A stretch of DNA of 63,947 bases, filler included. It is 5 parts of 5 records of this genome, joined end to end, with 100 filler letters (N's around TTAATTAATTAA, not from the genome) between each part and the next. Parts side by side here need not be neighbours in the genome. Positions count along the whole stretch, not along the records: positions 52,080 to 63,947 come from SRR31156797_10523; 4 more parts are not named here. One strand, written 5' to 3'. This document shows positions 1-63,947 of the stretch, piece after piece. Under the pieces are notes generated by a model. That model made no database searches, had not been told where the DNA came from, and was given only the letters and a program-made list of their open reading frames with translations. Each line of letters opens with the position of its first letter. The stretch's first letter is position 1. The position numbers and the translations under genes were made by a program.

Positions 1-163
1 GTGAGCTCTTACCTCACCTTTTCACCCTTATCTAACAAAGTTAGACGGTTATTTTCTGTTACATTACTGTATCCTTTCAGATACCTTCCCGTTAGGAAGC
101 ATGATGCCCTGCATTGCCCGGACTTTCCTCCTCTATAAATAGCGGCGATAGACTGACTTGCTA
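1..163 (-). ncRNA. rnpB: RNase P RNA (bacterial class A), 5' half; runs off the window edge
   Basis: Minus strand reads GAGGAAAGTCCGGGC ... GTAACAGAAAATAACCG ... AGGGTGAAAAGGTGAGGTAAGAGCTCAC, the conserved P4/L11-12/P13-14 region of class A RNase P RNA. Confidence 0.95.
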
Positions 164-168
164 TGTCA

Positions 169-176
169 CAAAAGTA
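169..176 (-). promoter_or_regulatory. Bacteroidota sigma-A -7 box (TACTTTTG) for rnpB
   Basis: Matches TAnnTTTG a few nt upstream of the RNA 5' end. Confidence 0.7.
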
Positions 177-177
177 T

Positions 178-205
178 AAAAAAAAGGCAAGATAAAAACC
201 TTGCC
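178..205 (-). terminator. Intrinsic terminator of the adhesin/PorP/PorE/SPOR operon
   Basis: GGCAAG...CTTGCC hairpin followed by a T-run on the minus strand just after the SPOR gene stop. Confidence 0.75.
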
Positions 206-216
206 GCTATTTAATA

Positions 217-840
217 TTATTCAATTTGATATGGTAAATAAGCATCCAGCTCGGTTACAAAAGCCTTAGGATATCCTTTGGACTTAATATCCGGTAATGA
301 AGCTATCGCCTCTTCATAACTAAAATCTCCAATTGTATATCTATAAATTCTATCTTCCAGATAAAATTCTTTAATATTTTCAAGCCCTTTAAAGTGTGAT
401 AAATAAACAGGGAATCTAAAAGCACTTAACTGTATCGTATATCTTTTATTTGGATCAGGTTTAAACCCTGTTGGAACGGAACTACCTAAATTGAATTTCG
501 ATGTATTTACTACAAATGATTGTACATATCCTAAATCTTTAAAATATGATATTTGAGCTTTTGCTTCCTGATATGAAGAAAAACTTCCTGCACAATATCT
601 TACATAACCGTCAGAACAAGAAAATTCTCTGGCTTCTTCAATATTTGTAAAAAAACCGGGTTCACCTGCAGAGTACTTAAGAGCAATAATTTGCACAGCC
701 CAATCATTACTTCCTGATACCTGAGTTACACTAACAATTTTCTTTGACGTTCTCAGTTCACCAAGTTTATCTTTTTTACTTTGCGCATGGATACCTGAGA
801 AAGTCAATAATATAATTGATATAATATAAAAAGTCTTCAT
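217..840 (-). CDS. Secreted protein with two SPOR-like peptidoglycan-binding domains
   Basis: Signal peptide; two repeats of the pattern (W/Y)xVQIxA...Y(R)YxxGxFSxxEA...GYxxAFV. Confidence 0.75.
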   Translation of the reverse strand: MKTFYIISIILLTFSGIHAQSKKDKLGELRTSKKIVSVTQVSGSNDWAVQIIALKYSAGEPGFFTNIEEAREFSCSDGYVRYCAGSFSSYQEAKAQISYFKDLGYVQSFVVNTSKFNLGSSVPTGFKPDPNKRYTIQLSAFRFPVYLSHFKGLENIKEFYLEDRIYRYTIGDFSYEEAIASLPDIKSKGYPKAFVTELDAYLPYQIE

Positions 841-858
841 TTGATTTCTTTTAAAAGG

Positions 859-2886
859 TTACTTCTTTACTTTCCAAACCACAACTTCAATACGTTTATT
901 CTTTTGTTGTTCTTCTTCGCTGCAAAGTACCCCTCGTTTACATCTGTTTATTAAATATCTTTCACCGTATCCTCTTGGAATGGTAGCATCTCCATTAACA
1001 CCTCTTTCCATTAGCATACCTTTAACTTTCTCACCCATACGTTGAGTTTTCATCAAGTTATCCAACTTACTTCCGCGAGCATCGCTATGTGTGTTTAACT
1101 TCACAACTATTTGTGGATTGTTTTGAAGGTAGGTCGCTAATCTGGCTAAAGTCTTTTTACTTTCTTCTAATAATTCATCTCCATCGTAATAAAGAACCAT
1201 ATCACTAATATCATCTAAAACAGTATCATTAAATACAGGCGTCATAGAAATACCTTTATCATTTAAATCTCCAATTTCCATAATATTAACGATCATTCGT
1301 TTGGCATCAAATTCTCCATCTTTAGAGAAAACTAATTCAAACTCCTGCCCTTCTTTTTTATATTCATCCGGAATTATGATATTAAAATTACCTTGCGCAT
1401 CTGAAACCGCACTTGCAATTACTTCTCCTGTAACATCGTCAATAATTTCAACTTTTACACCTCCTGCAGCTTCATTATTAAATGTAGATTTAATTTTAGA
1501 TGAAAAAGCCATTGGGAAGGATGATAAATCTACTTCCGGTTGAGCAGGTTCTTCAGTTTCCTCGGGTAAAGCTGTTATATCAATAACATCTCCAACTTTT
1601 GGTTCCTCAACAACTTCTGGCTCTTTTGGCTCTTCTTTCTCCAGATACTCTACATAAAAAATATCATCCTTATCTCCATTTCCAGACCTGTTACTCGATA
1701 AGAATCCTCTTTTAGGATTCTTTGGATTGATACTATAGGCAAAATCATCTTTTACAGAGTTAAATGGTTGCATCATATTTTGCGGATTCTTCCATTTTCC
1801 ATCTATATACTCAGCTTTAAATAAATCCAAACCACCGAAACCATAATGTCCATCCGAAGAAAAATATAATGTATTATCCTTACTTAAATAAGGAAACTCT
1901 TCATTACCAAATGTATTTATATCTGGTCCTATATTAACCACTTTACCATACATACCACCTCTTAAACGTTCCACTCTATAAATATCTTTACCACCATATC
2001 CACCTTTTTGGTTAGAAACAAAGTAAAGAAACTTATCATCTGGAGAAACTGCAGGTGTTACGCAATCATAATCGTCACTATTAAATGGTAATTCTTCTGA
2101 TCTTCCCCAATCTTTACCATCATATGTAACCTTGTATATTTTAAGTCTACTATCACCTTTTACTCGAACACTTCTTGTATAATACATTGTATTATAATCC
2201 GAAGTAAAGGAAATCGCTCCTATATGATAAGGGAATTGCAAATTTTCTGATAAAAGTCGTCTTTCATCACTTATTTCATCATTAATTAAATCTGAATAAT
2301 ACAGATCTAAAAAAGCCTTTCCTTGTTTATCTACTTTTTTGTTATCATCATCCTCTGATGTGGATGAATACACAACACCATCGCGATAATAAATAATACC
2401 AAATGATTGTCCTGAAGTATAAACAGTAGAAGGGTTTACACGAATATCAGGATTAAATTGTTGATTTTGTAGTGCCCATTTACAAGATTCAATAAGCTCA
2501 TTCACTTTTGTTGGATGAGCACCAGCAGCCTTCGCTTTTTCATACCATTCTATGGCAAATTCATAACCACCAATTATCTTATGCCAGGTCATTGCATAGG
2601 TTAACAAATCCTCTCCCGTTAACTCATCTTCTACTTCATTAAAAGTGGTAAAAGCGTTATCAATATCATTAAGCTGAAAATAACAATTAGCAATTCTTTT
2701 TTTAACCTGATTGTTAATTTTTTCTCCATCTTCTTTAGCCTTGTCATAGGAAAGTAGAGCCTGATAATACTCTCCTTTCTTATACATACTATCCCCTTTT
2801 TTTACGTTTTTATCTTGCGCATTTATAGATTGAAGCCCTATAAAACCAACAAGGATAAAAACTATGTACCGAGCAATATTCTTCAT
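859..2886 (-). CDS. PorE-like TPR / PD40 (WD40-like) / carboxypeptidase-regulatory-like / OmpA-domain protein
   Basis: N-terminal TPRs; PD40 repeats (PAVSPDDKFLYFVSNQKGGYGGKDIY, LYFSSDGHYGFGGLDLF); C-terminal OmpA domain (HSDARG...GYGE...NKRIEV); sits next to a porP/sprF gene. Confidence 0.85.
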   Translation of the reverse strand: MKNIARYIVFILVGFIGLQSINAQDKNVKKGDSMYKKGEYYQALLSYDKAKEDGEKINNQVKKRIANCYFQLNDIDNAFTTFNEVEDELTGEDLLTYAMTWHKIIGGYEFAIEWYEKAKAAGAHPTKVNELIESCKWALQNQQFNPDIRVNPSTVYTSGQSFGIIYYRDGVVYSSTSEDDDNKKVDKQGKAFLDLYYSDLINDEISDERRLLSENLQFPYHIGAISFTSDYNTMYYTRSVRVKGDSRLKIYKVTYDGKDWGRSEELPFNSDDYDCVTPAVSPDDKFLYFVSNQKGGYGGKDIYRVERLRGGMYGKVVNIGPDINTFGNEEFPYLSKDNTLYFSSDGHYGFGGLDLFKAEYIDGKWKNPQNMMQPFNSVKDDFAYSINPKNPKRGFLSSNRSGNGDKDDIFYVEYLEKEEPKEPEVVEEPKVGDVIDITALPEETEEPAQPEVDLSSFPMAFSSKIKSTFNNEAAGGVKVEIIDDVTGEVIASAVSDAQGNFNIIIPDEYKKEGQEFELVFSKDGEFDAKRMIVNIMEIGDLNDKGISMTPVFNDTVLDDISDMVLYYDGDELLEESKKTLARLATYLQNNPQIVVKLNTHSDARGSKLDNLMKTQRMGEKVKGMLMERGVNGDATIPRGYGERYLINRCKRGVLCSEEEQQKNKRIEVVVWKVKK

Positions 2887-3036
2887 GATAAAAGATATTT
2901 TTTCTATGATAAAAGGTTTTAACCCAAAAGCTGCGTAAACTATTGTTTAGAACATTTAAGTTATGATTAAAATATGATTTTGTTTATTAAAAACTTTCTA
3001 TTCTTTCTTATTTTCTATAATTATATACTAACTCAA

Positions 3037-3975
3037 TTAAAAATAACGAATTGAACGCATTCCTGCTCTTCTATTGAAAGTAAAATCAAATTGTAAGCTA
3101 ATTTCATGCGACCCAAATTTTGCATATTTATTTAGGCTACTTAAAGAATAATCAAAAGAATATCTAACTGTAAACTGTCTGTTTATAATATATTCAGTTA
3201 AAAAAACCATTTCTGATACTGAGCGATATGAAAGTCCCAACCATAAGGTTTCAGCTAATAAAACATTACCTGAAACATCAAACTGAAGTGGTGCACCATA
3301 TACCTCCCTAAAAAGTAATGTTGGCTTAACTTTTACATCTCCCCAGTCAAATACATATCCACCATATAAGTACATATGCATATTCTTAAAGTCTAATGTA
3401 TTTTTAAATACTTCACCAGCTTCATCAAAGTTATTGCTAAACATTCTGGGTACTGAAAAGCCGGCAAAATAATCTTCTCCATAGAAATAGGATCCAAAGC
3501 CAACGTTAAAGCCTATTTTAGAAGATTTTCCTTGATATACAGGATCTCCATATTCTTCTGTAATGGCAAGTGTTCCATCGTAAACATGCGAACTAACTCC
3601 CATTTGCAAACCGAAGGATACGAACTTTCTTCTATCAATAGCAACTTTATAGGATACTGATCCAAAAGCATCAAAATTATTTGAGAAGCCAACACGGTCA
3701 TTGGTTATACTCAAACCAGCACCTAAATCAGTATCTTCAATAGGTCCATGTACATTTAAAGATTGGTTCATAGGAGCACCTTCAAAACCTACCCACTGGC
3801 TTCTGTGAATTAATAATCCACTAATAACATCTCTTGTACCATTGTAAGCAGGGTTTAATAGTCCTTGATTAGCTATATAATGGTTATACTGAACCATATC
3901 CTGACCATCGACTGATAAAACGAACGATGTCAGTGCTACGATAACTACTATTCTTATATAATTTAATTTCTTCAT
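3037..3975 (-). CDS. PorP/SprF family type IX secretion outer-membrane protein
   Basis: LLNPAYNG, HRSQWVGFEGAP, GSHEISLQF and terminal IRYF motifs; directly downstream of a type-B CTD protein. Confidence 0.9.
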   Translation of the reverse strand: MKKLNYIRIVVIVALTSFVLSVDGQDMVQYNHYIANQGLLNPAYNGTRDVISGLLIHRSQWVGFEGAPMNQSLNVHGPIEDTDLGAGLSITNDRVGFSNNFDAFGSVSYKVAIDRRKFVSFGLQMGVSSHVYDGTLAITEEYGDPVYQGKSSKIGFNVGFGSYFYGEDYFAGFSVPRMFSNNFDEAGEVFKNTLDFKNMHMYLYGGYVFDWGDVKVKPTLLFREVYGAPLQFDVSGNVLLAETLWLGLSYRSVSEMVFLTEYIINRQFTVRYSFDYSLSSLNKYAKFGSHEISLQFDFTFNRRAGMRSIRYF

Positions 3976-3997
3976 GTCTTTTTTAAATTTTATAAGC

Positions 3998-6900
3998 TTA
4001 TCTTCTTAGTTCTATATAACCGTTATATTCTTTCTCAATGATTTTATTTTCATACATATCATTATCCTCATTGTAAACCTTTTCGTTAGCTTGTACTTTG
4101 AAAATATAGAAATATGTACCGTTCGGAAGTTCACTTCCTATGGAAACCATATTTGAAGTTGAAGAGGTTCCATCCCACCATTCATTATCATCACCGTAAA
4201 CATCACCTTTAGAGCGGTAAACAAGTGTTCCCCATCTATTAAATACTTCTAGTGAAGACTTTTCAGCGGTTACACCATTTTTATTAATACCTGTTATTTT
4301 AAAATAATCATTAATATCATCTCCATTTGGAGAGAAAGCATTAGGGATTAAGAAAGTTTTATTTTCATCCAAAGCTTTATTTCCTACATATATATATACA
4401 ATTGCCTCGTCATATCTATCAGGATTGTCCCTATTAACTATACTGTATCTAAGTGAATCAAGACCATAGAATCCTGGAAGTTTTTCATAATTAAGCACAC
4501 CTGTTATAGAATCAATAGCAACCACACCAATTGTAGTAACTAACTCTCCATCTTCATTTGCAATAAGCTGTCCTGAATTATCAACAAATCCATCTACAAC
4601 CTTAAACCTAATATTTCCTTCTTCCACAATTAATCCTAAATCATCTCTTACTCCTAACACATCAACAGCTGAATTAAAGATATCATTCAGTCCTAATAAT
4701 GCACCTCCAACCAATACATCCTTATTGATACTTACACTATCTGTTATAGCTTCTAATGGAAATTCATCAAGTTGTACAACTCCATCCATAATTGCACTAC
4801 AACCTTCAATATTTGTGGCAATAACTGTGTATTCTCCAGATTCACTTCTTGTGCCAAAATTAATTGAGTTAGAAGTTCCAATACTATCCACCATTGGAAG
4901 TATAAAAGCATTATCAAGCATTAAGCTATATGTAGTACCTAATACAGAATTAGCAAGCATAAGTTCTGTAACATCAACAATACCATTACAAGGAGCTGTA
5001 ACACACTCAAAACCTTCAATGTAGAATTCTTGAATATCCGGATTTGGATTTATTGTTATATCAAACGAATCAACACTTAATGTTTCACATCCTGTATCGA
5101 AATTACGAGCTGATATATAATATCTTCCAGCCTGAATAGCATTTAAGAAATAAATATCAGAACCGTTTCCATCTATAAATCCATATGCATTATAGAATTC
5201 ATCTCTTAAAATATAAGCAATACCATTTTCTGTATCCAGAATACCAACATTTACACCAGCTTCTGAATCACAATAAGCCGTATCAGATAAGATATATTGT
5301 GGAACTGCAGGAGCATCTCGATAATCTATTTTTACAAGTCCCATAGACTTATCACATGCACCTGTTACAGATAAAGCAAATACTTCATAAAATACAGTTC
5401 CTGTTTCTAAACCACTTGTATTTAATTCCCAGCTTATACTTCCTCGATCTAAATTAGTAATTGTATCAAGAATAGCACCTTCATCGTCATTTTCAATTCG
5501 ATAAGCTCTTCCATCATCAAATCCGTCCAATGTTAATGTAACAAACTCAGAACTACAAGCATTGTATTTATCAACCTCAATATTCCAATCATTTGGTTCA
5601 CTTTCATGAATAACCTCAATTACTTTACCTCCATTGGTAATACTTACACAAGCATCACCTCCTCTCGACTTCCATATTTCATATGTTCCTTCCGGGATGA
5701 TATCAGGGAATGCTAATTCAACATCTGAACCAGTATCGTTAGTACCTACAACTTTACTTATAATATTTGAAGTACTAACTTCACGTACCTGATAAGTTAC
5801 ATCCAGTTCATTATTAGCCAAAATAAATTCAACACCTGCTGTTATTCCACAATAAACAGTATCCGTAGAAGCTAATAAGAATTGATCTTCCGGTGTATCA
5901 ACCTGAATAACTTCAACAATCCCTTCCATATTGGAGGTACAAAGTGTATTCTCATTAATAGCTACTGCAGTATATGAACCTGGCATAGTAAATTCTCCAA
6001 AACTTATTGAGTCATTGAAAGAACCTCCTAGTACATCTCCTACATGAGAACCATCTTCAAACTGCAAGGTATATCTAACATTTGCTTCCTGACTTTCAAG
6101 TCCAATCTCTGCACCATCAATAACATCACAGTAGAATCCTGAACCCGTCATTTTAAATGCAGTTGGCAAAGGATTTACAGTTAAAGTAGGTCTGTTTATC
6201 ATTTCTGTTTGTGTTGCACACAAACCATTATCTGCCAGCACATAATACTCACCTGGTTCGTTATAGACTCCAACAAACTGAATTGAACCTCCTCCTAATG
6301 GACCAGTAATTGATTCTTTATATACGTCAGCAGTTTCAGTTGCTAATTGTGCTCTATATAATGAATAAACTACTCCTTCTTCAGAATTGATCAACCCAAA
6401 TCTACGACCTTGATCACCATTACAGATATCTGCAATATCAGGAGTAACTTCAAACCTTAGTGCTGCTTCTGAAATATCGACATAAACATCGTCGAAATTG
6501 GTTAAATCAACACCCGGATCATTTGACATATCTATTTCATTACAACTACCATTAGATGCTTTTACAGTATAATAAGCATTTCGATCGGTAATTGGTGCAA
6601 AAGCAATATCTGTTGGTACAACACCTGAATGAGATATATCTGAACCATCAACTAGTATATCTCCATTACCTGTTCTTTTATATAACTGATAAATTATATC
6701 AGGATCAGCTAATTGTACTGTAATTACGGCACCAACACTACAATCTAAACTACCATCACTAACAATCGCTTTGACTGTAGGTAGATTCGTTTCACTAATT
6801 ACTGCATCATCAACAAGGAAAGTTCTACATCCTGCTGAATTTTCGGCTTCTAAAGTATATGTACCTCCCTGACTAACACTAAACGGAGGATCTAAAACTC

Positions 6901-9900
6901 CACCATCACCATCAATGAAGTTCCCTGTATTAAACCCATTTCTGTATAACCAGTATCTTACATTAGTTTCAGAACCATTTGTTGTAATAGTTGCAGCACC
7001 ACCTGTACAAATATCTCCACTAGTAACAACTTCGAAATCATCACGTAAAGCAGGACTTTCTGAAATGTTTACTACATTATTCATAATAGAAGTACATCCT
7101 GCTGTATTGGTAGCCTCTACTCTATATGTGCCATTGGCGAAAGGACCTGTAAAAACAATATCAACATTAGTATCTTCAATAATTCCGGTTTGAGGAGCAC
7201 CAACTTGGTTATCATTTTCATCATATAAAATATAGGTAACTCCTAATTGTTGACCTTTAACATGAATTGCATCAATACCAGCATCTCCAGGACAATATTC
7301 CTCACTACTTAAACCATTTTGAGTTTCCAAATTAAATGACGTTGGAGATACAAATCCCTGAATAATAACATCATTATTCATTGGATATAAACAACCTCCT
7401 GTATCTTCAGCAATAATAGAATAAGTACCATCACTACTTGCCGGAGCACCAAAATCCAATACTTCATCATCTGCAGAACTTGTTAACTCAATACCTGTTG
7501 TGGTACCATTATAATATAAGGTATATTTAACACCTGCATCAGAATCTGTTAAAGTAATATTAGCAGGTGAATCACCTTGACAATAACGACCATTAACTGG
7601 TTCTACATCATAAGTATTACCTGAACCCGCAGTAATAGTTAATTGCCCTTGCATATCCCTTTGACAACCACTCGAAATATTTTCAGCTCTAACTGTATAT
7701 ATTCCTGTAATATTATAATCACCGAAGTTGACTTCTACTCCATCATGAGTTCCATCTGTTGGACCTCCTACAATATTTCCATCTCTATATAATGTATAAG
7801 CAATTCCTAACTCAGAATTTAAAAGTTTTACAGGGATGGCAACACATGTATTTTCAACACCATTAGGGTCTAATGAATATATAGAAGGTAATGATTGAGC
7901 AGAAATGTTAACTGGATTATTCATTACTACTGAACAACCATTAGCTGACGCCTCTACTCGATATGTTCCTTCATCAATATTTTCAAATAGAATTGGCAGC
8001 GTATCATCTGTACCTACAGTTGAATCATCTGATTCATCTATTAAAGTATAGGTAAAACCAACTTCAGGATCAATAACATAAACACTTACGCTAGATGATG
8101 AACCTTGACAGAATGTACCACTTGTTCCAACATTTTTCGCTGTTGGCATAGGATTGACCTTCATTGCAATGTCATCGGACATATCTGTACAACCGTAAGC
8201 AGATTCCACCATTACAGAAACTCTGTCTCCATCCGAAAGGCTTGAATTTACATAAGTAGAAACTGCAGCCATACTTCCTAATGGATTTCCATTTAAATAG
8301 AATTGATAATTCGCTCCGCCACTTGCTGTAAATGTAACCTCTGTTCCTTCGCAGATAATATCTCCTTCATCAGAAAGCAATTCTGCAGTAGGATCAGGAT
8401 AAAATGCAATTGTAACTCGATTAGTCATTTCCGTTGGACATGTACCATCGGAAATATTTGTAGCAATTACATAGTACTCACCTAAATCTGTCTGATTTCC
8501 AAAGTTACGAACTGTTCCATCTCCATCTATAACACCTTTGCTTGTTCCAGAATTGGCACCTGGACTATCAGCTAAGAATAATTCATACCTCACATCGATA
8601 ACTGTACTTTCACTCATTCCAATTACAGCACCAACAGCGCCTCCAGAACAAACACTTCCTCCACCATCAACTGTTAATTTTGTAATGGCACCCGCTATAT
8701 CAATTGGAATATTAATATCATAATCATTAGTACAACCATTTAATTCTGCAACAACATTATAATTGGCTCCACTATCTGTAATTGGTGCAAACGAAATATT
8801 GTTTCCATCACCAATGATTTCAGCTCCAGTTACTTCAGTATCTGGTGTACCTCTTTTAAACAGGTGATAAATAGCACCTACTTGTGAATTTTCAATTGTA
8901 ATAACCACACCATCATCACAACCTGTACCTCCGGTAGTTAACCATGTTTTATCTTCAGGTAAAAGTTTTTCTAGTACATCAACCGTATTAAGCATTTCTC
9001 TGAAACAAGTTATGCCATTTTCAAGTCGACGTGCTTCAACTCTGTAAGTTCCTTCTACATTGATACCTGAAAATTCTAAGGCAGTTCCGGTTCCAGGAAT
9101 CCAACTTCCATTTGCTATATCAGCAGTTCCATCATTAGCCACCCAACGGTATTCTGCATCAGCCTCTGACCCATCAATAAAAATAGAAACAGAAGACCCT
9201 GTACAAAAATCATCAGACTTACTTACATTGAACCCATTCATTAATGGATTTTCTGCTACTGCAATAGTATTATTCATTGTAGAAGTACAACCAACTCCTG
9301 GTCTACTTGCTACTACATAATAATTATCGTTTAATACAAACGGTCCTGTAAAATTTAATAACGCCGAACCATCATCAACTGTACCTGTTACAGTCTCAAT
9401 ATTTACAGGTGCACCACCATTTTCTCTCCAAAGTGTATACTCAACTCCATTTTGTTGTCCTACTAACCAGATATTTACCCCTACTGGAAAACCATCTGGA
9501 TCTGGACAATAGAAACCATTATTGTCAGCTTGCAAACTAAATACAGTTGGATCGGTAAAGGCCGTAACAGTTACAGAACCATTCATTGGAAAACTACAAC
9601 CACCAGGTGTCTCTACCTGAACTGTATACACACCATCTATAGTTACCTTATTATCAAACGATAAAACAGAACCATTTCCTATTTTAGTTTGTTCAGGAGC
9701 AGCAGAGTTTCCGTTCAAAATTAACTGATACTCAACCGTTGCATCTGAACCTGTCATACCAATTGTTACTCCCGGATCACTATCTGACACGCAATAATCA
9801 CCAGTTCCCGGAGTACTTGTCATATCATAAGTAGTAACAACGACATCAGATTGTATTTCATAATCATCATTCATCTCTACATTACATAATGTAGCCGGAT

Positions 9901-12900
9901 TCGTTGCTCTAATTGTGTAAATACCGAATGCTGTTACGTTAGAATTTAATGTAAGAGCACCTCCTGTACTTACTACTGATGCTCCATACGGAGAACCATT
10001 TCTTAACAACTGATATTCAATACCAACTTCACTATCATCCAAACCAATTGGCCAACCTGCTCCACCATTACAACCTAGGTCTACGTCTGATGGAGTTATA
10101 TTATATACCTGTGGTAAAGGATTTTCATTAATCGTAATATCAGCAGTTGACATTCTTATAGAACAAGCATTTACAGTAGATCCAAATGCTACAACATGAT
10201 AAGTACCAGATGTAACATTAGTCCATTCAACTGTTGAGACTCCGTCTGCAACAACATCTGAACCTACAGGATTATCTCCTGCATCTTGTAATTGATACGT
10301 AACACCTGCTTCTGAATTTTGTAAATATATTCTTACACCAGTTGATGCCTCACAGTATTCTGTATTTTCAGCAACAACAGTTTGATCTTGCGGTAATTCA
10401 TCTAAACTTACTTCAACCTCATCTGTATCCTGACAACCTTTACTATCAATAACAGTTAAGTTATAAGTTCCTTCTTCATTTAAATCCGCTGTACCTAAGT
10501 CAGGATCTTCAGTATTATTAGCCACGTAGCCATTCGGTCCTGTCCAATTAAAAGTATAACCAGCTGTTCCTCCTGAAGCCGAACCATCCAACACTAAACC
10601 ATCATCTTCACAAATAGACTGATCGCTACCTGCGTCTGCAGTTGGTAAGGCATTTATAGAAATATTAATAGTTGATGACTGAGCAGAACACCCATTATCA
10701 GAAGCAATTACATATACACCTGTTATTGATGTATCGAATCCTGAACTAACTTCAAAGGTTTCACTTCCTAAAGTGTTTAGCTGTGTATTTGTAGTTCCAT
10801 CAGTTGAATAATAAACATAATTAGCGTATCCTGAAGGAGCTGCAGTTAAAGTTACAGCCTCATTCTCACAGTACTCTTGTCCTCCTACCGGTTGCGATAA
10901 GTTTACATTAGGAATAGCAATGGCTGTCATATTAATAGCAGTTCTATCTATACAACCATATACATTATCTGTAACTTCAACTTCCACTAACATGTTTGCA
11001 TTAATAGTAATATCTCTGGTAGAAGTAGTACTCGCTACACCTTGAGAAGCACCATCAACAAAAAATTCATAATTATAATCTCCAGACCCATCTGTTCCAC
11101 TGGCAGAAAATGTTACGGTTGTACCTGCACATACATTTGTTCCAGGAGGTGTTGGGTTAGTAATATTTAAAATTGCATTAACCTGATTAACTGTTACATT
11201 ACTTACTGTTGGAGTTAACGCAGAACATCCTGAAGCATTATCATAATTTACGGATACAGTTTGAGCACCAGCTGTATTCCAGGATACAGTTATTTCGTTT
11301 GTACCTGTACCTCCAGTTATTGTACCTCCTGAAGAAACTGTCCATACATAATTACTCATACTACCTTCCGTAGTATAAGTGACTCCTGCATCGCCTTCAC
11401 AAACACTTGCTGTACCAAGAATAGTTGGAACAGGCGCTGCATTTACAGTAATATTACTAGAAGTTGGACCTGTAGCCGTACATCCCGAAGTATTAACATA
11501 ATTAACAGATACTGTTTGAGCTCCACTTCCATTCCATGTAACTGTAATTTCATCGGTTCCTGCTCCCGCTGTTATTGTACCGCCTGCAGAAACAGACCAT
11601 GTATAATTACTCATTCCCGGATCAGTTGCGTAAGTAACACCTGCATCTCCCTCACAAACAATCAAGTTCCCATTGATAACAGGAACAGGTAAGGCATTTA
11701 CACTTACTGGATAATTAGTAGTGGACGCTGCATTACAACCTAATGCATTATCATAATTAACAGATACTGTTTGTGCACCTGCCGTATTCCATGTTACAGT
11801 TATTTCATCTGTACCAGCTCCAGCAGTAATAGTACCGCCTGCAGAAACACTCCATACATAATTATTCATTCCGGTTTCTGTACTGTATGTAACACCAGTA
11901 GTTCCTTCACAAACGGCATTTGTTCCAGAAACTGTTGGTACTGGTAAAGGATTAACAGTAACATTATATGAAGTTGGTGTTGCTGCAGCACAACCTAAAG
12001 CATTATCGTAATTTACCGAAATAGATTGGGCTCCTGCTGTACTCCATGTTACTGTAACTTGATTAGTTCCAGTACCTGCAGTTATAGTACCTCCTGTAAT
12101 ATTCCAAACATAGTTACTCATTCCTGCATCAGTCGTATATAAAATCCCTGCATCTCCGACACAAACATTATTATTCCCACCTAAACTTGGAGTTGGTGCA
12201 GCATTAACATTTACGTTATAATTTGTTGGAGAAAGTGCATCACACCCTTGTGCATTATCATAATTTACCGATACAGATTGTGCCCCGGGAGTATTCCACG
12301 TAACCGAAATTTGATTTGTACCTATACCTGCATCAATTTTTCCTCCAGCAGAGATACTCCAAACATAGTTATTCATTCCTGGCTCTGTAGAATAAGTTAC
12401 TCCTACTTCACCTTCACATACATCATTATCTCCTGACACCGTAACTACGGGTAAAGCATTTACTGTTACATTATAAGTAGTTGGTGCACTTGCAGGACAA
12501 CCTGCTGCATTTTCATAATTAACTGATACAGTTTGAGAACCTGCAGTATTCCATGTAACGGTAATTTCTTCAGTTCCTGCTCCTCCTGTAATAGTACCGC
12601 CTGTTACAGCCCATACATAATTATTCATTCCTGGATCTGTGCCATAAGTGATTCCAGCATCACTTTCACAAACAATATTATCTCCACTTATAGATGGAGA
12701 CGGTAATTCATTTACAGTAACATTAAGAACAGTTGGTGTTACCGTACCACAATTACTCGTATTTTCATATTCAACAGTTATAGTTTGAGGACCGGTAGTA
12801 TCCCAGTCAACTGTAATTTCATTCGTACCTGCTCCAGCAGTAATAGTTCCTCCCGCTGAAATCGTCCACACATAATTATTCATTCCTACCTCAGTAGAAT

Positions 12901-13975
12901 AAGTAAGGCCAGCATCCCCAACACAAACACTGTTACTTCCAGCAATTGTTGGATTAGGTAAGTCACTAACCGTAACAGCATAAACAGTTGGATTTTCAGC
13001 TTCACAACCGTTGGTATGTGTGTAATTAACCGAAACTGATTGCGCTCCGGAAGTATTCCAGGTAACCGTAATTTCATCAGTTCCTGCTCCTGCTGTAATT
13101 GTACCTCCAGCGGAAATAGACCAAGTATATCCTGACATACCTGATTCTGTAGAATAAGTCACTCCCGCATCGCCAACACATACATCATTATCTCCACCTA
13201 CTGTAGGCGTTGGTCGGGTATTTACTGTTACCTCAGCAGAACCCGTCATCCAGGTAAAACATTTAGAACTTGCTTCGGTATTATTATCAAATCCTTTTAC
13301 AGTATAAGTACCAGCTTCATTGACAAAAAAGTTTATTGCATTTCCATCTCCTAAGAAAGCACCATCTGTATTTATTAAAGTAACACCTCTATATAGGTTA
13401 TAGTAAGTTCCAGGATCCGTTGTCGGAAGCGAAATGGTTGTTATATCCCCATCACACACAACAGCAGTTTGTGTAAAGTCGTATGCACTAGGGGTCTTAT
13501 TTACCACAGTTACATCTACATCATCCAAACTACCATCAGTTCCTATCTGCTTATATGAAATCTTAACATTTACTCCATAATATGCACTCGGCACCACAGC
13601 CGGATTAAAAGATATTCCATTATTTGGTGAAGTTCCAATTGGTGTAACCCAATCATTATGCTCTTCATAGTTACCTGTTACAACAGCTCCTGTATAAACA
13701 GTCCACTCAATATCTGTTCTTGTTGGATCTAAATTTCCGGCATCAACATAAATATCAACTGGTAAATCTGTTGAGCAAAAGCGATCTGGCAAATCAGTTA
13801 AAACATTATTGGCACCCTTCAAGCTTGATAGTCCATAATATTTAACTATTTCTGCACGACTAGCATCAAGCCCTGGTTTTTCGCCTGTTTGCGCAAAAAC
13901 TCCTACCCCAACAGAAAACATTCCTATTGAAATAAGAGCAAGGATACTTATGAAACGGTTTAAGTTTTTCATCAT
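3998..13975 (-). CDS. Giant T9SS-secreted repetitive adhesin (SprB-like) with type B C-terminal sorting domain
   Basis: Signal peptide; many Cys-containing Ig/PKD-like repeats; C-terminal IPNAFSPNGDDINDYFKI...VFNRWG...WDG...LPNGTYFY...GYIELRR (gliding-motility CTD). Confidence 0.9.
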   Translation of the reverse strand: MMKNLNRFISILALISIGMFSVGVGVFAQTGEKPGLDASRAEIVKYYGLSSLKGANNVLTDLPDRFCSTDLPVDIYVDAGNLDPTRTDIEWTVYTGAVVTGNYEEHNDWVTPIGTSPNNGISFNPAVVPSAYYGVNVKISYKQIGTDGSLDDVDVTVVNKTPSAYDFTQTAVVCDGDITTISLPTTDPGTYYNLYRGVTLINTDGAFLGDGNAINFFVNEAGTYTVKGFDNNTEASSKCFTWMTGSAEVTVNTRPTPTVGGDNDVCVGDAGVTYSTESGMSGYTWSISAGGTITAGAGTDEITVTWNTSGAQSVSVNYTHTNGCEAENPTVYAVTVSDLPNPTIAGSNSVCVGDAGLTYSTEVGMNNYVWTISAGGTITAGAGTNEITVDWDTTGPQTITVEYENTSNCGTVTPTVLNVTVNELPSPSISGDNIVCESDAGITYGTDPGMNNYVWAVTGGTITGGAGTEEITVTWNTAGSQTVSVNYENAAGCPASAPTTYNVTVNALPVVTVSGDNDVCEGEVGVTYSTEPGMNNYVWSISAGGKIDAGIGTNQISVTWNTPGAQSVSVNYDNAQGCDALSPTNYNVNVNAAPTPSLGGNNNVCVGDAGILYTTDAGMSNYVWNITGGTITAGTGTNQVTVTWSTAGAQSISVNYDNALGCAAATPTSYNVTVNPLPVPTVSGTNAVCEGTTGVTYSTETGMNNYVWSVSAGGTITAGAGTDEITVTWNTAGAQTVSVNYDNALGCNAASTTNYPVSVNALPVPVINGNLIVCEGDAGVTYATDPGMSNYTWSVSAGGTITAGAGTDEITVTWNGSGAQTVSVNYVNTSGCTATGPTSSNITVNAAPVPTILGTASVCEGDAGVTYTTEGSMSNYVWTVSSGGTITGGTGTNEITVSWNTAGAQTVSVNYDNASGCSALTPTVSNVTVNQVNAILNITNPTPPGTNVCAGTTVTFSASGTDGSGDYNYEFFVDGASQGVASTTSTRDITINANMLVEVEVTDNVYGCIDRTAINMTAIAIPNVNLSQPVGGQEYCENEAVTLTAAPSGYANYVYYSTDGTTNTQLNTLGSETFEVSSGFDTSITGVYVIASDNGCSAQSSTINISINALPTADAGSDQSICEDDGLVLDGSASGGTAGYTFNWTGPNGYVANNTEDPDLGTADLNEEGTYNLTVIDSKGCQDTDEVEVSLDELPQDQTVVAENTEYCEASTGVRIYLQNSEAGVTYQLQDAGDNPVGSDVVADGVSTVEWTNVTSGTYHVVAFGSTVNACSIRMSTADITINENPLPQVYNITPSDVDLGCNGGAGWPIGLDDSEVGIEYQLLRNGSPYGASVVSTGGALTLNSNVTAFGIYTIRATNPATLCNVEMNDDYEIQSDVVVTTYDMTSTPGTGDYCVSDSDPGVTIGMTGSDATVEYQLILNGNSAAPEQTKIGNGSVLSFDNKVTIDGVYTVQVETPGGCSFPMNGSVTVTAFTDPTVFSLQADNNGFYCPDPDGFPVGVNIWLVGQQNGVEYTLWRENGGAPVNIETVTGTVDDGSALLNFTGPFVLNDNYYVVASRPGVGCTSTMNNTIAVAENPLMNGFNVSKSDDFCTGSSVSIFIDGSEADAEYRWVANDGTADIANGSWIPGTGTALEFSGINVEGTYRVEARRLENGITCFREMLNTVDVLEKLLPEDKTWLTTGGTGCDDGVVITIENSQVGAIYHLFKRGTPDTEVTGAEIIGDGNNISFAPITDSGANYNVVAELNGCTNDYDINIPIDIAGAITKLTVDGGGSVCSGGAVGAVIGMSESTVIDVRYELFLADSPGANSGTSKGVIDGDGTVRNFGNQTDLGEYYVIATNISDGTCPTEMTNRVTIAFYPDPTAELLSDEGDIICEGTEVTFTASGGANYQFYLNGNPLGSMAAVSTYVNSSLSDGDRVSVMVESAYGCTDMSDDIAMKVNPMPTAKNVGTSGTFCQGSSSSVSVYVIDPEVGFTYTLIDESDDSTVGTDDTLPILFENIDEGTYRVEASANGCSVVMNNPVNISAQSLPSIYSLDPNGVENTCVAIPVKLLNSELGIAYTLYRDGNIVGGPTDGTHDGVEVNFGDYNITGIYTVRAENISSGCQRDMQGQLTITAGSGNTYDVEPVNGRYCQGDSPANITLTDSDAGVKYTLYYNGTTTGIELTSSADDEVLDFGAPASSDGTYSIIAEDTGGCLYPMNNDVIIQGFVSPTSFNLETQNGLSSEEYCPGDAGIDAIHVKGQQLGVTYILYDENDNQVGAPQTGIIEDTNVDIVFTGPFANGTYRVEATNTAGCTSIMNNVVNISESPALRDDFEVVTSGDICTGGAATITTNGSETNVRYWLYRNGFNTGNFIDGDGGVLDPPFSVSQGGTYTLEAENSAGCRTFLVDDAVISETNLPTVKAIVSDGSLDCSVGAVITVQLADPDIIYQLYKRTGNGDILVDGSDISHSGVVPTDIAFAPITDRNAYYTVKASNGSCNEIDMSNDPGVDLTNFDDVYVDISEAALRFEVTPDIADICNGDQGRRFGLINSEEGVVYSLYRAQLATETADVYKESITGPLGGGSIQFVGVYNEPGEYYVLADNGLCATQTEMINRPTLTVNPLPTAFKMTGSGFYCDVIDGAEIGLESQEANVRYTLQFEDGSHVGDVLGGSFNDSISFGEFTMPGSYTAVAINENTLCTSNMEGIVEVIQVDTPEDQFLLASTDTVYCGITAGVEFILANNELDVTYQVREVSTSNIISKVVGTNDTGSDVELAFPDIIPEGTYEIWKSRGGDACVSITNGGKVIEVIHESEPNDWNIEVDKYNACSSEFVTLTLDGFDDGRAYRIENDDEGAILDTITNLDRGSISWELNTSGLETGTVFYEVFALSVTGACDKSMGLVKIDYRDAPAVPQYILSDTAYCDSEAGVNVGILDTENGIAYILRDEFYNAYGFIDGNGSDIYFLNAIQAGRYYISARNFDTGCETLSVDSFDITINPNPDIQEFYIEGFECVTAPCNGIVDVTELMLANSVLGTTYSLMLDNAFILPMVDSIGTSNSINFGTRSESGEYTVIATNIEGCSAIMDGVVQLDEFPLEAITDSVSINKDVLVGGALLGLNDIFNSAVDVLGVRDDLGLIVEEGNIRFKVVDGFVDNSGQLIANEDGELVTTIGVVAIDSITGVLNYEKLPGFYGLDSLRYSIVNRDNPDRYDEAIVYIYVGNKALDENKTFLIPNAFSPNGDDINDYFKITGINKNGVTAEKSSLEVFNRWGTLVYRSKGDVYGDDNEWWDGTSSTSNMVSIGSELPNGTYFYIFKVQANEKVYNEDNDMYENKIIEKEYNGYIELRR
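11188..13216 (-). repeat. Eight tandem ~84-85-aa Ig/PKD-like repeats within the adhesin
   Basis: Repeated unit PxPxIxGxxxVCxGxxGVTYxTxxGMxNYxWxVSxGGTITAGAGTxEITVTWNTxGAQTVSVNYxNxxGC counted 8 times. Confidence 0.9.
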
Positions 13976-14433
13976 AATTTTAATATATAATGACTCCTGG
14001 TTATATTGGCACTTTTATGTGCACTATAGATATAAAACAACAAAGCGCTGCCAAGGTCCCAATTTGACAACGTTACTTTTTTCGTATAAATCGAATACAA
14101 ATATGTCATTTTATATCAATTTAATTTCACATATCTTCTCATTGTTTTTAATGAGAGCTAAAACTCAAAAACAACAGCACACAACTTAACTGTTATTTCC
14201 GATTGTCGTTCAAACATTTACAACCCACAATGGCAATCATAAATAATTACCCTTGCCGATTATAAACATTTTGTACGAACAATCCTTTCATTGGTTTCAC
14301 CCTACCCCTATATCAACTGCACTTTTTTGTCAAACACAATATTTATCTACACAAACGCAAAAACCCTTTCATTAATGATCTTCGCTAACTATTTACATAT
14401 TTTGTTATTTATCAGAATGACCTAACTCCAACC

Positions 14434-15090
14434 TTATGCTCCTATCGCTTTTTTAATCAATTTTCCTACCTGAGGATTTTCGTCCATAGCAATGCGAGCG
14501 ACTTTAATATAGCTACTCACCCAATTCTGAATAACAATAACTTCTTTTTTAATCTTATGATTCAACATGCGAACCACACCGGTTATTTTCACACACTCCG
14601 ACGAAAGTTTATTCAACTCATCCAATTTTAATTTCAACTCCTCAATCTCTTCCTTTCGAACTCCAAAAACTTTCAACGCATCTATATACTCTGAATTCTC
14701 AAGCATGTTATTTATAAATACAGACACCTGCGTATACCATTTTTCATAAGTACGAGCCCTTGACCCTGACAACACCAAAGCCTCATTAGCTTCAATATCA
14801 TCAGCAAAAGCAATGCGTGCTAACTTTACAAACTTCATATATTTCTTATGAATCTGATCCTGTTTTCTCTTTTTGTCTGCAAACATCTTCTTCTTAAGAA
14901 TACTTTTTGCACCAACCTCATTACTTAATCGCTCAAGGCCTTCCACCATTCGTTTCCCCTCGATTAATTTATCCCTATCATATCCATAAGAACCCACCAC
15001 CTCTCTCACATCATCTATATCGATGCTCATAGAGGTAATATCTCTTAGCTTATATAAATATTCAAGTTTCGTATGTTTTGTATAATGCAT
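14434..15090 (-). CDS. Hypothetical all-helical protein, paralog of 16965..17618
   Basis: 218-aa ORF sharing GYD..I.EGK, ARIAF, LSG and W..Y.KVARIA...PQ motifs with the 16965 gene. Confidence 0.75.
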   Translation of the reverse strand: MHYTKHTKLEYLYKLRDITSMSIDIDDVREVVGSYGYDRDKLIEGKRMVEGLERLSNEVGAKSILKKKMFADKKRKQDQIHKKYMKFVKLARIAFADDIEANEALVLSGSRARTYEKWYTQVSVFINNMLENSEYIDALKVFGVRKEEIEELKLKLDELNKLSSECVKITGVVRMLNHKIKKEVIVIQNWVSSYIKVARIAMDENPQVGKLIKKAIGA

Positions 15091-15658
15091 ATTAAAATCG
15101 AATTACCTTTACGGAATTATGCTAACATTTGAAATATATTTATTAAAACATAACAAATGAAATTTAAATAATTTTAATATCCAAATTTTACCAGTATTAT
15201 TTTAAAATATACTTTTCTAATTTTTAATTGTAATATCACTTTTTAATTTAGGAAAACATTTATTTTTATAATATGGTTGCATTTTATATTTAGAATCTAT
15301 AAAATTAAATTCATTCAAGTATAATAGAAATTTAGCAATGTAAAATTATAGTTTCGTTAATTGATTTTATTACTATGAAAGGTTATATATAATTAATGAA
15401 AGGTTATATCTTTATTAAGATTTTAGGAAAGACAAAAGGAAAAACCTGAAACTCTAAAAACAAAGGCGTATGGATCAAAAAGCAAGGTATATGTCGGTTT
15501 TAAATACCTCTTTATGAAAAAAATAGAATTAGCACATAAGAATATAAATGCCAACTTTAAGTAGAAGTGCTTTGGTATTATTTATTAGTAGAAAGACGAG
15601 ATATTTAAAACACGAAAGAACAACAACTAATACTTTTGTTCGCTTGATAAGCACGAGC

Positions 15659-15696
15659 AAAAAAAATCCCCCAATCGAATTAACGAAAGGGGGATT
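15659..15696 (-). terminator. Intrinsic terminator after the Smr gene
   Basis: AATCCCCC...GGGGGATT stem with a long T-run on the minus strand. Confidence 0.8.
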
Positions 15697-15733
15697 GCAG
15701 AATAAATTTATTGAGACTTGATACTCGTATCTT

Positions 15734-16762
15734 TTATATAATTACCATTGTGGCTCCGTAGCCGTATTCTTTAAAGGAGGCATCCTGCCAGGTGTGCCAG
15801 CTATATTTTCTTTTTAAAGCCTTTAGTATCTCCGACTTTAAAACACCATCTCCTTTACCATGAATAAAAACAATTTTCCGGTTAGCGTTATCCTTATTTT
15901 CAGCCATTACCTTATGAAACTTCTCCATTTGATAATCCAGCATATCTTTATTAGACATACCTCGTGTATCATCAAGCAATTCATTAATATGCAAATCCAC
16001 TTCCAACAACACTTTATTATCCTTTCTAGCTACTGGCGCTATTTTCTTCTTCGGATCTTTATCGCGAACTACCTGTTTAATCTCCTTATCGGTTAATTGC
16101 TCTATTTTTTGTTCGAGCGTGCTTTTTACAATATAATATACAATGGCCTCCTCGTTAAAATATGCATTGGTATGGTAACTGGAATCTTTTAAAAGCTTAC
16201 TTCCTGAAAATTTAATTTTAAAGTCGACCGGCTTTTGAGGGGTAAAATCTTTCTTCTTCCTACATAAGAGCATTTGTATTTGATAGGTCACACCATCAAG
16301 TAAATTAACCGGAACATTATCTAAATTCACTTTTGTATTTGGCTCTATTTGTCCGGAAAAAGCCAATTGACATCGTTCCTCCTGTTTAGAACTGATTGTA
16401 TAAAAAGCGTAGAAGTTAGAATCATTAATCAGGTAAATATTTACATTTCCCGACAAATCAGCATCGCGCACACAAGCAATAACAATGCGGGGTTCCCCTT
16501 CTTCATCACTCTCTTCTACAGCCATTTCAGCAGACTCAAAACCAGTTTCATCAGGAGTCTTTTCAGCTACATCGCCTGATTTTTTTTCAACAATCACCAC
16601 TTCGGTGGCCATAACAGGCACCTCAAAACCATCTTCATCCAACACATAAATCACATTGTTTTTCTCGGTTCTACTTACGGTGCCTCCACCAACATCATTT
16701 AAAAAACGGACTTTATCTCCAACTGAAATTTTCATTTGCTCAATATTTTGACTTTTTAGCAT
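15734..16762 (-). CDS. DUF2027 / Smr (MutS2 C-terminal) domain protein; likely start 16735
   Basis: N-terminal VGDKVRFLNDVGGG; C-terminal EVDLHINEL...IVFIHGKGDGVLK...DASFKEYGYGAT Smr motif. Confidence 0.9.
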   Translation of the reverse strand: MLKSQNIEQMKISVGDKVRFLNDVGGGTVSRTEKNNVIYVLDEDGFEVPVMATEVVIVEKKSGDVAEKTPDETGFESAEMAVEESDEEGEPRIVIACVRDADLSGNVNIYLINDSNFYAFYTISSKQEERCQLAFSGQIEPNTKVNLDNVPVNLLDGVTYQIQMLLCRKKKDFTPQKPVDFKIKFSGSKLLKDSSYHTNAYFNEEAIVYYIVKSTLEQKIEQLTDKEIKQVVRDKDPKKKIAPVARKDNKVLLEVDLHINELLDDTRGMSNKDMLDYQMEKFHKVMAENKDNANRKIVFIHGKGDGVLKSEILKALKRKYSWHTWQDASFKEYGYGATMVII

Positions 16763-16887
16763 CTACACTATTCCACGCTCAATTAACTCATATTTAGAGC
16801 ACACATAGATTTAAGCTATACTAAAAGATTAATAACAGGTAGTATCCTTCAACAGAATTCTATGACTCTATTTAAAGGAAGTGATGT

Positions 16888-16895
16888 CAAATATA
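16888..16895 (-). promoter_or_regulatory. Bacteroidota -7 box (TATATTTG) upstream of the Smr gene
   Basis: TAnnTTTG match between the upstream terminator and the gene start. Confidence 0.5.
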
Positions 16896-16910
16896 CATTT
16901 TTTAGGACAT

Positions 16911-16953
16911 AAAAATAGCTGCACGCTACTATTTATAGCATATGCAGCTATTT
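16911..16953 (-). terminator. Intrinsic terminator after 16965..17618
   Basis: AAATAGCTGCA...TGCAGCTATTT inverted repeat with T-run on the minus strand. Confidence 0.75.
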
Positions 16954-16964
16954 ACATACTTTAC

Positions 16965-17618
16965 TTATTTCACTACTTTTCCGAGTGCTTCAAGTAGTTG
17001 CGGTTGATCTTCGAGTCCAATTTTAGCTACGGCATAAAACTCTTGCATCCACTCATCCAACTTTGCAAAAGCCATATCTTTTTTCATGGTAGCATCCTGA
17101 CTTTCGCCTTTTTCTTTCAGGTATTCACCTCGATTAGTTTCTACTGTAGTTATTAATGCCTTTGCTTGTTGCACTTCAGCATCCGTAACTTTTAATTTAC
17201 TCATGGCATTCAACAAAGGCACATCGGTAAACAAGGTGTTGTAAAACTTCTTAATGCTTTCCATTTTTTTAATATAAGACGAAGGATATGCTCCACTCAC
17301 AGCTAAACGTTCCAAAATCTCCGGACTTTTTCGGAAAACCACTTTGGCTTTTTTTCGATGACCTTTAAACAATTCCTCGAGTTCCTCAAAAGATTGACTG
17401 AAGTTTGCATAAGCACTTGCTGTTTCATCCTCCTCTTTATCGTTATTTTCGTACACCTCGCGGGTAAAGCTCCAAAGCTGCTTTCCTTCTCCGATGGTTT
17501 GACTATCATAACCTAATTCTGCTAATACATTAGCAATTACGTCCTGGCGTTCTGCATTTTCAAGACCAATTCTATAAACCTCAAGGGTTTGGGCATCACT
17601 TAAATTGTAATTTTTCAT
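16965..17618 (-). CDS. Hypothetical all-helical protein, paralog of 14434..15090
   Basis: 217-aa ORF; GYD...EGK, KKAKVVF, GESQDAT, LDEWMQEFYAVAKIGLEDQPQLLEALG. Confidence 0.8.
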   Translation of the reverse strand: MKNYNLSDAQTLEVYRIGLENAERQDVIANVLAELGYDSQTIGEGKQLWSFTREVYENNDKEEDETASAYANFSQSFEELEELFKGHRKKAKVVFRKSPEILERLAVSGAYPSSYIKKMESIKKFYNTLFTDVPLLNAMSKLKVTDAEVQQAKALITTVETNRGEYLKEKGESQDATMKKDMAFAKLDEWMQEFYAVAKIGLEDQPQLLEALGKVVK

Positions 17619-17738
17619 GATTTGATTAATTTAAATAATTAAGAAAACGATTATTAAGTTAATGGAATTTACGAATATATTCCGCATCTAAACCACATAT
17701 TTTTAATGATATGTGATAATTCTTTATTAAAAGATGGT

Positions 17739-17746
17739 TACTTTTG
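17739..17746 (+). promoter_or_regulatory. Bacteroidota -7 box (TACTTTTG) upstream of queA
   Basis: TAnnTTTG match about 45 nt before the ATG. Confidence 0.6.
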
Positions 17747-17790
17747 GCGCCACAAATACACAAACGTGTAGATTCGCTAAGTAACAAGAA

Positions 17791-18039
17791 ATGAATACGC
17801 CAGAGATTAAGATTAAGGATTATACCTACGAATTACCTGAAGACAGAATTGCCAAATACCCATTAACCAATCGTTCCGATTCAAAATTATTGGTTTATAA
17901 TAATGGTATTACCGAAGATCAATTTCACAATATATCATCTTATTTACCCAAGAACAGTTTATTGGTATTTAACAACACAAAGGTAATTCAGGCTCGTTTG
18001 CTGTTTAAAAAAGAAACCGGTGCTAAAATCGAAATCTTT
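17791..18039 (+). CDS. queA: S-adenosylmethionine:tRNA ribosyltransferase-isomerase, 5' part (contig end)
   Basis: DYTYELPEDRIAKYPL..RSDSKLL...LLVFNNTKVIQARL. Confidence 0.92.
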
Positions 18040-18139
18040 NNNNNNNNNNNNNNNNNNNNNNNNNNNNNNNNNNNNNNNNNNNNTTAATTAATTAANNNNN
18101 NNNNNNNNNNNNNNNNNNNNNNNNNNNNNNNNNNNNNNN
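18040..18139. other. Artificial contig linker (N-run / TTAATTAATTAA / N-run)
   Basis: 100-nt spacer with six-frame stop; identical at all four junctions. Confidence 0.98.
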
Positions 18140-19011
18140 ACGGTGCATCTACTGAAATCATTGTGGCTGGTTCAACAACTGTTCAGCCAGTAAGTGAGCT
18201 TATAGCAAAAGCATACATGGAAGAAAACAAAGGTGTTAAAATAACAGTACAGGCTGGCGGTTCCGATGCAGGTATTGCTTCAGCTGGTATGGGAATCATT
18301 GATGTAGGTTCAGCATCCAAGTTCACCCCTGACGCCGCAAAGACTAAATATCCAGACCTTGAAGAGCACGTAATCGGTGGTTCTGCAGTAGTTGTAATAA
18401 CCAACACAGCAACTCCGGGTGTAGCTTCAACAACTACTCCATTAACAGCTGCACAGCTTCTTACAATTTATGATTCCAACAACGCAAACGCTGACGCAGC
18501 ATTTGTATCAGGTGTTGTAGCTGTCCAGAGAACCGAAGGTTCAGGCACAGAAGAAACATTTGCAAAGTTTGTTACCTCTAAAGCTTCTAGCAACGTAGAT
18601 GATGCAGTTGATGAAGGTACAGCTGTTGTTCAGGCAAATGCTATTGGAAACCAGGGTGTCCTCGACAAAGTAGCAACTACCTCTAGTGCAGTTGGATTTG
18701 TAGACTATGGATTTGCAAAGGATGACAGTAGGGTAACAATCATCGGTGTCGACCCTGCAGTTACAGGTTATACTGCAATTGCTTCAGTCACAGGTGACGA
18801 TGTTGAAGCTGGTGTAAAGGCAAGACTCTCAGATATATCAACAACTGAGACCAGTGCTACTTACTACCCAGTAGAACTCTGCCGTCCACTTGTTTACCTG
18901 ACAAACGGTGAACCTTCCTCTATAGTAAACAACTATATTCAGTTCGCAATGTCTCCTGCATCCCTGGACTCATTCCATGAAGTAGGATACTACGGTATAA
19001 CTGAGCTTTAA
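18140..19011 (+). CDS. pstS: Phosphate-binding protein PstS family, N-terminus missing (open to contig edge)
   Basis: AGSTTVQP, GGSDAGI, RTEGSGTEETF, ELCRPLVY; frame open from the contig edge (GASTEIIVAG...). Confidence 0.9.
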
Positions 19012-19093
19012 GTATAGCATTTGAATAAAAGGCAATTGTTGTGCGATAGTGTATCTATCGTTCAACAATTCTATTTTTAGTATTAGGATACAC

Positions 19094-19996
19094 ATGAAAA
19101 ATGTTGAGTCGAGTTTTTTCTGGCTTTTTTTAGCCGGTTGTACATTTCTGACAGCTACTATCACCATCTTCTTTGTAGGATTTATATTCTATGTAGCTTA
19201 TCCTGTTTTTCAAACTCAGGGACTATATTTTTTGTACGGAGATGTTTGGAATTACACAAATGAAATTTTTGGGATACGTAACTTCATTGCCGGTACATTT
19301 GCAATGACAATAGTAACAATGATGATCGCTTTACCTGTAAGTCTTTTTACTGCTATATTCCTTGCAGAGTATGCGCCAAAAATAGTTGTTGCGACTCTCC
19401 GTCCTATGATTGAGTTACTGGTGGGAATACCTTCTGTCGTTTATGGTATTTTCGGACTATTTATACTGGAAGACATATTTGAATATGTAATAGATCCCTT
19501 CATTGAATCTTATCTAGGTTTTATTCCTTTGTTTGTTGATTATGGGCATGATGGTCAGGGCGTCTTACTTGCTTCTACTGTGTTAGCAATAATGATATTG
19601 CCAACAATTATTACGATTGCGGAAGATTCACTACGCTCAGTTCCTTATCCTTATAAAGAAGCTTCTTTTGCTTTGGGGGCAAACCATTGGCAAACCATAA
19701 AAAAAATTGTAATACCTTCAGCTTTCAGAGGCATAATGCTTGGAGCTGTATTGGGTATGATGCGGGCTATGGGTGAAACTATGGCAATAGTAATGCTCCT
19801 TGGAAATATCCCGCGAGCTCCACGTGGAATACTGGATTCTGGCTATGCTATGACATCTAAAATTCTAAATGATATTACCTATCATATGATTGATGATGCT
19901 TCACGCAGTGCATTGTTTGGAATAGCAGCTGTTCTGTTTTTAATTGAAATAATTGTAGTTCTCATATCTAGAAAGATAGGGGGGAAAGTAATATGA
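19094..19996 (+). CDS. pstC: Phosphate ABC permease PstC
   Basis: ELLVGIPSVVYG, EASFALGA, MRAMGETMA; ATG at 19094 preferred to GTG at 19049. Confidence 0.93.
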   Translation: MKNVESSFFWLFLAGCTFLTATITIFFVGFIFYVAYPVFQTQGLYFLYGDVWNYTNEIFGIRNFIAGTFAMTIVTMMIALPVSLFTAIFLAEYAPKIVVATLRPMIELLVGIPSVVYGIFGLFILEDIFEYVIDPFIESYLGFIPLFVDYGHDGQGVLLASTVLAIMILPTIITIAEDSLRSVPYPYKEASFALGANHWQTIKKIVIPSAFRGIMLGAVLGMMRAMGETMAIVMLLGNIPRAPRGILDSGYAMTSKILNDITYHMIDDASRSALFGIAAVLFLIEIIVVLISRKIGGKVI

Positions 19997-21036
19997 GTAA
20001 AATAGACTCTTCTATTGAAGTAGAAGTTGTACATAAAAATGGTGGATTGTTTGATTTACTGAAACGAACGATTATAACTAAAGATAGTTCCCATCTATCG
20101 GATTATTTTAAATCAATTATTAAATATGAAAACTGTTCAAGAAAGCATATATTAAAATTTGAAAGTTTATTGTTTAAAAGTTTTTCATATTCAGCAGCAA
20201 TTTTAACAGTGTTTGCTCTTTTTTTTATTTTGGGAAATGTATTTATCAAAGCCTTGCCAAGCCTTTCTCTTGACTACATATTAACATCTGAATCAGATCA
20301 TATGGAGCTTGGAGCGGGCATAGCTAACGCAATTGTAGGTTCATTGTTGCTGTCTTTAGGTTCTACTTTAATTGCTACTCCACTTGCTGTAGGTGCTGCA
20401 ATCTACATGAAAAGATATGCAAAAAAAAATATGTTTACAAGTATTTTTAGTATTTTTATTGATGTTCTTTCTGGCACCCCCTCAATTGTTTTAGGCATAT
20501 TTGGTTTGTTTTTCCTTGTGTTTTTGATGAGGACATACACTGGTGGATTTTCTTTGATTTCTGGCGTACTAGCACTTTCAATATTGATATTGCCTGTAAT
20601 AGAGAGATCGACTGAGAATGCAATAGATACAGTTCCTAAAGAACTCGAAGAAGCAAGTTATGCGCTAGGAGCAAATCGTTTTGAAACTGTAAAGAATATC
20701 ACTCTTCCTTATTCGCTAGGCGGCATTCTTACAGGAGTTGTGATTGGCGTAGGCAGAGCAGCAGAGGAGTCTGCAGTTGTTGTTTTAACAGCGGGATATT
20801 CTCAATTCATGCCTGAAATAGGAGCTAGAGGAAGTGTAGATAATTTTGGTGGACTAAAATTTTATCCATTTCAGGATTTAGTAGGTTCTTTACCAATGTG
20901 CGTTTATAGATCATTTGAATTTCCGAGTATGATCTCTCCATCCAAAGGCTTTGCTGCAGCTTTTGTTTTAATTGTAATGGTTATGATTATCAATTCGATA
21001 GCTCGCTTGATCGTATGGAGGCGCAGAATTGGTTAA
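19993..21036 (+). CDS. pstA: Phosphate ABC permease PstA
   Basis: LSGTPSIVLG, EASYALGA, GRAAEESA; ATGA overlap with pstC. Confidence 0.92.
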   Translation: MSKIDSSIEVEVVHKNGGLFDLLKRTIITKDSSHLSDYFKSIIKYENCSRKHILKFESLLFKSFSYSAAILTVFALFFILGNVFIKALPSLSLDYILTSESDHMELGAGIANAIVGSLLLSLGSTLIATPLAVGAAIYMKRYAKKNMFTSIFSIFIDVLSGTPSIVLGIFGLFFLVFLMRTYTGGFSLISGVLALSILILPVIERSTENAIDTVPKELEEASYALGANRFETVKNITLPYSLGGILTGVVIGVGRAAEESAVVVLTAGYSQFMPEIGARGSVDNFGGLKFYPFQDLVGSLPMCVYRSFEFPSMISPSKGFAAAFVLIVMVMIINSIARLIVWRRRIG

Positions 21037-23251
21037 ACTAAAATTGAAACAAAAATCTAGCAAAAAGAACAGATCTGAACCTCCATCTATATCATTAGAT
21101 GAAATTGTTGCTCCTGAAGAGTCAGAATTTGTTCATTTGGCTGGGGATGAAGAAGAAACTGATGATATCGAATCTTTTTCCAGTGTGGACACTGGCGTAA
21201 AAATAGATAAAGACGTTTCTCCTCTTTTACCGGGCGAGATCAGCGGGGATAGCGATCTGGATATTTCAGTTCCTGTCTGGGAAGACTCTGGAGAAGGTAC
21301 AGAGGGAAATACAATTGCTGATGACTTTCCTTTAGATAAAGATGATATAGATCTAATTGAAAATGAAGAAAAGCCATCTAAAAAGAAAAAATTCAGCATC
21401 GGTCTCAAAAAGGAAAAGGATTCTGCAAGCAAAAAGAAATCTAAGAAATCTGGAGAAAAAACAGAAAATCAGGATATGATTGCAGAAGAAAACGAAATAC
21501 CTGATGACAAGTCTTCAAAAAAGAAATCCAAAAAGAAGTCAAAGGGTAAATCAAAAAAGAAATCAAAATTTGGTCTAAAACTGGGGAAAAAGAAGACTAA
21601 TCAGGATGAAACAATTGATGATGCCAATATCCTATCCGAATATGAGCAGGAAGAGGTGTTAGAAAAGGAATCAGGTTTATCACCTCTCCTGAAGAAGATA
21701 GAAAAGATGATAACTCCGGTACCGGAGGATATTGAAGAACTGGAATTTACCGTAGGCGAAATAGCTGTTCCTGCTCCGGGAGTACCTCAGAAGGAAGTGA
21801 ATATCTCCTATGAAGTTACACCGGGTACACAATATGTGCATATCAATTTTGATGGTGAGGCACTGCAGTACCAGTGCATTGAACCTCCTTTAAGTGAAAC
21901 TGAAGAGGAATCTCTTAAGATCATACAGAATGCCTTCGACAAAATGGCTCATTCTGAAATCCTGCTTGTTGAGGAAGAGGACCGTGATGAGGCTTTAAGG
22001 GACAGGTTCAATCTTATTCTGGATATCTACCGGCTAAAACTCAGTGACAGGCAAAAAGACAAATTCTTCTATTACCTGCACAAAAAATACATGGGATTTG
22101 ACAGGATGGATCTTCTGATGAAAGACCCTTACATAGAAGATATTACCTGCAACGGACCCTATACCCCACTCTATGTCAATCACAGGGTTTACGGATCAGT
22201 TGCCACAGATGTTGTCTATGAGGAAATCGAGCTCAACAACTTTGTTATGAGAATGGCACAGGCAGCAGGAAGGCATATCTCAGTCCTTGAGCCCATCAGG
22301 GATGCAACCCTTGTTGATGGCAGTCGTGCAAACCTCACCCTTGGTAAAGAAGTCACAAAAAGGGGTTCTACTTTTACCATCAGGCGTTTCAGGTCCAATC
22401 CTGTTTCCTGTATAGACTTGATGAACTACAAGACGTATGATTCAAGGGTACTCGCCTATTTCTGGCTCATGGTGGAGTATAAACGTTCAGTACTGGCAGC
22501 TGGTGGTACCGCATCCGGTAAAACTACAACGCTGAACGCCCTTGGTGCGTTTATCCCTCCTGAATTCAAAATAGTATCTATCGAAGATACTGCAGAAATG
22601 AATCTAATGCATCCTAACTGGACCCAGTCCATAACAAGAGCCGGTTTTGGAGGCAGTGAGGGTGGCAAGTCTGCAGGAGATATCGAACTTTACGATCTTC
22701 TCAAAGCTGCATTGAGGCAGAGGCCTGAATACATAGTTGTTGGTGAGGTCCGTGGTGCTGAAGCAGGAACTCTTTTCCAGGCAATCTCAGTCGGTCACCC
22801 CTGTATGGGGACTATACACGCAGGTTCAATACACGAACTGCTCTCTAGGGTTGAATCAGAGCCCATGAATGTGCCTCGTAATCTTTTTGCCAGTGTGGAC
22901 ATGGTAATATTTAACTCCATGATAAAAGTCGGAGAACATTTCCTCAGACGAGCTTTAAGGATCGTGGAAATAGCTGAGCTTGATCCGGAACGCGGTGATC
23001 TTATCACAAATCCGGTGTTCAAATGGAACCCTGTAACCGACGAGTACGAATTTGGCGGCAGTAGTGCTCTTTTTGATGACATAAACGAGGAATTTGGTAT
23101 TGAACAGGCTGAGCTTGTACAGGAGATGGATCTAAGGGCACAGTATCTTGAAAGTCTTGCCAGGGATGGTATCACCGAATATGAATCCGTTGCAAAAGCC
23201 ATCAGGAAATACTCCAGACATAAAGATGAACTGATGGAGATGAATCATTAG
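21029..23251 (+). CDS. Archaeal type IV pilus / type II secretion ATPase (FlaI/PilB/VirB11 family) with a long charged N-terminal extension
   Basis: DPYIEDITCNG, Walker A GGTASGKTT, SIEDTAE, ALRQRPEYIVVGEVRG, GHPCMGTIHA. Confidence 0.93.
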   Translation: MVKLKLKQKSSKKNRSEPPSISLDEIVAPEESEFVHLAGDEEETDDIESFSSVDTGVKIDKDVSPLLPGEISGDSDLDISVPVWEDSGEGTEGNTIADDFPLDKDDIDLIENEEKPSKKKKFSIGLKKEKDSASKKKSKKSGEKTENQDMIAEENEIPDDKSSKKKSKKKSKGKSKKKSKFGLKLGKKKTNQDETIDDANILSEYEQEEVLEKESGLSPLLKKIEKMITPVPEDIEELEFTVGEIAVPAPGVPQKEVNISYEVTPGTQYVHINFDGEALQYQCIEPPLSETEEESLKIIQNAFDKMAHSEILLVEEEDRDEALRDRFNLILDIYRLKLSDRQKDKFFYYLHKKYMGFDRMDLLMKDPYIEDITCNGPYTPLYVNHRVYGSVATDVVYEEIELNNFVMRMAQAAGRHISVLEPIRDATLVDGSRANLTLGKEVTKRGSTFTIRRFRSNPVSCIDLMNYKTYDSRVLAYFWLMVEYKRSVLAAGGTASGKTTTLNALGAFIPPEFKIVSIEDTAEMNLMHPNWTQSITRAGFGGSEGGKSAGDIELYDLLKAALRQRPEYIVVGEVRGAEAGTLFQAISVGHPCMGTIHAGSIHELLSRVESEPMNVPRNLFASVDMVIFNSMIKVGEHFLRRALRIVEIAELDPERGDLITNPVFKWNPVTDEYEFGGSSALFDDINEEFGIEQAELVQEMDLRAQYLESLARDGITEYESVAKAIRKYSRHKDELMEMNH

Positions 23252-24169
23252 ATGGTTAAGACCAGGGATGTTGATGTCCATCAGGCTTTCAACGACGGGC
23301 CAACTAACACGTACATAGAAAAATACAAAATGTTTTGTTATGTATTTGGAAAAAAAATAGATAAAACGCCACAGGAAGATGTTGCTAAATCCCTTTATCA
23401 GGCAGATATGGTCCTGACTCCGGGGATGTTCATCTCGCTTGCGCTTGTAACGGCTGCCCTGGCTTCAATTGTGGTCTTCATAATGTCAGTGGTACTTTTC
23501 CGAGCTTCCTCATCTCCTCTCGTTTACATTTCAGTTCTGACATTCCTGACATTTGGTCTTACGGTAAGCAGCTTTCCTTTTATGCTCTACAACAAAGTAT
23601 CCAACAAAAACATGAATATAGAGCATGATCTCCCTTTTACGTTAGGTTACATGACAATTCTTGCAAGCTCAGGTTCATCCCCAATGGATGTCATCAGGAA
23701 AGTCGCTATAGAGGATTACGGGGATGTTTCAACTGAATTTGGTAAGGTCATGTACCGTGTGGATGTTCTGGGAGAAGATGGTGTATCTGCAATGAACCAT
23801 TTGATTCGTAACACTTCATCCGAATCACTCAGGACCATATGTATTGATCTTGCAAATGCCATGCAGTCAGGGGGAGGATTGCGTACATACCTTGACATGA
23901 AATCAAGGGAGCTAATGGACATGAGAAGAAAAATGCAGCAGGAATTTGTAGATTCGCTTGCTGTTTACGGTGAAGGTTATCTCAGCGGCGTTGTCATGAG
24001 TGTAGTACTTGTGGTATTGATGATCGTGGTAACCAGTGCCCTTGGAATCGATCTTGGTCCTTTCACTGCAAAACAGATGTTTCAGTTTTTCGTGTATTTT
24101 ATGTTACCTTTCATAAACATAGTTTTCCTGATCTTACTCTGGATGAAATATTCAAGGAGTAGTCTATGA
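23252..24169 (+). CDS. Type II secretion system F / TadC-like platform protein
   Basis: Multi-TM; LPFTLGYMTILASSG, YGDVSTEF, SGGGLRTYL; abuts the ATPase stop. Confidence 0.88.
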   Translation: MVKTRDVDVHQAFNDGPTNTYIEKYKMFCYVFGKKIDKTPQEDVAKSLYQADMVLTPGMFISLALVTAALASIVVFIMSVVLFRASSSPLVYISVLTFLTFGLTVSSFPFMLYNKVSNKNMNIEHDLPFTLGYMTILASSGSSPMDVIRKVAIEDYGDVSTEFGKVMYRVDVLGEDGVSAMNHLIRNTSSESLRTICIDLANAMQSGGGLRTYLDMKSRELMDMRRKMQQEFVDSLAVYGEGYLSGVVMSVVLVVLMIVVTSALGIDLGPFTAKQMFQFFVYFMLPFINIVFLILLWMKYSRSSL

Positions 24170-25518
24170 ATATTGAAAAATATCGTCTTATATTAGAACG
24201 CTATTTCAGAATACTGACTCTTCGGTATGATATAAAACGTGAATTCATTACACTTGGTATCCCGATAGTTATTGCTTTAACAATATTGCTACTTGCAGTT
24301 CTGACAGGGCATTCTTTTGTAACTGATGAAGCAAATGCAGGAGGGCCTGTTAGCGATGAAGCTGCTACAAAAAAAGCTGCTTATGAAGCAATTGTTGCTG
24401 AGATGGAGGCAGCTGAGGCTGCTGAACGTGGTGAAGTTGTAGAGGAAGAACAAATTGAACCTGAACCTGAAGAAGAGGAATCTAAAGATGACCTGGACCA
24501 TATAATGGTCTTTGCTGTACTTGTAGCAATTATTCCGTATTCAATCGATTCGTTTAATCAGAAAAGGATGCTTCAGAAAAGGGAGGTTGCATTTAGTGAA
24601 TTTCTTTATAAATTATCGGAATTGATGAGGGGTGGTATAGATCCTGTAAAAGGTTTTATCAACCTTTCCAAAACAAATCTCGGTGCCATCGGTACTCATG
24701 CTCAGGATGCTGCTTCTGCCATGGTGCTGGGCAAATCTTTTGAAGAATCTATGCACAGGATGTCAGATTCAATGAAAAGCCGTCTTGTTGCACGATATAT
24801 TGATATCGTTGTCCAGGCTGCATATACCGGAGGTAATGTTGCCGATCTTTTGTTCCGTACTTCAGAAGACATGAGATCTGTAATCGCAATTCAAAAGGAA
24901 AAAGAGGCAAACCTGAAACAGTACGTTGTTATTTTCTATCTGGCCCAGGGTATCATTGTGATGCTTACATATATTCTTTCAACATCCCTTCTTCCTCTCA
25001 TACAGGGAGTAGGTATGGAGATGCTAGGAGGAGCCGGACTTTCTGATATTGATTTTGAACGCGGCTTTTTCCATATGATAATTATCAACGCCCTTTTTGG
25101 GGGCCTGATTATCGGACAGATAACAGAAGGTGAAATTAAACACGGGTTTAAACATTCGGCAATCCTGATTACCTTAAGCTACATTGCATGTGTAACTTTA
25201 CTTTTACCTGCCGGAGTTGGTGCTTCTTATGGCATAGCTGTTGTTTCAGGCGACGGACAGGAAGTTATGGGCGGTCTTCCATTGCAGGAACCTATTATAT
25301 TTAATGTCACAGATTCAGGTGGGAATCCTGCTCCCGGTATATTTGTCGAGATGTCCATGTCACCGGAGGGTATCATAACCAGTGCAATGACCGATGAAGG
25401 TGGAACAGTTTCCGTATCTCCAGTTCCCGGTTCTCAGGGAGGAACATATATTGTCACTGCAAAAGCAGGCGAATCTACAGGTTCTGCAACAATTGTGGTA
25501 AATGATGGAGGAGATTAA
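24166..25518 (+). CDS. Type II secretion system F / TadB-like platform protein with a C-terminal Ig-like domain
   Basis: FLYKLSELMRGG, TGGNVADLL, GQITEGEIKHGFKH; C-terminal VVSGDGQ...VTDSGGNP...YIVTAKAG beta-sandwich. Confidence 0.85.
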   Translation: MNIEKYRLILERYFRILTLRYDIKREFITLGIPIVIALTILLLAVLTGHSFVTDEANAGGPVSDEAATKKAAYEAIVAEMEAAEAAERGEVVEEEQIEPEPEEEESKDDLDHIMVFAVLVAIIPYSIDSFNQKRMLQKREVAFSEFLYKLSELMRGGIDPVKGFINLSKTNLGAIGTHAQDAASAMVLGKSFEESMHRMSDSMKSRLVARYIDIVVQAAYTGGNVADLLFRTSEDMRSVIAIQKEKEANLKQYVVIFYLAQGIIVMLTYILSTSLLPLIQGVGMEMLGGAGLSDIDFERGFFHMIIINALFGGLIIGQITEGEIKHGFKHSAILITLSYIACVTLLLPAGVGASYGIAVVSGDGQEVMGGLPLQEPIIFNVTDSGGNPAPGIFVEMSMSPEGIITSAMTDEGGTVSVSPVPGSQGGTYIVTAKAGESTGSATIVVNDGGD

Positions 25519-25782
25519 TCTCCTCTTCTTATTTATCGATGGGCTTATTTCAAGACTTTCTTCATACATTTTTAAACATAGCAAAGGGCATATAATCTCT
25601 AACACTCTTAAAAAAATAGGTCTTTTATATTTGCTTGCTATTCTTCTAAATAGGCTGGGGATAGCATATATAGTTCATAGAGAGAGGCATAGACAAAATA
25701 AAGTACTGATTTATTTTTTTTGATTAAAATTTACATAGCTAAATTTTTATCCCAATTTTCTGTTATTTACTCGGGATTCTTG

Positions 25783-26961
25783 ATGCAGGCTGGTTCAGAT
25801 AAAGAAAGTGAATTGAAAAAACATATTAAAAGACTTCAGAGCGGTATACTATCAAGTTCAGGTAAAAGATGTGATGCTGCAAAGTCTCTTGAAAGATTAG
25901 GAGACGACAAAGCAGTTCCACATCTTATCAAAGCACTGGAAAAAGAAAAAGACGAAAATGTGATCAAATGCATAAGTAATTCACTGGTAAGCTTTGCTGA
26001 TCCATGTACTGTCCCTGTTTTATTCGCAAAATTGTTCCAGGTACCGGGAGAAACTAAAAAAGCAGTTTTATCTTCAATAGATGCCTGTATCAGTGATGAA
26101 AACATAGATTTCTTTATAAAAACAGCACTTAGCGATAAACTCCACAAAAGAAAACTTGCTATAAAGTATCTAGGAAAACTGGAAAGTACTGATGCAATTT
26201 CTGATCTTCTCAGATTGCTAAATGACAAGGAAGAAGATATCAGAACAACTGTTATGTCTTCTCTGGAATCTTTTCCCCCGGAACATGTCATTCTTCATGC
26301 AGAAAATGAAATGAAAAATGCTGACAGGTACTATGCCATCCATATAGCAGAACTTCTGGATAGTCTCAATAGCCCACTTGCAGTACCGATATTACTGGAT
26401 ATGCTGGAAAGCAATGATCCTATTCTGCGAAGCAGTGCTGCCAAAGCCATCGATAAATGTGCTGACGAAAGTTCGGTTGGATTATTGATGGATTCAATTG
26501 AACATGATAGTCCAAATGTGAAATGTTTTGCAGTAAAAAAGCTTCTTTCACTGGGAGGCAAAGTACCTATTGAAACTTTGATGGCTCTTCTTGAAGACAA
26601 AAACGATTCTGTACGTAGTTGTGCTGTGGAAGGCCTTGCAGCTATAGAGGACCCTGCGATACTGGATATATTAAAAAAAGTAATGCAGGAAGATAATGAT
26701 GGCTGGGTACGCAAGCTGGCTGCCAATTCTGTGATGGAAAAAGAGAATAGGATAATTAAAGAGTCTTTAAAATCTGAAAATGACAAAGGGAAAAATGAGG
26801 TTCCAGGCAACTCAGATCCTGGAAGTTTGTCCGATGCTACGAAACAAAATAAGAATTCTTTTTCTTATTGTCTTTACTGCGGTAAGAGTCTGGATTTTGA
26901 ATCTGCACCAGTTTTCTGTCCTTTCTGCGGTCAGCGCCTACCTGATAGCAGTAAAGTGTAA
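25783..26961 (+). CDS. HEAT (PBS-lyase-type) repeat protein with C-terminal zinc ribbon
   Basis: Repeats of LxxLxDxxxxVRxxAxxxL; C-terminal CLYC...CPFCG; ATG at 25783 preferred to TTG at 25720. Confidence 0.85.
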   Translation: MQAGSDKESELKKHIKRLQSGILSSSGKRCDAAKSLERLGDDKAVPHLIKALEKEKDENVIKCISNSLVSFADPCTVPVLFAKLFQVPGETKKAVLSSIDACISDENIDFFIKTALSDKLHKRKLAIKYLGKLESTDAISDLLRLLNDKEEDIRTTVMSSLESFPPEHVILHAENEMKNADRYYAIHIAELLDSLNSPLAVPILLDMLESNDPILRSSAAKAIDKCADESSVGLLMDSIEHDSPNVKCFAVKKLLSLGGKVPIETLMALLEDKNDSVRSCAVEGLAAIEDPAILDILKKVMQEDNDGWVRKLAANSVMEKENRIIKESLKSENDKGKNEVPGNSDPGSLSDATKQNKNSFSYCLYCGKSLDFESAPVFCPFCGQRLPDSSKV

Positions 26962-27022
26962 TTTGGTAATTTGAAATGATTCTTGATTTTTCAATCAATA
27001 GTCAGAGGAGGAATAGCAAAAA

Positions 27023-27718
27023 TTAACCTACCCTTTCTCTTGTATCCATGGTAATACCCATGCTTGTTACATTGTAAGCAATCATTTTTTCCAGGGGCAG
27101 GCTTCCTTTCATTTTAGGAATGTTTATGAAACGGTTAATCTTTCCACTGGTATACTCAGTCCTGAATTGTATGACTCCGTCAACCATAGAGCGAATTATT
27201 TTTTCGGCTCTTTCCGGGAGTATTCCCATATCTGCAGATAGTAGAAAAGTAACATTTGCTTCCCTGCTGATGCTTATAAGTGCCAGTATTGTTTCAGATA
27301 TTACTTCGATTTCCTCATGAAGTAAAAGTGCTGAAAACATATCGATTATGCATACATCTGTTTCAATTATTTTATGTAACATTTCTGAATTTGTTCCATA
27401 AAGCCGGTTGGTTAGTTTATGTCTCTTGTAACATATATCCAGCAAAGCTACAGGATCTGCAAAATTCCCAATGATTGAAAGATTATCTATTGTACTGTTA
27501 ATGCCTGATGTGTTTAGTTCTTCAACAATAATTTCTTTAGAGCTTCTGGTGGAAATATAGTACACTTTTTTGTCCATCTTAAGAGCATCAGAAGTTACCT
27601 TATGAAAGAAAACGCTTTTAACGTCACCTATATCTTCTTCTATTAACAGTACCACATTGCTGGGTACGTTTTTCAAACCAAAGCTAGTCAGTACCATTAA
27701 ATCCCTAAAAGTAATCAT
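27023..27718 (-). CDS. RAD55/KaiC/FlaH-like RecA-fold protein with a degenerate P-loop
   Basis: VVLLIEEDIGDVKS (atypical Walker A), VYYIST, CIIDMFS, MVDGVIQF...IPKMKG; terminal DTRERVG typical of this archaeal family. Confidence 0.75.
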   Translation of the reverse strand: MITFRDLMVLTSFGLKNVPSNVVLLIEEDIGDVKSVFFHKVTSDALKMDKKVYYISTRSSKEIIVEELNTSGINSTIDNLSIIGNFADPVALLDICYKRHKLTNRLYGTNSEMLHKIIETDVCIIDMFSALLLHEEIEVISETILALISISREANVTFLLSADMGILPERAEKIIRSMVDGVIQFRTEYTSGKINRFINIPKMKGSLPLEKMIAYNVTSMGITMDTRERVG

Positions 27719-27822
27719 TGCTTATATTATTTTGGAATAAAACATCAAAATATATAGAGTATGTATGCCTATATATATTCCATAAATAAAGTATATAATC
27801 AGTTATACGCTTTTCATCAGAG

Positions 27823-28923
27823 ATGGCTGGAAACGATTTACATACGTTTTTGCATGATATACGTGGAGTTTCTGTAATCTTTGGAACCCTGTTATTGGTT
27901 CTGATTACAATAATTGCTGCTTCAAGTGTTGCTTTTATGATATCCACCATGCAGAAGGATGCCATGGAACGCGAGAGCCATCAGGCTTCAGTAGAAAATG
28001 AAGAACTTAAGATTGTATCCGTAGATCTTAATCCATACACAAATGGGACATTGGAATCAATTGATCTGAAGATACTCAATTTTAACACTGAGGATTCTTA
28101 TATTTCAGCTACTAGCATAAACGATGGCTATTTCCTTCATTTCAAAGCGTACGATGATAACGGTAATTTTGATACATACAGGAATTATCCTGCAATATAT
28201 ACTGCAAATCATAGAGTCAAGATTCCAGCTACAAAAAGTAAAACTATTCATCTGAATGTTTCAGATATCACAGTAAATGGAGCAGAAACCATTAATTCTA
28301 TGTCTCTGTGGGATGACGATAGGCTTAATTTTACTTATCCTCTTGAAAAACATCCCTGGGAAGCTTATGGTGAAGTTCACTATGATTACCATGTGAACAC
28401 TTCTGGAACTGCAACAGAACACAATGCAGCTGGAAATTTTTTCATTGACAATGAAACTCGGAAAATAACATTTAATGGATCAAATTATGGTGGAAGTTTA
28501 ACAAATACATCAGACTATGATGTATTTTATACAGTTGACTTTAGTTCATATAGGGGCTATCCCCTTCCTGCCAATGAACCTCTCAAAGTCGAGATTTTTA
28601 CATCTTATATTAATGTCTTCAAGGAACTTTTCGCTCCACCTATGCCAGTAGCTGAAGTGCAATACAAAACAGAAGATGTATTTGGTACACCTACTAACTA
28701 TCTAATACTCGATGCTACTAATTCCATAGATTCCGATGGCTTTATTACAAGTTATAAGTGGGCAGTAAATGATTCAACCACAGTATGGTATGACTACAAT
28801 TTGTCAGGAATGGTTGTAAGATGTAATTACAGCAATGACCTCACTATCGACCTGGAACTAACCGACGATGACGGCATGACCTCCAGGCTCAGTCAGGTTT
28901 CAGGTAACCTGACAATCAATTAA
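27823..28923 (+). CDS. Archaeal type IV pilin (class III signal peptide) with C-terminal PKD-like domain
   Basis: DIRG|VSVIFGTLLLVLITIIAASSVAF prepilin motif; C-terminal LDATNSIDSDGFITSYKW...LELTDDDG. Confidence 0.88.
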   Translation: MAGNDLHTFLHDIRGVSVIFGTLLLVLITIIAASSVAFMISTMQKDAMERESHQASVENEELKIVSVDLNPYTNGTLESIDLKILNFNTEDSYISATSINDGYFLHFKAYDDNGNFDTYRNYPAIYTANHRVKIPATKSKTIHLNVSDITVNGAETINSMSLWDDDRLNFTYPLEKHPWEAYGEVHYDYHVNTSGTATEHNAAGNFFIDNETRKITFNGSNYGGSLTNTSDYDVFYTVDFSSYRGYPLPANEPLKVEIFTSYINVFKELFAPPMPVAEVQYKTEDVFGTPTNYLILDATNSIDSDGFITSYKWAVNDSTTVWYDYNLSGMVVRCNYSNDLTIDLELTDDDGMTSRLSQVSGNLTIN

Positions 28924-28972
28924 TTATTTATTCGCATAATTTATTCATTAGTTTCATAAAATTAAAGGAAGG

Positions 28973-30034
28973 ATGCACATTTCAGACAAAAGAAAACTTC
29001 AGTTAACAGGTGGCTCTACATACATAGTTTCCCTTCCGATAGACTGGGTAAGGGAAGGCGGTCTTAATGCAGGTGATACTGTACTTCTGACAGTAAAGCC
29101 GGATCGGTCACTTGTTATAACGCCAGATCAGGGCAAGCAGAAGAAGAACGCCCGTTCTACTGTTGAAATGGTTGCATCCGAGGACAGGGAAGAGAATTTC
29201 AGGAACCTTGTTGCTAATTATCTTGTAGGGTATGATATTATCAAAATCATATCTCCGGGAGGTTTTTCAGCTGCAGAGCGTAAATACCTGAAAGAATCTG
29301 CCCGCAAGCGTCTCATAGGTATAGAAATAGTCGAAGAGTCCAGGACTGAGATAATACTTCAGAATCTCCTTAATTTCCAGGATATCTCCCTTGAAAAGTC
29401 CCTGCAGAGCATGTTCCGAATCATTCATTCAATGATGGAGGACTCTATTGTTGCCTTAAGAGAGGCGGATGTTGAGCTTGCAAAAGATATTGTACAGAGG
29501 GACAACGATGTTGACAAATTCTATCTATTAAGTGTCAGGCAGATCAAGGCTGCGCTTGATGATTCAAATCTTGCCCAGAAACTTGGTGTTCGCTCATCCA
29601 AGGACTGTCTTGGCTACCGTCTTATCGTAAAACTCATGGAACGTATAGGTGACCATGTCCATAGCATTGCACATACAGTTATCCTGATGAAAGGCCAGAA
29701 AAATAACAATGACAGCATAATTGAACTGGGCATACTTTCCCAGAGATTGTTCAATGAGTCTTTTAATTCTGTACTGGAGATCAATCCGGAGCTTGCAAAT
29801 CATGTCATAAGGACATCAAAAATGTCTAATGCTCTTGCAAACAAAATTGTTCTTAAATCCGAGTTATCTGAAAGTACAAATTCCCTGTACGGTGAAAGAC
29901 AGAGAAAAATAGTAGAGAGTTTCCAGAGAATCGCTGAATACAGTGCGGATATCTCTGAAATGGTCATTAACATAAAGGCAACTGATATCAAAGAGTCACT
30001 TTCAGGAGAGTCCAAGATACTCAAAGAGGCTTAA
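28973..30034 (+). CDS. phoU: Archaeal phosphate-uptake regulator (AbrB-like N-domain + two PhoU domains)
   Basis: RKLQLTGGSTYIVSLPIDWV; DNDVDKFY; MERIGDH; QRIAEYSADI. Confidence 0.9.
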   Translation: MHISDKRKLQLTGGSTYIVSLPIDWVREGGLNAGDTVLLTVKPDRSLVITPDQGKQKKNARSTVEMVASEDREENFRNLVANYLVGYDIIKIISPGGFSAAERKYLKESARKRLIGIEIVEESRTEIILQNLLNFQDISLEKSLQSMFRIIHSMMEDSIVALREADVELAKDIVQRDNDVDKFYLLSVRQIKAALDDSNLAQKLGVRSSKDCLGYRLIVKLMERIGDHVHSIAHTVILMKGQKNNNDSIIELGILSQRLFNESFNSVLEINPELANHVIRTSKMSNALANKIVLKSELSESTNSLYGERQRKIVESFQRIAEYSADISEMVINIKATDIKESLSGESKILKEA

Positions 30035-30397
30035 TCTGACAAATATTACCATCAGGTTGTTAACTACCAGCACCAGTCCCAGGGTGCTGATTCCTATTTT
30101 TGAGAACTCCCAGAGTTTTTTGGCGTAAGAATGGACTGAACTTCTCACTGATCTGTAATTCCAGTATATTACAAGCAGTATCATGAGCTTGACAATCAGC
30201 AGTGACCATATTCCAAACCCAGACATTACGCCTGCAAGCAGACCGTTTTCCTCAAACCCGTACCCATTGCTAAGTGCGTGGAATGTTGTCAGGAAATCCC
30301 CTACAATGTAGAGCAGAATGATGTACCTTGCGTCGTAAATGAATTCTGAGATCTCTTTTGTGCTGAGCACTCCTTTATTGATGTTTTTAGAGAACAT
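30002..30397 (-). CDS. Small membrane protein (DUF5658-like)
   Basis: GDFLTTFHAL...GFEENG motif with 3-4 TM segments; 3' end overlaps phoU. Confidence 0.65.
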   Translation of the reverse strand: MFSKNINKGVLSTKEISEFIYDARYIILLYIVGDFLTTFHALSNGYGFEENGLLAGVMSGFGIWSLLIVKLMILLVIYWNYRSVRSSVHSYAKKLWEFSKIGISTLGLVLVVNNLMVIFVRLSLFEYLGLS

Positions 30398-30646
30398 ATT
30401 TTCATAGAAGCTTGCTCATATATATTGGTGGAATGTAGTTATTTTGGGAAGTTATGATCATATATTTCTTAATTCAAAATAAATAAAATTAAAATATATA
30501 TTACAGCTTCAAATTATATGTTTCTATATACATGTATATGTTGCAGACAGACAATGAACCTGTGCTCAGGTCAGGCAGTTAAAAAGAGAAATAGTATCCG
30601 CTTAGTAGAAAAGAAAACAAAGAAAAAAGGCTTGAATACCTGAATC

Positions 30647-30746
30647 NNNNNNNNNNNNNNNNNNNNNNNNNNNNNNNNNNNNNNNNNNNNTTAATTAATT
30701 AANNNNNNNNNNNNNNNNNNNNNNNNNNNNNNNNNNNNNNNNNNNN
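30647..30746. other. Artificial contig linker
   Basis: N / TTAATTAATTAA / N. Confidence 0.98.
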
Positions 30747-31399
30747 ATATTGCTCATCAATGGAGACAACCTTTAATGGAACTATCTTCAATAAATATGG
30801 AGCTTCAAGCAAAACTAGAGCTTTTAGGGTCTTTATCAAACGAAGAGATATTAGAAGCAATTAGAAAATCAAACCAAGTTACAAACTATATGTCCCAAAC
30901 AATTGATGATTTTAGAAACTTTTTTGCAAAAGATAAAGATAGAGTTAGGTTTAAAATTTCTGAACAAGTTAGTTCTGCAATTAATATTATCAACTCTTCA
31001 CTAAAACAAAACAACATTAAACTAGAAATAATCATAAAAAAGAACTCAATTATAAAAGGTTATAAAAATGAGTATTCACAAGTTTTAATAAGTATCCTAT
31101 CAAATGCAAAAGATGAACTTATCAATAGAAAAATCCAAAATCCAAAAATTACATTAAAAATTACAGAAGAAGATAACTTAAGTGTAGTGGAGATAGAAGA
31201 TAATGCTGGTGGAATATCAATTGTACCAATCGAAAAAGTGTTTGAACCTTTTATAACAAAAGACAAAAAAAACGGAACAGGAATGGGACTTTTTATGTCT
31301 AAATTGATTGTTGAAAATAATATGGGTGGAAGATTATTTGTAGATAATACTGAAAAAGGTGCAAAATTTAATATTATAGTACCAAAAAGTATTGACTAG
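30747..31399 (+). CDS. Sensor histidine kinase, C-terminal part (5' truncated)
   Basis: H-box IAHQWRQPL at the contig edge (typical of Campylobacterota); TIDDFRNFF, EDNAGGI, GTGMGLFMS. Confidence 0.92.
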
Positions 31400-32098
31400 T
31401 TATTTTATTATAATTTGATATCCAATACCCGATATATTTCGTATAGAATCTTTCCCTACTTTTTTTCTAAGTTTATTCAAAACAGCTTTTAGTGCAGAGT
31501 CTGTAGCTTCAAAACTATCTTGCCATACAGAGTTTTTTATTTCTAGAATAGGTACAACTCTATTTTTATTCTTTATCAATAGTTCTAAAAGTAAAATCTC
31601 TTTAGCCGTAATAGATTGTTCTATTTCATCTTTATATAGTTTCTTTTTTGAAACATTATAGCAAATATCATTTTCAAAAAATATACAGTAATTACCTTCT
31701 AAATAGATCTCTTCTGAGGCTTTAAGTAAAGACTCTTTTAGTTGATAAAAATTTAGAGGTTTTATTAGGTAATCAATAAGTTTTAATTTTGTTGCTTGTA
31801 ACAAAAAAGGTGTGTCTGTATGTGCAGTTAATAAGATAATTGGAATCTTCTTATTTGCTTCTCTAATCTTGCTTGCAAGTTCTAAGCCATTAAGTTTTGG
31901 CATACTAATATCACTTAAAATAATATCAATATGTGTGTTATTAAAAGCTGTTAAAGCTTCAAGACCATTTTCAGCAGTATAAACATTGCGACAAATTAGC
32001 TTAAGAGTTTTCGTTATGTTTTTTCTGATATTTTCTTCATCTTCGACATAAAGGATGTTAAGAGACTTTAAAAACTCTAAAAAATGATTATTATTCAA
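31400..32098 (-). CDS. OmpR-family response regulator
   Basis: ILYVEDE, DIILSDISMP, KP motif, winged-helix LRKKVG...GIGY. Confidence 0.92.
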   Translation of the reverse strand: MNNNHFLEFLKSLNILYVEDEENIRKNITKTLKLICRNVYTAENGLEALTAFNNTHIDIILSDISMPKLNGLELASKIREANKKIPIILLTAHTDTPFLLQATKLKLIDYLIKPLNFYQLKESLLKASEEIYLEGNYCIFFENDICYNVSKKKLYKDEIEQSITAKEILLLELLIKNKNRVVPILEIKNSVWQDSFEATDSALKAVLNKLRKKVGKDSIRNISGIGYQIIIK

Positions 32099-32234
32099 AA
32101 TTTACCTTTTTATTTACAATTATACTACAAAAAACAAAATAAATAAATAATAAAAAAATAAAAAAAGTTTTTTTTTATAAGCAACTTTTAGCAACTTTTT
32201 TGTAAAATTGCTTATATTTGTAAAAAGGGTTGTT

Positions 32235-34022
32235 ATGAAAAAGTATTTAGTTAGCACGGTAGCTGCAACTTTATTAACTTCGTCAGTTATGTATGGAACA
32301 AGCTTGAAAGATGTTGTGAAACAAACATTAGGTGCAAATCCAGATATCCTTTCTGAAAAACTTAATAAAGAAGCATTCAAAAAATATGTAGATGAGGAAA
32401 AAGGTGATTATTATCCAACAATAGACTTTTCAGGGTATTTTGAAGATTCTAGCACAAGAAGTGACAGAAATGACGAACCAAATGATCCATCTACTGCAGA
32501 TAAAGATGGTTGGAATGCATATATCCAACTAGAACAAGTTCTTTATGATGGTGGTTTAACTCCAAGTGAAGTAGAAGAATACAAGCATATTTATGAGGGG
32601 AATAAGTACAGAAGTAACAGAAGAGTTGAAGAGATTGTAAGAGGTGCAATTGATAGTTATATGGATTTAGTTATGTATCAAGAATTGATGAATCTATCTC
32701 AAAACAATCTAAAACTACATGACGACTATTTAATAATTGCAAAAGATAAAGAATCTATTAGTGGAGAGATTTTAGAAAGCTACCAAGTAAATTCTAAAAA
32801 GCATTTTATTATTGATAGATTATTAGAACAAAAAGATTTACAAGAAACATCAAAAAATACTTATATGAGATATACTCACAGGGAAACTGATGGAAATATT
32901 TGTAGACCTACACTAGACGAATCAAAAATCCCAGATAGTTTAGAAAAAATCTTAGAATATGCATCAATTAATAATTTTCAAATAAAAGAACAAATTGAAG
33001 CTATCAAAGAACAAAGAGAAAACTTACAACAAGCAAAGGCTGGAAATTTACCAACATTAAGATTTCAATGGCAATCTAGTTGGGACAATGACTTAGAATA
33101 TGCTAATAATGGTAGACAAGATATAAACAGAGCAAGATTGATTTTAGACTGGAATATCTTTGAAGGTGGAAAAACTTACCATGCAACTCAAAGAGAAAAA
33201 TTATTTTTACAACAACAACAAAAAGTTTTAGATGAAGTTGTCCAAGAGGTTAGACAACAAATAAAAAGTTCATATAGCTCTTATTATAATGCAAAAGAGA
33301 GATTGGATAACATAAAAAAATATGTAGTTGATAATAGAAATATAAGAGATGTATATTTAAAACAACTTCAAGATGGAACAAGAACATTTATTGATATTTT
33401 AGATGCAGAATCAGAACTATATAGAAGTGAAATTAGTACTTTAGAACAAGAAATGGATGTTTATAGTAATTACTTTGACTTACTACAACAAATGGGGCTT
33501 TTAAGTGAAACAATATTAAAATCGAATGATCAATTGTGTAAAGCATATGTTCCTAAGAAATATAATAATCCAATTAAAAAGAATAATGGTTTAGATAATA
33601 ACCAAGAGTTTAATGACCAAGAGTTACTAGACGAGTTAGGTGTTGATTCAAAATTAGATAGTGAAATAAATAAACTTATAAATTTAGATTCTATTCCTAA
33701 TGAAGAACCTGCTGCAAAAGCTGAAACAAAAAAAGTAAAAACTTTACCAGATGGAAAATTTACAATTAATGTTGCAACTATAGACAATAAAGAAGAGACA
33801 GTAAAAAGATTTAAACAAAAACATAATCTTGCAGGAGATAAGTCATTATATACTTACAATATGAGCTTAGGAACAAAAGTTTTATATGGAAGTTATAATA
33901 GTTTAAGTGATGCTAATAAAGCAATGATTTCTTTAGGTGAAAAAGATTCAAATTTAAAAGTTTATGTTGACTTCTTAGATAAACACAGAAAACTATTAGA
34001 AAAATATAAAAGTATTAACTAA
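32235..34022 (+). CDS. TolC/LapE-type T1SS outer-membrane protein with a C-terminal SPOR-like domain
   Basis: DYYPTIDF, EQVLYDGG, WNIFEGG, GTRTFIDILDAESE; tail FTINVAT...KVLYGSYNSLSDANKAM. Confidence 0.88.
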   Translation: MKKYLVSTVAATLLTSSVMYGTSLKDVVKQTLGANPDILSEKLNKEAFKKYVDEEKGDYYPTIDFSGYFEDSSTRSDRNDEPNDPSTADKDGWNAYIQLEQVLYDGGLTPSEVEEYKHIYEGNKYRSNRRVEEIVRGAIDSYMDLVMYQELMNLSQNNLKLHDDYLIIAKDKESISGEILESYQVNSKKHFIIDRLLEQKDLQETSKNTYMRYTHRETDGNICRPTLDESKIPDSLEKILEYASINNFQIKEQIEAIKEQRENLQQAKAGNLPTLRFQWQSSWDNDLEYANNGRQDINRARLILDWNIFEGGKTYHATQREKLFLQQQQKVLDEVVQEVRQQIKSSYSSYYNAKERLDNIKKYVVDNRNIRDVYLKQLQDGTRTFIDILDAESELYRSEISTLEQEMDVYSNYFDLLQQMGLLSETILKSNDQLCKAYVPKKYNNPIKKNNGLDNNQEFNDQELLDELGVDSKLDSEINKLINLDSIPNEEPAAKAETKKVKTLPDGKFTINVATIDNKEETVKRFKQKHNLAGDKSLYTYNMSLGTKVLYGSYNSLSDANKAMISLGEKDSNLKVYVDFLDKHRKLLEKYKSIN

Positions 34023-34030
34023 GGAAAACT

Positions 34031-36190
34031 TTGTCAACTAAAGATATGAATGCAACAGCCGAAAATGTAGAAATACTACAGGAGCGAAGAAAAGTAGATA
34101 CACTTTTAGAATCATTACTTTTTCTAGCAAAATTTTACCAAAGACCTACATCAAAAGAATCATTACTTTTTGGTATGGGGCTACATAATGACATGATGAG
34201 TGTTGATGACTTTATAAATGCATCAAAAAAAATAGGATTAATATCAAAGTTTGTTTCTAGAGAAAAAATTCAAGATATATCAAAGTTGGCATTACCCGTA
34301 GTTTTAATAACCGATAAAAATAGATCGGCAGTACTAATAGATTATGATGTTTCAAAAAATGAAGCAGTAGTTATAATTCCAGGTCTTAGTGATGGTGAAA
34401 TCAACATGAAACTTGACTTACTTCAAAGTCAATATGTTGGGAAAGCTATAATTATAAAACCAGAATATAATTTTGAAAATAGGGTTAGCAGTAGTATTGT
34501 TTTACCTCAAGCCAAAAAATGGTTTTGGGATGCAATGAAAAGAAATAAAGATCTTTATTTGAAAATTATTTTGGCATCTATACTTGTAAACCTTTTTGTT
34601 ATTGCAATACCATTATTTACGATGAATGTATATGATAGGGTGCTTCCAAATAGCGCTATTGATACTTTATGGGCACTTGCAATTGGTGTTTTCATAGTGA
34701 TGGTATTTGATTTGATTTTAAAATTGATTCGTTCTTATTATTTAGGAAAAGCAAGTAAAAGAGCTGATGTTATTATGAGTAATCAAATCTTTGAGCAACT
34801 TCTAAACTTAAGACTTGAAGAGAGACCTGCCTCAACAGGAATGTTTGTAAATAGATTACAATCTTTTGAAGCCATAAGAGATTTTTTTGCAACAGCAACT
34901 ATTACAACTATTGTTGATATACCTTTTGTATTTATTTTTATTGCAATTATATTTTATATTGGTGGTCCACTTGGCTGGATTACTATTTTATCAATTATTG
35001 CATCATTATTGTTTTCATGGTTTATGAAACAGCCTATTAAAAAAACTGTTCAATCTTCACTAAAAGAGGAGCAACTTAAACATACAACAATAAATGAAAC
35101 AGTTGCTGGACTTGATATTATTAAAAGTGTAAGAGGTCAAAATCGTATGAAAACCCATTGGGATAAATCGATTAGCCAAATGGTTGAACATAATGAAAGA
35201 TCTCAATTCTTATCACAAATAGCTACATTAGCTACAAGTTTTATTTCACAGTTTTCCAATATTGCCGTTATTATTGGTGGTGTTTATTTAGCAAGTGAGG
35301 GTGAAATGACTATGGGTGCAATTGTTGCAGCTATGATTTTAAACAGAAGAGTTATTTCACCTGTTTCTCAAGTTGTAGGAATGGTTATAAGATATGACAG
35401 AGCAGTTATGGGGCTAAAAAATATTGATGAAATCATGAACATGCAAGTTGAAAGAGAAAATAAATCATATCTAAGTAGACCAAATCTAAATGGAGATATT
35501 GAACTTAAAGATGTAGTTTTTTCTTATAAAACTCAAAACTATAATGCACTAAAAGGTATAAACCTTAAGATAAAAAAAGGTGAAAGAATAGCGATTTTAG
35601 GAAAAATTGGTTCTGGAAAATCAACTCTTGTTAAATTATTACAAAACCTTTATGTTCCAACAAGTGGTTCAATATTGGTAGATCAAACAGAGATTAGACA
35701 AATTGACCCAGTTGATTTAAGAAGAGCAATTGGAGTTGTACCTCAAGAGCCATTTTTATTTATGGGTACAATTAAAGATAATATAACAATTGGAGAACCT
35801 TTTGCCACAGATGAAGAGGTTTTAAGGGCATCAATGATTGCCGGTGTTCATGACTTTTTATCAAAACATGAATCAGGTTATGACTTAGTAGTAGGTGAGA
35901 GAGGTGAAGGTTTAAGTGGTGGAGAGATTCAGTCAGTTGCACTTGCAAGAGCTTTGGTTTCAAATCCAAATATTATAATAATGGATGAGCCTACAAACTC
36001 TATGGATAGACAAACAGAAAAAGCATTTATTAGTAAAATGGGAAAAATAGTAGGTGATAAAACACTTATTCTTATAACACACAAAGTTTCTATTTTATCT
36101 TTAGTTGATAGAGTTATTGTTTTAGATGATGGTCAAATTGTTGCGGATGGAACTAAAGAAGAAGTGTTCGCAAATTCGAAGAAGGGTTAA
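34031..36190 (+). CDS. Type I secretion permease/ATPase (LapB/LssB-like, C39-like N-domain)
   Basis: PLFTMNVYDRVLP, GKIGSGKST, LSGGE, IMDEPTNSMD. Confidence 0.93.
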   Translation: MSTKDMNATAENVEILQERRKVDTLLESLLFLAKFYQRPTSKESLLFGMGLHNDMMSVDDFINASKKIGLISKFVSREKIQDISKLALPVVLITDKNRSAVLIDYDVSKNEAVVIIPGLSDGEINMKLDLLQSQYVGKAIIIKPEYNFENRVSSSIVLPQAKKWFWDAMKRNKDLYLKIILASILVNLFVIAIPLFTMNVYDRVLPNSAIDTLWALAIGVFIVMVFDLILKLIRSYYLGKASKRADVIMSNQIFEQLLNLRLEERPASTGMFVNRLQSFEAIRDFFATATITTIVDIPFVFIFIAIIFYIGGPLGWITILSIIASLLFSWFMKQPIKKTVQSSLKEEQLKHTTINETVAGLDIIKSVRGQNRMKTHWDKSISQMVEHNERSQFLSQIATLATSFISQFSNIAVIIGGVYLASEGEMTMGAIVAAMILNRRVISPVSQVVGMVIRYDRAVMGLKNIDEIMNMQVERENKSYLSRPNLNGDIELKDVVFSYKTQNYNALKGINLKIKKGERIAILGKIGSGKSTLVKLLQNLYVPTSGSILVDQTEIRQIDPVDLRRAIGVVPQEPFLFMGTIKDNITIGEPFATDEEVLRASMIAGVHDFLSKHESGYDLVVGERGEGLSGGEIQSVALARALVSNPNIIIMDEPTNSMDRQTEKAFISKMGKIVGDKTLILITHKVSILSLVDRVIVLDDGQIVADGTKEEVFANSKKG

Positions 36191-36191
36191 T

Positions 36192-37532
36192 ATGTCAAAA
36201 GAAGATGAAAATTTTGTGCATGCATTATATGGACATGCAACAGATAAACCAAAATTTAAAATAGATCTAATATTTTTTGTAATTTTAGGATTCTTCTTTT
36301 GTGCAATTGTATGGGCAAGTTTTGCAAAAGTTGATGAGTTAGCAAGAGGTGAAGGTAAAGTTATCCCTACAAATAAAATTCAAAAAGTACAATCTTTTGA
36401 TGGTGGTGAAATAGAAGAGATTCTAGTGAAAAATGGTGAACACGTAAAAGTAGGACAACCCTTAGTTAGAATTGATACTACAAGATTTCAAGCTACACTT
36501 GAAGAGAACCAAGAGGGTATTAGTCAATGGATGGCAATGCTTGAAAGACTAAAAATAGAATCTAATTTAGATATTAACAGATCAATTCCCGAATTAGAAT
36601 ATAGTGAAAAAGTGAAAAAAATAGCAGGGGAATATATTGAATCTGAAAGAAATTTATTTAGAAATAGAGTAAGAGAATTAAAAAGTTCAGTTCAAGTATT
36701 AAAATCTCAGTTAAGTCAAAAAAAACAAGAATTAGAAGAGATAAAAGCTAAAAAAACACAATTGGAAAAAAATATAAGTTTAGTTCAATTGCAACGAAAA
36801 ACGATAAAAAGTTTAGTTGAGTCTGGGATTAAATCAAAAGTAGAATTAATTACTGTTGAAAGAGAATATCAACAGTTAAAAGGTGATTTAGAGTCAACAG
36901 AGCTTTCAATACCAAGATCAAGATTTGCTATAAAAGAAGCAGAGAATAAAATTGAAGAAAAAATTGGAGCTTTTAAATCAGAAGCTTCAAAAGAATATCA
37001 AAAAATATTAGTTGAATTAAATAAAGCACAAGCCAGAAAAGTTTCGGATAGTGATAGAGTTAACAAAACAGTAATAAAGTCACCAGTTGATGGGATTATA
37101 AAAGAGGTTTATGTAACTACTGTAGGTGGAGTAATTAAATCAGGACAAGATTTAATTGACATTGTTCCAAACAGTGAAGTTTTACTTGTAGAAGCAAAAA
37201 TTGATCCAAGAGATATTGCTTTTATCAATCCACAACAAAAAGCAGTAGTTAAAATTACAGCTTACGATTACTCAATATATGGAGGTTTAGATGGACAAAT
37301 TGTTGAAATTTCTGCAGATAGTATTATTGATAAAGATAGTAAAGAGGGGAAAAGTTACTACAAGCTTGTGGTAAAAACAAAAAGAAATTATTTAGAAAAA
37401 GATGGAGAGAAATTACCCATAATACCTGGGATGGTAGCACAAGTTGAAATTGTTACGGGGGAAAAAACAATTATGGATTTTATTCTTAAACCAATATTGA
37501 AAGTAAAACAAAACTCATTACACGAAAGATAA
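36192..37532 (+). CDS. HlyD-family T1SS periplasmic adaptor (LapC-like)
   Basis: DELARGEGKVIP, IKSPVDG, AYDYSIYGGLDG, IIPGMVAQVEIVTG. Confidence 0.93.
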   Translation: MSKEDENFVHALYGHATDKPKFKIDLIFFVILGFFFCAIVWASFAKVDELARGEGKVIPTNKIQKVQSFDGGEIEEILVKNGEHVKVGQPLVRIDTTRFQATLEENQEGISQWMAMLERLKIESNLDINRSIPELEYSEKVKKIAGEYIESERNLFRNRVRELKSSVQVLKSQLSQKKQELEEIKAKKTQLEKNISLVQLQRKTIKSLVESGIKSKVELITVEREYQQLKGDLESTELSIPRSRFAIKEAENKIEEKIGAFKSEASKEYQKILVELNKAQARKVSDSDRVNKTVIKSPVDGIIKEVYVTTVGGVIKSGQDLIDIVPNSEVLLVEAKIDPRDIAFINPQQKAVVKITAYDYSIYGGLDGQIVEISADSIIDKDSKEGKSYYKLVVKTKRNYLEKDGEKLPIIPGMVAQVEIVTGEKTIMDFILKPILKVKQNSLHER

Positions 37533-37552
37533 CTTATAAGAAGGGAGTTAAA

Positions 37553-38884
37553 ATGAAGACGATTTTAAAAATGCTATTTATTAGCTTTGTTACAACATTT
37601 ATGTTTGTTGGGTGTTTAGGTATGAATCAAACATCAAACCCGACGGAAAATCAAGAGCTTAAGGCTATAAAAGGTAATGATTTTATTAGTGAATTACCTT
37701 TGCACGATGCAATTAGAGCAAAAGATAAGGGATTAGTTGATGAACTTATATCTAAAGGTATTGAAGTAAACACAAAAGATAAATATGGTTATACTCCAAT
37801 GCACTTAGCAGCAAGATTAGATCAACTTGATATTGCCCAAAAACTTTTTGCAAGTGGGGCAAGTGTTAATAACACTGATACATTCAATGATACACCATTA
37901 CTTGATTCAACTAGAAATAGTACAAATGCTATGTCAAGATTTTTAATCTGTAATGGTGCAAAAACTGATGTTTTAGATAGACATGAAATGAGCCCTTTGC
38001 ATAATGCATCAAAAAACAATGATTTATATATTGCTATGATATTACAAACATCTGATATCTCTCAACTGTGCCAAAAACTGACTATTACATTAGAGTATTA
38101 TGATGAAGGAAAAAATAAGATTTGTGGAAATATACCAACGGGTGTTGCTACAAATGTTGATGTAACTTTAACAAGTGATAATGCAGAGTCTGAAAAACCA
38201 ATGGGACCTTTTAAATCTCAGATTGATGGGAAAACTTATTGTGCACAACTTGATAAACCTATTAAGTCAGATACAAACTATTTAGTTACAGCTGTTGGTA
38301 CAAACACAATTGATACAGATATAGTAACTGCAAATTTAGATGATTTAAGAATTAAAAAACAGGAACCTCAGAGTGAATATATTGAAGGTTTATATGAAGC
38401 ATTAATGAATGAATTTGGACCAGACTTTGAGCCATGGAATGCAGAACTAGATAAAAATGGTTTAGTATTTAGATTCAAAGATCCACAAGTTTTATTTGAA
38501 CATGGAAGCAGTAATATTAAAACTAAATTCAAAGATATTTTAGATGATTTCTTTTCTAGATATTTAAAAGTTCTTGATGAATATACAGAGCAAATAAAAA
38601 GCGTAAGAGTAGAAGGACATACATCTTCAGTTTATAAAACAGCCAAAAATGATGAAGAAAGATACAGTCTAAATAAGCAATTATCAGAAAAAAGAGCAAG
38701 TCAAGTTTATGATTATACTTTGAGTATTGATAATGAAAAAGTAAAAACCAATAAAGTTTGGTTGGAAAAAGTATATTCACATCATGGTATGGCTTATGAC
38801 GATTTAATTTATGATGAAAATGGTATTGAAAACCAAATTTTATCTAGAAGAGTTGAATTTAGAATTAATAAATTTATAGAATAA
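37553..38884 (+). CDS. Lipoprotein: ankyrin repeats + small beta domain + OmpA/MotB-like (ZorB-type) domain
   Basis: Lipobox FVGC; GYTPMHLAA, DTPLLDS, SPLHNAS ankyrins; C-terminal VRVEGHTSS...LSEKRA...SRRVEF. Confidence 0.85.
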   Translation: MKTILKMLFISFVTTFMFVGCLGMNQTSNPTENQELKAIKGNDFISELPLHDAIRAKDKGLVDELISKGIEVNTKDKYGYTPMHLAARLDQLDIAQKLFASGASVNNTDTFNDTPLLDSTRNSTNAMSRFLICNGAKTDVLDRHEMSPLHNASKNNDLYIAMILQTSDISQLCQKLTITLEYYDEGKNKICGNIPTGVATNVDVTLTSDNAESEKPMGPFKSQIDGKTYCAQLDKPIKSDTNYLVTAVGTNTIDTDIVTANLDDLRIKKQEPQSEYIEGLYEALMNEFGPDFEPWNAELDKNGLVFRFKDPQVLFEHGSSNIKTKFKDILDDFFSRYLKVLDEYTEQIKSVRVEGHTSSVYKTAKNDEERYSLNKQLSEKRASQVYDYTLSIDNEKVKTNKVWLEKVYSHHGMAYDDLIYDENGIENQILSRRVEFRINKFIE

Positions 38885-38896
38885 AAGGATCTCTTT

Positions 38897-39652
38897 ATGA
38901 AAAAGTATATTTTAGCATTTGGTCTTTTAACTTTTTTTGTGGGTTGTGCTGAGAAAAACACTGCAGTTGTTACTGTTGGAGATAAAGATGGAATCATTAA
39001 TGAAGATGGAGAAGTTATTGTAAAACCAGTTTATAAAAGAGCACATAACCTAGACACTTTATCTAAAAACAACTACACACATCCTCATTATATCAATCTT
39101 CATTGGTTACATCTTAATGGGAAGAGATATTCTGTTGTTAGAAACATTGATGAAAAATATGGAATTATTGATGAAGATGGAAATCTAAAATTAAAAGTGA
39201 TTTTTGATTCGATAGGTCAGTTTTTCAATGGATATGCAAAAGTTGAAGTTGATGGTAAGTATGGACTTATAAACGAAGATTTAGAAATCGTTGTAAAACC
39301 TATATATGATGATATTAGAAATGTTCTTAATGAAGCTATTATTGTAAGAAATTATACAAAAAACAATAGAGCTCAATTTGGGTGTTTAGATACAAATATT
39401 AATATGGTGGCACCTTTAGATTATGATATGATTTATCTTTCAAATGAAGATAGAATGAGAATTGAAAAAGACAACTTATGGGGCTTTATGGATACTCAAT
39501 GTAAAGTGATAGTTAAACCACAATATAAATTTGTAAATGACTTCTCAGAGGGCTTAGCAAAGGTTGAAAGAGTTGATGGACTTGTAACTTATGTAAATCT
39601 TGATGGAGAAGAGATTGAGAAAAAAACCTTCAATGGTGGACGAGACTTTTAG
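38897..39652 (+). CDS. WG-repeat lipoprotein
   Basis: Lipobox FVGC; repeats KYGIIDEDG, KYGLINED, LWGFMD...FSEGLAKV. Confidence 0.85.
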   Translation: MKKYILAFGLLTFFVGCAEKNTAVVTVGDKDGIINEDGEVIVKPVYKRAHNLDTLSKNNYTHPHYINLHWLHLNGKRYSVVRNIDEKYGIIDEDGNLKLKVIFDSIGQFFNGYAKVEVDGKYGLINEDLEIVVKPIYDDIRNVLNEAIIVRNYTKNNRAQFGCLDTNINMVAPLDYDMIYLSNEDRMRIEKDNLWGFMDTQCKVIVKPQYKFVNDFSEGLAKVERVDGLVTYVNLDGEEIEKKTFNGGRDF

Positions 39653-39690
39653 AAGAAAAGAGTTAAAACTCTCTTCTTCTTTCCTTTCCT
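39651..39690 (+). terminator. Intrinsic terminator of the T1SS operon
   Basis: AGAAGAAAAGAGTT / AACTCTCTTCT stem followed by a T-rich tract. Confidence 0.55.
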
Positions 39691-39785
39691 TTATTTTTTT
39701 TTAAACTACTTCAAAGAGTATTTAATTCTTTTTAGATATAATCGCAAAAATTCATAAAACAATAAATCATCAACATAGGATTATT

Positions 39786-39812
39786 ATGTCAAAACAACTA
39801 CTTCAAAAACAA
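39786..39812 (+). CDS. Start of an unidentified gene (MSKQLLQKQ...), truncated by contig end
   Basis: AGGA RBS 5-6 nt before the ATG; frame open to the linker. Confidence 0.45.
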
Positions 39813-39912
39813 NNNNNNNNNNNNNNNNNNNNNNNNNNNNNNNNNNNNNNNNNNNNTTAATTAATTAANNNNNNNNNNNNNNNNNNNNNNNNNNNNNNNN
39901 NNNNNNNNNNNN
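39813..39912. other. Artificial contig linker
   Basis: N / TTAATTAATTAA / N. Confidence 0.98.
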
Positions 39913-39931
39913 AATCTAAGTATTGTTTCAA
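39913..39931 (-). CDS. Start of a gene (TTG, MKQYLD...), possibly thymidylate synthase; truncated
   Basis: AAGAAGGA RBS then TTG AAA CAA TAC TTA GAT; MKQYLD resembles ThyA N-termini but only 6 codons are visible. Confidence 0.35.
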
Positions 39932-40100
39932 TGATATTCCTTCTTTTTTTATAGTTTGTTATTTTAGCAAATTCATACTTTTTATCAACTTTTCATCTTG
40001 ATGAAAAAGAAAAGCTTCTTATTAAGACTTTAAAACATACGCAAACTTTTAAATAATATTCTTGTAATATACTCAAAAACATTATATTTAGAGAGTTATT

Positions 40101-41774
40101 ATGGAATTGGTTTATTTGTGGGTTGAGGATTATAAAAATATAAAAAAACAAGGTTTTAATTTTTCTCCTAGATTTAAGTGTGAGTATGATGAAGAAAAAA
40201 ATGAATTGACTATTGATGAAAATAAAGATTATGTGAGTATTTTTCCTGAGAACATAAACATTAGTGCTATTGTTGGTGAAAATGGAGCTGGTAAAAGTAG
40301 TATATTTGAAATACTTTTATCAGAATATAAAAAACAAGAAAAAGATATTCTTGTAATTGTAAACACGGTTGAAGGTTTAAAATATATATCAAATAACATT
40401 AAACTTAAGAATTTTTCTCAAGACAATGATAAACTTATAAAAAGAATTATATATTTTTCAAATACCTTAAGCAGTATTACTAATAAAGAAAATATTCCTG
40501 AAACAATTCAAAATCATATACCTAAAAGATTTGAACAAGATTTGGCAAAACTCTACAAAGAGTTATTTAAAGATGATTATTTTTCTATTTATGAAACTGA
40601 AGTAGGATTATTTACGCTTAACCTACAAGAAGTTCTGGCTAAAAATCCAAATACATTTATGAAATTAGACTCAAGAGTTTCTTTTACAAAATTCAAATAT
40701 CAGTTAGATTTTTCAATATTAATGAAAAACATAAAAAATAATAATTTTTATCATAAATCAATAATAAGAAGTAAAAATGATCCAACTAGTCAACTTTTAA
40801 AATTCATACTTATTTCAAGATGGAAATCTTCATTCTTTTATAATAAAGATGTAGATCTGATTCTTAAAAAAAACAGAAAAATATTTACTAATGAATTATT
40901 TTCTATTAAAGATTATAAACTTATAAATAGTCAGTTAAATGAATTAAGTGAGATAAAAGAATATAGTTATGATAATATCGAAAGGTTTATTAGTATCTTC
41001 GACTATAAAAAAAATGAAATGTGGGTATCAAATAATTTTTATTCAATAGAAAATAAAGATGTTAATCCATTACTAAATTGTTGGAGATTTTTCTTTTATT
41101 CTAGAATCAATTTTTACAAAGATTCGAATGAAGAATTAGATTACTTATCACTAAGTTCTGGGGAAAGAGAATATATTAAGCTTTTAACAACATACATATA
41201 TACACTGATAAAAAACAACAATAATAAAATTTATTTTTTAGATGAAGTAGATTTATCTTTACATCCAAATTGGCAGAAAAGAATAATTTATGATTTAATA
41301 CAATTTACAAAAATGTTTAATGATAAAAATAAAATTCAATTGATATTTTCAACACATTCTCCGTTTATTCTTTCAGATTTATCAAAAGAAAATGTAATGT
41401 TTTTAGAAAAAGGGAAACAAATTGATATTGGGATTAAACCATTTGGAGCAAATATTCACACCTTACTTTCTCATGGCTTTTTTATGAAAGATGGACTTAT
41501 GGGTGAATTTGCAAAAAATAAAATTTCAAAAATATTAAAATTTTTAAAAGAAGAAAATTCATTTATCGACTTAGAAGTTAAATTTTTACCTCCATTAAAA
41601 ATACAAGCTAACTTTTTTGAAAAATATTTAAAACCTATTATAGAATTTATTGGTGAAGATTTTTTAAAAGAAAAACTTTTAAAAATGTATGAAATCAAAT
41701 TTCCTAAATCAAATGAAGCAAAAATTAGAGAATTAGAAGATGAAATAAAAAGATTAAAAAATGCTACAAATTAA
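40101..41774 (+). CDS. ABC-type (AAA_15/AAA_21) ATPase, Septu PtuA-like defence ATPase
   Basis: Walker A GENGAGKSS, LSSGE signature, FLDEVDLSLHPNWQK, STHSPFILSD, FGANIH..GFF..GLMGEFA; no TM segments; coupled to an HNH gene. Confidence 0.85.
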   Translation: MELVYLWVEDYKNIKKQGFNFSPRFKCEYDEEKNELTIDENKDYVSIFPENINISAIVGENGAGKSSIFEILLSEYKKQEKDILVIVNTVEGLKYISNNIKLKNFSQDNDKLIKRIIYFSNTLSSITNKENIPETIQNHIPKRFEQDLAKLYKELFKDDYFSIYETEVGLFTLNLQEVLAKNPNTFMKLDSRVSFTKFKYQLDFSILMKNIKNNNFYHKSIIRSKNDPTSQLLKFILISRWKSSFFYNKDVDLILKKNRKIFTNELFSIKDYKLINSQLNELSEIKEYSYDNIERFISIFDYKKNEMWVSNNFYSIENKDVNPLLNCWRFFFYSRINFYKDSNEELDYLSLSSGEREYIKLLTTYIYTLIKNNNNKIYFLDEVDLSLHPNWQKRIIYDLIQFTKMFNDKNKIQLIFSTHSPFILSDLSKENVMFLEKGKQIDIGIKPFGANIHTLLSHGFFMKDGLMGEFAKNKISKILKFLKEENSFIDLEVKFLPPLKIQANFFEKYLKPIIEFIGEDFLKEKLLKMYEIKFPKSNEAKIRELEDEIKRLKNATN

Positions 41775-42684
41775 ATTTAATAAAACACTTTTTGATACGC
41801 ATATCAAAGAAATATCTAAATCAATAAAAAACTCTATTGAAGAACAATTAATGAATAATCTAGAACAAAAAGAAAAAGAGTGCTTAGAATTTATAAAAGA
41901 CAATTTAAACTTTATTCTTGAGGCTAATAACTCTAAAATGAAAGAATATATAAAATATTTTAAAAACAATTTTCCGAATAGCATTGGTAAAATAAATACA
42001 AAAGAAAAAAATTGGAAAAGAATATATAAAATACTAAGAAAAGATATTTTTGAAAAAGAGTATAGCAATTGGACACAAAGAACAAAGTATGGTGCGTATA
42101 AGTTTGTAAAAGAATTAGATTTAAAATCTTGTCCTTATTGTAATAGAAATTATACTTTCGTAGTAGATGAAAAAAATGGAAAGTTAAGACCTGAGATAGA
42201 CCATTTTTATCCAAAATCAATTTATCCATTTTTGGCAATGAGCTTTTATAACCTTATACCAAGTTGTTCTATTTGTAACCATACAAAAAAAGATAAAGTA
42301 AATTTAGACTTACTTAATCCATATGAAATAAAAGAAAATGATTTTAAACTAACTTATACACCAAATGACATTAATTTCTTTAACATAGAAAAACAAAAAT
42401 ACAATTATGATAGTTTTGAAATAGATTTTGTATCAACAAATAAAAATATAGAAATATTTAAACTCAAAGAGTTATACAAACAACATAAAGATATTGTTCT
42501 AGAACTTTTGATAAAAAAAGCTTATTATCCTAAAAGTTATATAAAAGAATTAAAAGGTTTTGGCTTTAGTGAAGATGAAATTTACAGATATTTACTTGGT
42601 AATTATAAAAAAGATGAAGATTTACACAAACGCCCTCTTTCAAAACTTATAAAAGATATAAGTGAAGAGTTAGATTTATTATAA
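41761..42684 (+). CDS. HNH endonuclease, Septu PtuB-like
   Basis: CPYC...EIDHFYPKSIYPFLAMSFYNLIPSCSICN; start overlaps the ATPase 3' end. Confidence 0.85.
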   Translation: MLQIKFNKTLFDTHIKEISKSIKNSIEEQLMNNLEQKEKECLEFIKDNLNFILEANNSKMKEYIKYFKNNFPNSIGKINTKEKNWKRIYKILRKDIFEKEYSNWTQRTKYGAYKFVKELDLKSCPYCNRNYTFVVDEKNGKLRPEIDHFYPKSIYPFLAMSFYNLIPSCSICNHTKKDKVNLDLLNPYEIKENDFKLTYTPNDINFFNIEKQKYNYDSFEIDFVSTNKNIEIFKLKELYKQHKDIVLELLIKKAYYPKSYIKELKGFGFSEDEIYRYLLGNYKKDEDLHKRPLSKLIKDISEELDLL

Positions 42685-42695
42685 TCCCTTCACTA

Positions 42696-43568
42696 TTAAT
42701 CTCTTAAACTCTTTATATGTTTTGAAGGAGACATACCAAAATAACTTGAGTACTCTCTACTAAATTGAGAACAACTTTTATATCCAACATAAAATGAAGC
42801 CCCTGCAATATCCATATTCTCTAAAGTCATTAGGCGTTTTGCTTCTTGAAGTTTTATTTTTTTAATATATTGTAAAGGGCTAATACCAACAACAATTTTA
42901 AAATTTTTATGAAAAGATGAGATACTCATATTGACCTCTTTTGCAATATCATCTACCAAAAAGTTATCATAAATATTTTGATTTATTAAAGTAATTGCTT
43001 TTGAGATTTTATAAGAATTACTTTCAATAAAGGCTAATTGTTGTAACTCTTTATTTTGATTTGAGACTAACAATCTATATAAAATCTCTTTTAAATACAA
43101 TTTTGACAAAGCATCTATATCTATTTTATTTAAACTTAACAATCTAAAAACACAATCTTTTAAATTATTGTCCAATCTATAAATAGAAGCACTAAAATTT
43201 GTACTATTTATTTTATTTATTGCAAGTGAAAATTCATTTAGTGCTTGAAAAATCTCATTTTCTTTAAAAGCTATTTGAAGAGAGATAAAAGGTTTATCCT
43301 TTGAAGCTTTAACAGTTTTTCCTGATACTGCTAAATGTGTAGAAGAGATAAAATAAGAGGAACTATCATATTCAAATATTTTATCCCCTACCATGACTTT
43401 TTTTGAACCTTGTAAAATCAAAAATAAGGATGGTTCATAAACACTTTGTAAAATCTCAGAACTATTTGAAGACTTAAAAACCTTTACAAAAGGTATATTT
43501 GTTTTATTTAATCCCTCTTCTAAATCATATTTATTAACTATCTCTTTTATTTTTGATAGAGTATCCAT
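42696..43568 (-). CDS. AraC-family regulator (YqhC-type, AraC_N domain)
   Basis: YEPSLFLILQGSK, ASKDKPF, MSISSFHKNFK...SPLQYIK...VGYKSCSQFSREY. Confidence 0.92.
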   Translation of the reverse strand: MDTLSKIKEIVNKYDLEEGLNKTNIPFVKVFKSSNSSEILQSVYEPSLFLILQGSKKVMVGDKIFEYDSSSYFISSTHLAVSGKTVKASKDKPFISLQIAFKENEIFQALNEFSLAINKINSTNFSASIYRLDNNLKDCVFRLLSLNKIDIDALSKLYLKEILYRLLVSNQNKELQQLAFIESNSYKISKAITLINQNIYDNFLVDDIAKEVNMSISSFHKNFKIVVGISPLQYIKKIKLQEAKRLMTLENMDIAGASFYVGYKSCSQFSREYSSYFGMSPSKHIKSLRD

Positions 43569-43580
43569 CTTTTGCCTTTT

Positions 43581-44315
43581 TTATATAAATCCACCATTTA
43601 CTCTAATTGTTTGACCTGTAATCCATTGAGACTTCTCATCAATCAATAACTCAACACTATTTGCTATATCTTCAACATTTCCTAAACGACCAAAAGAGTT
43701 CATTTTACTTAAATTATCAATTTGTTCTTTAGATTTTCCTTCTAAAAATAAATTTGTTGCAACAGGACCAGGGGCAATCGCATTTATTGTAATACCCTTT
43801 GTTCCAAACTCTTTTGCCAATTGTCTTGTTATTTGTTCAACTGCTCCTTTTGATGCTGCATATACACTATATGCAGGAAACATTACACCAGTTACAGAGG
43901 TTGAAATATTTATAATTCTACCATTCTTACTTAAATGTTTCATTGCTTGTTGACAAGAAAAGAATGTACCTTTTACATTAGTTAGAAACTGTCTATCAAA
44001 CTCTTCTTCAGTTACATCCTTTAATAGATTGTTTTCCATAATCCCTGCATTGTTTATTAAAATATCTATTTTTCCAAACTCATTTAATACATCTTCAAAT
44101 AGTTTTTCTATCTCTTTTATTTTTGAAATATCTGCTTTAAATGCAATTGCACTTCCACCTGATGAAACTATTTCATCTACTAAATTTTGAGCTTCTTGCT
44201 TATTACTATTATAGTTTATAACTACTGTGATATTTAATTTTGCTAAATGTAAGGCAATCTGTTTACCAATCCCTTTAGATGAACCAGTGATAATAGCTAC
44301 TTTGTTTTTAATCAT
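43581..44315 (-). CDS. Short-chain dehydrogenase/reductase
   Basis: TGSSKGIG, NNAG, YAASK, APGP. Confidence 0.95.
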   Translation of the reverse strand: MIKNKVAIITGSSKGIGKQIALHLAKLNITVVINYNSNKQEAQNLVDEIVSSGGSAIAFKADISKIKEIEKLFEDVLNEFGKIDILINNAGIMENNLLKDVTEEEFDRQFLTNVKGTFFSCQQAMKHLSKNGRIINISTSVTGVMFPAYSVYAASKGAVEQITRQLAKEFGTKGITINAIAPGPVATNLFLEGKSKEQIDNLSKMNSFGRLGNVEDIANSVELLIDEKSQWITGQTIRVNGGFI

Positions 44316-44371
44316 TTTAAATCCTTATTGAAAATTTAAAATGATTATAAAATTAATACTTAATTATACAA

Positions 44372-44397
44372 AGGCAATTTGTATACTATTTTTGCCT
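44372..44397. promoter_or_regulatory. Putative operator for the YqhC-type AraC regulator upstream of the SDR gene
   Basis: AGGCAA-N14-TTGCCT inverted repeat 57-82 nt upstream of the SDR start. Confidence 0.4.
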
Positions 44398-44417
44398 ATT
44401 TCTACTTTTTGTAAAAA

Positions 44418-45326
44418 TCAATCTTTTTGTTTTGCCCAAAATCCAGCTGCTATTGAGCCAGAAATATTATGCCAGATACTAAATATTGCTCCTGGAAGTG
44501 CACTTAAAGCTGTGAAATATTTCATTCCTAAAACTACTGCTAAGCCTGAGTTTTGCATCCCTACTTCTATAGCAACAGTTTTACACTCTTTTTTAGAAAA
44601 TCCAAAGTATTTTGCCAGATAATATCCACCAAGCATCCCAACTAAATTATGCAGAGCAATTGATAACATAAGAGAAAGTGCTATTGTTGAAATTTTACTT
44701 TCGTTTATTCCTATTATAATTCCAATAATAAAAACTATGGAAACTATAGATAAAAATGCAAAAATATCATGTCTTTTTTCAATATATTTGTCAAAAAAGT
44801 GGTTTATTATAAGTCCAATAACTACAGGTATAAATACTATTTTTAAAATACTAAACAACATATCTAAAGCTGGAACAGGAACTGTTTGTCCCACATAAAA
44901 AAGTGTTAAATATGGAGTTACAATTATCGATAAAAGAGTTGAGCAAATAGTCATAGTAATTGATAATGCCACATCTGCTTTAGCTAAATAAGCGATTACA
45001 TTTGAAGCTGTTCCTCCTGAAACTGCACCAACAAGAACCATTCCAACTAATAACTCATCTGATAGATTAAAAATTTTTGAAATTGTGAATGCGGCTAAAG
45101 GCATTAGTAAAAACTGTAAAGATACCGCAAGAGCTATCACTTTTGGTCTTTTTAAAACCCTTTTAAAATCATCAATTTTTAAAGTTATTCCCATACAAAA
45201 CATAATCAATATCAATAAAGGAATAATCCAAGATTTAAAACCAACAACTAAACTTGGATTGAAATAAGATATTGCTGAGAATAGTATTGCCCAAAGGGGA
45301 AATAGTATAGATATTTTTTTTAACAT
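44418..45326 (-). CDS. Bile acid:sodium symporter family transporter (PanS-like)
   Basis: MFCMGITL, GGTASNVIAYLAKADVALS, IEVGMQNSGLA, IFSIWHNISG. Confidence 0.92.
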   Translation of the reverse strand: MLKKISILFPLWAILFSAISYFNPSLVVGFKSWIIPLLILIMFCMGITLKIDDFKRVLKRPKVIALAVSLQFLLMPLAAFTISKIFNLSDELLVGMVLVGAVSGGTASNVIAYLAKADVALSITMTICSTLLSIIVTPYLTLFYVGQTVPVPALDMLFSILKIVFIPVVIGLIINHFFDKYIEKRHDIFAFLSIVSIVFIIGIIIGINESKISTIALSLMLSIALHNLVGMLGGYYLAKYFGFSKKECKTVAIEVGMQNSGLAVVLGMKYFTALSALPGAIFSIWHNISGSIAAGFWAKQKD

Positions 45327-45546
45327 AATTTTCCATTTGTGATTTTAATTTGTGAAAATATACTATATTTTTAATAACTCTTAACTTTGTTAAATTTACA
45401 AACTTTAAATATTTTATTATTTTTGGCTATTTTTTATTATTTTTAAATCTATTTTTAGATTACTTTGTTATAGTTTGAGCTCAGAAATTACAACCTATTT
45501 AAAAAAATATATTTGTAAATTTTAAATTATTTATAAAAGGAAAGCT

Positions 45547-47886
45547 ATGAAATCAATCATTTCAACAACACTGATATTGCTGTTTTTTACTGCTTGTAGC
45601 AGTCTAAATATGGCTAATGTAGATAAACAAACTATCCCACAAAAGCAAAAACTAATTTCTCAAGCAAATAAGGGAAATATTAAAGCTATGATTAAATTAA
45701 ATGAATATTATCAATACCCTGAAACTAAGGAGGGATTTGACTACTATGATAAATGGTATGATACTGTTCTAAAAAGTAAAAATAATAAAGATATTATTCA
45801 ATTTAGTGATATCTACTCAAAATATAGTGATATGTTTATAAATGGTCAGGATAAATATTTAGCTCTTCTTGAAGTCGCTTCTGATAATGGAAACAAAGAA
45901 GCTATGCTTAAACTTATTGCAAATTATAGCAGTAGATATCAAACTGATAATTTACAAAGAATTCAAAACCTCTATCTAAAAGATGCGAGTAGTGAAAATA
46001 TTATAGAACTATATGATTATTATATAACTTCATATAAAACTAAACATGCAAAAAATCTACTAAAAACTCTAAAAGAGACTAAGTTAATAGACAAAGATAC
46101 AGAAAGAATATTAAATTTTAAACAGTATATCCATGAAAAAAACAGAGCTAAAATCGAAGAATTAGCACCTCAAATTTTACAATCTAACAATGAAAAAATC
46201 ATACTAAATTGTGCAAACTTTTTAAATAAAAGATATATAATAAAAGAGGCGATTAAATTTTATGAAAAAGCAATTGAGTTAGGTAATGATGATATAAATA
46301 CATACTTAGCTTTTATTAAACTATATAAAAGAGAAGTTGACTCAAAAGATAAAGAGGGTTTAAATAAATTAATAAAAATAGCAGAAAAAGCAGCACTTAA
46401 AGATAATTACGAAGCAACATATACTCTTTTTAATCTATATTCAAAATACTCTGAATATACCAAAAACTATACTACAATCAAAAACAAAATTTTAGAACTT
46501 AATGAATCAAAAAGAGCATTAGCCGATTACTACTATAATAATAGTAAAAGGGGAAAAGCTGGTGAACTTTTAGATGAATTAGCAAATAATGGAAACAAAG
46601 AGGCAATAATAACTTTGGCAACAAGAAAAAGTTACAGCTATAGGAATGATGTAGAACAGAATAAACTTATAGACAAATGGAAAAAGTATATATTAAATAG
46701 CAATGACCCTAAACTACTTACACTATATAATAAAAAAACCGCAAATAGAAGTTCAGATAAAGAGATTAAAGAGATAGATACTAATAATATTATTACACTA
46801 AGAGCATTATACAAAAAGAATAGATACAAAGATGAAAACTTAGCAAAAAAATACCTTGAAAAAGCTGCTAGTTTTGGCGATGTCTATAGTATATACAATT
46901 TAGCAAAATATTATGCAAGAAGTTCAAAAAAAGAGGATAAAGATAAGGCTTTAGAGATATATAAAATCTTAGTAGAAAAAGGTGATATCTCAGCGACAAG
47001 ACATTTAGCAGATATATACTTTCAAGAAGCTAGAGATAAAAAAGATATAAAAAAGATGGAAAAGGGATTAAAATATCTTGAAAAAGCATCTACTTTAGGA
47101 GATAACTATTCAACAAAAAAATTAGCTAGATTCTATCTTTGTGGAGAATGTAAAGAAAGTGGTTTTGATTTAGTTGATTATAAAAAAGCAAAATTTTATC
47201 TTGAAAGATTAGAAGAACTTGGTGATAAAAGTGCAATATTTAGCCTTGGATGGATATATGATAATGGCCATGGAGTTAAAAAAAATAAAGAAAAAGCGGA
47301 AGAATACTACATAAAAGCTGCCAAAGCAGGTTACCCTTTGGGTTATTATAATGCAGCTTATATCTATTATAAAGGCGAGAATAAAGATTACAAAAAAGCT
47401 TTAGCGTACCTAAAAATGGGTGAAAAAGAGAATCAAGATGAGTGTATAAATCTTCTTGGTATATTTTATGAAAATGGATATGGAGTTAAAAAAGATATAA
47501 ATAAGGCCGTTTCATACTATAAAAGAGCCTCTAAATACAATGGTTATGCTTCTTTTAACCTTGGGAAATATTATAGAATTGAAAAAAATTATGATGAAGC
47601 CTTAAAATATTTAAAGCTAGGTATAAGACAAGGAAATAGTAATGCCACAAATGAACTAGGTTTTATGTATGAAAAAGGACTAGGAGTTAAAAAAGATATC
47701 AATAAAGCTCTTGAATACTACCAAACTGCATATATCGAATCAAAAAATGAAACAGCTGCCTATAATATAGGACTTGTTTACCATTATGGAAAAGGAAATA
47801 TAAAAAAAGATTTAAAGTTAGCAAAAAAATGGTACGAACTATCAAATATTAAAAAAGCAAAAGAGCAATTAGAAAAATTAAAATAG
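45547..47886 (+). CDS. Sel1-repeat lipoprotein
   Basis: Lipobox FTAC; repeats LGxxYxxGxGVKKDxxKAxxYY. Confidence 0.9.
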   Translation: MKSIISTTLILLFFTACSSLNMANVDKQTIPQKQKLISQANKGNIKAMIKLNEYYQYPETKEGFDYYDKWYDTVLKSKNNKDIIQFSDIYSKYSDMFINGQDKYLALLEVASDNGNKEAMLKLIANYSSRYQTDNLQRIQNLYLKDASSENIIELYDYYITSYKTKHAKNLLKTLKETKLIDKDTERILNFKQYIHEKNRAKIEELAPQILQSNNEKIILNCANFLNKRYIIKEAIKFYEKAIELGNDDINTYLAFIKLYKREVDSKDKEGLNKLIKIAEKAALKDNYEATYTLFNLYSKYSEYTKNYTTIKNKILELNESKRALADYYYNNSKRGKAGELLDELANNGNKEAIITLATRKSYSYRNDVEQNKLIDKWKKYILNSNDPKLLTLYNKKTANRSSDKEIKEIDTNNIITLRALYKKNRYKDENLAKKYLEKAASFGDVYSIYNLAKYYARSSKKEDKDKALEIYKILVEKGDISATRHLADIYFQEARDKKDIKKMEKGLKYLEKASTLGDNYSTKKLARFYLCGECKESGFDLVDYKKAKFYLERLEELGDKSAIFSLGWIYDNGHGVKKNKEKAEEYYIKAAKAGYPLGYYNAAYIYYKGENKDYKKALAYLKMGEKENQDECINLLGIFYENGYGVKKDINKAVSYYKRASKYNGYASFNLGKYYRIEKNYDEALKYLKLGIRQGNSNATNELGFMYEKGLGVKKDINKALEYYQTAYIESKNETAAYNIGLVYHYGKGNIKKDLKLAKKWYELSNIKKAKEQLEKLK

Positions 47887-47912
47887 ATAAGGGGAAATCC
47901 CCCTTATCTTTT
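47885..47912. terminator. Intrinsic terminator between convergent Sel1 and EamA genes
   Basis: AGATAAGGGG / CCCCTTATCT stem followed by Ts. Confidence 0.8.
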
Positions 47913-47920
47913 ATTGTGTT

Positions 47921-48805
47921 TTAATTTTCTAATGATTTTACCTCTTTTTTATTTATAAGATTCATAGCAACTAAAACTGTTAATATCCCAATTAAAACAT
48001 TAAACTCAATACCTTTGCCTAAGATAAAATATCCAATCAAAGCAGATGCAACTGGTAACAAATAAAATAAAGAGGAAACTTTTGAAACCTCCCCATGTCT
48101 AATCATATAATAAAGTAAAGACATAACTCCAATACTAGCCATAATAGACATATAACTTAAAGCTATTACAAATTCACTGTTAAAATCAAGTCTAATATCT
48201 TCTGTAAAAAGTAAAGGCAATACAATAATTGCAGATACAAAAGTTTGAATAACTCCACCAGTTACTAGATTCATATTTGAACAATATTTTTTTTGATATA
48301 AACTTCCAAAACTCATACTAAACAAACCTAAAAGGGCAAACAATACACCAACAAACTCTTTACTTGAGATTTGATTTTGCATACCTAAAACTAAAGCAAC
48401 TCCTAAAAATCCTAACAAAAGCCCAAACCAAGCTTTTGCACTAACTTTTTCATCTAAAAACTTCATAGCAAAAAATGAAACAATAATAGGTTGTAAAGAT
48501 ATTATCAAAGAACAAAAAGCTGGAGATAAACCATAATCAATAGAATTAAAACATCCTATAGAAAAAAGTCCAACTGATAATATTCCTGCAACACTTATAT
48601 GAAAAATCTCTTTTAAACTCTTTGGAAAACTAGATTTAAAAATGAAAGCGACCACTAAAAGAACAATAAAAGCAAATAGATATCTAAGCTCTTGAAAAGT
48701 CATACTACTTACATAAGTAAGCCCCATTTTTATAAATACAAACCCTGCACCTGATAGTGTAATAAAAGATAAGGGTACTATAAATGATTTGATATTTAAC
48801 ATCAT
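47921..48805 (-). CDS. EamA/DMT family transporter
   Basis: About 10 TM segments; two EamA repeats; GSLYQKKY, GEVSKVSSLFYLLP. Confidence 0.9.
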   Translation of the reverse strand: MMLNIKSFIVPLSFITLSGAGFVFIKMGLTYVSSMTFQELRYLFAFIVLLVVAFIFKSSFPKSLKEIFHISVAGILSVGLFSIGCFNSIDYGLSPAFCSLIISLQPIIVSFFAMKFLDEKVSAKAWFGLLLGFLGVALVLGMQNQISSKEFVGVLFALLGLFSMSFGSLYQKKYCSNMNLVTGGVIQTFVSAIIVLPLLFTEDIRLDFNSEFVIALSYMSIMASIGVMSLLYYMIRHGEVSKVSSLFYLLPVASALIGYFILGKGIEFNVLIGILTVLVAMNLINKKEVKSLEN

Positions 48806-48812
48806 TTTCCTC

Positions 48813-48865
48813 CTTGACTAGTTAGTCAAGTGGAAGTATAGCAAAAGCTTGACTAATTAGTTAAG
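48813..48865. promoter_or_regulatory. Two TetR-type operators flanking the EamA promoter
   Basis: CTTGACTAGTTAGTCAAG (48813-48830) and CTTGACTAATTAGTTAAG (48848-48865) palindromes around a TGn-TATACT -10 (48835-48843, minus strand); adjacent TetR gene. Confidence 0.8.
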
Positions 48866-48877
48866 ACTTTTGAAAAT

Positions 48878-49450
48878 CTATTTTTTGATTGAGTTTAGGA
48901 AAAATTCCAATTGAGAGAAACAGTCATAAAACACTTGACCATTTTGAGATTTTTTAGCTGTACCTAAGCACCCTTCTACTGATGCAACTATAAAGATTGC
49001 TAAAGCTCTTGTATCTTCATATTCTATCTCATTTGCTTTTTTTGCATTTTCTAAAGCTTTTTCAATAATTTGTTCAAAGTTTAAATACACATCTTCCAAT
49101 GCATTTTTAAAATCTTCATCTTTAGAAGAAAGCTCTTGAACAAAGTTATTGATTTTACAACCTATATTAAAATCAAACAAGTCTTGTTTTTTAAAAAGTT
49201 TTAAAATCTCTTCTATAATATTTGATTCATAATCTAATAAAACAGAATATCTTTCATTTGAGTACTTTTTTAGTCGCTCTTTTATAACTGCTAAAGTTAA
49301 CTCTTTTTTTGATTTAAAGAAGTGATACATACTTCCTTTGTTCATATTTGCTTTTTTTAAAATCTTATCTATTGATGTTGCATAATATCCATATTTATAA
49401 AACTCTTCATAAGCTACATCAAGTAGTTTTTCTCTTGTTTCATTCATCAT
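48878..49450 (-). CDS. TetR/AcrR-family regulator
   Basis: GYYATSIDKILKKANMNKGSMYHFFKSKKEL; GC motif in the C-domain. Confidence 0.93.
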   Translation of the reverse strand: MMNETREKLLDVAYEEFYKYGYYATSIDKILKKANMNKGSMYHFFKSKKELTLAVIKERLKKYSNERYSVLLDYESNIIEEILKLFKKQDLFDFNIGCKINNFVQELSSKDEDFKNALEDVYLNFEQIIEKALENAKKANEIEYEDTRALAIFIVASVEGCLGTAKKSQNGQVFYDCFSQLEFFLNSIKK

Positions 49451-49457
49451 CTATTCT

Positions 49458-50090
49458 TTATTTTGAAAAAGCAACTTTTAAACCAAGTAAAATTAATACA
49501 GAGCCAATTACTCTGTCAAACCATTTACCAAATGAGTTTAAAAATTCTCTTACTTTGTTTTGGCTCAAGATTAGAGATAAACATACAAACCAAACCATAG
49601 TTGCTAAGATACAAAATAGACCATAAAATGCTTGAATATATAAAGGTGTATCAATACTTATTACAACTGTAAACATTGATAAGAAAAATAAAGTTGCTTT
49701 TGGGTTTAAAGCATTACATAAAAATCCTACCCAAAACGATTTAAAATCACTCATATTTTTATCTGCTTTTAAAGCACTGTTATCAAGCTTAATCCCTTTT
49801 GATTTTAAACTTTGATACCCAATATAGATTAAATATGCTGCCCCTAGATATTTTATTATATTAAATAAAATTATTGATTTTGAGATAATAAGCCCTATTC
49901 CTAAAATTGAATAGATGATGTGTACAGAGATACCAAGTCCTATTCCAATACTAGAAAAAATAGATGAACGTTTTCCATAAGTGATACTTTGTTTTAGTAT
50001 CATAGCAAAATCAGGTCCAGGAGATAAAAGTGCCAAAAACATAGCCCCTGCTAAAATTAAAAATTCATGTAAATAAAGTGAACAATCCAT
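49458..50090 (-). CDS. LysE/RhtB family exporter
   Basis: SPGPDF, GAAYLIYIG, NALNPKATLFF. Confidence 0.93.
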   Translation of the reverse strand: MDCSLYLHEFLILAGAMFLALLSPGPDFAMILKQSITYGKRSSIFSSIGIGLGISVHIIYSILGIGLIISKSIILFNIIKYLGAAYLIYIGYQSLKSKGIKLDNSALKADKNMSDFKSFWVGFLCNALNPKATLFFLSMFTVVISIDTPLYIQAFYGLFCILATMVWFVCLSLILSQNKVREFLNSFGKWFDRVIGSVLILLGLKVAFSK

Positions 50091-50091
50091 A

Positions 50092-51078
50092 CTAATTCCT
50101 TTTTTGTCCAGGTTTTGGTTGGCTTACTTGTTTTTGCATCTCAATACTTAAGTTGTGATAGAAAAGCTCACCATAATCTGTTGTTCTGTTTATTGTTTCA
50201 TAGGCTTGTGCCAAAGTGTTATTGTATCTTACTGCATCTTCTAAAATTTTTATAATTTTGATTGATTCTAAAAAATTAATATGACTTGGAGCTTCAATTG
50301 GAGAGGAATAATACTTGTGCATTCTTTCAACCAAGTTTTTATTTCTAATCTCTATAAACACAGACTCAATTGGAGACTTAAAGAAAAGAATCTTTTGTTT
50401 TACATTAATTGAGATATATGTTGTTTCCATCCCATATATTTTCCTTGAAAAAGAATCAAATAAAAAAAGCTTTTTGTTGTAGTTGTTATTAAACAATTCA
50501 TATATCAACTCTAAGATTTTTATTTTTTCCTCTTTTGTATAAAAGTTACCAATCGAAGCAAAACAGAAAGTTAATACAGATTTTATAGAATACCACTCTG
50601 TTGTATCATAATCGTATTTCAACATTTGTTGAATTCTTGCTTGTTTTAACTCTTCAACACTGTTCATATCGTTTGATATTCTTGTTCTATAGATTCTTTT
50701 TACAGCAGTATCTCTATACATAGGTCCTGGAAACTGAGATTGGATTACAAACCTTCTATTTTTTTCAATCTCCATTATGTATCTTAATCTACCAAAATAA
50801 TCTTCATCTATGATTCTTACTTCTTTTTGAGGTATTTGAGTAATTGATTTTATAAACTCTTCCCCTGCACACCCCTCTTCCCAAATAAAATCAGGGTATC
50901 TAAAAATCTGACAGATTTTATTTTTCACATCATCATTTGGTTCTATATCAGAAATGTTGTCAATCCATGATGTTACAGTTCTTCTGTCTTTCTGGATTAA
51001 TGAAGCAAATTTAGATATACTTAAATTCGAACGCTTAAATATTTCAATAAACTTTTCTATTCCATTCTTATATGTCAT
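50092..51078 (-). CDS. Hypothetical protein with N-terminal XRE-like HTH, divergent from prpB
   Basis: LSISKFASLIQKDRRTVTSWID helix-turn-helix pattern; rest unrecognised. Confidence 0.65.
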   Translation of the reverse strand: MTYKNGIEKFIEIFKRSNLSISKFASLIQKDRRTVTSWIDNISDIEPNDDVKNKICQIFRYPDFIWEEGCAGEEFIKSITQIPQKEVRIIDEDYFGRLRYIMEIEKNRRFVIQSQFPGPMYRDTAVKRIYRTRISNDMNSVEELKQARIQQMLKYDYDTTEWYSIKSVLTFCFASIGNFYTKEEKIKILELIYELFNNNYNKKLFLFDSFSRKIYGMETTYISINVKQKILFFKSPIESVFIEIRNKNLVERMHKYYSSPIEAPSHINFLESIKIIKILEDAVRYNNTLAQAYETINRTTDYGELFYHNLSIEMQKQVSQPKPGQKRN

Positions 51079-51250
51079 CTTAATTTCCTATGTAAAATTT
51101 ATGTATTGTACCAAAAATATACATAAGAACAAATATTGTACAAAATAAATCAAAAATTAAAAAAGTTGTAATTTTTTAGAAGAAACTATACAACACATAA
51201 ATTATAAACAAGAGTATAATCTAAACCTAGATAATTTTAGAAGGATTTAT

Positions 51251-51979
51251 ATGAGCGCAGGAAAAAGATTTAGAGAAGCACTAAAAGAAGAATCTCCACT
51301 ACAAATCGTGGGAACAATCAATGCTTATCAAGCACTTCAAGCTACAAAAGTAGGACATAAAGCAATTTACCTTTCAGGTGGAGGTATTGCAAATGCTTCA
51401 TACGGTTTACCTGATTTAGGTATGACTATGATTGAAGATGTATGTATTGATATTAGAAGAGTTACTTCTATTTGTGATACTCCATTAATCGTTGATGCAG
51501 ATACAGGTTGGGGACATGCATTCAATGTGGCTAGAACTGTAAAAGAATTCATTAGATCTGGAGCGGCAGGACTACATATTGAAGATCAAGTTGCTGCAAA
51601 AAGATGTGGACACAGACCAAATAAAGAGTTAGTTTCTACTGAAGAGATGTGTGACAGAATCAGAGCTGCAGTTGATGCAAAAATGCAACTAGACCCTGAT
51701 TTTTATATCATTGCAAGAACAGACGCACATGCTAGTGAAGGACAAGAAGCTGCAGTTGCAAGAGCAAAAGCATATGTAGAAGCTGGAGCAGATGCAATTT
51801 TTGCGGAAGCTATTCATACTTTAAAAGAGTATAAAGAGTTTACTGAACAAATGACAGTACCTGTATTAGCAAATATTACTGAGTTTGGAGCAACTCCAAT
51901 GTTTACAACTGAAGAATTAGCATCAGTTGGAATTGAAATGGTACTTTATCCATTATCAGCATTTAGAGCAATGAACAAA
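51251..51979 (+). CDS. prpB: 2-methylisocitrate lyase, 3' truncated
   Basis: [41 protein letters not shown]. Confidence 0.95.
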
Positions 51980-52079
51980 NNNNNNNNNNNNNNNNNNNNN
52001 NNNNNNNNNNNNNNNNNNNNNNNTTAATTAATTAANNNNNNNNNNNNNNNNNNNNNNNNNNNNNNNNNNNNNNNNNNNN
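51980..52079. other. Artificial contig linker
   Basis: N / TTAATTAATTAA / N. Confidence 0.98.
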
Positions 52080-52553
52080 TATATTTGAAGTAACATAGTC
52101 TGTTCCACCAGTAAGCGTTATTGCTATTAGTCCTCTTGTTGTATCAATTGTTGTCCCTCCAGGATCATTTGAATATGTTTTGAATCTAACTGAAATACTG
52201 TTATCTACAGCTATCCCAGAGGATGTTGAAATCAAGTTAAAATCAGCAAATAAAGAAATATCCTGAGTCATAGTAATAGTTAGTGGATTAGTAGTACTCT
52301 CTTGATATAGATCACCTGCCCAATTAGCAAATTCGTAACCGTCTTCCGCCGTAGCAGTTAATGTAACAGTTTCATTTACATCATAAATTTCCTTACTGGT
52401 AGACGTAGTAACAGCTCCCTTATCTGTATGTACGCTACCAACTTTTAAAGTATAGCTTGTAGTATTCGTTGACGAAGTAGTTTCAGTTGTAGTGTCTTCA
52501 TCGCAACCAAATAATAACAAGCCAGTAAAACATAGTAATAAAATTTTTTTCAT
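52080..52553 (-). CDS. Surface lipoprotein with InlB B-repeat/Flg_new-like domain, 3' truncated
   Basis: Lipobox LFGC; VTLTATAEDGYEFANWAGD...NPLTITM...LFADF. Confidence 0.8.
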
Positions 52554-52896
52554 TCTTCCCTCTCCCTTTTAGTATTTTTTATATAAATTTTTTTGTTAAA
52601 AAAGATTCTCTAAAACGCATATAAGTTGCTTAAAGTCGTGTTTGAAGATATTTATTAATCGATTTGATATTAATTTAACATAATATTATAATATAAAAGA
52701 GAATTATTAAATTCTCTTAGTTAAAATTTTAAATAAATTATCTCCAGACGATTTAATTAAACAGGTATTTTATATAGTATAATTATACCAAAATCAGCTT
52801 AAAAGTGTAAGGAAATTTTTCGAAAAAATAAGCAAATATAGGCTTAGTGACAACTAATACAACTACAAAGCTTTAGTCATTAACATAATTTGCCAC

Positions 52897-52925
52897 TTGC
52901 TTTCATTTCCAACATATGTTAAAAT
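52897..52925 (+). promoter_or_regulatory. Sigma-70 promoter for the long leader of the XRE gene
   Basis: TTGCTT-17 bp-TAAAAT with extended TG; predicted +1 near 52932 coincides with the first helix of the structured RNA. Confidence 0.7.
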
Positions 52926-53097
52926 TTAACCAAGGGGAATTGTCACTTATGTTTTCATGAGTAAAGTCCTGATAAAATTGAATATAACTAATTGTATGAA
53001 GAAATAATAAATTTTCAGTTTCATGCTTCGAAAATTAACCATTGATTCATTGGTGAATTTTCTTGATTCAGCTAAAATTTATTTATTTCATTAAGTT

Positions 53098-53172
53098 AAA
53101 AAAAAACGGCCGAGGGATTGCAGTCCCCCGACCAAGTAGCCACACGGTACCGAGAATACCATGCGACGACTT
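53098..53172 (-). ncRNA. Counter-transcribed antisense small RNA (~75 nt, two hairpins + U-tail)
   Basis: Own promoter; hairpins GTCGCATGGTA/TACCGTGTGGC and GGTCGGGGGA-CTGCAA-TCCCTCGGCC followed by T9; G-U pairs are valid only on the minus strand. Confidence 0.75.
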
Positions 53173-53178
53173 AACACA

Positions 53179-53207
53179 ATTATAACACAACGAGGTTGTT
53201 TTGAAAA
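53179..53207 (-). promoter_or_regulatory. Promoter of the antisense RNA
   Basis: TTTTCA-17 bp-TATAAT with extended TG (TGTTATAAT) on the minus strand. Confidence 0.75.
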
Positions 53208-53417
53208 GTACAAAGCATTAGCTTTTCCTTAACTTTTGCAGAAGTTACGGGCTTTTTAGACATATTTTCAGTTGTGCATTTTCTGCTGTCATAGTTTCTT
53301 TTTGAAAGACTCAATGATGGTCATTTTAGTAATGCAAAATTTTGGGGATATTACCCTGTCTTTTTGTAATACCGGAATTTTGAGAGAATATTTTGTGTAT
53401 AAACAGTTGATGATATT

Positions 53418-53449
53418 GGTCAAGTACATTGTGTGCTTGGCCTTTTTTT
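53418..53449 (+). terminator. Conditional intrinsic terminator (attenuator) inside the leader
   Basis: GGTCAAGTACA-TTG-TGTGCTTGGCC 11-bp stem + T7, about 250 nt upstream of the XRE start codon. Confidence 0.8.
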
Positions 53450-53702
53450 AATATAATTTATTTTGATTTCATTAAGAGTTAAAAAGAAAATCAAAATAAA
53501 TTTGTAAGCAGGTTTCAAACGGAAGCCGTTTTGCTTTTTAAATGGCGAAAGTGCGAAACCGTGTGAAGAAGCAACCCTACTTAGAAGCTAATATTTATAC
53601 TTGCATATTTTCATCAACTTAATTGGTTAATTTATCAAGACGACAATTCCTCTGTTTTTACTATAACTAAGGAGTCTAAAAAAACATAGCGGGAGGATTA
53701 AT

Positions 53703-54020
53703 ATGTGTAATTTTACTGTAAGTGTAGAAAGAAGAAAAGTTTTGGGGAAACAATTGTTAAAAAAGAGAATGAAAGAGCAAATACCACTAAATATGCTGGC
53801 TAAGAAAGCGGGACTTGAGCCGAAATTTATCGAGGAGTTAGAGGCAGGAGGTATAGTGGAGATTAATCCTCTTATCCTAATGGAACTAGGTGAATTACTA
53901 GAGATAAATTATATCTATTTATATCAGATATTAGGTTATGTACATAATCGAGCATTGCTTAAGCATCTCATATGTGAGGACAATGTATATCCTCTCTCTG
54001 AAGATAGAGCTTGGGTATAA
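53703..54020 (+). CDS. XRE-family helix-turn-helix protein
   Basis: GGGAGG RBS; LGKQLLKKR...LNMLAKKAGLEPKFIEELEAG...INPLILMELGELLEINYIYLYQILGY. Confidence 0.85.
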   Translation: MCNFTVSVERRKVLGKQLLKKRMKEQIPLNMLAKKAGLEPKFIEELEAGGIVEINPLILMELGELLEINYIYLYQILGYVHNRALLKHLICEDNVYPLSEDRAWV

Positions 54021-54037
54021 TCAGGAATAGAAATTTT

Positions 54038-54079
54038 ATAGAAAATATTAAATTTTTTTTAATATTTTCTATTTTTTTT
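54038..54079 (+). terminator. Terminator after the XRE gene
   Basis: ATAGAAAATATTAAA / TTTAATATTTTCTAT perfect stem + T-run. Confidence 0.7.
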
Positions 54080-54263
54080 GAAATTAATAACTATTTCACA
54101 CTAAAAATCAATTGTAAAATAATAGTATTTAAATAGCAAAATGTCGTTAAAATAATTTTACTTTTTCACAATTCACCTTTCATATATTTGTATAATCTTT
54201 GCGATACAATACTTTTAAAAAACATTTTGATCTGTTTTAACACACGAGGCAGTTTTAGAGCTA

Positions 54264-54292
54264 TTGACAACTTTTACATTCAGTGGTATCAT
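54264..54292 (+). promoter_or_regulatory. Sigma-70 promoter upstream of the EIIB / substrate-binding genes
   Basis: TTGACA-17 bp-TATCAT with extended TG. Confidence 0.75.
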
Positions 54293-54569
54293 CTTATTAG
54301 TATAGAAGACTAGTCAATTAGTTCGACGTTTAAGTTGAGGCGAAAAAGAGTAAAATAAACATAAAATTATTTTATTACTACCAGCACAAAAATTTTTTCT
54401 GAAAATAGGAAACGATTCCAAAAACTTAAATAAAAACTAAAATTGGTGCTTATGCAGATTTCATAATTATGAATCTCCCATTAGAAATAATAATCTGTAT
54501 AAGTTGATATTATTATTTATTAAATTTTAAAAATTTTTAAATAAAGTTATTAGGGAGGATGATATTGAT

Positions 54570-54908
54570 ATGAAATATTTAAAAAAAATTACGGAATTTT
54601 TTTACAGAAAAAATGCAGTAGGCAAAAATGATCTGCCTGAAGAGAAAGTTAATGAACTTATAGAAGGATTAGGAGGAAAAGAAAACATATGCTTAGTTAG
54701 GAATTGTTTTATGATACTTCAATTTGCATTAAAAGATACAAATAAAATTAATGTTGTTAAACTTTGCTTAAGTGGAGCATCAGAAGCAAGAGTTCTATCA
54801 GATACACAAGTAGATATTATTTTTAATTCGGAAGTAAGTTTAATAGAAAGAAAGTTGAGAGAAGTTATTAGTAGTGGGGCAGAAAGATATTATTTAATTG
54901 GAAATTAA
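54570..54908 (+). CDS. Stand-alone PTS EIIB (glucose-class) domain protein, degenerate active-site loop
   Basis: LIEGLGGKENI..V.NCFMILQF...GAS...QVDIIF; GGGAGG RBS. Confidence 0.75.
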   Translation: MKYLKKITEFFYRKNAVGKNDLPEEKVNELIEGLGGKENICLVRNCFMILQFALKDTNKINVVKLCLSGASEARVLSDTQVDIIFNSEVSLIERKLREVISSGAERYYLIGN

Positions 54909-54944
54909 GAAATCAGTTTTTACTATGATTTGGAGGAGGTTATT

Positions 54945-55832
54945 ATGAAAAAGTTGACTTTGATAATTAGTCTATTTCTAATTACTATATCTACAACTTT
55001 TTCAATTGCTCGTATAAATTATATGATATCAGCATCTGAGAAAGCAAAGAAAAACGAATATTATCTGGATGTTTTAAAATTGGCATTAGATAAATCAAGA
55101 GATAAATATGGTGATTATGAGTTAATAGGTCACGGTGGAGACAGAGTTCAGAGTAGAGTAATTGAAGCGGTAAAAAGAGGTACTAAGGTTGATATTATGT
55201 GGACAATGACTTCTGCTAGCAGAGAGAGGGAATTATTGCCTATTAGGATACCATTGTTTAAAGGTTTATTAGGTTATAGGATATTCATTATTAGGAAAAA
55301 TGATAATGATAGATTTGATGAAATTGAGAGTTTTGATGAATTGAGGAAATTATCTGCCGGTCAGGGTCATGATTGGCCTGACACTGAGATATTGAGGTTA
55401 GCCGGTATGAATGTTGATACAGCACCTGAGTATAAATATATATTTAAGATGTTAACCGGTAAAAGATTTGATTATTTTCCAAGAGGTGTTAACGAACCCT
55501 GGAAAGAGATAGAAAATTTCGAAAAAGGAGAATTAGCAGTTGAAAAAACAATTTTACTGCAATATCCGGCACCAATATATTTTTTCGTAAATAAAAATAA
55601 GTCAGGACTTGCATCAAGAGTTACTTACGGACTCACTAAAGCAATAGAGGACGGAAGTTTTAATAGATTACTATTTACACATGAGCAAAACGTCAACATA
55701 TTTGAACAAGTCAACTTTTCTGAGCGGAAAATTTTTAAGATTGAAAACCCGCTTCTTTCGCAAGCAAGTAAAGAAGTATTAAAAAATGAAAATTACTGGT
55801 ACAAACCGGGAGAAGAGAAGAAATATAAATAG
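54945..55832 (+). CDS. Extracytoplasmic solute-binding protein (family-3-like), no partner permease visible
   Basis: Signal peptide; PIRIPLFKGLLGYRIFII, GQGHDWPDTEIL, RFDYFPRGVNE, LQYPAPIYFFV; GGAGG RBS before ATG 54945. Confidence 0.8.
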   Translation: MKKLTLIISLFLITISTTFSIARINYMISASEKAKKNEYYLDVLKLALDKSRDKYGDYELIGHGGDRVQSRVIEAVKRGTKVDIMWTMTSASRERELLPIRIPLFKGLLGYRIFIIRKNDNDRFDEIESFDELRKLSAGQGHDWPDTEILRLAGMNVDTAPEYKYIFKMLTGKRFDYFPRGVNEPWKEIENFEKGELAVEKTILLQYPAPIYFFVNKNKSGLASRVTYGLTKAIEDGSFNRLLFTHEQNVNIFEQVNFSERKIFKIENPLLSQASKEVLKNENYWYKPGEEKKYK

Positions 55833-56149
55833 CGTAAATTTATGCAAAAATTAATATTTTCTGAAATACAGTATACTAGATACGGAATCTATAGATTGTT
55901 GATTTTAAAAGTAAAAGTTTAATAGAACTAAAGTATTATTCTCTATAGTAAAGCAAAATAACCCTAAATCTTATTCGAGAGTATGATTCTAAACTCAGAT
56001 ATTTTGAGCTATAATTTTGATGTAAAATAAAAACGTGAAAGTTACATTAAATTAAGAAGAGAGTTTTTATGAAAAAATCAAAATTATTAATTTTTATGCT
56101 TGCATTAACAATATTATTAACTAAGATTATCCCAAAAGAAATTATATAT

Positions 56150-57235
56150 TTATAGTAAAATTATAAATATAATCAAAAGAATCCCGCTACCAATAAATAT
56201 ATTAAATAATATATTAACTAAAATTTCTTTAATAGATGTATTAGTTTGTTTCATATTATTATAAAAAGATGAGTCTTGCGGATATTTAAAATGAAAATCT
56301 TTTGTCTTAATTAATTTGTAATCAAATAAGAAATTATTCTTTTGTTTTCCATCGATTACTTTTGGAATTTTTAGATTTTTAGTTATTTTTTCTATATTTT
56401 CAAATAATTTTTCTCCCATCTTTTCTCCGCAGTAGAGATTTCCGCCGAATGCTCCGGTATCGATATAAAAGCTCCAATTGACATATATAGGGTTCATTGT
56501 TACCTTGCTTAATTCAGGAAGAACGGCATCATAGGAAAAAACTTTGTTTGTATTATCTCTAAAAAAAACATAATACATTATTATTTCATTTTTCTTTAGA
56601 GAAGCAACTTTTTTTACTAATTCTGAAAATTCATAATCATCAAGCCATTCGATTTCCAAATCATAATCTGATTTTTCAAGAATAGAGTTAATATTCTTTT
56701 TAATATTTTGCCCGGTGATACTTATATCTGTAATCAAATATAGCTTTCTTGCATTAGGATTTTGATCTATTGCTAGAGCTAAATTAGCCCTATAATCAGG
56801 TTCCTCCAGCATTAAATAATGATTGTCATGTGTAAAATAATAACTCTCCTCGAGACTATTAATTCCTGCTGATATTATTGGTATGTCTTTAAAGAAGTCA
56901 TACTTTTTTTTGACGATATATTTATGTGCAAAATCATCAATTGGAACAATTAAATCAAGATCGTAGCTCTGATATTTTTTAGTAAATTGAATATCATACT
57001 TTTCGAGAGATAGTTCATCGTTATATTTTTTAGCATCCATATATTCAACAAAAAACTTATAATTACTATTTTCCGGCTTGATAGATTTGTTAATTCCTTT
57101 TTGAATTTGTTTTGTCCATAAATAATCCTCTGAATATGAGTGAAGAATTAAAATGTTTTTTTTAATTTTATATTCTTTGGATTGAATAAATACAAATATT
57201 AAAATATAAGTGAAAAGTAATACGGATTTTCTCAT
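56150..57235 (-). CDS. Membrane-anchored sensor (ABC substrate-binding-like) domain that stops right after TM2; probably a truncated kinase/cyclase
   Basis: ILILHSYS..YLW, EYMDAKK, PIISAGIN, GAFGG motifs of periplasmic sensor modules; no cytoplasmic output domain. Confidence 0.65.
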   Translation of the reverse strand: MRKSVLLFTYILIFVFIQSKEYKIKKNILILHSYSEDYLWTKQIQKGINKSIKPENSNYKFFVEYMDAKKYNDELSLEKYDIQFTKKYQSYDLDLIVPIDDFAHKYIVKKKYDFFKDIPIISAGINSLEESYYFTHDNHYLMLEEPDYRANLALAIDQNPNARKLYLITDISITGQNIKKNINSILEKSDYDLEIEWLDDYEFSELVKKVASLKKNEIIMYYVFFRDNTNKVFSYDAVLPELSKVTMNPIYVNWSFYIDTGAFGGNLYCGEKMGEKLFENIEKITKNLKIPKVIDGKQKNNFLFDYKLIKTKDFHFKYPQDSSFYNNMKQTNTSIKEILVNILFNIFIGSGILLIIFIILL

Positions 57236-57292
57236 TTAATTCTCCTAATAATTATTTATTAAACTTGTGATAATGAATCGATTCCGAATTTG

Positions 57293-57323
57293 AAAAGAGA
57301 AGCGGATGAAATATATCCGCTTC
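57293..57323 (-). terminator. Intrinsic terminator after the 57357 remnant
   Basis: GAAGCGGAT-N7-ATCCGCTTC followed by TCTTTT on the minus strand. Confidence 0.6.
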
Positions 57324-57356
57324 ATTTATGAACATAGAATTTTTTAAATAAATTAC

Positions 57357-57651
57357 TTAATATGTAAAATTTGCATTTTCAATTATTTGATTTGGAATTT
57401 CTAAACCTAACTTACCTGCAACTGTTTGTTTTATAGAAATATAGTTATCGTCTAAAAATCTAACTGGCATATTTACGGGATTTTTATTTTCATAAACAAC
57501 TTCCTTTACCATATCCAGTAATATTTTTAGCTACAAGTAAGGCATCAGAAGTTACTGATATTATTAGATTATAGCCCTTTGAGTCTATTTCTCTCATAAC
57601 TTTTATTGCAGTTGAATCATTTTCTTTTCCCGAAAATTGCTCAACAAACAT
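57357..57651 (-). pseudogene. Internally deleted, frameshifted ABC_sub_bind-type substrate-binding protein remnant
   Basis: One frame gives ...SGKENDSTAIKVMREIDSKGYNLIISVTSDALLVAKN (N-terminal lobe); it shifts to ...KNPVNMPVRF...ISIKQTVAGKLGLEIPNQIIENANFTY* (family C-terminus). Confidence 0.6.
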
Positions 57652-58114
57652 GTTTTTATGTTAATCACGATAAATTAACTAAAGTTATAATAAATATATA
57701 GTCAACTATACAATTTCTACAAGAAAAATATATCATTTATCTCCATGGAAGTCAATTTAAATTTTTACTTCTTCAAAAAAACTGTTCTTTTTTTCATTTT
57801 ATTTGTTTTGTTTTAGGAGGCGAATATGATGAAATGTCATTGTGAAGAGATGATAATATTCTTCTTAACTTACTTATTGGCATTTCTATGAAAAAATAGC
57901 AGTTACTTATTTTTAATCACGGTCATAACAATTTCTATTTAATAATTTTTGGGACGATCATCCACCAAAAGAACAAAAGGTGTTTTTATAGAACGTATTT
58001 TTAAAATAAATAAGCTAGACAACTAGACAAAATAAATGAGAATGTGATATAATTGAGCTATATTAAGCAATGAAATTTATAGAGAACACAAAAAAATTGT
58101 GGGAGGAATTGGAA

Positions 58115-60298
58115 ATGTTTAAATCACTATCTGGAAAAATTATAAGTGTGATGTTGCTGATAACATTAGTAATTAACAGTGTTATTATTTTTAGTGTTAT
58201 CAAGATTAATCGTAGAGAAATTTTAGCTAAGCAAATGGAAATGAATAAAAATGAAGTTAATAAAACTTTGGCTTCTATTCAAAGTATGCAAGATAATTTA
58301 ATTCAAATGAAAGAAGAGAAACAAACAGTAGTTAAGAAAAGGTTAAAAGAACACGTCGAAAATGGAATAAGTGTTTTACAATTTTATTATGATAAATATC
58401 AGAATGGTGAAATGAGTGAGGCTGACGCAAGAGAGGAAGCTAAAAAAGCTGTTAGAGGTCTTAGATATGGTAATGGAGGCTATTTCTGGATGGATAACAA
58501 AGATTATATATTGGAAGTGCTTCCGCCAGCTCCGCAAAAAGAAGGTATGTACAGAGCAGATATTAAAGATGTAAACGGTACAAGACTTGTAAAAGAGTTA
58601 GTTGATGGAGCTATGAAAAATGGTGCTACGTATGTAACGTATTGGTTCCCTAAAATGGGCGAAACAGAACCTTCTCCTAAATTAGGAAGAGCTCAATATT
58701 TTGAAGCATGGGGATGGATTATTGGTACAGGCGAGTATATTGATAATATAGATAAGGAAATAGCTGTTCTGGAGAAAAATCAAAATGAAATATTGAATAA
58801 TACAATATATGCAGATGCAGATGATGCGGCGTATAATTTGATTTTAGATCAAGATGGTATGGTTGTTGCTCACCCGGATCAAAGTTTAATAGGAACTAAA
58901 TATAACTTAGTTGATGTTAAGACTGATGAAGATTTAGTAGCTAAATACTATGAACAAAACGATGGTATCGCGGAGTATTACTTTCCGAGAAAAGGAGAAG
59001 GAGCCCATAAGAAGATAGGTTATGCTAAGGTTGATAAAAGAACAAATTGGCTTGTTATGTTTATGGCCTATGAGGATGATTTATTAAAAACAGTAAAGAA
59101 AACGACGAGATTGATTTTAATTATTTCATTGATTAGTTTAATAGTTTCTGGGGTAATAATTAAAATTGTAGTTAATCTAATGCTTGGAAGGGTGTCAGAT
59201 ATTACTACAAGGATTAATCAACTTGCTGATGGTGATTTCTCTAAGAGATTAGATATAAAAGGTAAAGATGAGCTTGGAGTGATAGCTTCATCGCTTAATA
59301 ATAAAACGGAAAAAGTAAATAATATTATTTCTAAAGTTGTCTCTGTAACTGATGAAGTTGTTGATAATAACAGCTTACTAGCTATGACAATGGAAAATAT
59401 TGTAAAAGGAAAAGATTCTGGAATAAATATAAATAGTTCGAGTTATTTAGATGATGGAATTTATCAATTGAAAGATTTCATGAGAGATGTAATGGATAGT
59501 GTCAGAAATCAAACTGCTAGTTCTGAAGAGTTTTTAGCAGGTCTTGAAGAGATATCTGCTACAGCGAGAACAATTGGTAAAACGACAAATGAAGCTCTTG
59601 GAGATTCAAAGGAGTCAGTTGAAAATGCAGGTGTTGGAATTAATAATATTGGAAGAATGGAGCAAAGTATATCGACTATTAACACAAGTGTTGATAATGC
59701 AAATACTAAAATTGATAATTTGGGAGCCTTGTCACAAAATATTGGTGATATATTAGAAGCCATAAATGGACTATCAGACCAGACTAATCTATTAGCACTA
59801 AATGCTGCGATAGAGGCAGCAAGAGCAGGCGAAGCAGGAAGAGGTTTTGCTGTAGTTGCAGAGGAGATCAGAAAATTAGCAGAGAGAACAAATGACGAAA
59901 CTGGGAAGATAGAAAAAGTGATAGTGGAGATACAGAATGAAGTTGGTAGAGTAAAATATGCCAATGAGGAAGTTACGAAAAATGTTGATGAAGGCCTAAA
60001 AGTTACAGAAGAGCTAAAAACTTCGATGGATTTAGTAGTTGAGTCAATAAGAAGAAGTGATGAGAATATCAAAGAAATATCGGAATCGATAAGAGAGCAA
60101 ATAATAGCCTCTGATGAGATTACTGTAGCTGTATCGGCAATTGCTGATAGCTCAACAACGATTGAGGAGAAAACAACTTCAACTTATGACACTATAGAGA
60201 AAATATCTCAGATATTAGATGAGAAGTTAAGAGATGTAAGTGAAATATCAAATCAAGTAGAGCGCTTAAAAAAAGATGTCGGATTTTTTAAGCTATAG
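58115..60298 (+). CDS. Methyl-accepting chemotaxis protein with Cache domains and HAMP
   Basis: [10 protein letters not shown]...[14 protein letters not shown] Cache; [52 protein letters not shown] before 58115. Confidence 0.95.
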
Positions 60299-60331
60299 AA
60301 AATAATTCATAAAAAACTCTATATATATAAT

Positions 60332-60382
60332 AGAACCTGTAAACGGGACTCTAAAAAAGTCCATTAGTTTACAGGTTCTTTT
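60332..60382. terminator. Terminator between convergent MCP and NAD(P)H dehydrogenase genes
   Basis: AGAACCTGTAAAC / GTTTACAGGTTCT 13-bp stem + Ts. Confidence 0.75.
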
Positions 60383-60475
60383 GATTTTATAAGCTATATA
60401 GTTATTTTTCGAAGTGATCATAATTTCTAACTTACAGACATGAAAACTAGAAAAAAATCTTGTATGTATAAAATG

Positions 60476-61063
60476 CTATAATTCGTTTCCTGTATCCTGC
60501 ATCTCTTTTAGAATTCTAGCTAAAGCTACTTCCGGATTAAGTTCAGGGTCTAAGATGTGTTTAACATACTCTTCAGCAGATTGCTCTAAGGCTTCTCCCT
60601 CTAGTACTACAGCACTATGTTTTTTGAACGGTGCTAAATATTGCATTTGTGTCAAATTAGCAGTTTGCTGCATAGGTTTTAAAAATTCACTCATTGTAAA
60701 ATTATTATATCCTCCAGCTTGATATGATACTTCAGGTCCTCCAACTGATATTGCAGCTACATACTCCTTGCCTTTTAGTTTATCTCCATTAGGTCCAAAT
60801 GCCCAACCATACTCTAAGACTGTATCTTGCCATTTTCTCATTAGAGGCGGCATATTATACCAATACCAAGGGTATTGAAATACAATTCTATCATGTTGTA
60901 GTAATAGTTCTTGTTCTCTCTCTTTATTGATTTGTTCATCTGGATAATTTAGGTTCAAATTATTAATTGTAATTGACTCATGTTTTTCTAATTCCTCAAT
61001 CCACCTTTTGTTTACTTTTGAATCTTTATAATTAGGGTGAGCCGTAATTACTAATGTTCTCAT
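60476..61063 (-). CDS. Flavodoxin-fold NAD(P)H dehydrogenase (quinone), KefF/YwrO-like
   Basis: AHP..SKVN, EQELLLQHDRIVFQYPWYWY..P.LMRKWQD.V...GWAFG. Confidence 0.92.
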   Translation of the reverse strand: MRTLVITAHPNYKDSKVNKRWIEELEKHESITINNLNLNYPDEQINKEREQELLLQHDRIVFQYPWYWYNMPPLMRKWQDTVLEYGWAFGPNGDKLKGKEYVAAISVGGPEVSYQAGGYNNFTMSEFLKPMQQTANLTQMQYLAPFKKHSAVVLEGEALEQSAEEYVKHILDPELNPEVALARILKEMQDTGNEL

Positions 61064-61104
61064 ATATTTCCACTCCTTTTAATTTTGATATTTTCTCTAA
61101 AAAC

Positions 61105-61179
61105 ATTTGCATATGCAAATTATATCGTATTATTGATTTTTATTCTTGTAAATTATTGAGGAAAAGTTGTATATTATTG
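61105..61179 (-). promoter_or_regulatory. Activator-dependent promoter 1 of the redox cluster
   Basis: CAATAATTTACAAGAAT (61142-61158) ends 17 bp upstream of TATAAT (61119-61124); second half-site 21 bp further upstream; ATTTGCATATGCAAAT palindrome at 61105-61120. Confidence 0.7.
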
Positions 61180-61180
61180 A

Positions 61181-61591
61181 TTAAGATTCAGAAATTGTAT
61201 ATTTTTCAAGCTTTAATTTATTATCCTCATTTTCTTTACTTAGAATCCACTCAATATTTCCATTAACTTCGATTTTATTTCCTTTAGTTTCCCCTTTTTT
61301 TACAGAAGAACCTTCGAAATACATATTGATTTCAGCTTTATATCTATTATCACTGATTTTATCAATAGCTAAATCTTTTATAATATGTTTTCTATCAAGC
61401 AAACTCACAAGAATTTCTGCATACCATGTTTGATATTTTTCAAAACTATCCAGCACTAATGCTCCGTTTTTCATCTCAAACTGATCCCAGTTAATTAAAT
61501 CAACAAACTCATTAATAGAGTCATTAGCATCCATTTTACTGTAATAATTGTTGATGAAATTTATGATTTCATTTCTTTCATTATGATTCAT
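61181..61591 (-). CDS. SnoaL/NTF2-like protein
   Basis: Alpha+beta NTF2-like pattern; clearly homologous to the C-terminal domain of 62618..63613; AAGGAG RBS before 61591. Confidence 0.7.
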   Translation of the reverse strand: MNHNERNEIINFINNYYSKMDANDSINEFVDLINWDQFEMKNGALVLDSFEKYQTWYAEILVSLLDRKHIIKDLAIDKISDNRYKAEINMYFEGSSVKKGETKGNKIEVNGNIEWILSKENEDNKLKLEKYTISES

Positions 61592-61757
61592 ATCTACATC
61601 TCCTTTTAATTGTGTTTTCATGGCTATCCTTTCTTAAGCTTAAACTAGAAAAGTTGCGTGAACATTAGTCCTACGCAACCTTCTTATGAAAAATAATCTT
61701 TATGTTTAATTTTTTTTAAGCTACTGCTTAATATTTATATCAAATTCTTATAATTAT

Positions 61758-62123
61758 TTACATAGTTTCATTGAGCCACTTTTTAGCTTTTGATAAATCC
61801 GTAAAATATTTTTCATTAAATCCAGTGCTCATTTTTCCAGATGTTCTTCTAGAATGAAGTTTAGCAACTATTCCAATTGTTACAACTGCACTTTTTTCAA
61901 TTCTGTTTTTTGTAATTGATCTTAATTCGTCTAAAATTATGTCCGCTTCAGGCGTATGGATACTTACTTTTCGTTGATCAAATAAAACTTTGATTTTTCC
62001 ACTAAACTTATTTAATGAGTTGAGCACATCTTTTTTATATTCTTGTGCTGTGATTTCACTAAAAATTCCATTAATTGTTACAAATAATTCCTTTGACGAT
62101 AAATTTTCTTCAATATGATACAT
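61758..62123 (-). CDS. SpoIIAA/STAS-like small protein
   Basis: VLFDQR...KSAVV...KYFTDLSKAKKWL terminal motif of STAS/SEC14-like proteins. Confidence 0.65.
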   Translation of the reverse strand: MYHIEENLSSKELFVTINGIFSEITAQEYKKDVLNSLNKFSGKIKVLFDQRKVSIHTPEADIILDELRSITKNRIEKSAVVTIGIVAKLHSRRTSGKMSTGFNEKYFTDLSKAKKWLNETM

Positions 62124-62212
62124 ATTTTTCTCCTTTTCTATATGAGTGTTTTATCGTTATGTAATAATTATGTTATAGTTTATAATTTTATAATAACGCC
62201 GAAGCTCTTTTT

Positions 62213-62500
62213 TTATAATGATTTAGTGTAGATATTCATTTCAGTTTCTTTTTCGATTAATTCAGCAAATTTAGGAGCTAATCTTGAGAAATGTTCTGAT
62301 TTTAAATGTGCGTTAAGATTTTCCTGCTTTTCCCACTCTTCAATCATTGTCAAAATATTTTGATTTTCAATATCTTGATGTAGTTCGTATTTAATGCAAC
62401 CCTCTTCTTTTCTTGTTTCTTCAATAAGTTCTTTGCATATTTCTAAAGTATCTTCGATTTTATCGTTTTTGATATAATTTTTCGCAATGACAGTAATCAT
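62213..62500 (-). CDS. Antibiotic-biosynthesis-monooxygenase (putative quinol monooxygenase) family protein
   Basis: TRKEEGCIKYELHQD...IEEWE...HLKSEHF. Confidence 0.9.
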   Translation of the reverse strand: MITVIAKNYIKNDKIEDTLEICKELIEETRKEEGCIKYELHQDIENQNILTMIEEWEKQENLNAHLKSEHFSRLAPKFAELIEKETEMNIYTKSL

Positions 62501-62548
62501 AACTCTATTCTCCTTTTAAAAGTTTATTTTTAAAAAATTATATATTCA

Positions 62549-62609
62549 ATTATATGATTTTTTAGATTTTTATTCTTGTACATTGTTGATAGGAAATTGT
62601 ATAAAATTG
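62549..62609 (-). promoter_or_regulatory. Activator-dependent promoter 2 of the redox cluster
   Basis: CAACAATGTACAAGAAT (62572-62588) ends 17 bp upstream of TATAAT (62549-62554); half-site repeat 21 bp upstream. Confidence 0.7.
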
Positions 62610-62617
62610 CTATTAAT

Positions 62618-63613
62618 TTATTTCATGAAGACTTCATATTTTTGAAGTCTAAAATCTTTAGTATTATCTTCTCTGGCAACAATCCAGTGTATATCACTTA
62701 CCGCTTTTATAGAATCCGGTTTTGCATCTCCTTTTTTCCATGTATTTGCTCTAAAATACATATCCATTATTACTTTATATCTGTTTTCATCGATTTTTTC
62801 TATTTGAATTCTTTCAATTATATGTTTTCTATTAAATACAGAATTAATAACCTCACTGTACCACTCTAAATATTTTTCATAAGTATCAACGAGAAAATTC
62901 CCGTTACTCATTTCAAAGTTTTCCCAGTCGATTAAATCATCAAATTCCTCTATGGGATCACTATTATCTAATTTTTCATAATAATCTAAAATCAATTTCA
63001 TAATATCTTTTTTATCAGCATCATTTCTAGTTACACTGCTATACAAAGAAAATTGCCACATTCTATTAGCCTTACCTAAATATTCTCCGATTTCATAATA
63101 TTCTCTGTCACCATGAGCATAAGCAATTGGATCGATTTTAGCCATATCCGGCATTCCATTTGCTTTTAAATAATCAGTATCAATTTTTACGTCTAGGATT
63201 TCTCCTATAAATAGAGTATGTAGCCCTAATTGATTATCATATTTTACTAATTTACACTCTAAAACTATAGGGAATTCAGCTACATATGGAGCATTAACCA
63301 ATTCACTTTTTATAGGATTAAGGTTAGTTGTTTCAAATTTATTCTCTTTTTTCCCTGAAATAGTACCTACATAATCCATCTCTATAATGTGCTTACGTGA
63401 CGGGATAGAGATAGTAAATGCACCTGTTTCTATGATGCTGTCATGACTATATGTTGCCTGCCTTAACGAAACAGATACCATGCTGGGTTTAGAGTTGACT
63501 ATTCCTGTCCATGATGCAACCATCATATTTGGCACTTCTTGTTTGTCGTATGTTCCAACTACAACTGATGGTAGTGGAAAAAGATATGTTTCTGATCCTA
63601 TTGATTTTTTCAT
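62618..63613 (-). CDS. Flavin reductase (flavoredoxin) fused to a C-terminal SnoaL-like domain
   Basis: FPLPSVVVGT...NMMVASW...GAFTISIP...APYVAEFPIVLECKL...HTLFIGEI, then a ~135-aa SnoaL-like tail. Confidence 0.88.
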   Translation of the reverse strand: MKKSIGSETYLFPLPSVVVGTYDKQEVPNMMVASWTGIVNSKPSMVSVSLRQATYSHDSIIETGAFTISIPSRKHIIEMDYVGTISGKKENKFETTNLNPIKSELVNAPYVAEFPIVLECKLVKYDNQLGLHTLFIGEILDVKIDTDYLKANGMPDMAKIDPIAYAHGDREYYEIGEYLGKANRMWQFSLYSSVTRNDADKKDIMKLILDYYEKLDNSDPIEEFDDLIDWENFEMSNGNFLVDTYEKYLEWYSEVINSVFNRKHIIERIQIEKIDENRYKVIMDMYFRANTWKKGDAKPDSIKAVSDIHWIVAREDNTKDFRLQKYEVFMK

Positions 63614-63651
63614 TTGACACTTCCTTTATATTTAATATTTACATGCGGTTG

Positions 63652-63725
63652 TTGCATGTGCAAATATAATAACATTTTGACTTTATAAATTCTTGTACAT
63701 TATTTAGTAGTTAGGTATAATATTG
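63652..63725 (-). promoter_or_regulatory. Activator-dependent promoter 3 of the redox cluster
   Basis: AAATAATGTACAAGAAT (63689-63705) ends 17 bp upstream of a TG-extended TATTAT (63666-63671); TTGCATGTGCAA palindrome at 63652-63663. Confidence 0.7.
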
Positions 63726-63947
63726 TTAATTTTTTGATTTTGACTTGGAAAATTATATTTGAAACAAAACTTAGGGTTGTATACGATATAAGTTTATGAA
63801 AACTCTAAAAAATAAATGATTGAAAAACAGGAATGGGTAGATGAAAACAATTTTCTTTAGTGTAAGTGCATTGTAAGTATTAGCTATAATTCTAGTTTTG
63901 AATTACTAAATTTTTTAATTAATTTATTTAGAATCGGGTTTATGTCT

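Follow-up and report, generated by a model that had tools for sequence, protein, structure and literature searches.

A type IV filament (T4F) machine that serves nutrient-binding proteins is, to our knowledge, established in archaea for the bindosome of Sulfolobus only, and we know of no occasion on which the bindosome structure has been seen. According to the available text of two articles, ABC substrate-binding proteins of Sulfolobus carry class III signal peptides, and these binding proteins depend on a T4F ATPase, a platform and pilin-like proteins to be functionally localised at the surface (PMC4371748; PMC13705601). The latter article, a survey published in PLoS Genetics in 2026, describes in its available parts thousands of binding proteins with class III signals across archaea, which 'functionalise' T4F machines for scavenging; they are mostly encoded beside ABC transporters and not in T4F clusters, and their link to specific T4F loci is said to need further validation, a point with which a reviewer agrees (PMC13705601). 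The terms PstS, phosphate and PhoU have no occurrence in the main text of this survey, and a phosphate-linked T4F system is unmentioned in the T4F surveys searched. Among bacteria, Pseudomonas aeruginosa forms PstS-containing appendages on its outer surface under phosphate limitation, as stated in the available text of two reports (PMC2242829; PMC3949141).

The window analysed here, a stretch of 63,947 nucleotides, consists of five contigs joined by runs of N, with GC contents from 0.26 to 0.39. The locus of interest lies on a Methanolobus-like contig of its own (12.5 kb, positions 18140–30646) with a GC content of 0.389, compared to 0.26–0.35 for the other four contigs. Artificial junctions bound this contig at 18040–18139 (two runs of 44 N flanking a 12-base linker) and at 30647–30746. 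The initial annotation had attributed the missing N-terminus of PstS to a contig edge, and the position of these linkers proves that edge to be real. Re-reading of the sequence gave the same order and strands as first noted for pstS, pstC, pstA, the ATPase gene and two platform genes, and the abutting or overlapping gene ends at 19993/19996, 21029/21036, 23251/23252 and 24166/24169 were confirmed. The contig carries 11 genes in total, and three of its features had been left unlisted or unremarked, namely a HEAT/zinc-ribbon gene, a minus-strand gene of the KaiC/ArlH-like type and the lack of pstB.

The gene for the T4F assembly ATPase (21029..23251, plus strand) has a TTG start and encodes a protein of 740 amino acids, which matches the T2SSE family (E 9e-32; 110.6 bits, cut-off 24.9) and is 92% identical to Methanolobus proteins. 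An N-terminal extension of about 240 amino acids, of low complexity and rich in Lys, Ser, Asp and Glu, precedes its conserved core. Its score on the ArlI/FlaI model (416.9 bits, cut-off 550) is a generic one, because other, paralogous T4F ATPases of Methanolobus reach about 423 bits on the same model. The platform protein is encoded in two pieces with one T2SSF domain each (cut-off 25.2 bits). The TadC/ArlJ-like N-terminal half (23252..24169, plus strand; E 3e-11, 43.8 bits) matches the first half of the ArlJ models (positions 5–239 of 555), and the C-terminal half (24166..25518, plus strand; E 3e-14, 53.5 bits) matches their second half. The C-terminal protein ends in an Ig-like domain of about 90 amino acids (Big_1, E 3.6e-6, below cut-off), which is also present in the related loci L002 and L005 and which, since it follows the last hydrophobic segment, is presumably extracellular. 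On the minus strand, an ArlH/FlaH-like protein of the KaiC fold (27023..27718; KaiC-type ATPase fold, E 5e-10) scores 45–47 bits on the ArlH/FlaH models (cut-offs 194–215). Its gene is conserved within the system and its Walker A motif is degenerate, with the glycines of GxxxxGK[ST] absent in all 11 aligned orthologues.

The pilin (27823..28923, plus strand) combines a class III-type N-terminus and a long alpha-1 helix with Ig-like beta domains and a PKD-like C-terminus (weak PKD_4 match). Its Pilin_N score of 24.8 bits is just under the cut-off of 25.2, the N-terminus is conserved in 10 orthologues, and the AF2 model (pLDDT 81.5) shows a 46-residue helix (residues 13–58) followed by beta domains; the earlier assignment as a class III pilin stands. 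Structure comparison returned generic Ig/FN3 adhesin folds only. No A24 (class III) signal peptidase is present among the genes of the contig, and each of four related genomes encodes one A24 prepilin peptidase (PF01478, above cut-off) elsewhere in the genome.

Following the pilin gene, the initial annotation had named an AbrB-PhoU gene, and profile matches confirmed the fusion of an AbrB/SpoVT DNA-binding domain (MazE/AbrB, E 5.8e-11) to two PhoU domains (E 6.5e-21) at 28973..30034 on the plus strand. This protein is a candidate phosphate-responsive regulator. Orthologues are found at the same place in L001–L003 and nearby in L009, L010, L015 and L093, and a PhoU-domain regulator occurs in or near eight of the 19 loci of the ATPase clade described below. 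The gene for a small membrane protein of the DUF5658 family (30002..30397, minus strand; 26 bits, cut-off 25.2) is convergent with the AbrB-PhoU gene and overlaps it; among the related loci it occurs only in L001 (79% identity). The HEAT-repeat protein, which ends in a C-terminal zinc ribbon (25720..26961, plus strand; HEAT_2, E 9e-35), does not belong to the conserved system: it had no match in any of 78 related loci, and its slot is variable, being empty in L001 and occupied by other genes in L002 and L005.

A tree of 107 T4F ATPases was used for analysing the linkage between Pst genes and the filament machine, and PstS homologues were sought within 12 kb of each ATPase. Every Pst-linked locus, that of the contig included, falls into a single clade of 19 ATPases (SH-aLRT 100), whose members come from Methanosarcinales, Methanomicrobiales, Methanocellales and Thermoplasmata. 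Of these 19 loci, 16 carry Pst genes (14 linked to PstS and two cut inside pstC or pstA) and three lack them (L009, L094, L095), whereas no PstS homologue lies within 12 kb of any of the 88 ATPases outside the clade. The linkage that had first been noted for the contig is thus conserved across all four groups. In a sample of 401 genomes of the phylum, 26 ATPase matches were found in 24 genomes. A PstS match on the same strand lies within 11 kb of 21 of them, and after adding the remaining loci PstS linkage amounts to 24 of the 26 matches, corresponding to 23 of the 24 genomes. In locus L092 PstS directly adjoins the ATPase without PstCA, and in L091 the gene order is different; therefore, the constant pair is PstS and the machine. 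Chance does not account for the arrangement, which was found again in related genomes from four archaeal orders or classes.

The pstS gene of the window (18140..19011, plus strand, 5′ end cut by the contig edge) encodes a PstS-type phosphate-binding domain (PBP_like_2, E 3e-18; 66.9 bits, cut-off 27). On the NCBIfam model TIGR02136 the 5′-truncated protein stays under the cut-off of 206.6, with 88.7 bits. As an alignment with its nearest full-length homologues revealed, about 55 N-terminal residues, comprising signal, helix and linker, are absent; residue 2 of the fragment aligns with residue 56 of P0235 (57% identity). When the PstS family profile was compared to the PDB, all 30 matches were solved phosphate-binding (PstS) proteins (best match 4gd5, E 5e-29). 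The GS-T, GS-G and R..SGT segments of solved PstS, which we take to be the phosphate-touching residues, are kept in the family as judged by alignment to 4gd5, and across 40 sequences the corresponding positions show little or no variation.

All six linked full-length PstS proteins (L001, L002, L003, L006, L007, L008) possess a pilin-type (class III-like) N-terminus, in which a short charged stretch is followed by A or G and a hydrophobic sequence of the VSPIVATLVL type. The same holds for all five nearest full-length homologues of the window fragment. Of the 120 best homologues in the database, 114 show a strict pilin-type motif, the remaining six being N-terminally truncated (three) or near variants of the motif (three). 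The Pfam model Pilin_N stays below its cut-off, both on full PstS (8.5–11.9 bits in four of five proteins, no match in the fifth) and on the first 60 residues only (15.6–17.9 bits). As an independent test, a profile derived from the N-termini of the locus pilins only was run over 10,142 stop-to-stop ORFs; it recovered the linked PstS in register (E 5e-8 to 0.01), and the canonical PstS genes were not found by it in this ORF set. The canonical PstS proteins of M. profundi (Methanolobus) and Methanomethylovorans have lipobox-like signals, unlike the linked PstS in the same genome. The pilin-like leader that the initial annotation had suspected beyond the contig edge is what the full-length homologues carry, not a lipobox or a class I signal. 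Within positions 14–46 of PstS, 25 of 33 residues are at least 90% conserved, compared to 68 of 281 over the rest of the protein, which, judging by the alignment, exceeds what would be required of a plain anchor. The AF2 model of PstS consists of a 24-residue helix (residues 16–39), a disordered linker of low confidence and a confident binding-protein fold.

Both permease genes are located on the plus strand and score above the cut-offs of their families: pstC (19094..19996, alternative GTG start at 19049) with 286.2 bits on TIGR02138 (cut-off 196.45) and pstA (19993..21036) with 251.6 bits on TIGR00974 (cut-off 193.45). The window PstA has about 60 extra N-terminal residues, and its gene shares 4 bases with pstC and 8 with the ATPase gene. 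Comparison with canonical PstC indicated that the EAA coupling-loop motif is kept in the window PstC. The description as a Pst transporter is correct with respect to PstS, PstC and PstA, but the set is incomplete: family profile searches detected no ABC ATPase among the 11 genes of the contig, and none of the 19 loci of the clade was found to contain pstB; two of them have unrelated ABC ATPases (29% identity). Four of four related genomes encode one PstB each, in a separate canonical pstSCAB-phoU operon. Linked PstC and PstA share 47–66% identity with the linked copies of other orders and only about 34–43% with canonical copies, and therefore represent an old paralogous set. The chromosomal copy of Methanocellaceae is decaying, with a stop in PstA and loss of the PstS motifs. 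As pstB is lacking from all 19 clade loci, transport via the linked PstCA would depend on a putative loan of PstB.

We propose that the locus encodes a phosphate 'bindosome'-like system, in which a dedicated type IV filament module incorporates a second PstSCA set lacking PstB, and we assign a probability of about 60% to this reading. The module is composed of the ATPase, the two-piece platform, the degenerate ArlH-like partner and the Ig-domain pilin. The gene cluster, together with the pilin-like start of PstS in relatives, suggests that the cells probably mount a phosphate trap on a pilus-like surface structure, and we infer cleavage of PstS, its assembly into this structure, sharing of PstB and regulation as follows. 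PstS would be made with a class III (prepilin-type) signal and cut by the single A24 prepilin peptidase of the genome just before the conserved V-S-P-I-V-A-T-L segment. ATPase and platform would then lift the hydrophobic N-terminal helix of PstS out of the membrane, and PstS and the locus pilin would assemble into a short filament or an envelope-spanning structure. A Ser/Asp-rich linker, about 20 residues long, would hold the phosphate-binding domain at the S-layer or outside it, and captured phosphate would be handed to the co-encoded PstCA permease. PstCA retains the EAA coupling loops and so most likely depends on PstB supplied by the canonical pstSCAB-phoU operon. Expression is probably coupled to phosphate status by AbrB-PhoU. 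The phosphate-starvation-induced pilus with PstS displayed beyond the S-layer, as suggested in the initial annotation, is thus supported in part, by the N-termini of full-length PstS and by the conserved linkage, and starvation induction, the filament itself and such display are putative.

The short helix and the low-confidence linker of PstS, as opposed to the 46-residue helix of the pilin, imply that PstS may be tethered to the membrane and not be a filament subunit. PstS could thus be cut by the prepilin peptidase and remain membrane-anchored, while the Ig-domain pilin alone forms an adhesive pilus, which is co-regulated with phosphate uptake, e.g. for attachment to phosphate-bearing particles. 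The flexible PstS linker, the classical alpha-1 helix and adhesin-like Ig domains of the pilin, and the fact that a locus with its own pilin does not need PstS as a subunit are in agreement with such a division of labour. Nevertheless, we consider it unlikely: the constant neighbour of the ATPase is PstS and not PstCA (L092, L091), conservation is far higher in the N-terminus of PstS than in its binding domain, this N-terminus matches the locus-pilin profile in register, and within the tree Pst genes are confined to the one ATPase clade. In a more far-reaching version of the proposed bindosome-like system, the T4F motor would act as a dynamic phosphate 'fishing rod' by repeatedly extending and retracting a PstS-studded filament through the S-layer, which we regard as improbable. 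If it were true, loaded PstS would return to the membrane beside a physically attached PstCA, and the loss of pstB and the overlap between pstA and the ATPase gene would reflect one PstCA-platform-ATPase supercomplex. Phosphate delivery would then be driven by filament dynamics in addition to the diffusion of a tethered binder, with PstB lent in trans or dispensable.

The T4F superfamily also includes secretion machines, and a piston similar to type II secretion might push or release PstS through the S-layer without any lasting PstS structure; the presumably extracellular Ig-like tail of the platform could contact such cargo. This is very doubtful, as a hydrophobic pilin-type helix would hold PstS in the membrane or the filament core and released PstS would be unable to return phosphate to PstCA efficiently. 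In bacteria, phosphate is sensed by Pst-PhoU signalling, and a PstB-less PstSCA might sense phosphate without importing it and, together with AbrB-PhoU, switch the pilus on or off. The lack of pstB throughout the clade, the recurrent PhoU-domain regulators and the uptake already provided by the canonical operon would be consistent with a sensor. It is hardly compatible, however, with equivalog-level PstC and PstA that have kept their EAA coupling loops, or with the conserved phosphate-binding motifs of PstS, and it leaves the pilin-type signal on PstS unexplained, so that we judge it very improbable. Neighbouring genes need not interact, but the abutment of two unrelated operons is a negligible explanation for a linkage in which stop and start codons overlap and which four orders or classes have kept.

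The locus ties a binder to a T4F machine in the clearest form, by one operon, one ATPase clade and PstS. The ligand of a PstS-type binder is known, and the carriers include cultured methanogens; due to the one-operon link in these organisms the bindosome idea becomes directly testable outside the Sulfolobales. Furthermore, the system would be a route by which envelope-bounded archaea may reach scarce phosphate. That an ABC permease pair was long kept without its own ATPase gene is a puzzle.

Compared to canonical PstSCAB-PhoU systems, the locus has PstC and PstA above the NCBIfam equivalog cut-offs, a PstS with the fold and motifs of solved PstS, and a PhoU-domain protein closing the cluster. 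It differs in the pilin-type N-terminus of PstS in place of a lipobox, in the lack of pstB and in the fusion of PhoU to AbrB. With the archaellum it shares the trio of secretion-type ATPase, TadC-family platform and KaiC-fold ArlH-like protein. However, the ArlI and ArlH scores given above and the ArlJ score (64.2 bits, cut-off 550) are all below cut-off, the Walker A motif of the ArlH-like protein is degenerate, and profile searches found no archaellin, ArlF/G or ArlC/D/E among the 11 genes. With these scores, and with no archaellin or ArlF/G among its genes, the locus does not qualify as an archaellum.

The appendages of P. aeruginosa, as far as described in the text available, resemble the proposed structure in presenting a phosphate-binding protein at the surface; their host is a Gram-negative bacterium. 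Neither a pilin-type signal nor a T4F operon dedicated to it is known to us for the appendage PstS. The Bas bindosome is similar in its class III-signal binding protein, seen here in orthologous PstS as the N-terminus of the window protein is cut off, and in nutrient scavenging as its purpose, a putative one here. The substrate is phosphate instead of the sugars of Sulfolobus, and the system is found in euryarchaeal lineages and in Thermoplasmata. The scores of its ATPase and platform do not identify them as BasE (NF053672, 191.4 bits, cut-off 1000) and BasF (NF053673, 35.5 bits, cut-off 1300), and the locus is distinguished by a two-piece platform with an Ig-like tail, an ArlH-like gene, a PhoU-type regulator and the lack of an ABC ATPase gene. 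While Sulfolobus binders are encoded with their transporters and away from bas, binder, permeases and machine are clustered here. In contrast to the binding proteins described in the available text of the archaeal survey (PMC13705601), the binder of this system is linked to its machine through a single operon and a single ATPase clade.

The Pst and type IV filament (T4F) genes fill the second contig of the window (18140-30646; 12,507 bases, GC content 0.389). A truncated pstS is followed by pstC (19094-19996), pstA (19993-21036), a T4F ATPase gene (21029-23251) and two platform genes (23252-24169 and 24166-25518). The overlap is 4 bases between pstC and pstA, 8 bases between pstA and the ATPase gene and again 4 bases between the two platform genes, and the first platform gene starts directly where the ATPase gene ends. 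All these junctions, checked on the sequence, had been placed correctly in the initial annotation. Pfam and NCBIfam models identified a PstS-type PBP_like_2 protein, a T2SSE-type ATPase and an AbrB-PhoU fusion; PstC and PstA both scored above the equivalog cut-offs of NCBIfam. The two T2SSF proteins match the first and the second half of the ArlJ/FlaJ models and thus represent a split platform. An Ig-domain pilin encoded in the cluster (locus pilin) reached 24.8 bits with the Pilin_N model (cut-off 25.2). Three features had been absent from the first gene list, namely a HEAT/Zn-ribbon gene (25720-26961), a KaiC/ArlH-like gene on the minus strand (27023-27718) and the lack of an ABC ATPase: by Pfam and NCBIfam, no pstB was found among the genes of the cluster. 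The HEAT/Zn-ribbon gene was rejected as a part of the system, as none of the 78 related loci contains it and its slot is variable. A divergent region lies at 27719-27822, next to the KaiC/ArlH-like gene. At 30002-30034 the 3′ ends of the AbrB-PhoU gene and a convergent gene for a DUF5658 membrane protein overlap by 33 bases; this gene pair is also present in Methanolobus profundi.

The window consists of five contigs (1-18039, 18140-30646, 30747-39812, 39913-51979 and 52080-63947; GC content 0.26-0.39), whose boundaries are N runs with a short linker between them. Thus, only the second contig is relevant to the system, and the earlier statement that pstS is cut by a contig edge holds true. The other four contigs (1-18039 and 30747-63947) have a much lower GC content of 0.26-0.35 and carry bacterial genes, for QueA, a TolC-family outer-membrane protein and a response regulator of the OmpR type. 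The ATPase of the cluster shares 92% identity with Methanolobus proteins. The record is a mixture of an archaeon and Gram-negative bacteria, that is, a chimeric bin or a metagenome record.

Since the pstS gene of the window lacks its start, all statements on its signal rest on orthologues. Relatives were collected by searching an alignment of the ATPase in one genome per species, which yielded 78 loci. In the eight loci with an ATPase identity above 50% (L001-L008; L001 is the M. profundi locus) the Pst genes adjoin the ATPase gene throughout. A short charged stretch, A or G and a hydrophobic segment of the V-S-P type form the typical N-terminal pattern of archaeal type IV pilins. Precisely this arrangement, with the segment V/I-S-P/V-I/V-I/V-A-T-L, was found in all six full-length PstS proteins of these loci (L001, L002, L003, L006, L007 and L008), and the locus pilin carries the same pattern. 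Among the best 120 database homologues of M. profundi PstS, 114 contain the strict motif, the remaining six being three truncated sequences and three near variants; in many of the 120 the classical R-A precedes V-S-P. Residue 2 of the PstS fragment in the window aligns with residue 56 of its nearest full-length homologues, all five of which have the motif, so that some 55 residues are expected to be missing from the fragment. The pilin-like leader, which the initial annotation had regarded as the key feature hidden by the contig edge, is present in the orthologues. Lipobox-like signals are present in the canonical PstS proteins of M. profundi and Methanomethylovorans, which belong to separate pst operons.

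The Pilin_N model of Pfam aligned with PstS in register from its first positions, yet the score stayed below the cut-off. For this reason a separate profile, restricted to the first 62 columns of an alignment of ten locus pilins, was applied to 10,142 stop-to-stop open reading frames of the fetched loci (1.45 Mb in total). Next in rank to the pilins, the linked PstS proteins, i.e. those encoded beside a T4F ATPase, were recovered at E values of 5e-8 to 0.01; canonical PstS genes among these reading frames were not matched. Conservation is much higher in the N-terminal segment of PstS than in the binding domain, with at least 90% conservation at 25 of 33 positions between 14 and 46, compared to 68 of 281 in the rest of the protein. 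As for the ligand, a profile of 40 PstS family members retrieved 30 matches from the solved structures, exclusively phosphate-binding proteins (best E value 5e-29), in which characteristic PstS segments were aligned. The AF2 model of PstS (mean pLDDT 86.5) shows a helix at residues 16-39, a Ser/Asp-rich linker of low confidence and, from residue 60, a confident two-lobe binding-protein fold. The short helix and the floppy linker favour a PstS that is only tethered to the membrane, the pilus being a separate, co-regulated adhesive organelle. We consider this main alternative less likely, since the PstS N-terminus is unusually conserved and PstS is tightly paired with the ATPase.

This pairing was followed across the phylum. 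The order pstS-pstC-pstA-ATPase-platform-platform-(ArlH-like, minus strand)-pilin was found in Methanolobus, a Methanosarcinaceae MAG, Methanomethylovorans, two further archaeal contigs (L004, L005) and a Methanocellaceae MAG, and rearranged versions occur in Methanoculleus and Methanoregula. Carriers in culture include Methanolobus tindarius, M. profundi, M. psychrophilus, M. zinderi and Methanoculleus marisnigri. In a sample of 401 genomes of the phylum, 26 ATPase matches of at least 492 bits were counted in 24 genomes, and 21 of them had a PstS match on the same strand within 11 kb. After the remaining loci had been fetched, Pst linkage was seen for 24 of the 26 matches and in 23 of the 24 genomes; the additional cases are one with pstS-pstC-pstA at a contig end (G111), one with a pair of PBP_like_2 proteins bearing class III signals and a pair of AbrB-PhoU genes (G231), and the degenerate copy on a Methanocellaceae chromosome. 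The sole genome of the 24 in which PstS linkage was not found, G385, has two such loci. Weaker PstS matches without an ATPase of this type occurred in eight of the 401 genomes. In a maximum-likelihood tree of 107 ATPase cores (quick IQ-TREE search, SH-aLRT support only) one clade of 19 (SH-aLRT 100) comprised all 14 PstS-linked loci, two contigs cut inside pstC or pstA, and others; for none of the 88 ATPases outside this clade was a PstS homologue found within 12 kb. The linkage of pst and T4F genes proposed initially is hence conserved, and it follows a single ATPase lineage.

The clade includes three Thermoplasmata loci, all with an AbrB-PhoU gene nearby; two of these encode class III-type proteins upstream of the ATPase that again belong to PBP_like_2. 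In the second locus of a Methanocellaceae genome (L092) PstS directly adjoins the ATPase and permease genes are absent, and another locus (L091) has the order pstC-pstA-pstS-ATPase. Thus, the constant pair is PstS and the filament machine. Near the PstS-ATPase-platform-pilin cluster of L092, a 692-aa protein is encoded on the minus strand (28-2106 of that locus), which combines a pilin-type N-terminus, a PstS-like part and a domain of Peripla_BP_2, the binding-protein family of iron-siderophore and cobalamin transporters. Several binding proteins may thus share the machine. The copy on a Methanocellaceae chromosome (L008) has a TAA stop in the frame of the linked PstA, and its PstS has lost the phosphate-binding segments and kept the pilin-type N-terminus; the canonical pst operon follows at a distance of about 13 kb on the downstream side. 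By its sequence, this copy looks to be in decay. Two loci are filed under bacteria, L004 as Anaerolineales and L045 as Proteobacteria; both carry archaeal-type T4F genes, L004 also a linked pstA, and they are likely mis-binned archaeal contigs.

All 19 clade loci, each covering 6-22 kb, were searched for a PstB homologue and none was found; the ABC ATPases present in two of them are unrelated (29% identity). Four related genomes were inspected for pstB, the A24 prepilin peptidase and the canonical operon. In each of them a single protein exceeded the PstB family cut-off, whereas PstC and PstA were present in two sets, of which the one not linked to the filament genes lies within a canonical pstS-pstC-pstA-pstB-phoU operon. 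The second-best PstB-like match of M. profundi (L083) was rejected as an orphan PstB because it belongs to an amino-acid-type ABC transporter. The linked PstC and PstA share 47-66% identity with their linked counterparts in other orders, but only about 34-43% with canonical copies, and therefore represent an old paralogue, not a recent duplicate. Translations compared with the canonical copies revealed that the EAA coupling-loop motif is retained in PstC as well as PstA of the linked set, which would fit a nucleotide-binding subunit that is provided in trans and docks there.

The ATPase scored 417 bits with the NCBIfam model for ArlI (cut-off 550) and 191 bits with that for BasE (cut-off 1000) and belongs to neither family. 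Membership in ArlI was rejected, as paralogous T4F ATPases of Methanolobus score the same and the ArlI score is thus generic. The protein starts with an extension of about 240 residues (21029-21750) of low complexity, rich in Lys, Ser, Asp and Glu, in which acidic stretches alternate with long runs of Lys and Ser. M. profundi has a conserved version of this extension, but the best 120 homologues of the ATPase range from 410 to 913 residues, truncated entries included. One might speculate that the extension binds anionic lipids or polyphosphate. The Walker A glycines of the ArlH-like protein are lost in all 11 aligned orthologues from Methanosarcinales to Thermoplasmata, while the Walker B aspartate is kept; judged from these residues, the protein probably assists the ATPase without catalytic activity of its own. 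An Ig-like (Big_1-type) tail forms the end of the second platform protein (25250-25518); it is also present in L002 and L005 and is unusual among TadC/ArlJ-type platforms. The tail is presumably extracellular, where PstS, the pilin or the S-layer could be its contacts. In the model of the pilin (pLDDT 81.5), Ig-like domains follow an alpha-1 helix of 46 residues; the matches returned by Foldseek were generic adhesin-like Ig/FN3 folds (TM-scores of about 0.2) and nothing specific. All four related genomes encode a single A24 prepilin peptidase, located away from the locus. Upstream of the M. profundi cluster (L001, 3023-6730) lie genes for another AbrB-PhoU paralogue, for a small membrane protein and for a DUF11 surface protein of 682 aa with an apparent ordinary signal peptide and a C-terminal anchor, which may be an envelope partner of the system.

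We infer the following mode of action. PstS would be synthesized with a class III signal and cut by the A24 peptidase. The ATPase and the platform would then build PstS and the Ig-domain pilin into a short filament or an envelope structure, in which PstS would hold its phosphate-binding domain on a linker near or beyond the S-layer. For the bindosome (Bas) of Sulfolobus, bas mutants are reported to lose the high-affinity uptake of glucose. Phosphate would be handed to the co-encoded PstCA, powered by the canonical PstB, and expression would be set by AbrB-PhoU.

A literature search combining PstS or phosphate-binding protein with archaeal or methanogen pilin, flaJ or class III signal retrieved no account of such a system. 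The main text of a 2026 survey in PLoS Genetics, which lists 4,397 candidate binding proteins with class III signals and proposes widespread bindosomes, does not mention PstS, phosphate or PhoU, and its subsystem table names no phosphate-linked system (PMC13705601). Seven text supplements contain no PBP_like_2, PF12849, phosphate or PstS, which may still appear in one other file or in figures (S9) (PMC13705601). The main text of Makarova et al. 2016 has no PstS, phosphate, PhoU or ABC (PMC4858521), and a paper on polyphosphate covers only the canonical pstSCAB-phoU operons of M. mazei. Within these parts of the literature, a phosphate-specific, operon-encoded form without PstB and with its own ATPase clade is not described. 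According to the survey text, class III-signal binding proteins mostly lie beside ABC transporters and not T4F clusters, and their tie to specific T4F loci needs validation, a gap also raised by a reviewer (PMC13705601). The concept that a T4F machine serves binding proteins with class III signals is already published, and the closest known system is the bindosome of Sulfolobus (PMC4371748, PMC13705601).

Follow-up and report, generated by a model that had tools for sequence, protein, structure and literature searches.

Upstream of a 105-aa ORF on the + strand lies a strongly self-complementary stretch (52932-53655), whose elements are compiled in Table 1. The window, the whole 63,947-nt stretch of DNA that was analysed, comprises five contigs joined by spacers, and the contig carrying the locus ends 850 nt to the left of the structured stretch. 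The 105-aa ORF itself scores 13.8 bits against Pfam HTH_19, below the cut-off of 30.2, and a word-based search for its relatives returned none. HMMER recovers 45 relatives, of which the three best share 38-43% identity with it, and the relative P0001 (E 6e-15, 41% identity) passes Pfam HTH_3 with 31.4 bits at a cut-off of 23. The XRE gene that a first-pass annotation had placed downstream is genuine, and evident only through these relatives. The nearest ones are singletons, carried by contigs 0.9-10 kb long; a profile of the ORF gives weak hits in 2 of 184 genomes of the family, and none of its 199 pattern matches in viral contigs was confirmed. The end of the 3' arm is separated from the ribosome-binding site by 37 nt. 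The hairpin beyond the ORF probably marks where the XRE transcript ends, and transcription of the gene may also start from separate promoters; a perfect TATAAT lies at 53452-57.

Table 1. Features of the locus, in window coordinates.
Feature	Coordinates	Strand	Description
Promoter-like site	52897..52925	+	TTGCTT-17-TAAAAT; extended -10 TGTTAAAAT at 52917-52925
5' arm	52933..52994	+	Blocks 52933-44, 52966-76 and 52985-94 pair with 3' arm; interrupted by hairpin 52945-62
AT-rich long hairpin	53001..53089	+	Holds near-perfect palindrome 53030-53062
Candidate ~75-nt sRNA	53098..53172	-	17-bp hairpin, terminator hairpin, nine U
+-specific structured part	53174..53400	+	-57.0 kcal/mol, z -3.55; minus strand -36.2 kcal/mol, z -1.13
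Promoter-like site for sRNA	53179..53207	-	TTTTCA-17-TATAAT with TG; 10/12 matches
Domain 1	53186-53276	+	Three-way fold within 53174-53400
Domain 2	53278-53389	+	Two hairpins, closed by 53278-84/53383-89
5' half of fourth long-range helix	53405..53413	+	Perfect 9 bp with 53611-53619; pair probability 0.88
Intrinsic terminator	53418..53449	+	11-bp stem with 2 G-U, 3-nt loop, seven U
AT-only hairpin	53452..53506	both	Perfect 15 bp, 53455-69/53488-502
Small three-way junction	53511..53560	+	Closing helix pair probability 0.56
3' arm	53611..53653	+	Blocks 53611-19, 53620-29, 53631-41 and 53642-53
Ribosome-binding site	53691-96	+	GGGAGG, strong; read from sequence
105-aa ORF	53703-54020	+	Rare XRE-family HTH group, assigned through relatives
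AT-only hairpin	54038..54080	+	15 bp, then T run; sequence reading

The sequence quoted by the first-pass annotation is that of the window, as direct reading confirms, and its view of the stretch as non-coding and exceptionally structured is supported. The self-complementarity of 52932-53655 is real: the + strand reaches a minimum free energy (MFE) of -192.3 kcal/mol, against -144.4 ± 6.1 kcal/mol for dinucleotide shuffles (z -7.86; none of 20 shuffles folded as well), and the minus strand gives z -5.74, as inverted repeats at the DNA level would also produce. Two control spacers of the same contig score z -3.03 (57290-58013, 0 of 20 shuffles as good) and z -1.79 (54021-54569, 6 of 100). With 60 dinucleotide shuffles per segment, neither 52932-53095 (z -1.83 on the + strand, -0.76 on the minus strand) nor the 3' part, 53505-53655, is significant alone. 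The claimed lack of ORFs holds approximately, since ORFs of up to 59 aa do occur; no homologue of the 59-aa ORF was found. A G+C-rich island occupies 53100-53299 (G+C 0.41, vs 0.20-0.27 in the flanking spacer).

The strand on which G-U pairs fall divides the stretch. Said to be consistent with the + strand throughout, they are so in 53186-53389 (16 G-U pairs vs 1 A-C mismatch on the + strand), whereas 53108-53172 has a single G-U pair and five A-C mismatches on the + strand, all five of which become G-U pairs on the minus strand. A very strong fold score over a long stretch can sum units from both strands, a general trap that the locus illustrates.

Three of the six long-range helices proposed to join the two ends are present in both the MFE and centroid structures: the outer helix 52933-44/53642-53 (mean pair probability 0.99), the second, 52966-76/53631-41 (0.81), and the third, 52985-94/53620-29 (0.72). 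The three inner helices, ATGAAG/TTTCAT, AGTTTC/GAAGCT and TGCTTC/GAAGCA, fall away at pair probabilities of 0.036, 0.008 and 0.008. A fourth long-range helix (53405-13/53611-19) surrounds the + terminator and all sequence up to the 3' arm. Cofolding of the two arms alone yields -50.6 kcal/mol, against -33.5 ± 3.1 with 100 shuffled 3' arms (best -42.7), and the outer 12-mer occurs at just two places in the window, both in the arms, where 0.18 would be expected.

Between the arms, the hairpins described at 52945-62, 53030-62, 53227-50 and 53323-78 and the junction at 53511-60 all appear in the MFE structure. The described closure 53262-69/53384-91 does not, as 53262-69 pairs with 53192-99 instead. 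Helix 53174-79/53393-98 encloses domains 1 and 2, with pair probabilities of 0.78-1.0 across 53174-53400. Downstream, the intrinsic terminator (-14.3 kcal/mol, pair probability 0.97) lies 110 nt 5' of a 3' arm start at 53560 and ~170 nt 5' of the three supported helices, so that the closing helices would be open only to transcripts that read through it. The terminated 521-nt + form retains z -4.29. Across 53400-53510 both strands form structure (z -4.75 on +, -3.07 on minus). The 93-nt piece 53497-53589, which includes the small three-way junction, is missing from a contig of the source run (joint 53496 to 53590, depth 23.9), which indicates that this piece is dispensable in some cells. Terminator-like sites number five in 52500-54400, against 0.5 ± 0.8 in shuffles; among them are minus 53134..53107 with nine T and + 53418-53442 with seven T.

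The segment 53098-53172 folds on the minus strand at -38.3 kcal/mol (z -6.39), against -16.9 kcal/mol (z -2.20) on the + strand, and we read it as a minus-strand gene for a ~75-nt antisense sRNA. Its hairpin holds five G-U pairs (-19.1 kcal/mol), and its predicted terminator is a G+C-rich hairpin (53134..53107 on the minus strand, -18.5 kcal/mol) ahead of the U tract. An extended -10 box, TGTTATAAT, at 53187..53179 on the same strand predicts a start at ~53172-53170. The candidate sRNA is perfectly complementary to any + transcript from 52932, and its duplexes with other parts of the + RNA do not stand out in energy from those of shuffled sRNAs. The + terminator follows the antisense target at a distance of 250 nt. 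No alternative pairing linking the two was found to beat chance, and the complementarities visible by eye are short (7-9 nt).

On the + strand, the predicted start at ~52932 sits 1 nt ahead of the outer helix. The promoter-like site is left unlisted by a consensus scan because its -35 box matches at only 3 of 6 positions. The motif TGTTAWAAT occurs six times in the window, against 6.42 by chance; two of the six are in the locus, each 6-7 nt 5' of the point where a predicted structure begins. A separate 260-nt + RNA starting at ~53191, where a contig of an estuary RNA library (record 15, below) begins, was considered and rejected as the main model: the only -10-like box there is TATAAC, which lacks the final T and the TG.

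Taken together, these features are best read as a long structured leader or non-coding RNA that starts at the 52932 promoter, is overlapped by an sRNA antisense to it in cis and lies 5' of the XRE gene. The locus would then be a composite of non-coding units on both strands, not one RNA, a reading we hold tentatively, at a little under an even chance. Transcription from the extended -10 box at ~52932 would produce a long, highly structured leader, and most + transcripts would stop at 53418-53449 to give a ~518-nt RNA. Within the leader, the opposite strand would carry the ~75-nt sRNA gene with its own TGTTATAAT box, G-U-rich hairpin and strong terminator. In read-through transcripts, the first ~60 nt would pair with 53611-53653, just 5' of the XRE ribosome-binding site, and close the leader. 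By binding the leader while it is still being transcribed, the antisense sRNA would change the way the leader folds, and the shifted fold could set the share of transcripts that stop at 53449 versus those that reach the XRE gene, that is, antisense-RNA-mediated attenuation. The strand-specific folds, terminators, promoter-like boxes and long-range helices are grounded in the sequence; from them we infer that the predicted RNAs are made and control the XRE gene, with antisense-controlled attenuation as the putative mechanism.

Attenuation of plasmid rep leaders by antisense RNAs (countertranscripts) is established for pT181 and pIP501 and is represented in Rfam by ctRNA families. Like those systems, the locus has, by prediction, a small and highly structured antisense RNA that is encoded within the sense leader and served by a separate promoter and terminator; an intrinsic terminator (53418-53442 plus seven U) likewise lies between the antisense target and the ORF. 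Unlike them, its downstream gene encodes an XRE-family regulator instead of a replication initiator, its target-terminator gap is 250 nt, no pre-emptor pairing above chance was found, and it has neither an Rfam ctRNA match nor a plasmid match. Its context looks chromosomal. If the predicted RNAs exist, a chromosomal regulator gene of Campylobacterota would stand under a very long leader with an embedded antisense sRNA, a layout known mainly from plasmid copy control. The locus is of value as a lead for RNA end mapping, and not as a discovery.

Comparison with Rfam 15, including the ROOL, GOLLD, OLE, HEARO, raiA, 6S and ctRNA families, gives no match at gathering score in the whole window; at E up to 10, six matches fall in 52700-53900, all 17.9-64 bits under their gathering scores. 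BLAST of 52880-53700 finds nothing in 80 PrpB-anchored loci (0/80). Against 184 Arcobacteraceae genomes, the full stretch has no usable homologue: short matches occur in 29 of them, the longest 70 nt (77 nt of query), mostly in AT-rich DNA, with a best E of 2.8e-5 (two candidates scored per genome). The core (53095-53350) likewise has no usable homologue there (22/184 genomes at E up to 0.01, with no match longer than 59 nt), and a 28-mer from its most conserved piece is absent from all 184 at up to three mismatches. A covariance model of the sRNA segment (R1, 53098-53210, minus strand), which scores 147 bits at its own site, hits none of 151 family genomes. No match was found in 401 sampled Campylobacterales genomes at E up to 1e-4, in plasmids and phages at 1e-3 (pieces of at most 48 nt appear at E up to 10) or in viral contigs with three patterns. 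A 20-mer scan of metagenomes returned two loci sharing just 20-23 nt, which we took as chance.

Outside sequences come from an estuary metatranscriptome and are limited to 53092-53345, with none on the arms. A 155-nt contig (record 15) equals 53191-53345 save for two letters, and diverged pieces cover 53092-53134 (4 differences in 43), 53157-53203 and 53174-53210 (1 difference in 37). Records 11 and 12 of this library are candidate relatives of the sRNA; in record 12, read by eye, the 11 letters ahead of the sRNA hairpin loop are identical and six of the seven loop letters differ. These sequences are contigs from a library in which DNA may be present, and they attest the sequence, neither its strand nor its expression; that they leave the arms and 53346-53655 uncovered is not evidence of absence. 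In the source run, depth over 53173-53256 is 219.6 vs 37.6, which suggests that more abundant relatives carry the same piece.

The contig itself has no close counterpart in the 184 genomes, where only conserved MCP domains match (172/184). In the five nearest genomes, two of the contig's proteins have no counterpart or only a very distant one; a 300-aa neighbour reaches 33-40% identity in 14 of the 184, and PADLOC assigns none of five proteins. The source is an uncultured or poorly sampled Arcobacter-like organism, and the locus is an orphan candidate. The GC-IGR survey (Stav et al. 2019, PMC6429828) describes unnamed rare intergenic motifs for Arcobacter sp. L, where most novel IGRs are stated to be rare and genus-confined. 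In setting, the locus is like these motifs: its G+C-rich island sits within a long spacer, and the genome is AT-rich and Arcobacter-like. The family genomes, searched by BLAST, by pattern and with a covariance model, yielded nothing.

The foremost alternative is a cassette at the DNA level: a ~720-bp MITE-like or recombination-derived insertion bounded by inverted repeats, with the sRNA gene as cargo, or an invertible segment. The arms would serve as its imperfect terminal inverted repeats, spanning ~35 bp on the right and consisting on the left of the same blocks split by 21- and 8-nt insertions, and 29 of 33 positions in the blocks, read by eye, are identical. Folding is significant on both strands, the contig lacks a close counterpart in relatives and may be accessory DNA, its end lies 850 nt away, and the core adjoins unlike flanks in several RNA-library contigs. 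Against a cassette, a gapped alignment of the arms as DNA is not significant (score 25 vs 18.3 ± 3.0, maximum 29), no direct repeat is read beside the arms, and neither the ends nor any other part recur in the 64-kb window or in the 184 family genomes. Pfam reveals no recombinase or transposase among the contig's 10 scanned ORFs, and the source-run contigs, in which rare variants are dropped, contain no strand-switch joint. The likeness to MITEs extends to size (~0.7 kb), non-coding content and imperfect inverted ends that would fold into a long stem once transcribed, and ends at the missing target-site duplication, the lack of further copies in the window and in the 184 related genomes, and the insertions that break the ends. 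Of the marks of an invertible promoter segment, inverted repeats are present, and no recombinase domain appears among the 10 scanned ORFs. We consider a cassette unlikely.

The reading first proposed, one ~720-nt ornate + RNA from 52932 to ~53655, closed by its 5'/3' helices and acting in cis on the XRE gene or independently, is quite unlikely. Its non-coding and highly structured character on the + strand and its lack of an Rfam match stand, and three results oppose one RNA: the minus-strand unit, the internal + terminator and the confinement of outside sequences to 53092-53345. In its favour, the full-length z of -7.86 is stronger than that of any sub-segment, the + strand is more stable than the minus strand by 22 kcal/mol over the full length, the outer helix begins 1 nt past the predicted start, the outer helices reach probabilities of 0.72-0.99, and GTTTTT directly follows the closing helix. 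These points are set against a clear minus-strand unit at 53098-53172 that carries a promoter box and a terminator, a strong + terminator within the stretch, and three of six proposed long-range helices at probabilities of 0.04 or less. The restriction of outside sequences to 53092-53345, the contig lacking 53497-53589, and the absence of Rfam matches and of homologues in the sets searched weigh the same way.

The locus can be compared with the large ornate bacterial RNAs ROOL, GOLLD and OLE (Kretsch et al., Nature 2025, PMC12286853). It falls in their 500-800 nt size class, with many nested helices, a non-coding sequence and, as for them, no assigned function. Unlike these RNAs, it has mixed strand polarity, an internal terminator and no homologue family found, and it matches none of the corresponding Rfam models, even with the E cut-off relaxed to 10. 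A new large regulatory RNA architecture, in which a ~720-nt leader is closed by helices between its first nucleotides and sequence just 5' of the XRE ribosome-binding site, carries its own antisense sRNA gene on the opposite strand and possibly moves as an 'RNA switch cassette' bounded by inverted repeats, is distinctly improbable.

That the stretch has no dedicated function, being AT-rich spacer with chance terminators and palindromes, we regard as rather improbable. Structure is also seen in other spacers of the contig (z -3.03 and -1.79), promoter-like hexamers are common (19 found vs 11.1 expected), and no conservation appears across the genome sets searched. The z of -7.86, however, lies far past both controls, the terminators are oriented away from a promoter region that they share, and there is no gene for them to end, a G+C-rich island is present, and near-identical and diverged copies exist in an independent RNA library.

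Many antitoxin RNAs are built of two hairpins, and the hok and AapA1 toxin mRNAs have long 5'/3' pairing. A type I toxin-antitoxin-like module, with a gene for a small membrane-active peptide and an antisense sRNA, is nevertheless very improbable: the sRNA candidate does consist of two hairpins, and two small hydrophobic ORFs occur (+ 53272-53451, 59 aa, ending in the + terminator; minus 53213-53091, 40 aa, with AGGA ahead), but the 59-aa ORF has neither a ribosome-binding site nor a homologue, and the 40-aa ORF starts 5' of the sRNA promoter, crosses the terminator, has its stop codon past the U tract and is shifted in frame by a 2-nt gap at 53174 in record 12 (by eye). The two ORFs in the stretch that have a ribosome-binding site are both on the minus strand and measure 12 aa and 40 aa.

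The intergenic stretch upstream of an XRE-family gene (52932-53655) is a genuine non-coding locus with an unusual degree of structure. Its + strand folds to -192.3 kcal/mol (z -7.86 against dinucleotide shuffles, 0/20 equaling it), which bears out the extensive structure described by the first-pass annotation; two control spacers on the same contig have z scores of -3.03 and -1.79, and the full stretch folds on the minus strand at z -5.74. The same annotation had recognized no RNA family, and our Rfam search agrees, with no family matching the locus. Of the six long-range helices it drew between the 5′ and 3′ arms, the outer three stand, being present in both the minimum free energy (MFE) and centroid structures with pair probabilities of 0.99, 0.81, and 0.72; the inner three were discarded at pair probabilities of 0.04 or less. 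A fourth long-range helix, previously overlooked, pairs 53405-13 with 53611-19 over a perfect 9 bp (pair probability 0.88). The arms cofold at -50.6 kcal/mol versus -33.5 ± 3.1 kcal/mol for 100 shuffled 3′ arms. Most of the proposed local hairpins were recovered.

The single + strand polarity assigned earlier fails, as segment folds (60 dinucleotide shuffles per segment) and base-pair counts are split between the strands. By their z values, the outer segments, 52932-53095 and 53505-53655, are non-significant on both strands. The modeled + fold contains one G-U pair versus five A-C mismatches at 53108-53172, and 16 versus one at 53186-53389, counts that agree with the segment z scores on strand. 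Given these strand-split folds and the terminators, the locus probably comprises at least two RNAs, not the one ~720-nt + strand RNA originally read; a single ornate + RNA is one of four rival readings.

Predicted features, folded segments, and diverged matches at the locus
Feature	Position	Strand	Basis or value
Promoter (predicted)	52897-52925	+	start ~52932
Leader	from ~52932	+	predicted fold; first 60 nt can pair with 53611-53653
Candidate ~75-nt sRNA gene	53172 to 53098	minus	predicted fold and terminator
Terminator	53134..53107	minus	predicted; nine T after it
Promoter-like site	53207..53179	minus	signal scan; extended -10 box
Two multi-helix domains	53186-53276, 53278-53389	+ specific	predicted fold
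Terminator	53418-53442 (whole 53418-53449)	+	predicted; seven T after it
AT-only perfect hairpin and small three-way junction	between + terminator and 3′ arm
3′ arm	53611-53653	+	GGGAGG ribosome-binding site of 105-aa ORF 37 nt beyond
Folded segment	52932-53095	both	+ z -1.83; minus z -0.76
Folded segment	53098-53172	both	+ -16.9 kcal/mol, z -2.20; minus -38.3 kcal/mol, z -6.39
Folded segment	53174-53400	both	+ -57.0 kcal/mol, z -3.55; minus -36.2 kcal/mol, z -1.13
Folded segment	53400-53510	both	+ z -4.75; minus z -3.07
Folded segment	53505-53655	both	+ z -0.73; minus z -0.62
Diverged match, estuary metatranscriptome	53092-53134		4 differences in 43
Diverged match, estuary metatranscriptome	53157-53203
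Diverged match, estuary metatranscriptome	53174-53210		1 difference in 37
Diverged match, estuary metatranscriptome	53176-53208

The signal scan revealed five terminator-like sites versus 0.5 ± 0.8 expected. The -10 boxes of the minus-strand promoter-like site and of the + promoter both fit TGTTAWAAT, two of whose six occurrences in the window (6.42 expected by chance) lie at the locus, each 6-7 nt ahead of the point where a predicted structure begins. Two hairpins are predicted for the candidate sRNA: one of 17 bp that includes five G-U pairs (-19.1 kcal/mol), and a terminator hairpin (-18.5 kcal/mol) with nine U after it. Perfect 15-bp hairpins of A and T only occur at 53455-53502 and at 54038-54072, the latter with a T run after it where the XRE ORF ends; such AT-only terminator-like hairpins may be habitual in this genome.

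The best-supported reading, based on these folds, is a composite locus: a structured + leader or ncRNA with an embedded candidate cis-antisense sRNA. The long leader or ncRNA would mostly terminate at 53449, the sRNA would lie antisense within it, and the 5′/3′ helices would close read-through transcripts, adjoining the XRE start. This putative working layout resembles antisense-RNA attenuation in plasmid rep leaders; the locus does not belong to those families, having no Rfam match, no rep gene, and no alternative pairing better than chance. We do not claim that the exact arrangement is unpublished. The large RNAs of comparison are ROOL, GOLLD, and OLE (PMC12286853).

A type I toxin-antitoxin module remains a further rival. 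Only two small ORFs possess a ribosome-binding site, both on the minus strand. One of them, of 40 aa, starts upstream of the sRNA promoter and reads across the terminator, its stop codon falling past the U tract; a 2-nt gap in one public-run contig (record 12) shifts its frame. A 59-aa + ORF lacks both a ribosome-binding site and a homologue.

Across current genome sets, the RNA locus stands as an orphan by sequence. No relative was detected among 80 PrpB-anchored loci, 401 Campylobacterales genomes, or plasmids, phages, and viral contigs. The 184 Arcobacteraceae genomes yielded only short matches, mostly AT-rich DNA, with none matching the most conserved 28-mer at up to three mismatches, and a covariance model built on the minus-strand unit found nothing in 151 genomes of the family. 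A metagenome scan returned two loci sharing only 20-23 nt.

Outside evidence is confined to public runs. In an estuary metatranscriptome, a 155-nt contig equals 53191-53345 but for two letters, and four further contigs carry diverged matches, those at 53092-53134 and 53174-53210 being, by our own estimate, too close for chance. In by-eye alignment, the loose ends of record 12 carry the similarity further, with the 11 letters before the sRNA hairpin loop identical and six of seven loop letters different. The near-identical and diverged contigs thus show a family with a conserved core at 53092-53345 that is present in an RNA library. As contigs, they give neither strand nor expression information; they leave the arms uncovered and are uninformative on them either way. 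A functionless spacer remains a rival for the locus as a whole.

Within the likely source run, summed contig depth reaches 219.6 at 53173-53256 versus 37.6 elsewhere, and other, more abundant contigs of the sample probably share this piece. Another contig joins 53496 to 53590 through a single letter (depth 23.9 versus 37.6 for the main contig) and therefore lacks the three-way junction (53497-53589 missing), so the sample seems to hold a variant without it. In the spacer upstream (52587-52674), a further source-run contig skips 86 nt (depth 39.1, side 24 nt).

The proposed downstream XRE regulator is borne out through its relatives, not through its own Pfam score, its HTH hits being sub-threshold only. 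A word-based search with the 105-aa ORF found no relatives; a full HMMER search against 1.84 billion representatives brought up 45 (E up to 0.001), the best three having 38-43% identity and equal length and aligning over the full protein. One of these passes Pfam HTH_3, and with such full-length relatives the ORF is a real, rare XRE-family gene. Those nearest to it are singletons from short metagenome contigs. A 416-nt source-run contig (depth 39.1) differs from 53696-53750 at 5 of 55 positions, covering the ribosome-binding site and first 48 nt of the ORF, which suggests a second related gene or strain in the sample.

The window comprises five separate contigs, making neighborhood across the joins (18040-18139, 30647-30746, 39813-39912, and 51980-52079) meaningless; at each of the four, a stop-codon spacer, TTAATTAATTAA, sits between paired N runs. 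PrpB (51251-51979) and a lipoprotein gene (52080-52553) are cut at joins. The locus occupies the last contig (52080-63947; 11,868 nt), and one Logan contig (record 1), from what is likely the source run, equals it in length and shows 0 differences over 52081-54600. The assembly is Arcobacteraceae-like because PrpB, on the neighboring contig, shares 97% protein identity with Halarcobacter, Aliarcobacter, and Poseidonibacter assemblies. At the DNA and protein level, the locus contig has no close counterpart in Arcobacteraceae genomes: 54500-60300 matched 172 of 184, at the conserved MCP signaling domain only; two of its proteins are either missing from the five nearest genomes or very distant there; and a 300-aa neighbor protein has 33-40% identity in 14 of 184. 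A DNA-level inverted-repeat cassette remains another rival for the locus. Across 10 ORFs of the contig, Pfam showed ordinary cellular functions (including InlB B-repeat lipoprotein, EIIB-like, Cache-MCP, flavodoxin-like, and flavin reductase matches), with no mobile-element or phage genes among them, and PADLOC matched none of five proteins.

In the Arcobacter sp. L GC-IGR survey, most novel intergenic candidates are reported to be rare, genus-confined, and unnamed (PMC6429828), and the locus may overlap with these candidates. Elsewhere in the window, the first contig encodes a 3325-aa minus-strand ORF (3998-13975), and a 328-aa minus-strand ORF beside prpB (50092-51078), with no Pfam match, shows 73-84% DNA identity across many Arcobacteraceae loci.

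Follow-up and report, generated by a model that had tools for sequence, protein, structure and literature searches.

A gene-free region of about 1150 bp in the window (the whole stretch of DNA that was analysed, 63,947 nucleotides with filler included) was found to contain a compact, self-contained and strand-specific small-RNA unit composed of a promoter, two hairpins and a terminator (Table 1). The region is flanked by a lipoprotein-like gene, which is the next gene downstream of the small RNA, and by a helix-turn-helix (HTH) ORF for which no homologue was found in 184 family genomes or in a collection of 5.8 billion proteins. All genes from 53703 to 55832 lie on the plus strand. No minus-strand protein gene lies upstream of the unit, and its terminator is therefore not that of a protein gene. 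A perfect 15-bp AT-rich inverted repeat, AATTTATTTTGATTT (53455–53502, arms 18 nt apart), was observed just past the strong plus-strand terminator and roughly 200 nt upstream of the orphan HTH gene, and a look-alike of about 30 nt of one of its arms and the spacer occurs at 53073–53105, immediately beyond the U9 tract of the small RNA. The repeat and its look-alike may be operator sites for the HTH protein.

On the far side of the lipoprotein-like gene lies a gene of the PEP-mutase/isocitrate-lyase family, whose 80 matching loci come nearly all from Arcobacter, Halarcobacter, Poseidonibacter and related Arcobacteraceae. Its product is unusually conserved, with 91–98% identity across many Arcobacteraceae genera, and it is 88–89% identical in two Gallibacterium (Pasteurellaceae) genomes (loci L062 and L063), a pattern suggestive of transfer between phyla. 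DNA similarity to the best Arcobacteraceae locus runs from about 47900 to 51979 and then ends. This synteny break with related genomes coincides exactly with runs of N at 51980–52023 and 52037–52079, taken as masked, that cover the 3' ends of the PEP-mutase-family and lipoprotein-like genes. None of the ten proteins encoded at 52080–63613 had a relative in the 6-kb downstream flanks of the 80 PEP-mutase loci. Among the neighbouring genes are those for an EamA transporter, a TetR regulator, a LysE exporter, a chemoreceptor, flavoproteins and a solute-binding-protein-like ORF. A further ORF of 361 aa (56150–57235, minus strand) was 38–41% identical, at full coverage, to only the N-terminal sensor part of HD-GYP phosphohydrolases of about 560 aa; without the catalytic domain it may be a truncated, split or stand-alone sensor. 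Profile searches of 10 nearby ORFs (Pfam, PADLOC, PHROGs and NCBIfam) revealed no rep, relaxase, integrase or phage function, which bears out an earlier note on this DNA that had seen no rep, integrase or phage gene nearby. No tRNA was found in the window, and a search of the flanks for direct or inverted repeats indicative of a mobile element returned AT-rich noise only. As read from its sequence, the window is Arcobacteraceae-like chromosome. At its start (1–164, minus strand) it holds the 5' half of rnpB, the bacterial class A RNase P RNA, cut by the window edge; the match scored 97.4 bits (E 1e-30) against a gathering score of 100 and is hence missing from the whole-window Rfam scan. A 3325-codon ORF at 3998–13975 on the minus strand presumably encodes a giant surface protein.

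Table 1. Features at and around the small-RNA unit, with coordinates counted along the window.
Feature	Coordinates	Strand	Remarks
PEP-mutase/isocitrate-lyase-family gene	51251–52027	convergent with lipoprotein-like gene	81–98% protein identity to 80 loci
Lipoprotein-like gene, InlB B-repeat domain	52553–52032	minus	flanks gene-free region
Extended -10 TGTTAAAAT	52917–52925	plus	motif prediction; points at small-RNA gene
Extended -10 TGATAAAAT	52970–52978	plus	motif prediction; points at small-RNA gene
31-codon ORF	53042–52947	minus	hydrophobic peptide with charged ends; 56 nt past small-RNA terminator; opposite plus-strand extended -10 boxes
Hairpin 2, intrinsic terminator	53133–53098	minus	stem-loop RNA nt 40–65, 10 pairs in fold, then G and U9
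CUGCAA hexaloop of hairpin 2	53123–53118	minus	CTGCAA in DNA
Hairpin 1	53172–53134	minus	RNA nt 1–39; 4 + 13 pairs, 5 of them G-U; apical loop CUC
23-codon ORF	53161–53232	plus	weak Shine-Dalgarno GAGAA; small RNA covers GAGAA and ATG; small-RNA promoter inside ORF
Small-RNA promoter	53207–53179	minus	TTTTCA-17-TATAAT with TG; 10 of 12 consensus matches (consensus scan)
-35-like TTTTCA	53207–53202	minus	part of small-RNA promoter
Extended -10 TGTTATAAT	53187–53179	minus	part of small-RNA promoter
Conserved block of about 35 nt	53176–53210	minus	essentially the promoter; recurs on other X1 and X2 contigs; both flanks diverge
Second hairpin	53227–53250	either	stem TAACTT/AAGTTA plus two G-C pairs; loop CUGCAA on minus, UUGCAG on plus
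Weaker terminator-like site	53343–53358	plus	scan
Strong intrinsic terminator	53418–53449	plus	11 pairs (53418–53442) and T7
Helix-turn-helix ORF, 105 aa	53703–54020	plus	good Shine-Dalgarno; weak HTH signature

The 75 nt of the minus strand at 53172–53098 were predicted to fold into two adjacent hairpins at -38.3 kcal/mol (z -6.37), and only one of 200 shuffles was as stable. Both hairpins were predicted in the MFE and the centroid structure alike, and neither prediction gave evidence of an alternative (antiterminator) fold of the small RNA. The plus-strand reading of the same 75 nt reached only -16.9 kcal/mol (z -1.67; 13 of 200 shuffles as stable). Seven of the 27 pairs in the small-RNA fold are G-U pairs and these, together with the strong fold on the minus strand and the weak fold of its reverse complement, indicate that the structure belongs to a minus-strand transcript. 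In a terminator scan of the minus strand an 11-pair stem with a 6-nt loop was obtained at 53134–53107, followed by T9 at 53106–53098. The fold is nearly all paired; its accessible stretches measure 3 nt and 6 nt, and only the latter, the CUGCAA hexaloop, is sizeable. The unit has a G+C content of 61% compared to 32% for the window and is the only such island in its intergenic region; terminator-like sites were also enriched, at 5 in 1.4 kb against 0.5 ± 0.8 expected. Transcription probably starts near 53172, as judged by the spacing to the -10 element, and the predicted product is 72–75 nt long. A possible likeness of the terminator hairpin to the tail of a Campylobacter tracrRNA was set aside because the RNA lacks an anti-repeat and neither a cas gene nor an array appeared in the window ORF list or the repeat scans.

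The -10 element of the small-RNA promoter, TGTTATAAT, is identical to the epsilonproteobacterial consensus TGxTATAAT given in the cited passages of PMC3656092, where this extended -10 is described as the main sigma-70 promoter element and a clear -35 as absent. Taken alone a perfect TGNTATAAT is not significant, since the window contains 11 against 8.4 ± 2.8 expected; the case for a small-RNA gene therefore relies on the combination of features and on conservation rather than on the extended -10 alone. The 17-nt spacer of the promoter contains a perfect 5+5 palindrome, ACAAC-CTC-GTTGT. The earlier note had proposed a minus-strand promoter followed by about 75 nt that form two hairpins and a T9 tail, stems whose G-U pairs would become A-C mismatches on the plus strand, and a CTGCAA loop complementary to TTGCAG at both 53118–53123 and 53236–53241, and each of these elements was recovered where that note had placed it, the second TTGCAG likewise within a hairpin loop.

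Relatives of the unit are known only from two public runs, X1, which contains the whole stretch and may be the source of this DNA, and X2, an estuary metatranscriptome. They were visible through the 30-letter loose ends of contigs. In X1 the summed contig depth over the bin 53172–53238 was 265.8 as opposed to a baseline of 37.6, and the promoter block was found with 2 differences (53176–53209) on one extra contig among those listed (record 4, 8683 nt). Three X2 contigs match the block and then become unlike the window, namely record 10 (53157–53203, 3 differences), record 11 (53174–53210, 1 difference) and record 12 (53176–53208, 3 differences). Record 9 of X2 matches the terminator (53092–53134, 4 differences) and a 155-nt contig spans 53191–53345 with 2 differences; a sixth record, at 54044–54078, looks like AT-rich chance. 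Record 10 keeps both lower-stem arms of hairpin 1 with the apical four pairs and the loop replaced, record 11 has the 5' arm of hairpin 1 with two changes and a different loop, and in record 12 the promoter block precedes an unrelated body. This suggests a small, clade-restricted family in which the promoter block is nearly invariant and the apex of hairpin 1 variable. The window itself holds no paralogue of the unit. The X2 contigs of the relatives are 151–248 nt long and cross the promoter and both flanks, which a 75-nt RNA alone could not yield; they carry no strand information and possibly include DNA, and are weakly consistent with longer transcripts that cross the locus. In the same run, where depth is low, strand is not given and DNA may be present, no near-identical contig was found over the small-RNA body; neither this nor the 155-nt contig bears on expression.

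Searches of curated and genomic collections did not return a homologue. The whole window gave no match to Rfam 15 at gathering score, and none of the six weak matches obtained for 52500–53750 at E values of up to 10 overlapped 53098–53207. Blastn of 52500–53750 gave no match to 72,556 plasmid records or to 50,697 phage records, and the intergenic region had no blastn match in the 80 Arcobacteraceae loci that carry the PEP-mutase neighbour. When a 126-nt unit was searched with BLAST in 5 + 184 Arcobacteraceae genomes only short promoter-like matches were obtained, and these were rejected as homologues, one being the rplJ promoter and one lying inside a gene. The 27/28-nt promoter block at up to 3 mismatches was found in none of 184 family genomes and none of 401 order genomes, and the entire 1149-nt intergenic region had AT-rich matches in 55 of the 184 genomes, none of them over the small RNA. 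A covariance model built from the single sequence reached a best E value of 0.19 in 151 genomes and within the window found only itself. Two scans of metagenome contigs with exact patterns gave 0 matches, and scans of viral contigs gave 0, 0 and 3 matches, the last being chance 17-mer matches without the RNA. A literature search aimed at characterised small RNAs in Arcobacteraceae returned no paper on any.

The earlier note's terms 'embedded' and 'counter-transcribed' imply a sense transcript, for which the support consists of predicted plus-strand promoters (52917, 52970) and terminators. The boxes TGTTAAAAT and TGATAAAAT are candidate starts of a convergent sense transcript, and no plus-strand terminator was found by the terminator scan between them and the unit. 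The strong plus-strand terminator has no protein gene upstream on its strand to serve, according to the ORF list, and is a candidate end of the same transcript. Further downstream on the plus strand nothing before 53703 is credible as coding. The 23-codon ORF at 53161–53232 is probably not a gene: it would encode a non-hydrophobic peptide, and neither visible homologue keeps the frame intact, X2 record 11 having a stop right after the ATG and record 10 a deletion of 2 nt. The 31-codon minus ORF may be a chance ORF of AT-rich DNA, in which short hydrophobic ORFs are to be expected. Shine-Dalgarno sequences are absent at this ORF and at a 45-codon ORF at 53314, and a Pfam and NCBIfam search of the small ORF tested gave no match. 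A 12-codon minus ORF, MLCTFQNNLVVL (53218–53180, Shine-Dalgarno AAGGA), was considered as a leader peptide and rejected because the ATG of X2 record 10 is in another frame, and a 40-codon ORF through the hairpins is likewise in another frame in the sole homologue with a visible upstream ATG. Since the three small ORFs across the promoter block are out of frame or broken in homologues, conservation of the block does not come from coding.

A second hairpin with the same loop lies upstream of the small-RNA promoter. Read on the plus strand, it precedes CTTTTT (53252–53257) and may act as a weak terminator; read on the minus strand, it has AAGGA within its 3' arm. Of the 19 plus-strand copies of the hexamer TTGCAG in the window, two are separated by 118 nt, at 53118 and at 53236; each falls within a hairpin loop when read as CUGCAA on the minus strand, and the hairpin around the latter has a stem of 6 bp. 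When the flanks were shuffled with dinucleotides preserved, 10 of 5000 shuffles produced a hairpin of 6 bp or more that shows this hexamer no further than 200 nt from the unit; by this post hoc test the second matching loop is unlikely to be due to chance. The hexamer includes the self-complementary TGCA, and hence a UGCA-containing loop results on either strand of the second hairpin. Folding of the plus strand gives a tetraloop, UGCA, not a hexaloop, and the complement of the small RNA folds weakly, so that loops on the sense side are poorly defined. Complementarity of the loop to the first target, at 53118, is uninformative because it would hold for any cis-antisense pair. The two CUGCAA loops on the same strand could alternatively represent a shared protein site or a self-kissing motif.

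The explanation that we tentatively prefer, with a confidence that stays somewhat below even, is that the unit produces an autonomous antisense RNA that acts on a convergent plus-strand transcript and makes first contact through its CUGCAA loop. A sigma-70 extended -10 promoter would start minus-strand transcription near 53172, and the RNA would form a 17-pair hairpin rich in G-U pairs, followed by a terminator hairpin with CUGCAA in its loop, and would end in U9. Its partner would be a convergent transcript that starts from the 52917 or 52970 box and ends at 53227–53250 or 53418–53449, is fully complementary to the small RNA and also carries the second UUGCAG loop. The two would first meet by kissing of CUGCAA with its own complement or with that second loop, after which the contact would spread to a long (75-bp) duplex and the sense RNA would be blocked or marked for RNase III, a mode of antisense regulation that would be independent of Hfq. 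Each copy in the family would be matched to its own cis partner, hence the differing apices of hairpin 1. What the analysis shows is the anatomy, the strand asymmetry, the recurring promoter block and the absence of a replicon; we infer transcription on either strand, the sense RNA, the kissing contact and the role of RNase III. For this phylum, PMC5416894 and PMC8687705 describe two-hairpin antisense RNAs that work through kissing loops and RNase III.

This antisense mode is favoured since two plus-strand extended -10 boxes point at the gene, no plus-strand terminator separates them from the unit, and the plus-strand terminators beyond it serve no protein gene. It is weakly favoured by the X2 contigs of relatives that span the promoter and both flanks. 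Loops that diverge beside a fixed promoter also argue for it, since such change is tolerated by cis-antisense pairs, in which the partner changes too. Against it stand the predicted nature of the plus-strand promoters, whose motifs are of a kind frequent in AT-rich DNA, and the lack of a credible ORF in the plus-strand partner. As far as the cited passages describe them, CJnc180 and CJnc190 of Campylobacter jejuni (PMC8687705; PMC3656092) are similar in being a chromosomal, Hfq-independent pair of overlapping non-coding RNAs in an epsilonproteobacterium, with a small mature sRNA and an antisense partner and RNase III that would be expected to matter here as well; they differ in that the partner here is only predicted, and the unit has no known trans target or processing and shows no sequence or Rfam similarity to them. 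RnaG/icsA of Shigella flexneri, as presented in PMC2879508, is a comparable case of cis-antisense outside replication control, with proposed kissing loops and premature termination of the sense RNA. Unlike the unit, RnaG is much longer, is encoded on a virulence plasmid and has a defined protein gene as its target. In terms of curated families, no Rfam 15 match at or near the gathering score was obtained for the unit.

The main rival, which we consider rather unlikely, is an RNA with targets elsewhere in the genome, be it a trans-acting small RNA, a protein-binding RNA or a decoy. The plus strand would then be irrelevant, and the promoter block would be an operator through which a shared regulator controls several small genes together. 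The unit does stand alone in its intergenic region, its promoter block with the palindrome is better conserved than the RNA body, and the spacer palindrome together with the copy whose body is unrelated (X2 record 12) favours a shared regulator over a shared RNA function. Identical CUGCAA hexaloops on the same strand also fit such an RNA, and Campylobacter sRNAs act in trans via loop sequences according to the cited part of PMC8687705. Against this role, the RNA exposes only 3 nt and 6 nt, and neither of the two visible homologues retains its hairpin-1 loop. When the loops and the whole RNA were scanned for duplexes against 43 start regions of the window, the best loop match was -15.8 kcal/mol (about 2.8 sd) and nothing was outstanding. 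As regards a shared operator, the palindrome has no other exact copy in the window and three one-mismatch matches, where 2.0 matches are expected. It is still less probable that the structure has no independent function and is a leader, attenuator or insulating terminator for minus-strand read-through to the lipoprotein gene, with a -10 that is fortuitous or a minor upstream promoter. That gene is indeed next downstream on the same strand, a perfect extended -10 is no rarer than chance in the window, and most terminators of this genome are similar GC-rich hairpins. Yet 545 nt separate the U9 tract from the lipoprotein start codon, with extended -10 boxes at 52790 and 52680 in between, and the -10 block is the best conserved part in relatives; the lack of an evident antiterminator fold speaks against a leader or attenuator, as the absence of an upstream minus-strand gene does against an insulator.

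The resemblance to type I toxin-antitoxin systems also had to be weighed. In the AapA/IsoA modules of H. pylori, as outlined in the cited passages of PMC5416894, the antisense RNA IsoA1 consists of two stem-loops and acts through kissing-loop contact and RNase III, its promoter is situated inside the coding sequence of aapA1, and six IsoA loci derive specificity from loop differences. The unit is of the same phylum and about the same length (~75–80 nt), is intergenic with two stem-loops, and has its own promoter inside a small opposite ORF whose ribosome-binding site it covers; the geometry of a two-stem-loop RNA over a 5' UTR and ribosome-binding site is formally present for the ORF at 53161–53232, and several copies with different loops are hinted at. 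An antitoxin RNA that masks the ribosome-binding site and start codon of this ORF, or in a variant is linked to the hydrophobic 31-aa minus ORF just downstream of the unit and opposite the plus-strand promoters, nevertheless appears improbable. No conserved membrane-active toxin of about 30 aa with a Shine-Dalgarno sequence was found; the 23-aa product with its weak Shine-Dalgarno, its lack of hydrophobicity and its frame broken in two homologues is not a credible one, the 31- and 45-codon ORFs lack a Shine-Dalgarno altogether, and the small ORF tested had no domain match. There is moreover no sequence similarity to AapA/IsoA, and the sense-strand complement here folds weakly. The earlier note had assigned the layout to the countertranscribed RNAs of pT181/pIP501-type replicons, a membership that was not sustained. 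Like the ctRNAs of pT181, pIP501 and pAMbeta1 and the kissing RNAs of R1 and ColE1, as treated in the cited part of PMC2879508, the unit would yield a small and strongly folded antisense RNA that has a promoter and an intrinsic terminator to itself, first contact by loops is plausible, and a sense hairpin with a U-run lies downstream of the target. The defining trait of pT181/pIP501 countertranscripts in that source is, however, control of the rep leader, and with no replicon or rep nearby the locus is excluded from that family. A replication-control RNA, for instance in the remnant of an integrated plasmid, agrees with the locus in layout only and is effectively refuted by the chromosomal context, with Arcobacteraceae synteny up to 51979 and metabolic, transport and signalling neighbours, by the profile searches of the 10 nearby ORFs and by the lack of plasmid and phage matches. 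Nor is attenuation evident: the plus-strand hairpin at 53227–53250 with CUUUUU could terminate, but no regulated ORF was identified and nothing credible is encoded on the plus strand before 53703.

The small RNA is thus probably an antisense regulator of the ordinary kind and not a plasmid copy-number RNA. A wider form of the preferred antisense reading, which we regard as doubtful, holds that the locus is one member of a family of autonomous antisense cassettes, restricted to a clade and not described before, in marine or estuarine Arcobacteraceae. A 'portable' promoter/operator of about 35 nt would in these cassettes drive hairpin RNAs of about 75 nt with diverged loops, each of which kisses its own convergent non-coding partner. 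Such cassettes would correspond to plasmid ctRNAs and AapA/IsoA modules but be chromosomal and lack a toxin, and perhaps one regulator that binds the ACAAC-N3-GTTGT palindrome controls them all.

To our knowledge Arcobacteraceae are a lineage without Hfq. The locus appears to be an orphan bacterial sRNA candidate of a familiar kind, with hints of a family that shares a portable promoter block. As a well-defined and strongly predicted sRNA gene it provides a concrete entry point to RNA regulation in Arcobacteraceae. If the promoter block truly drives hairpin RNAs with different loops, the family would be a compact natural system for the study of loop-set specificity in kissing-loop antisense control outside plasmids and toxin-antitoxin systems.
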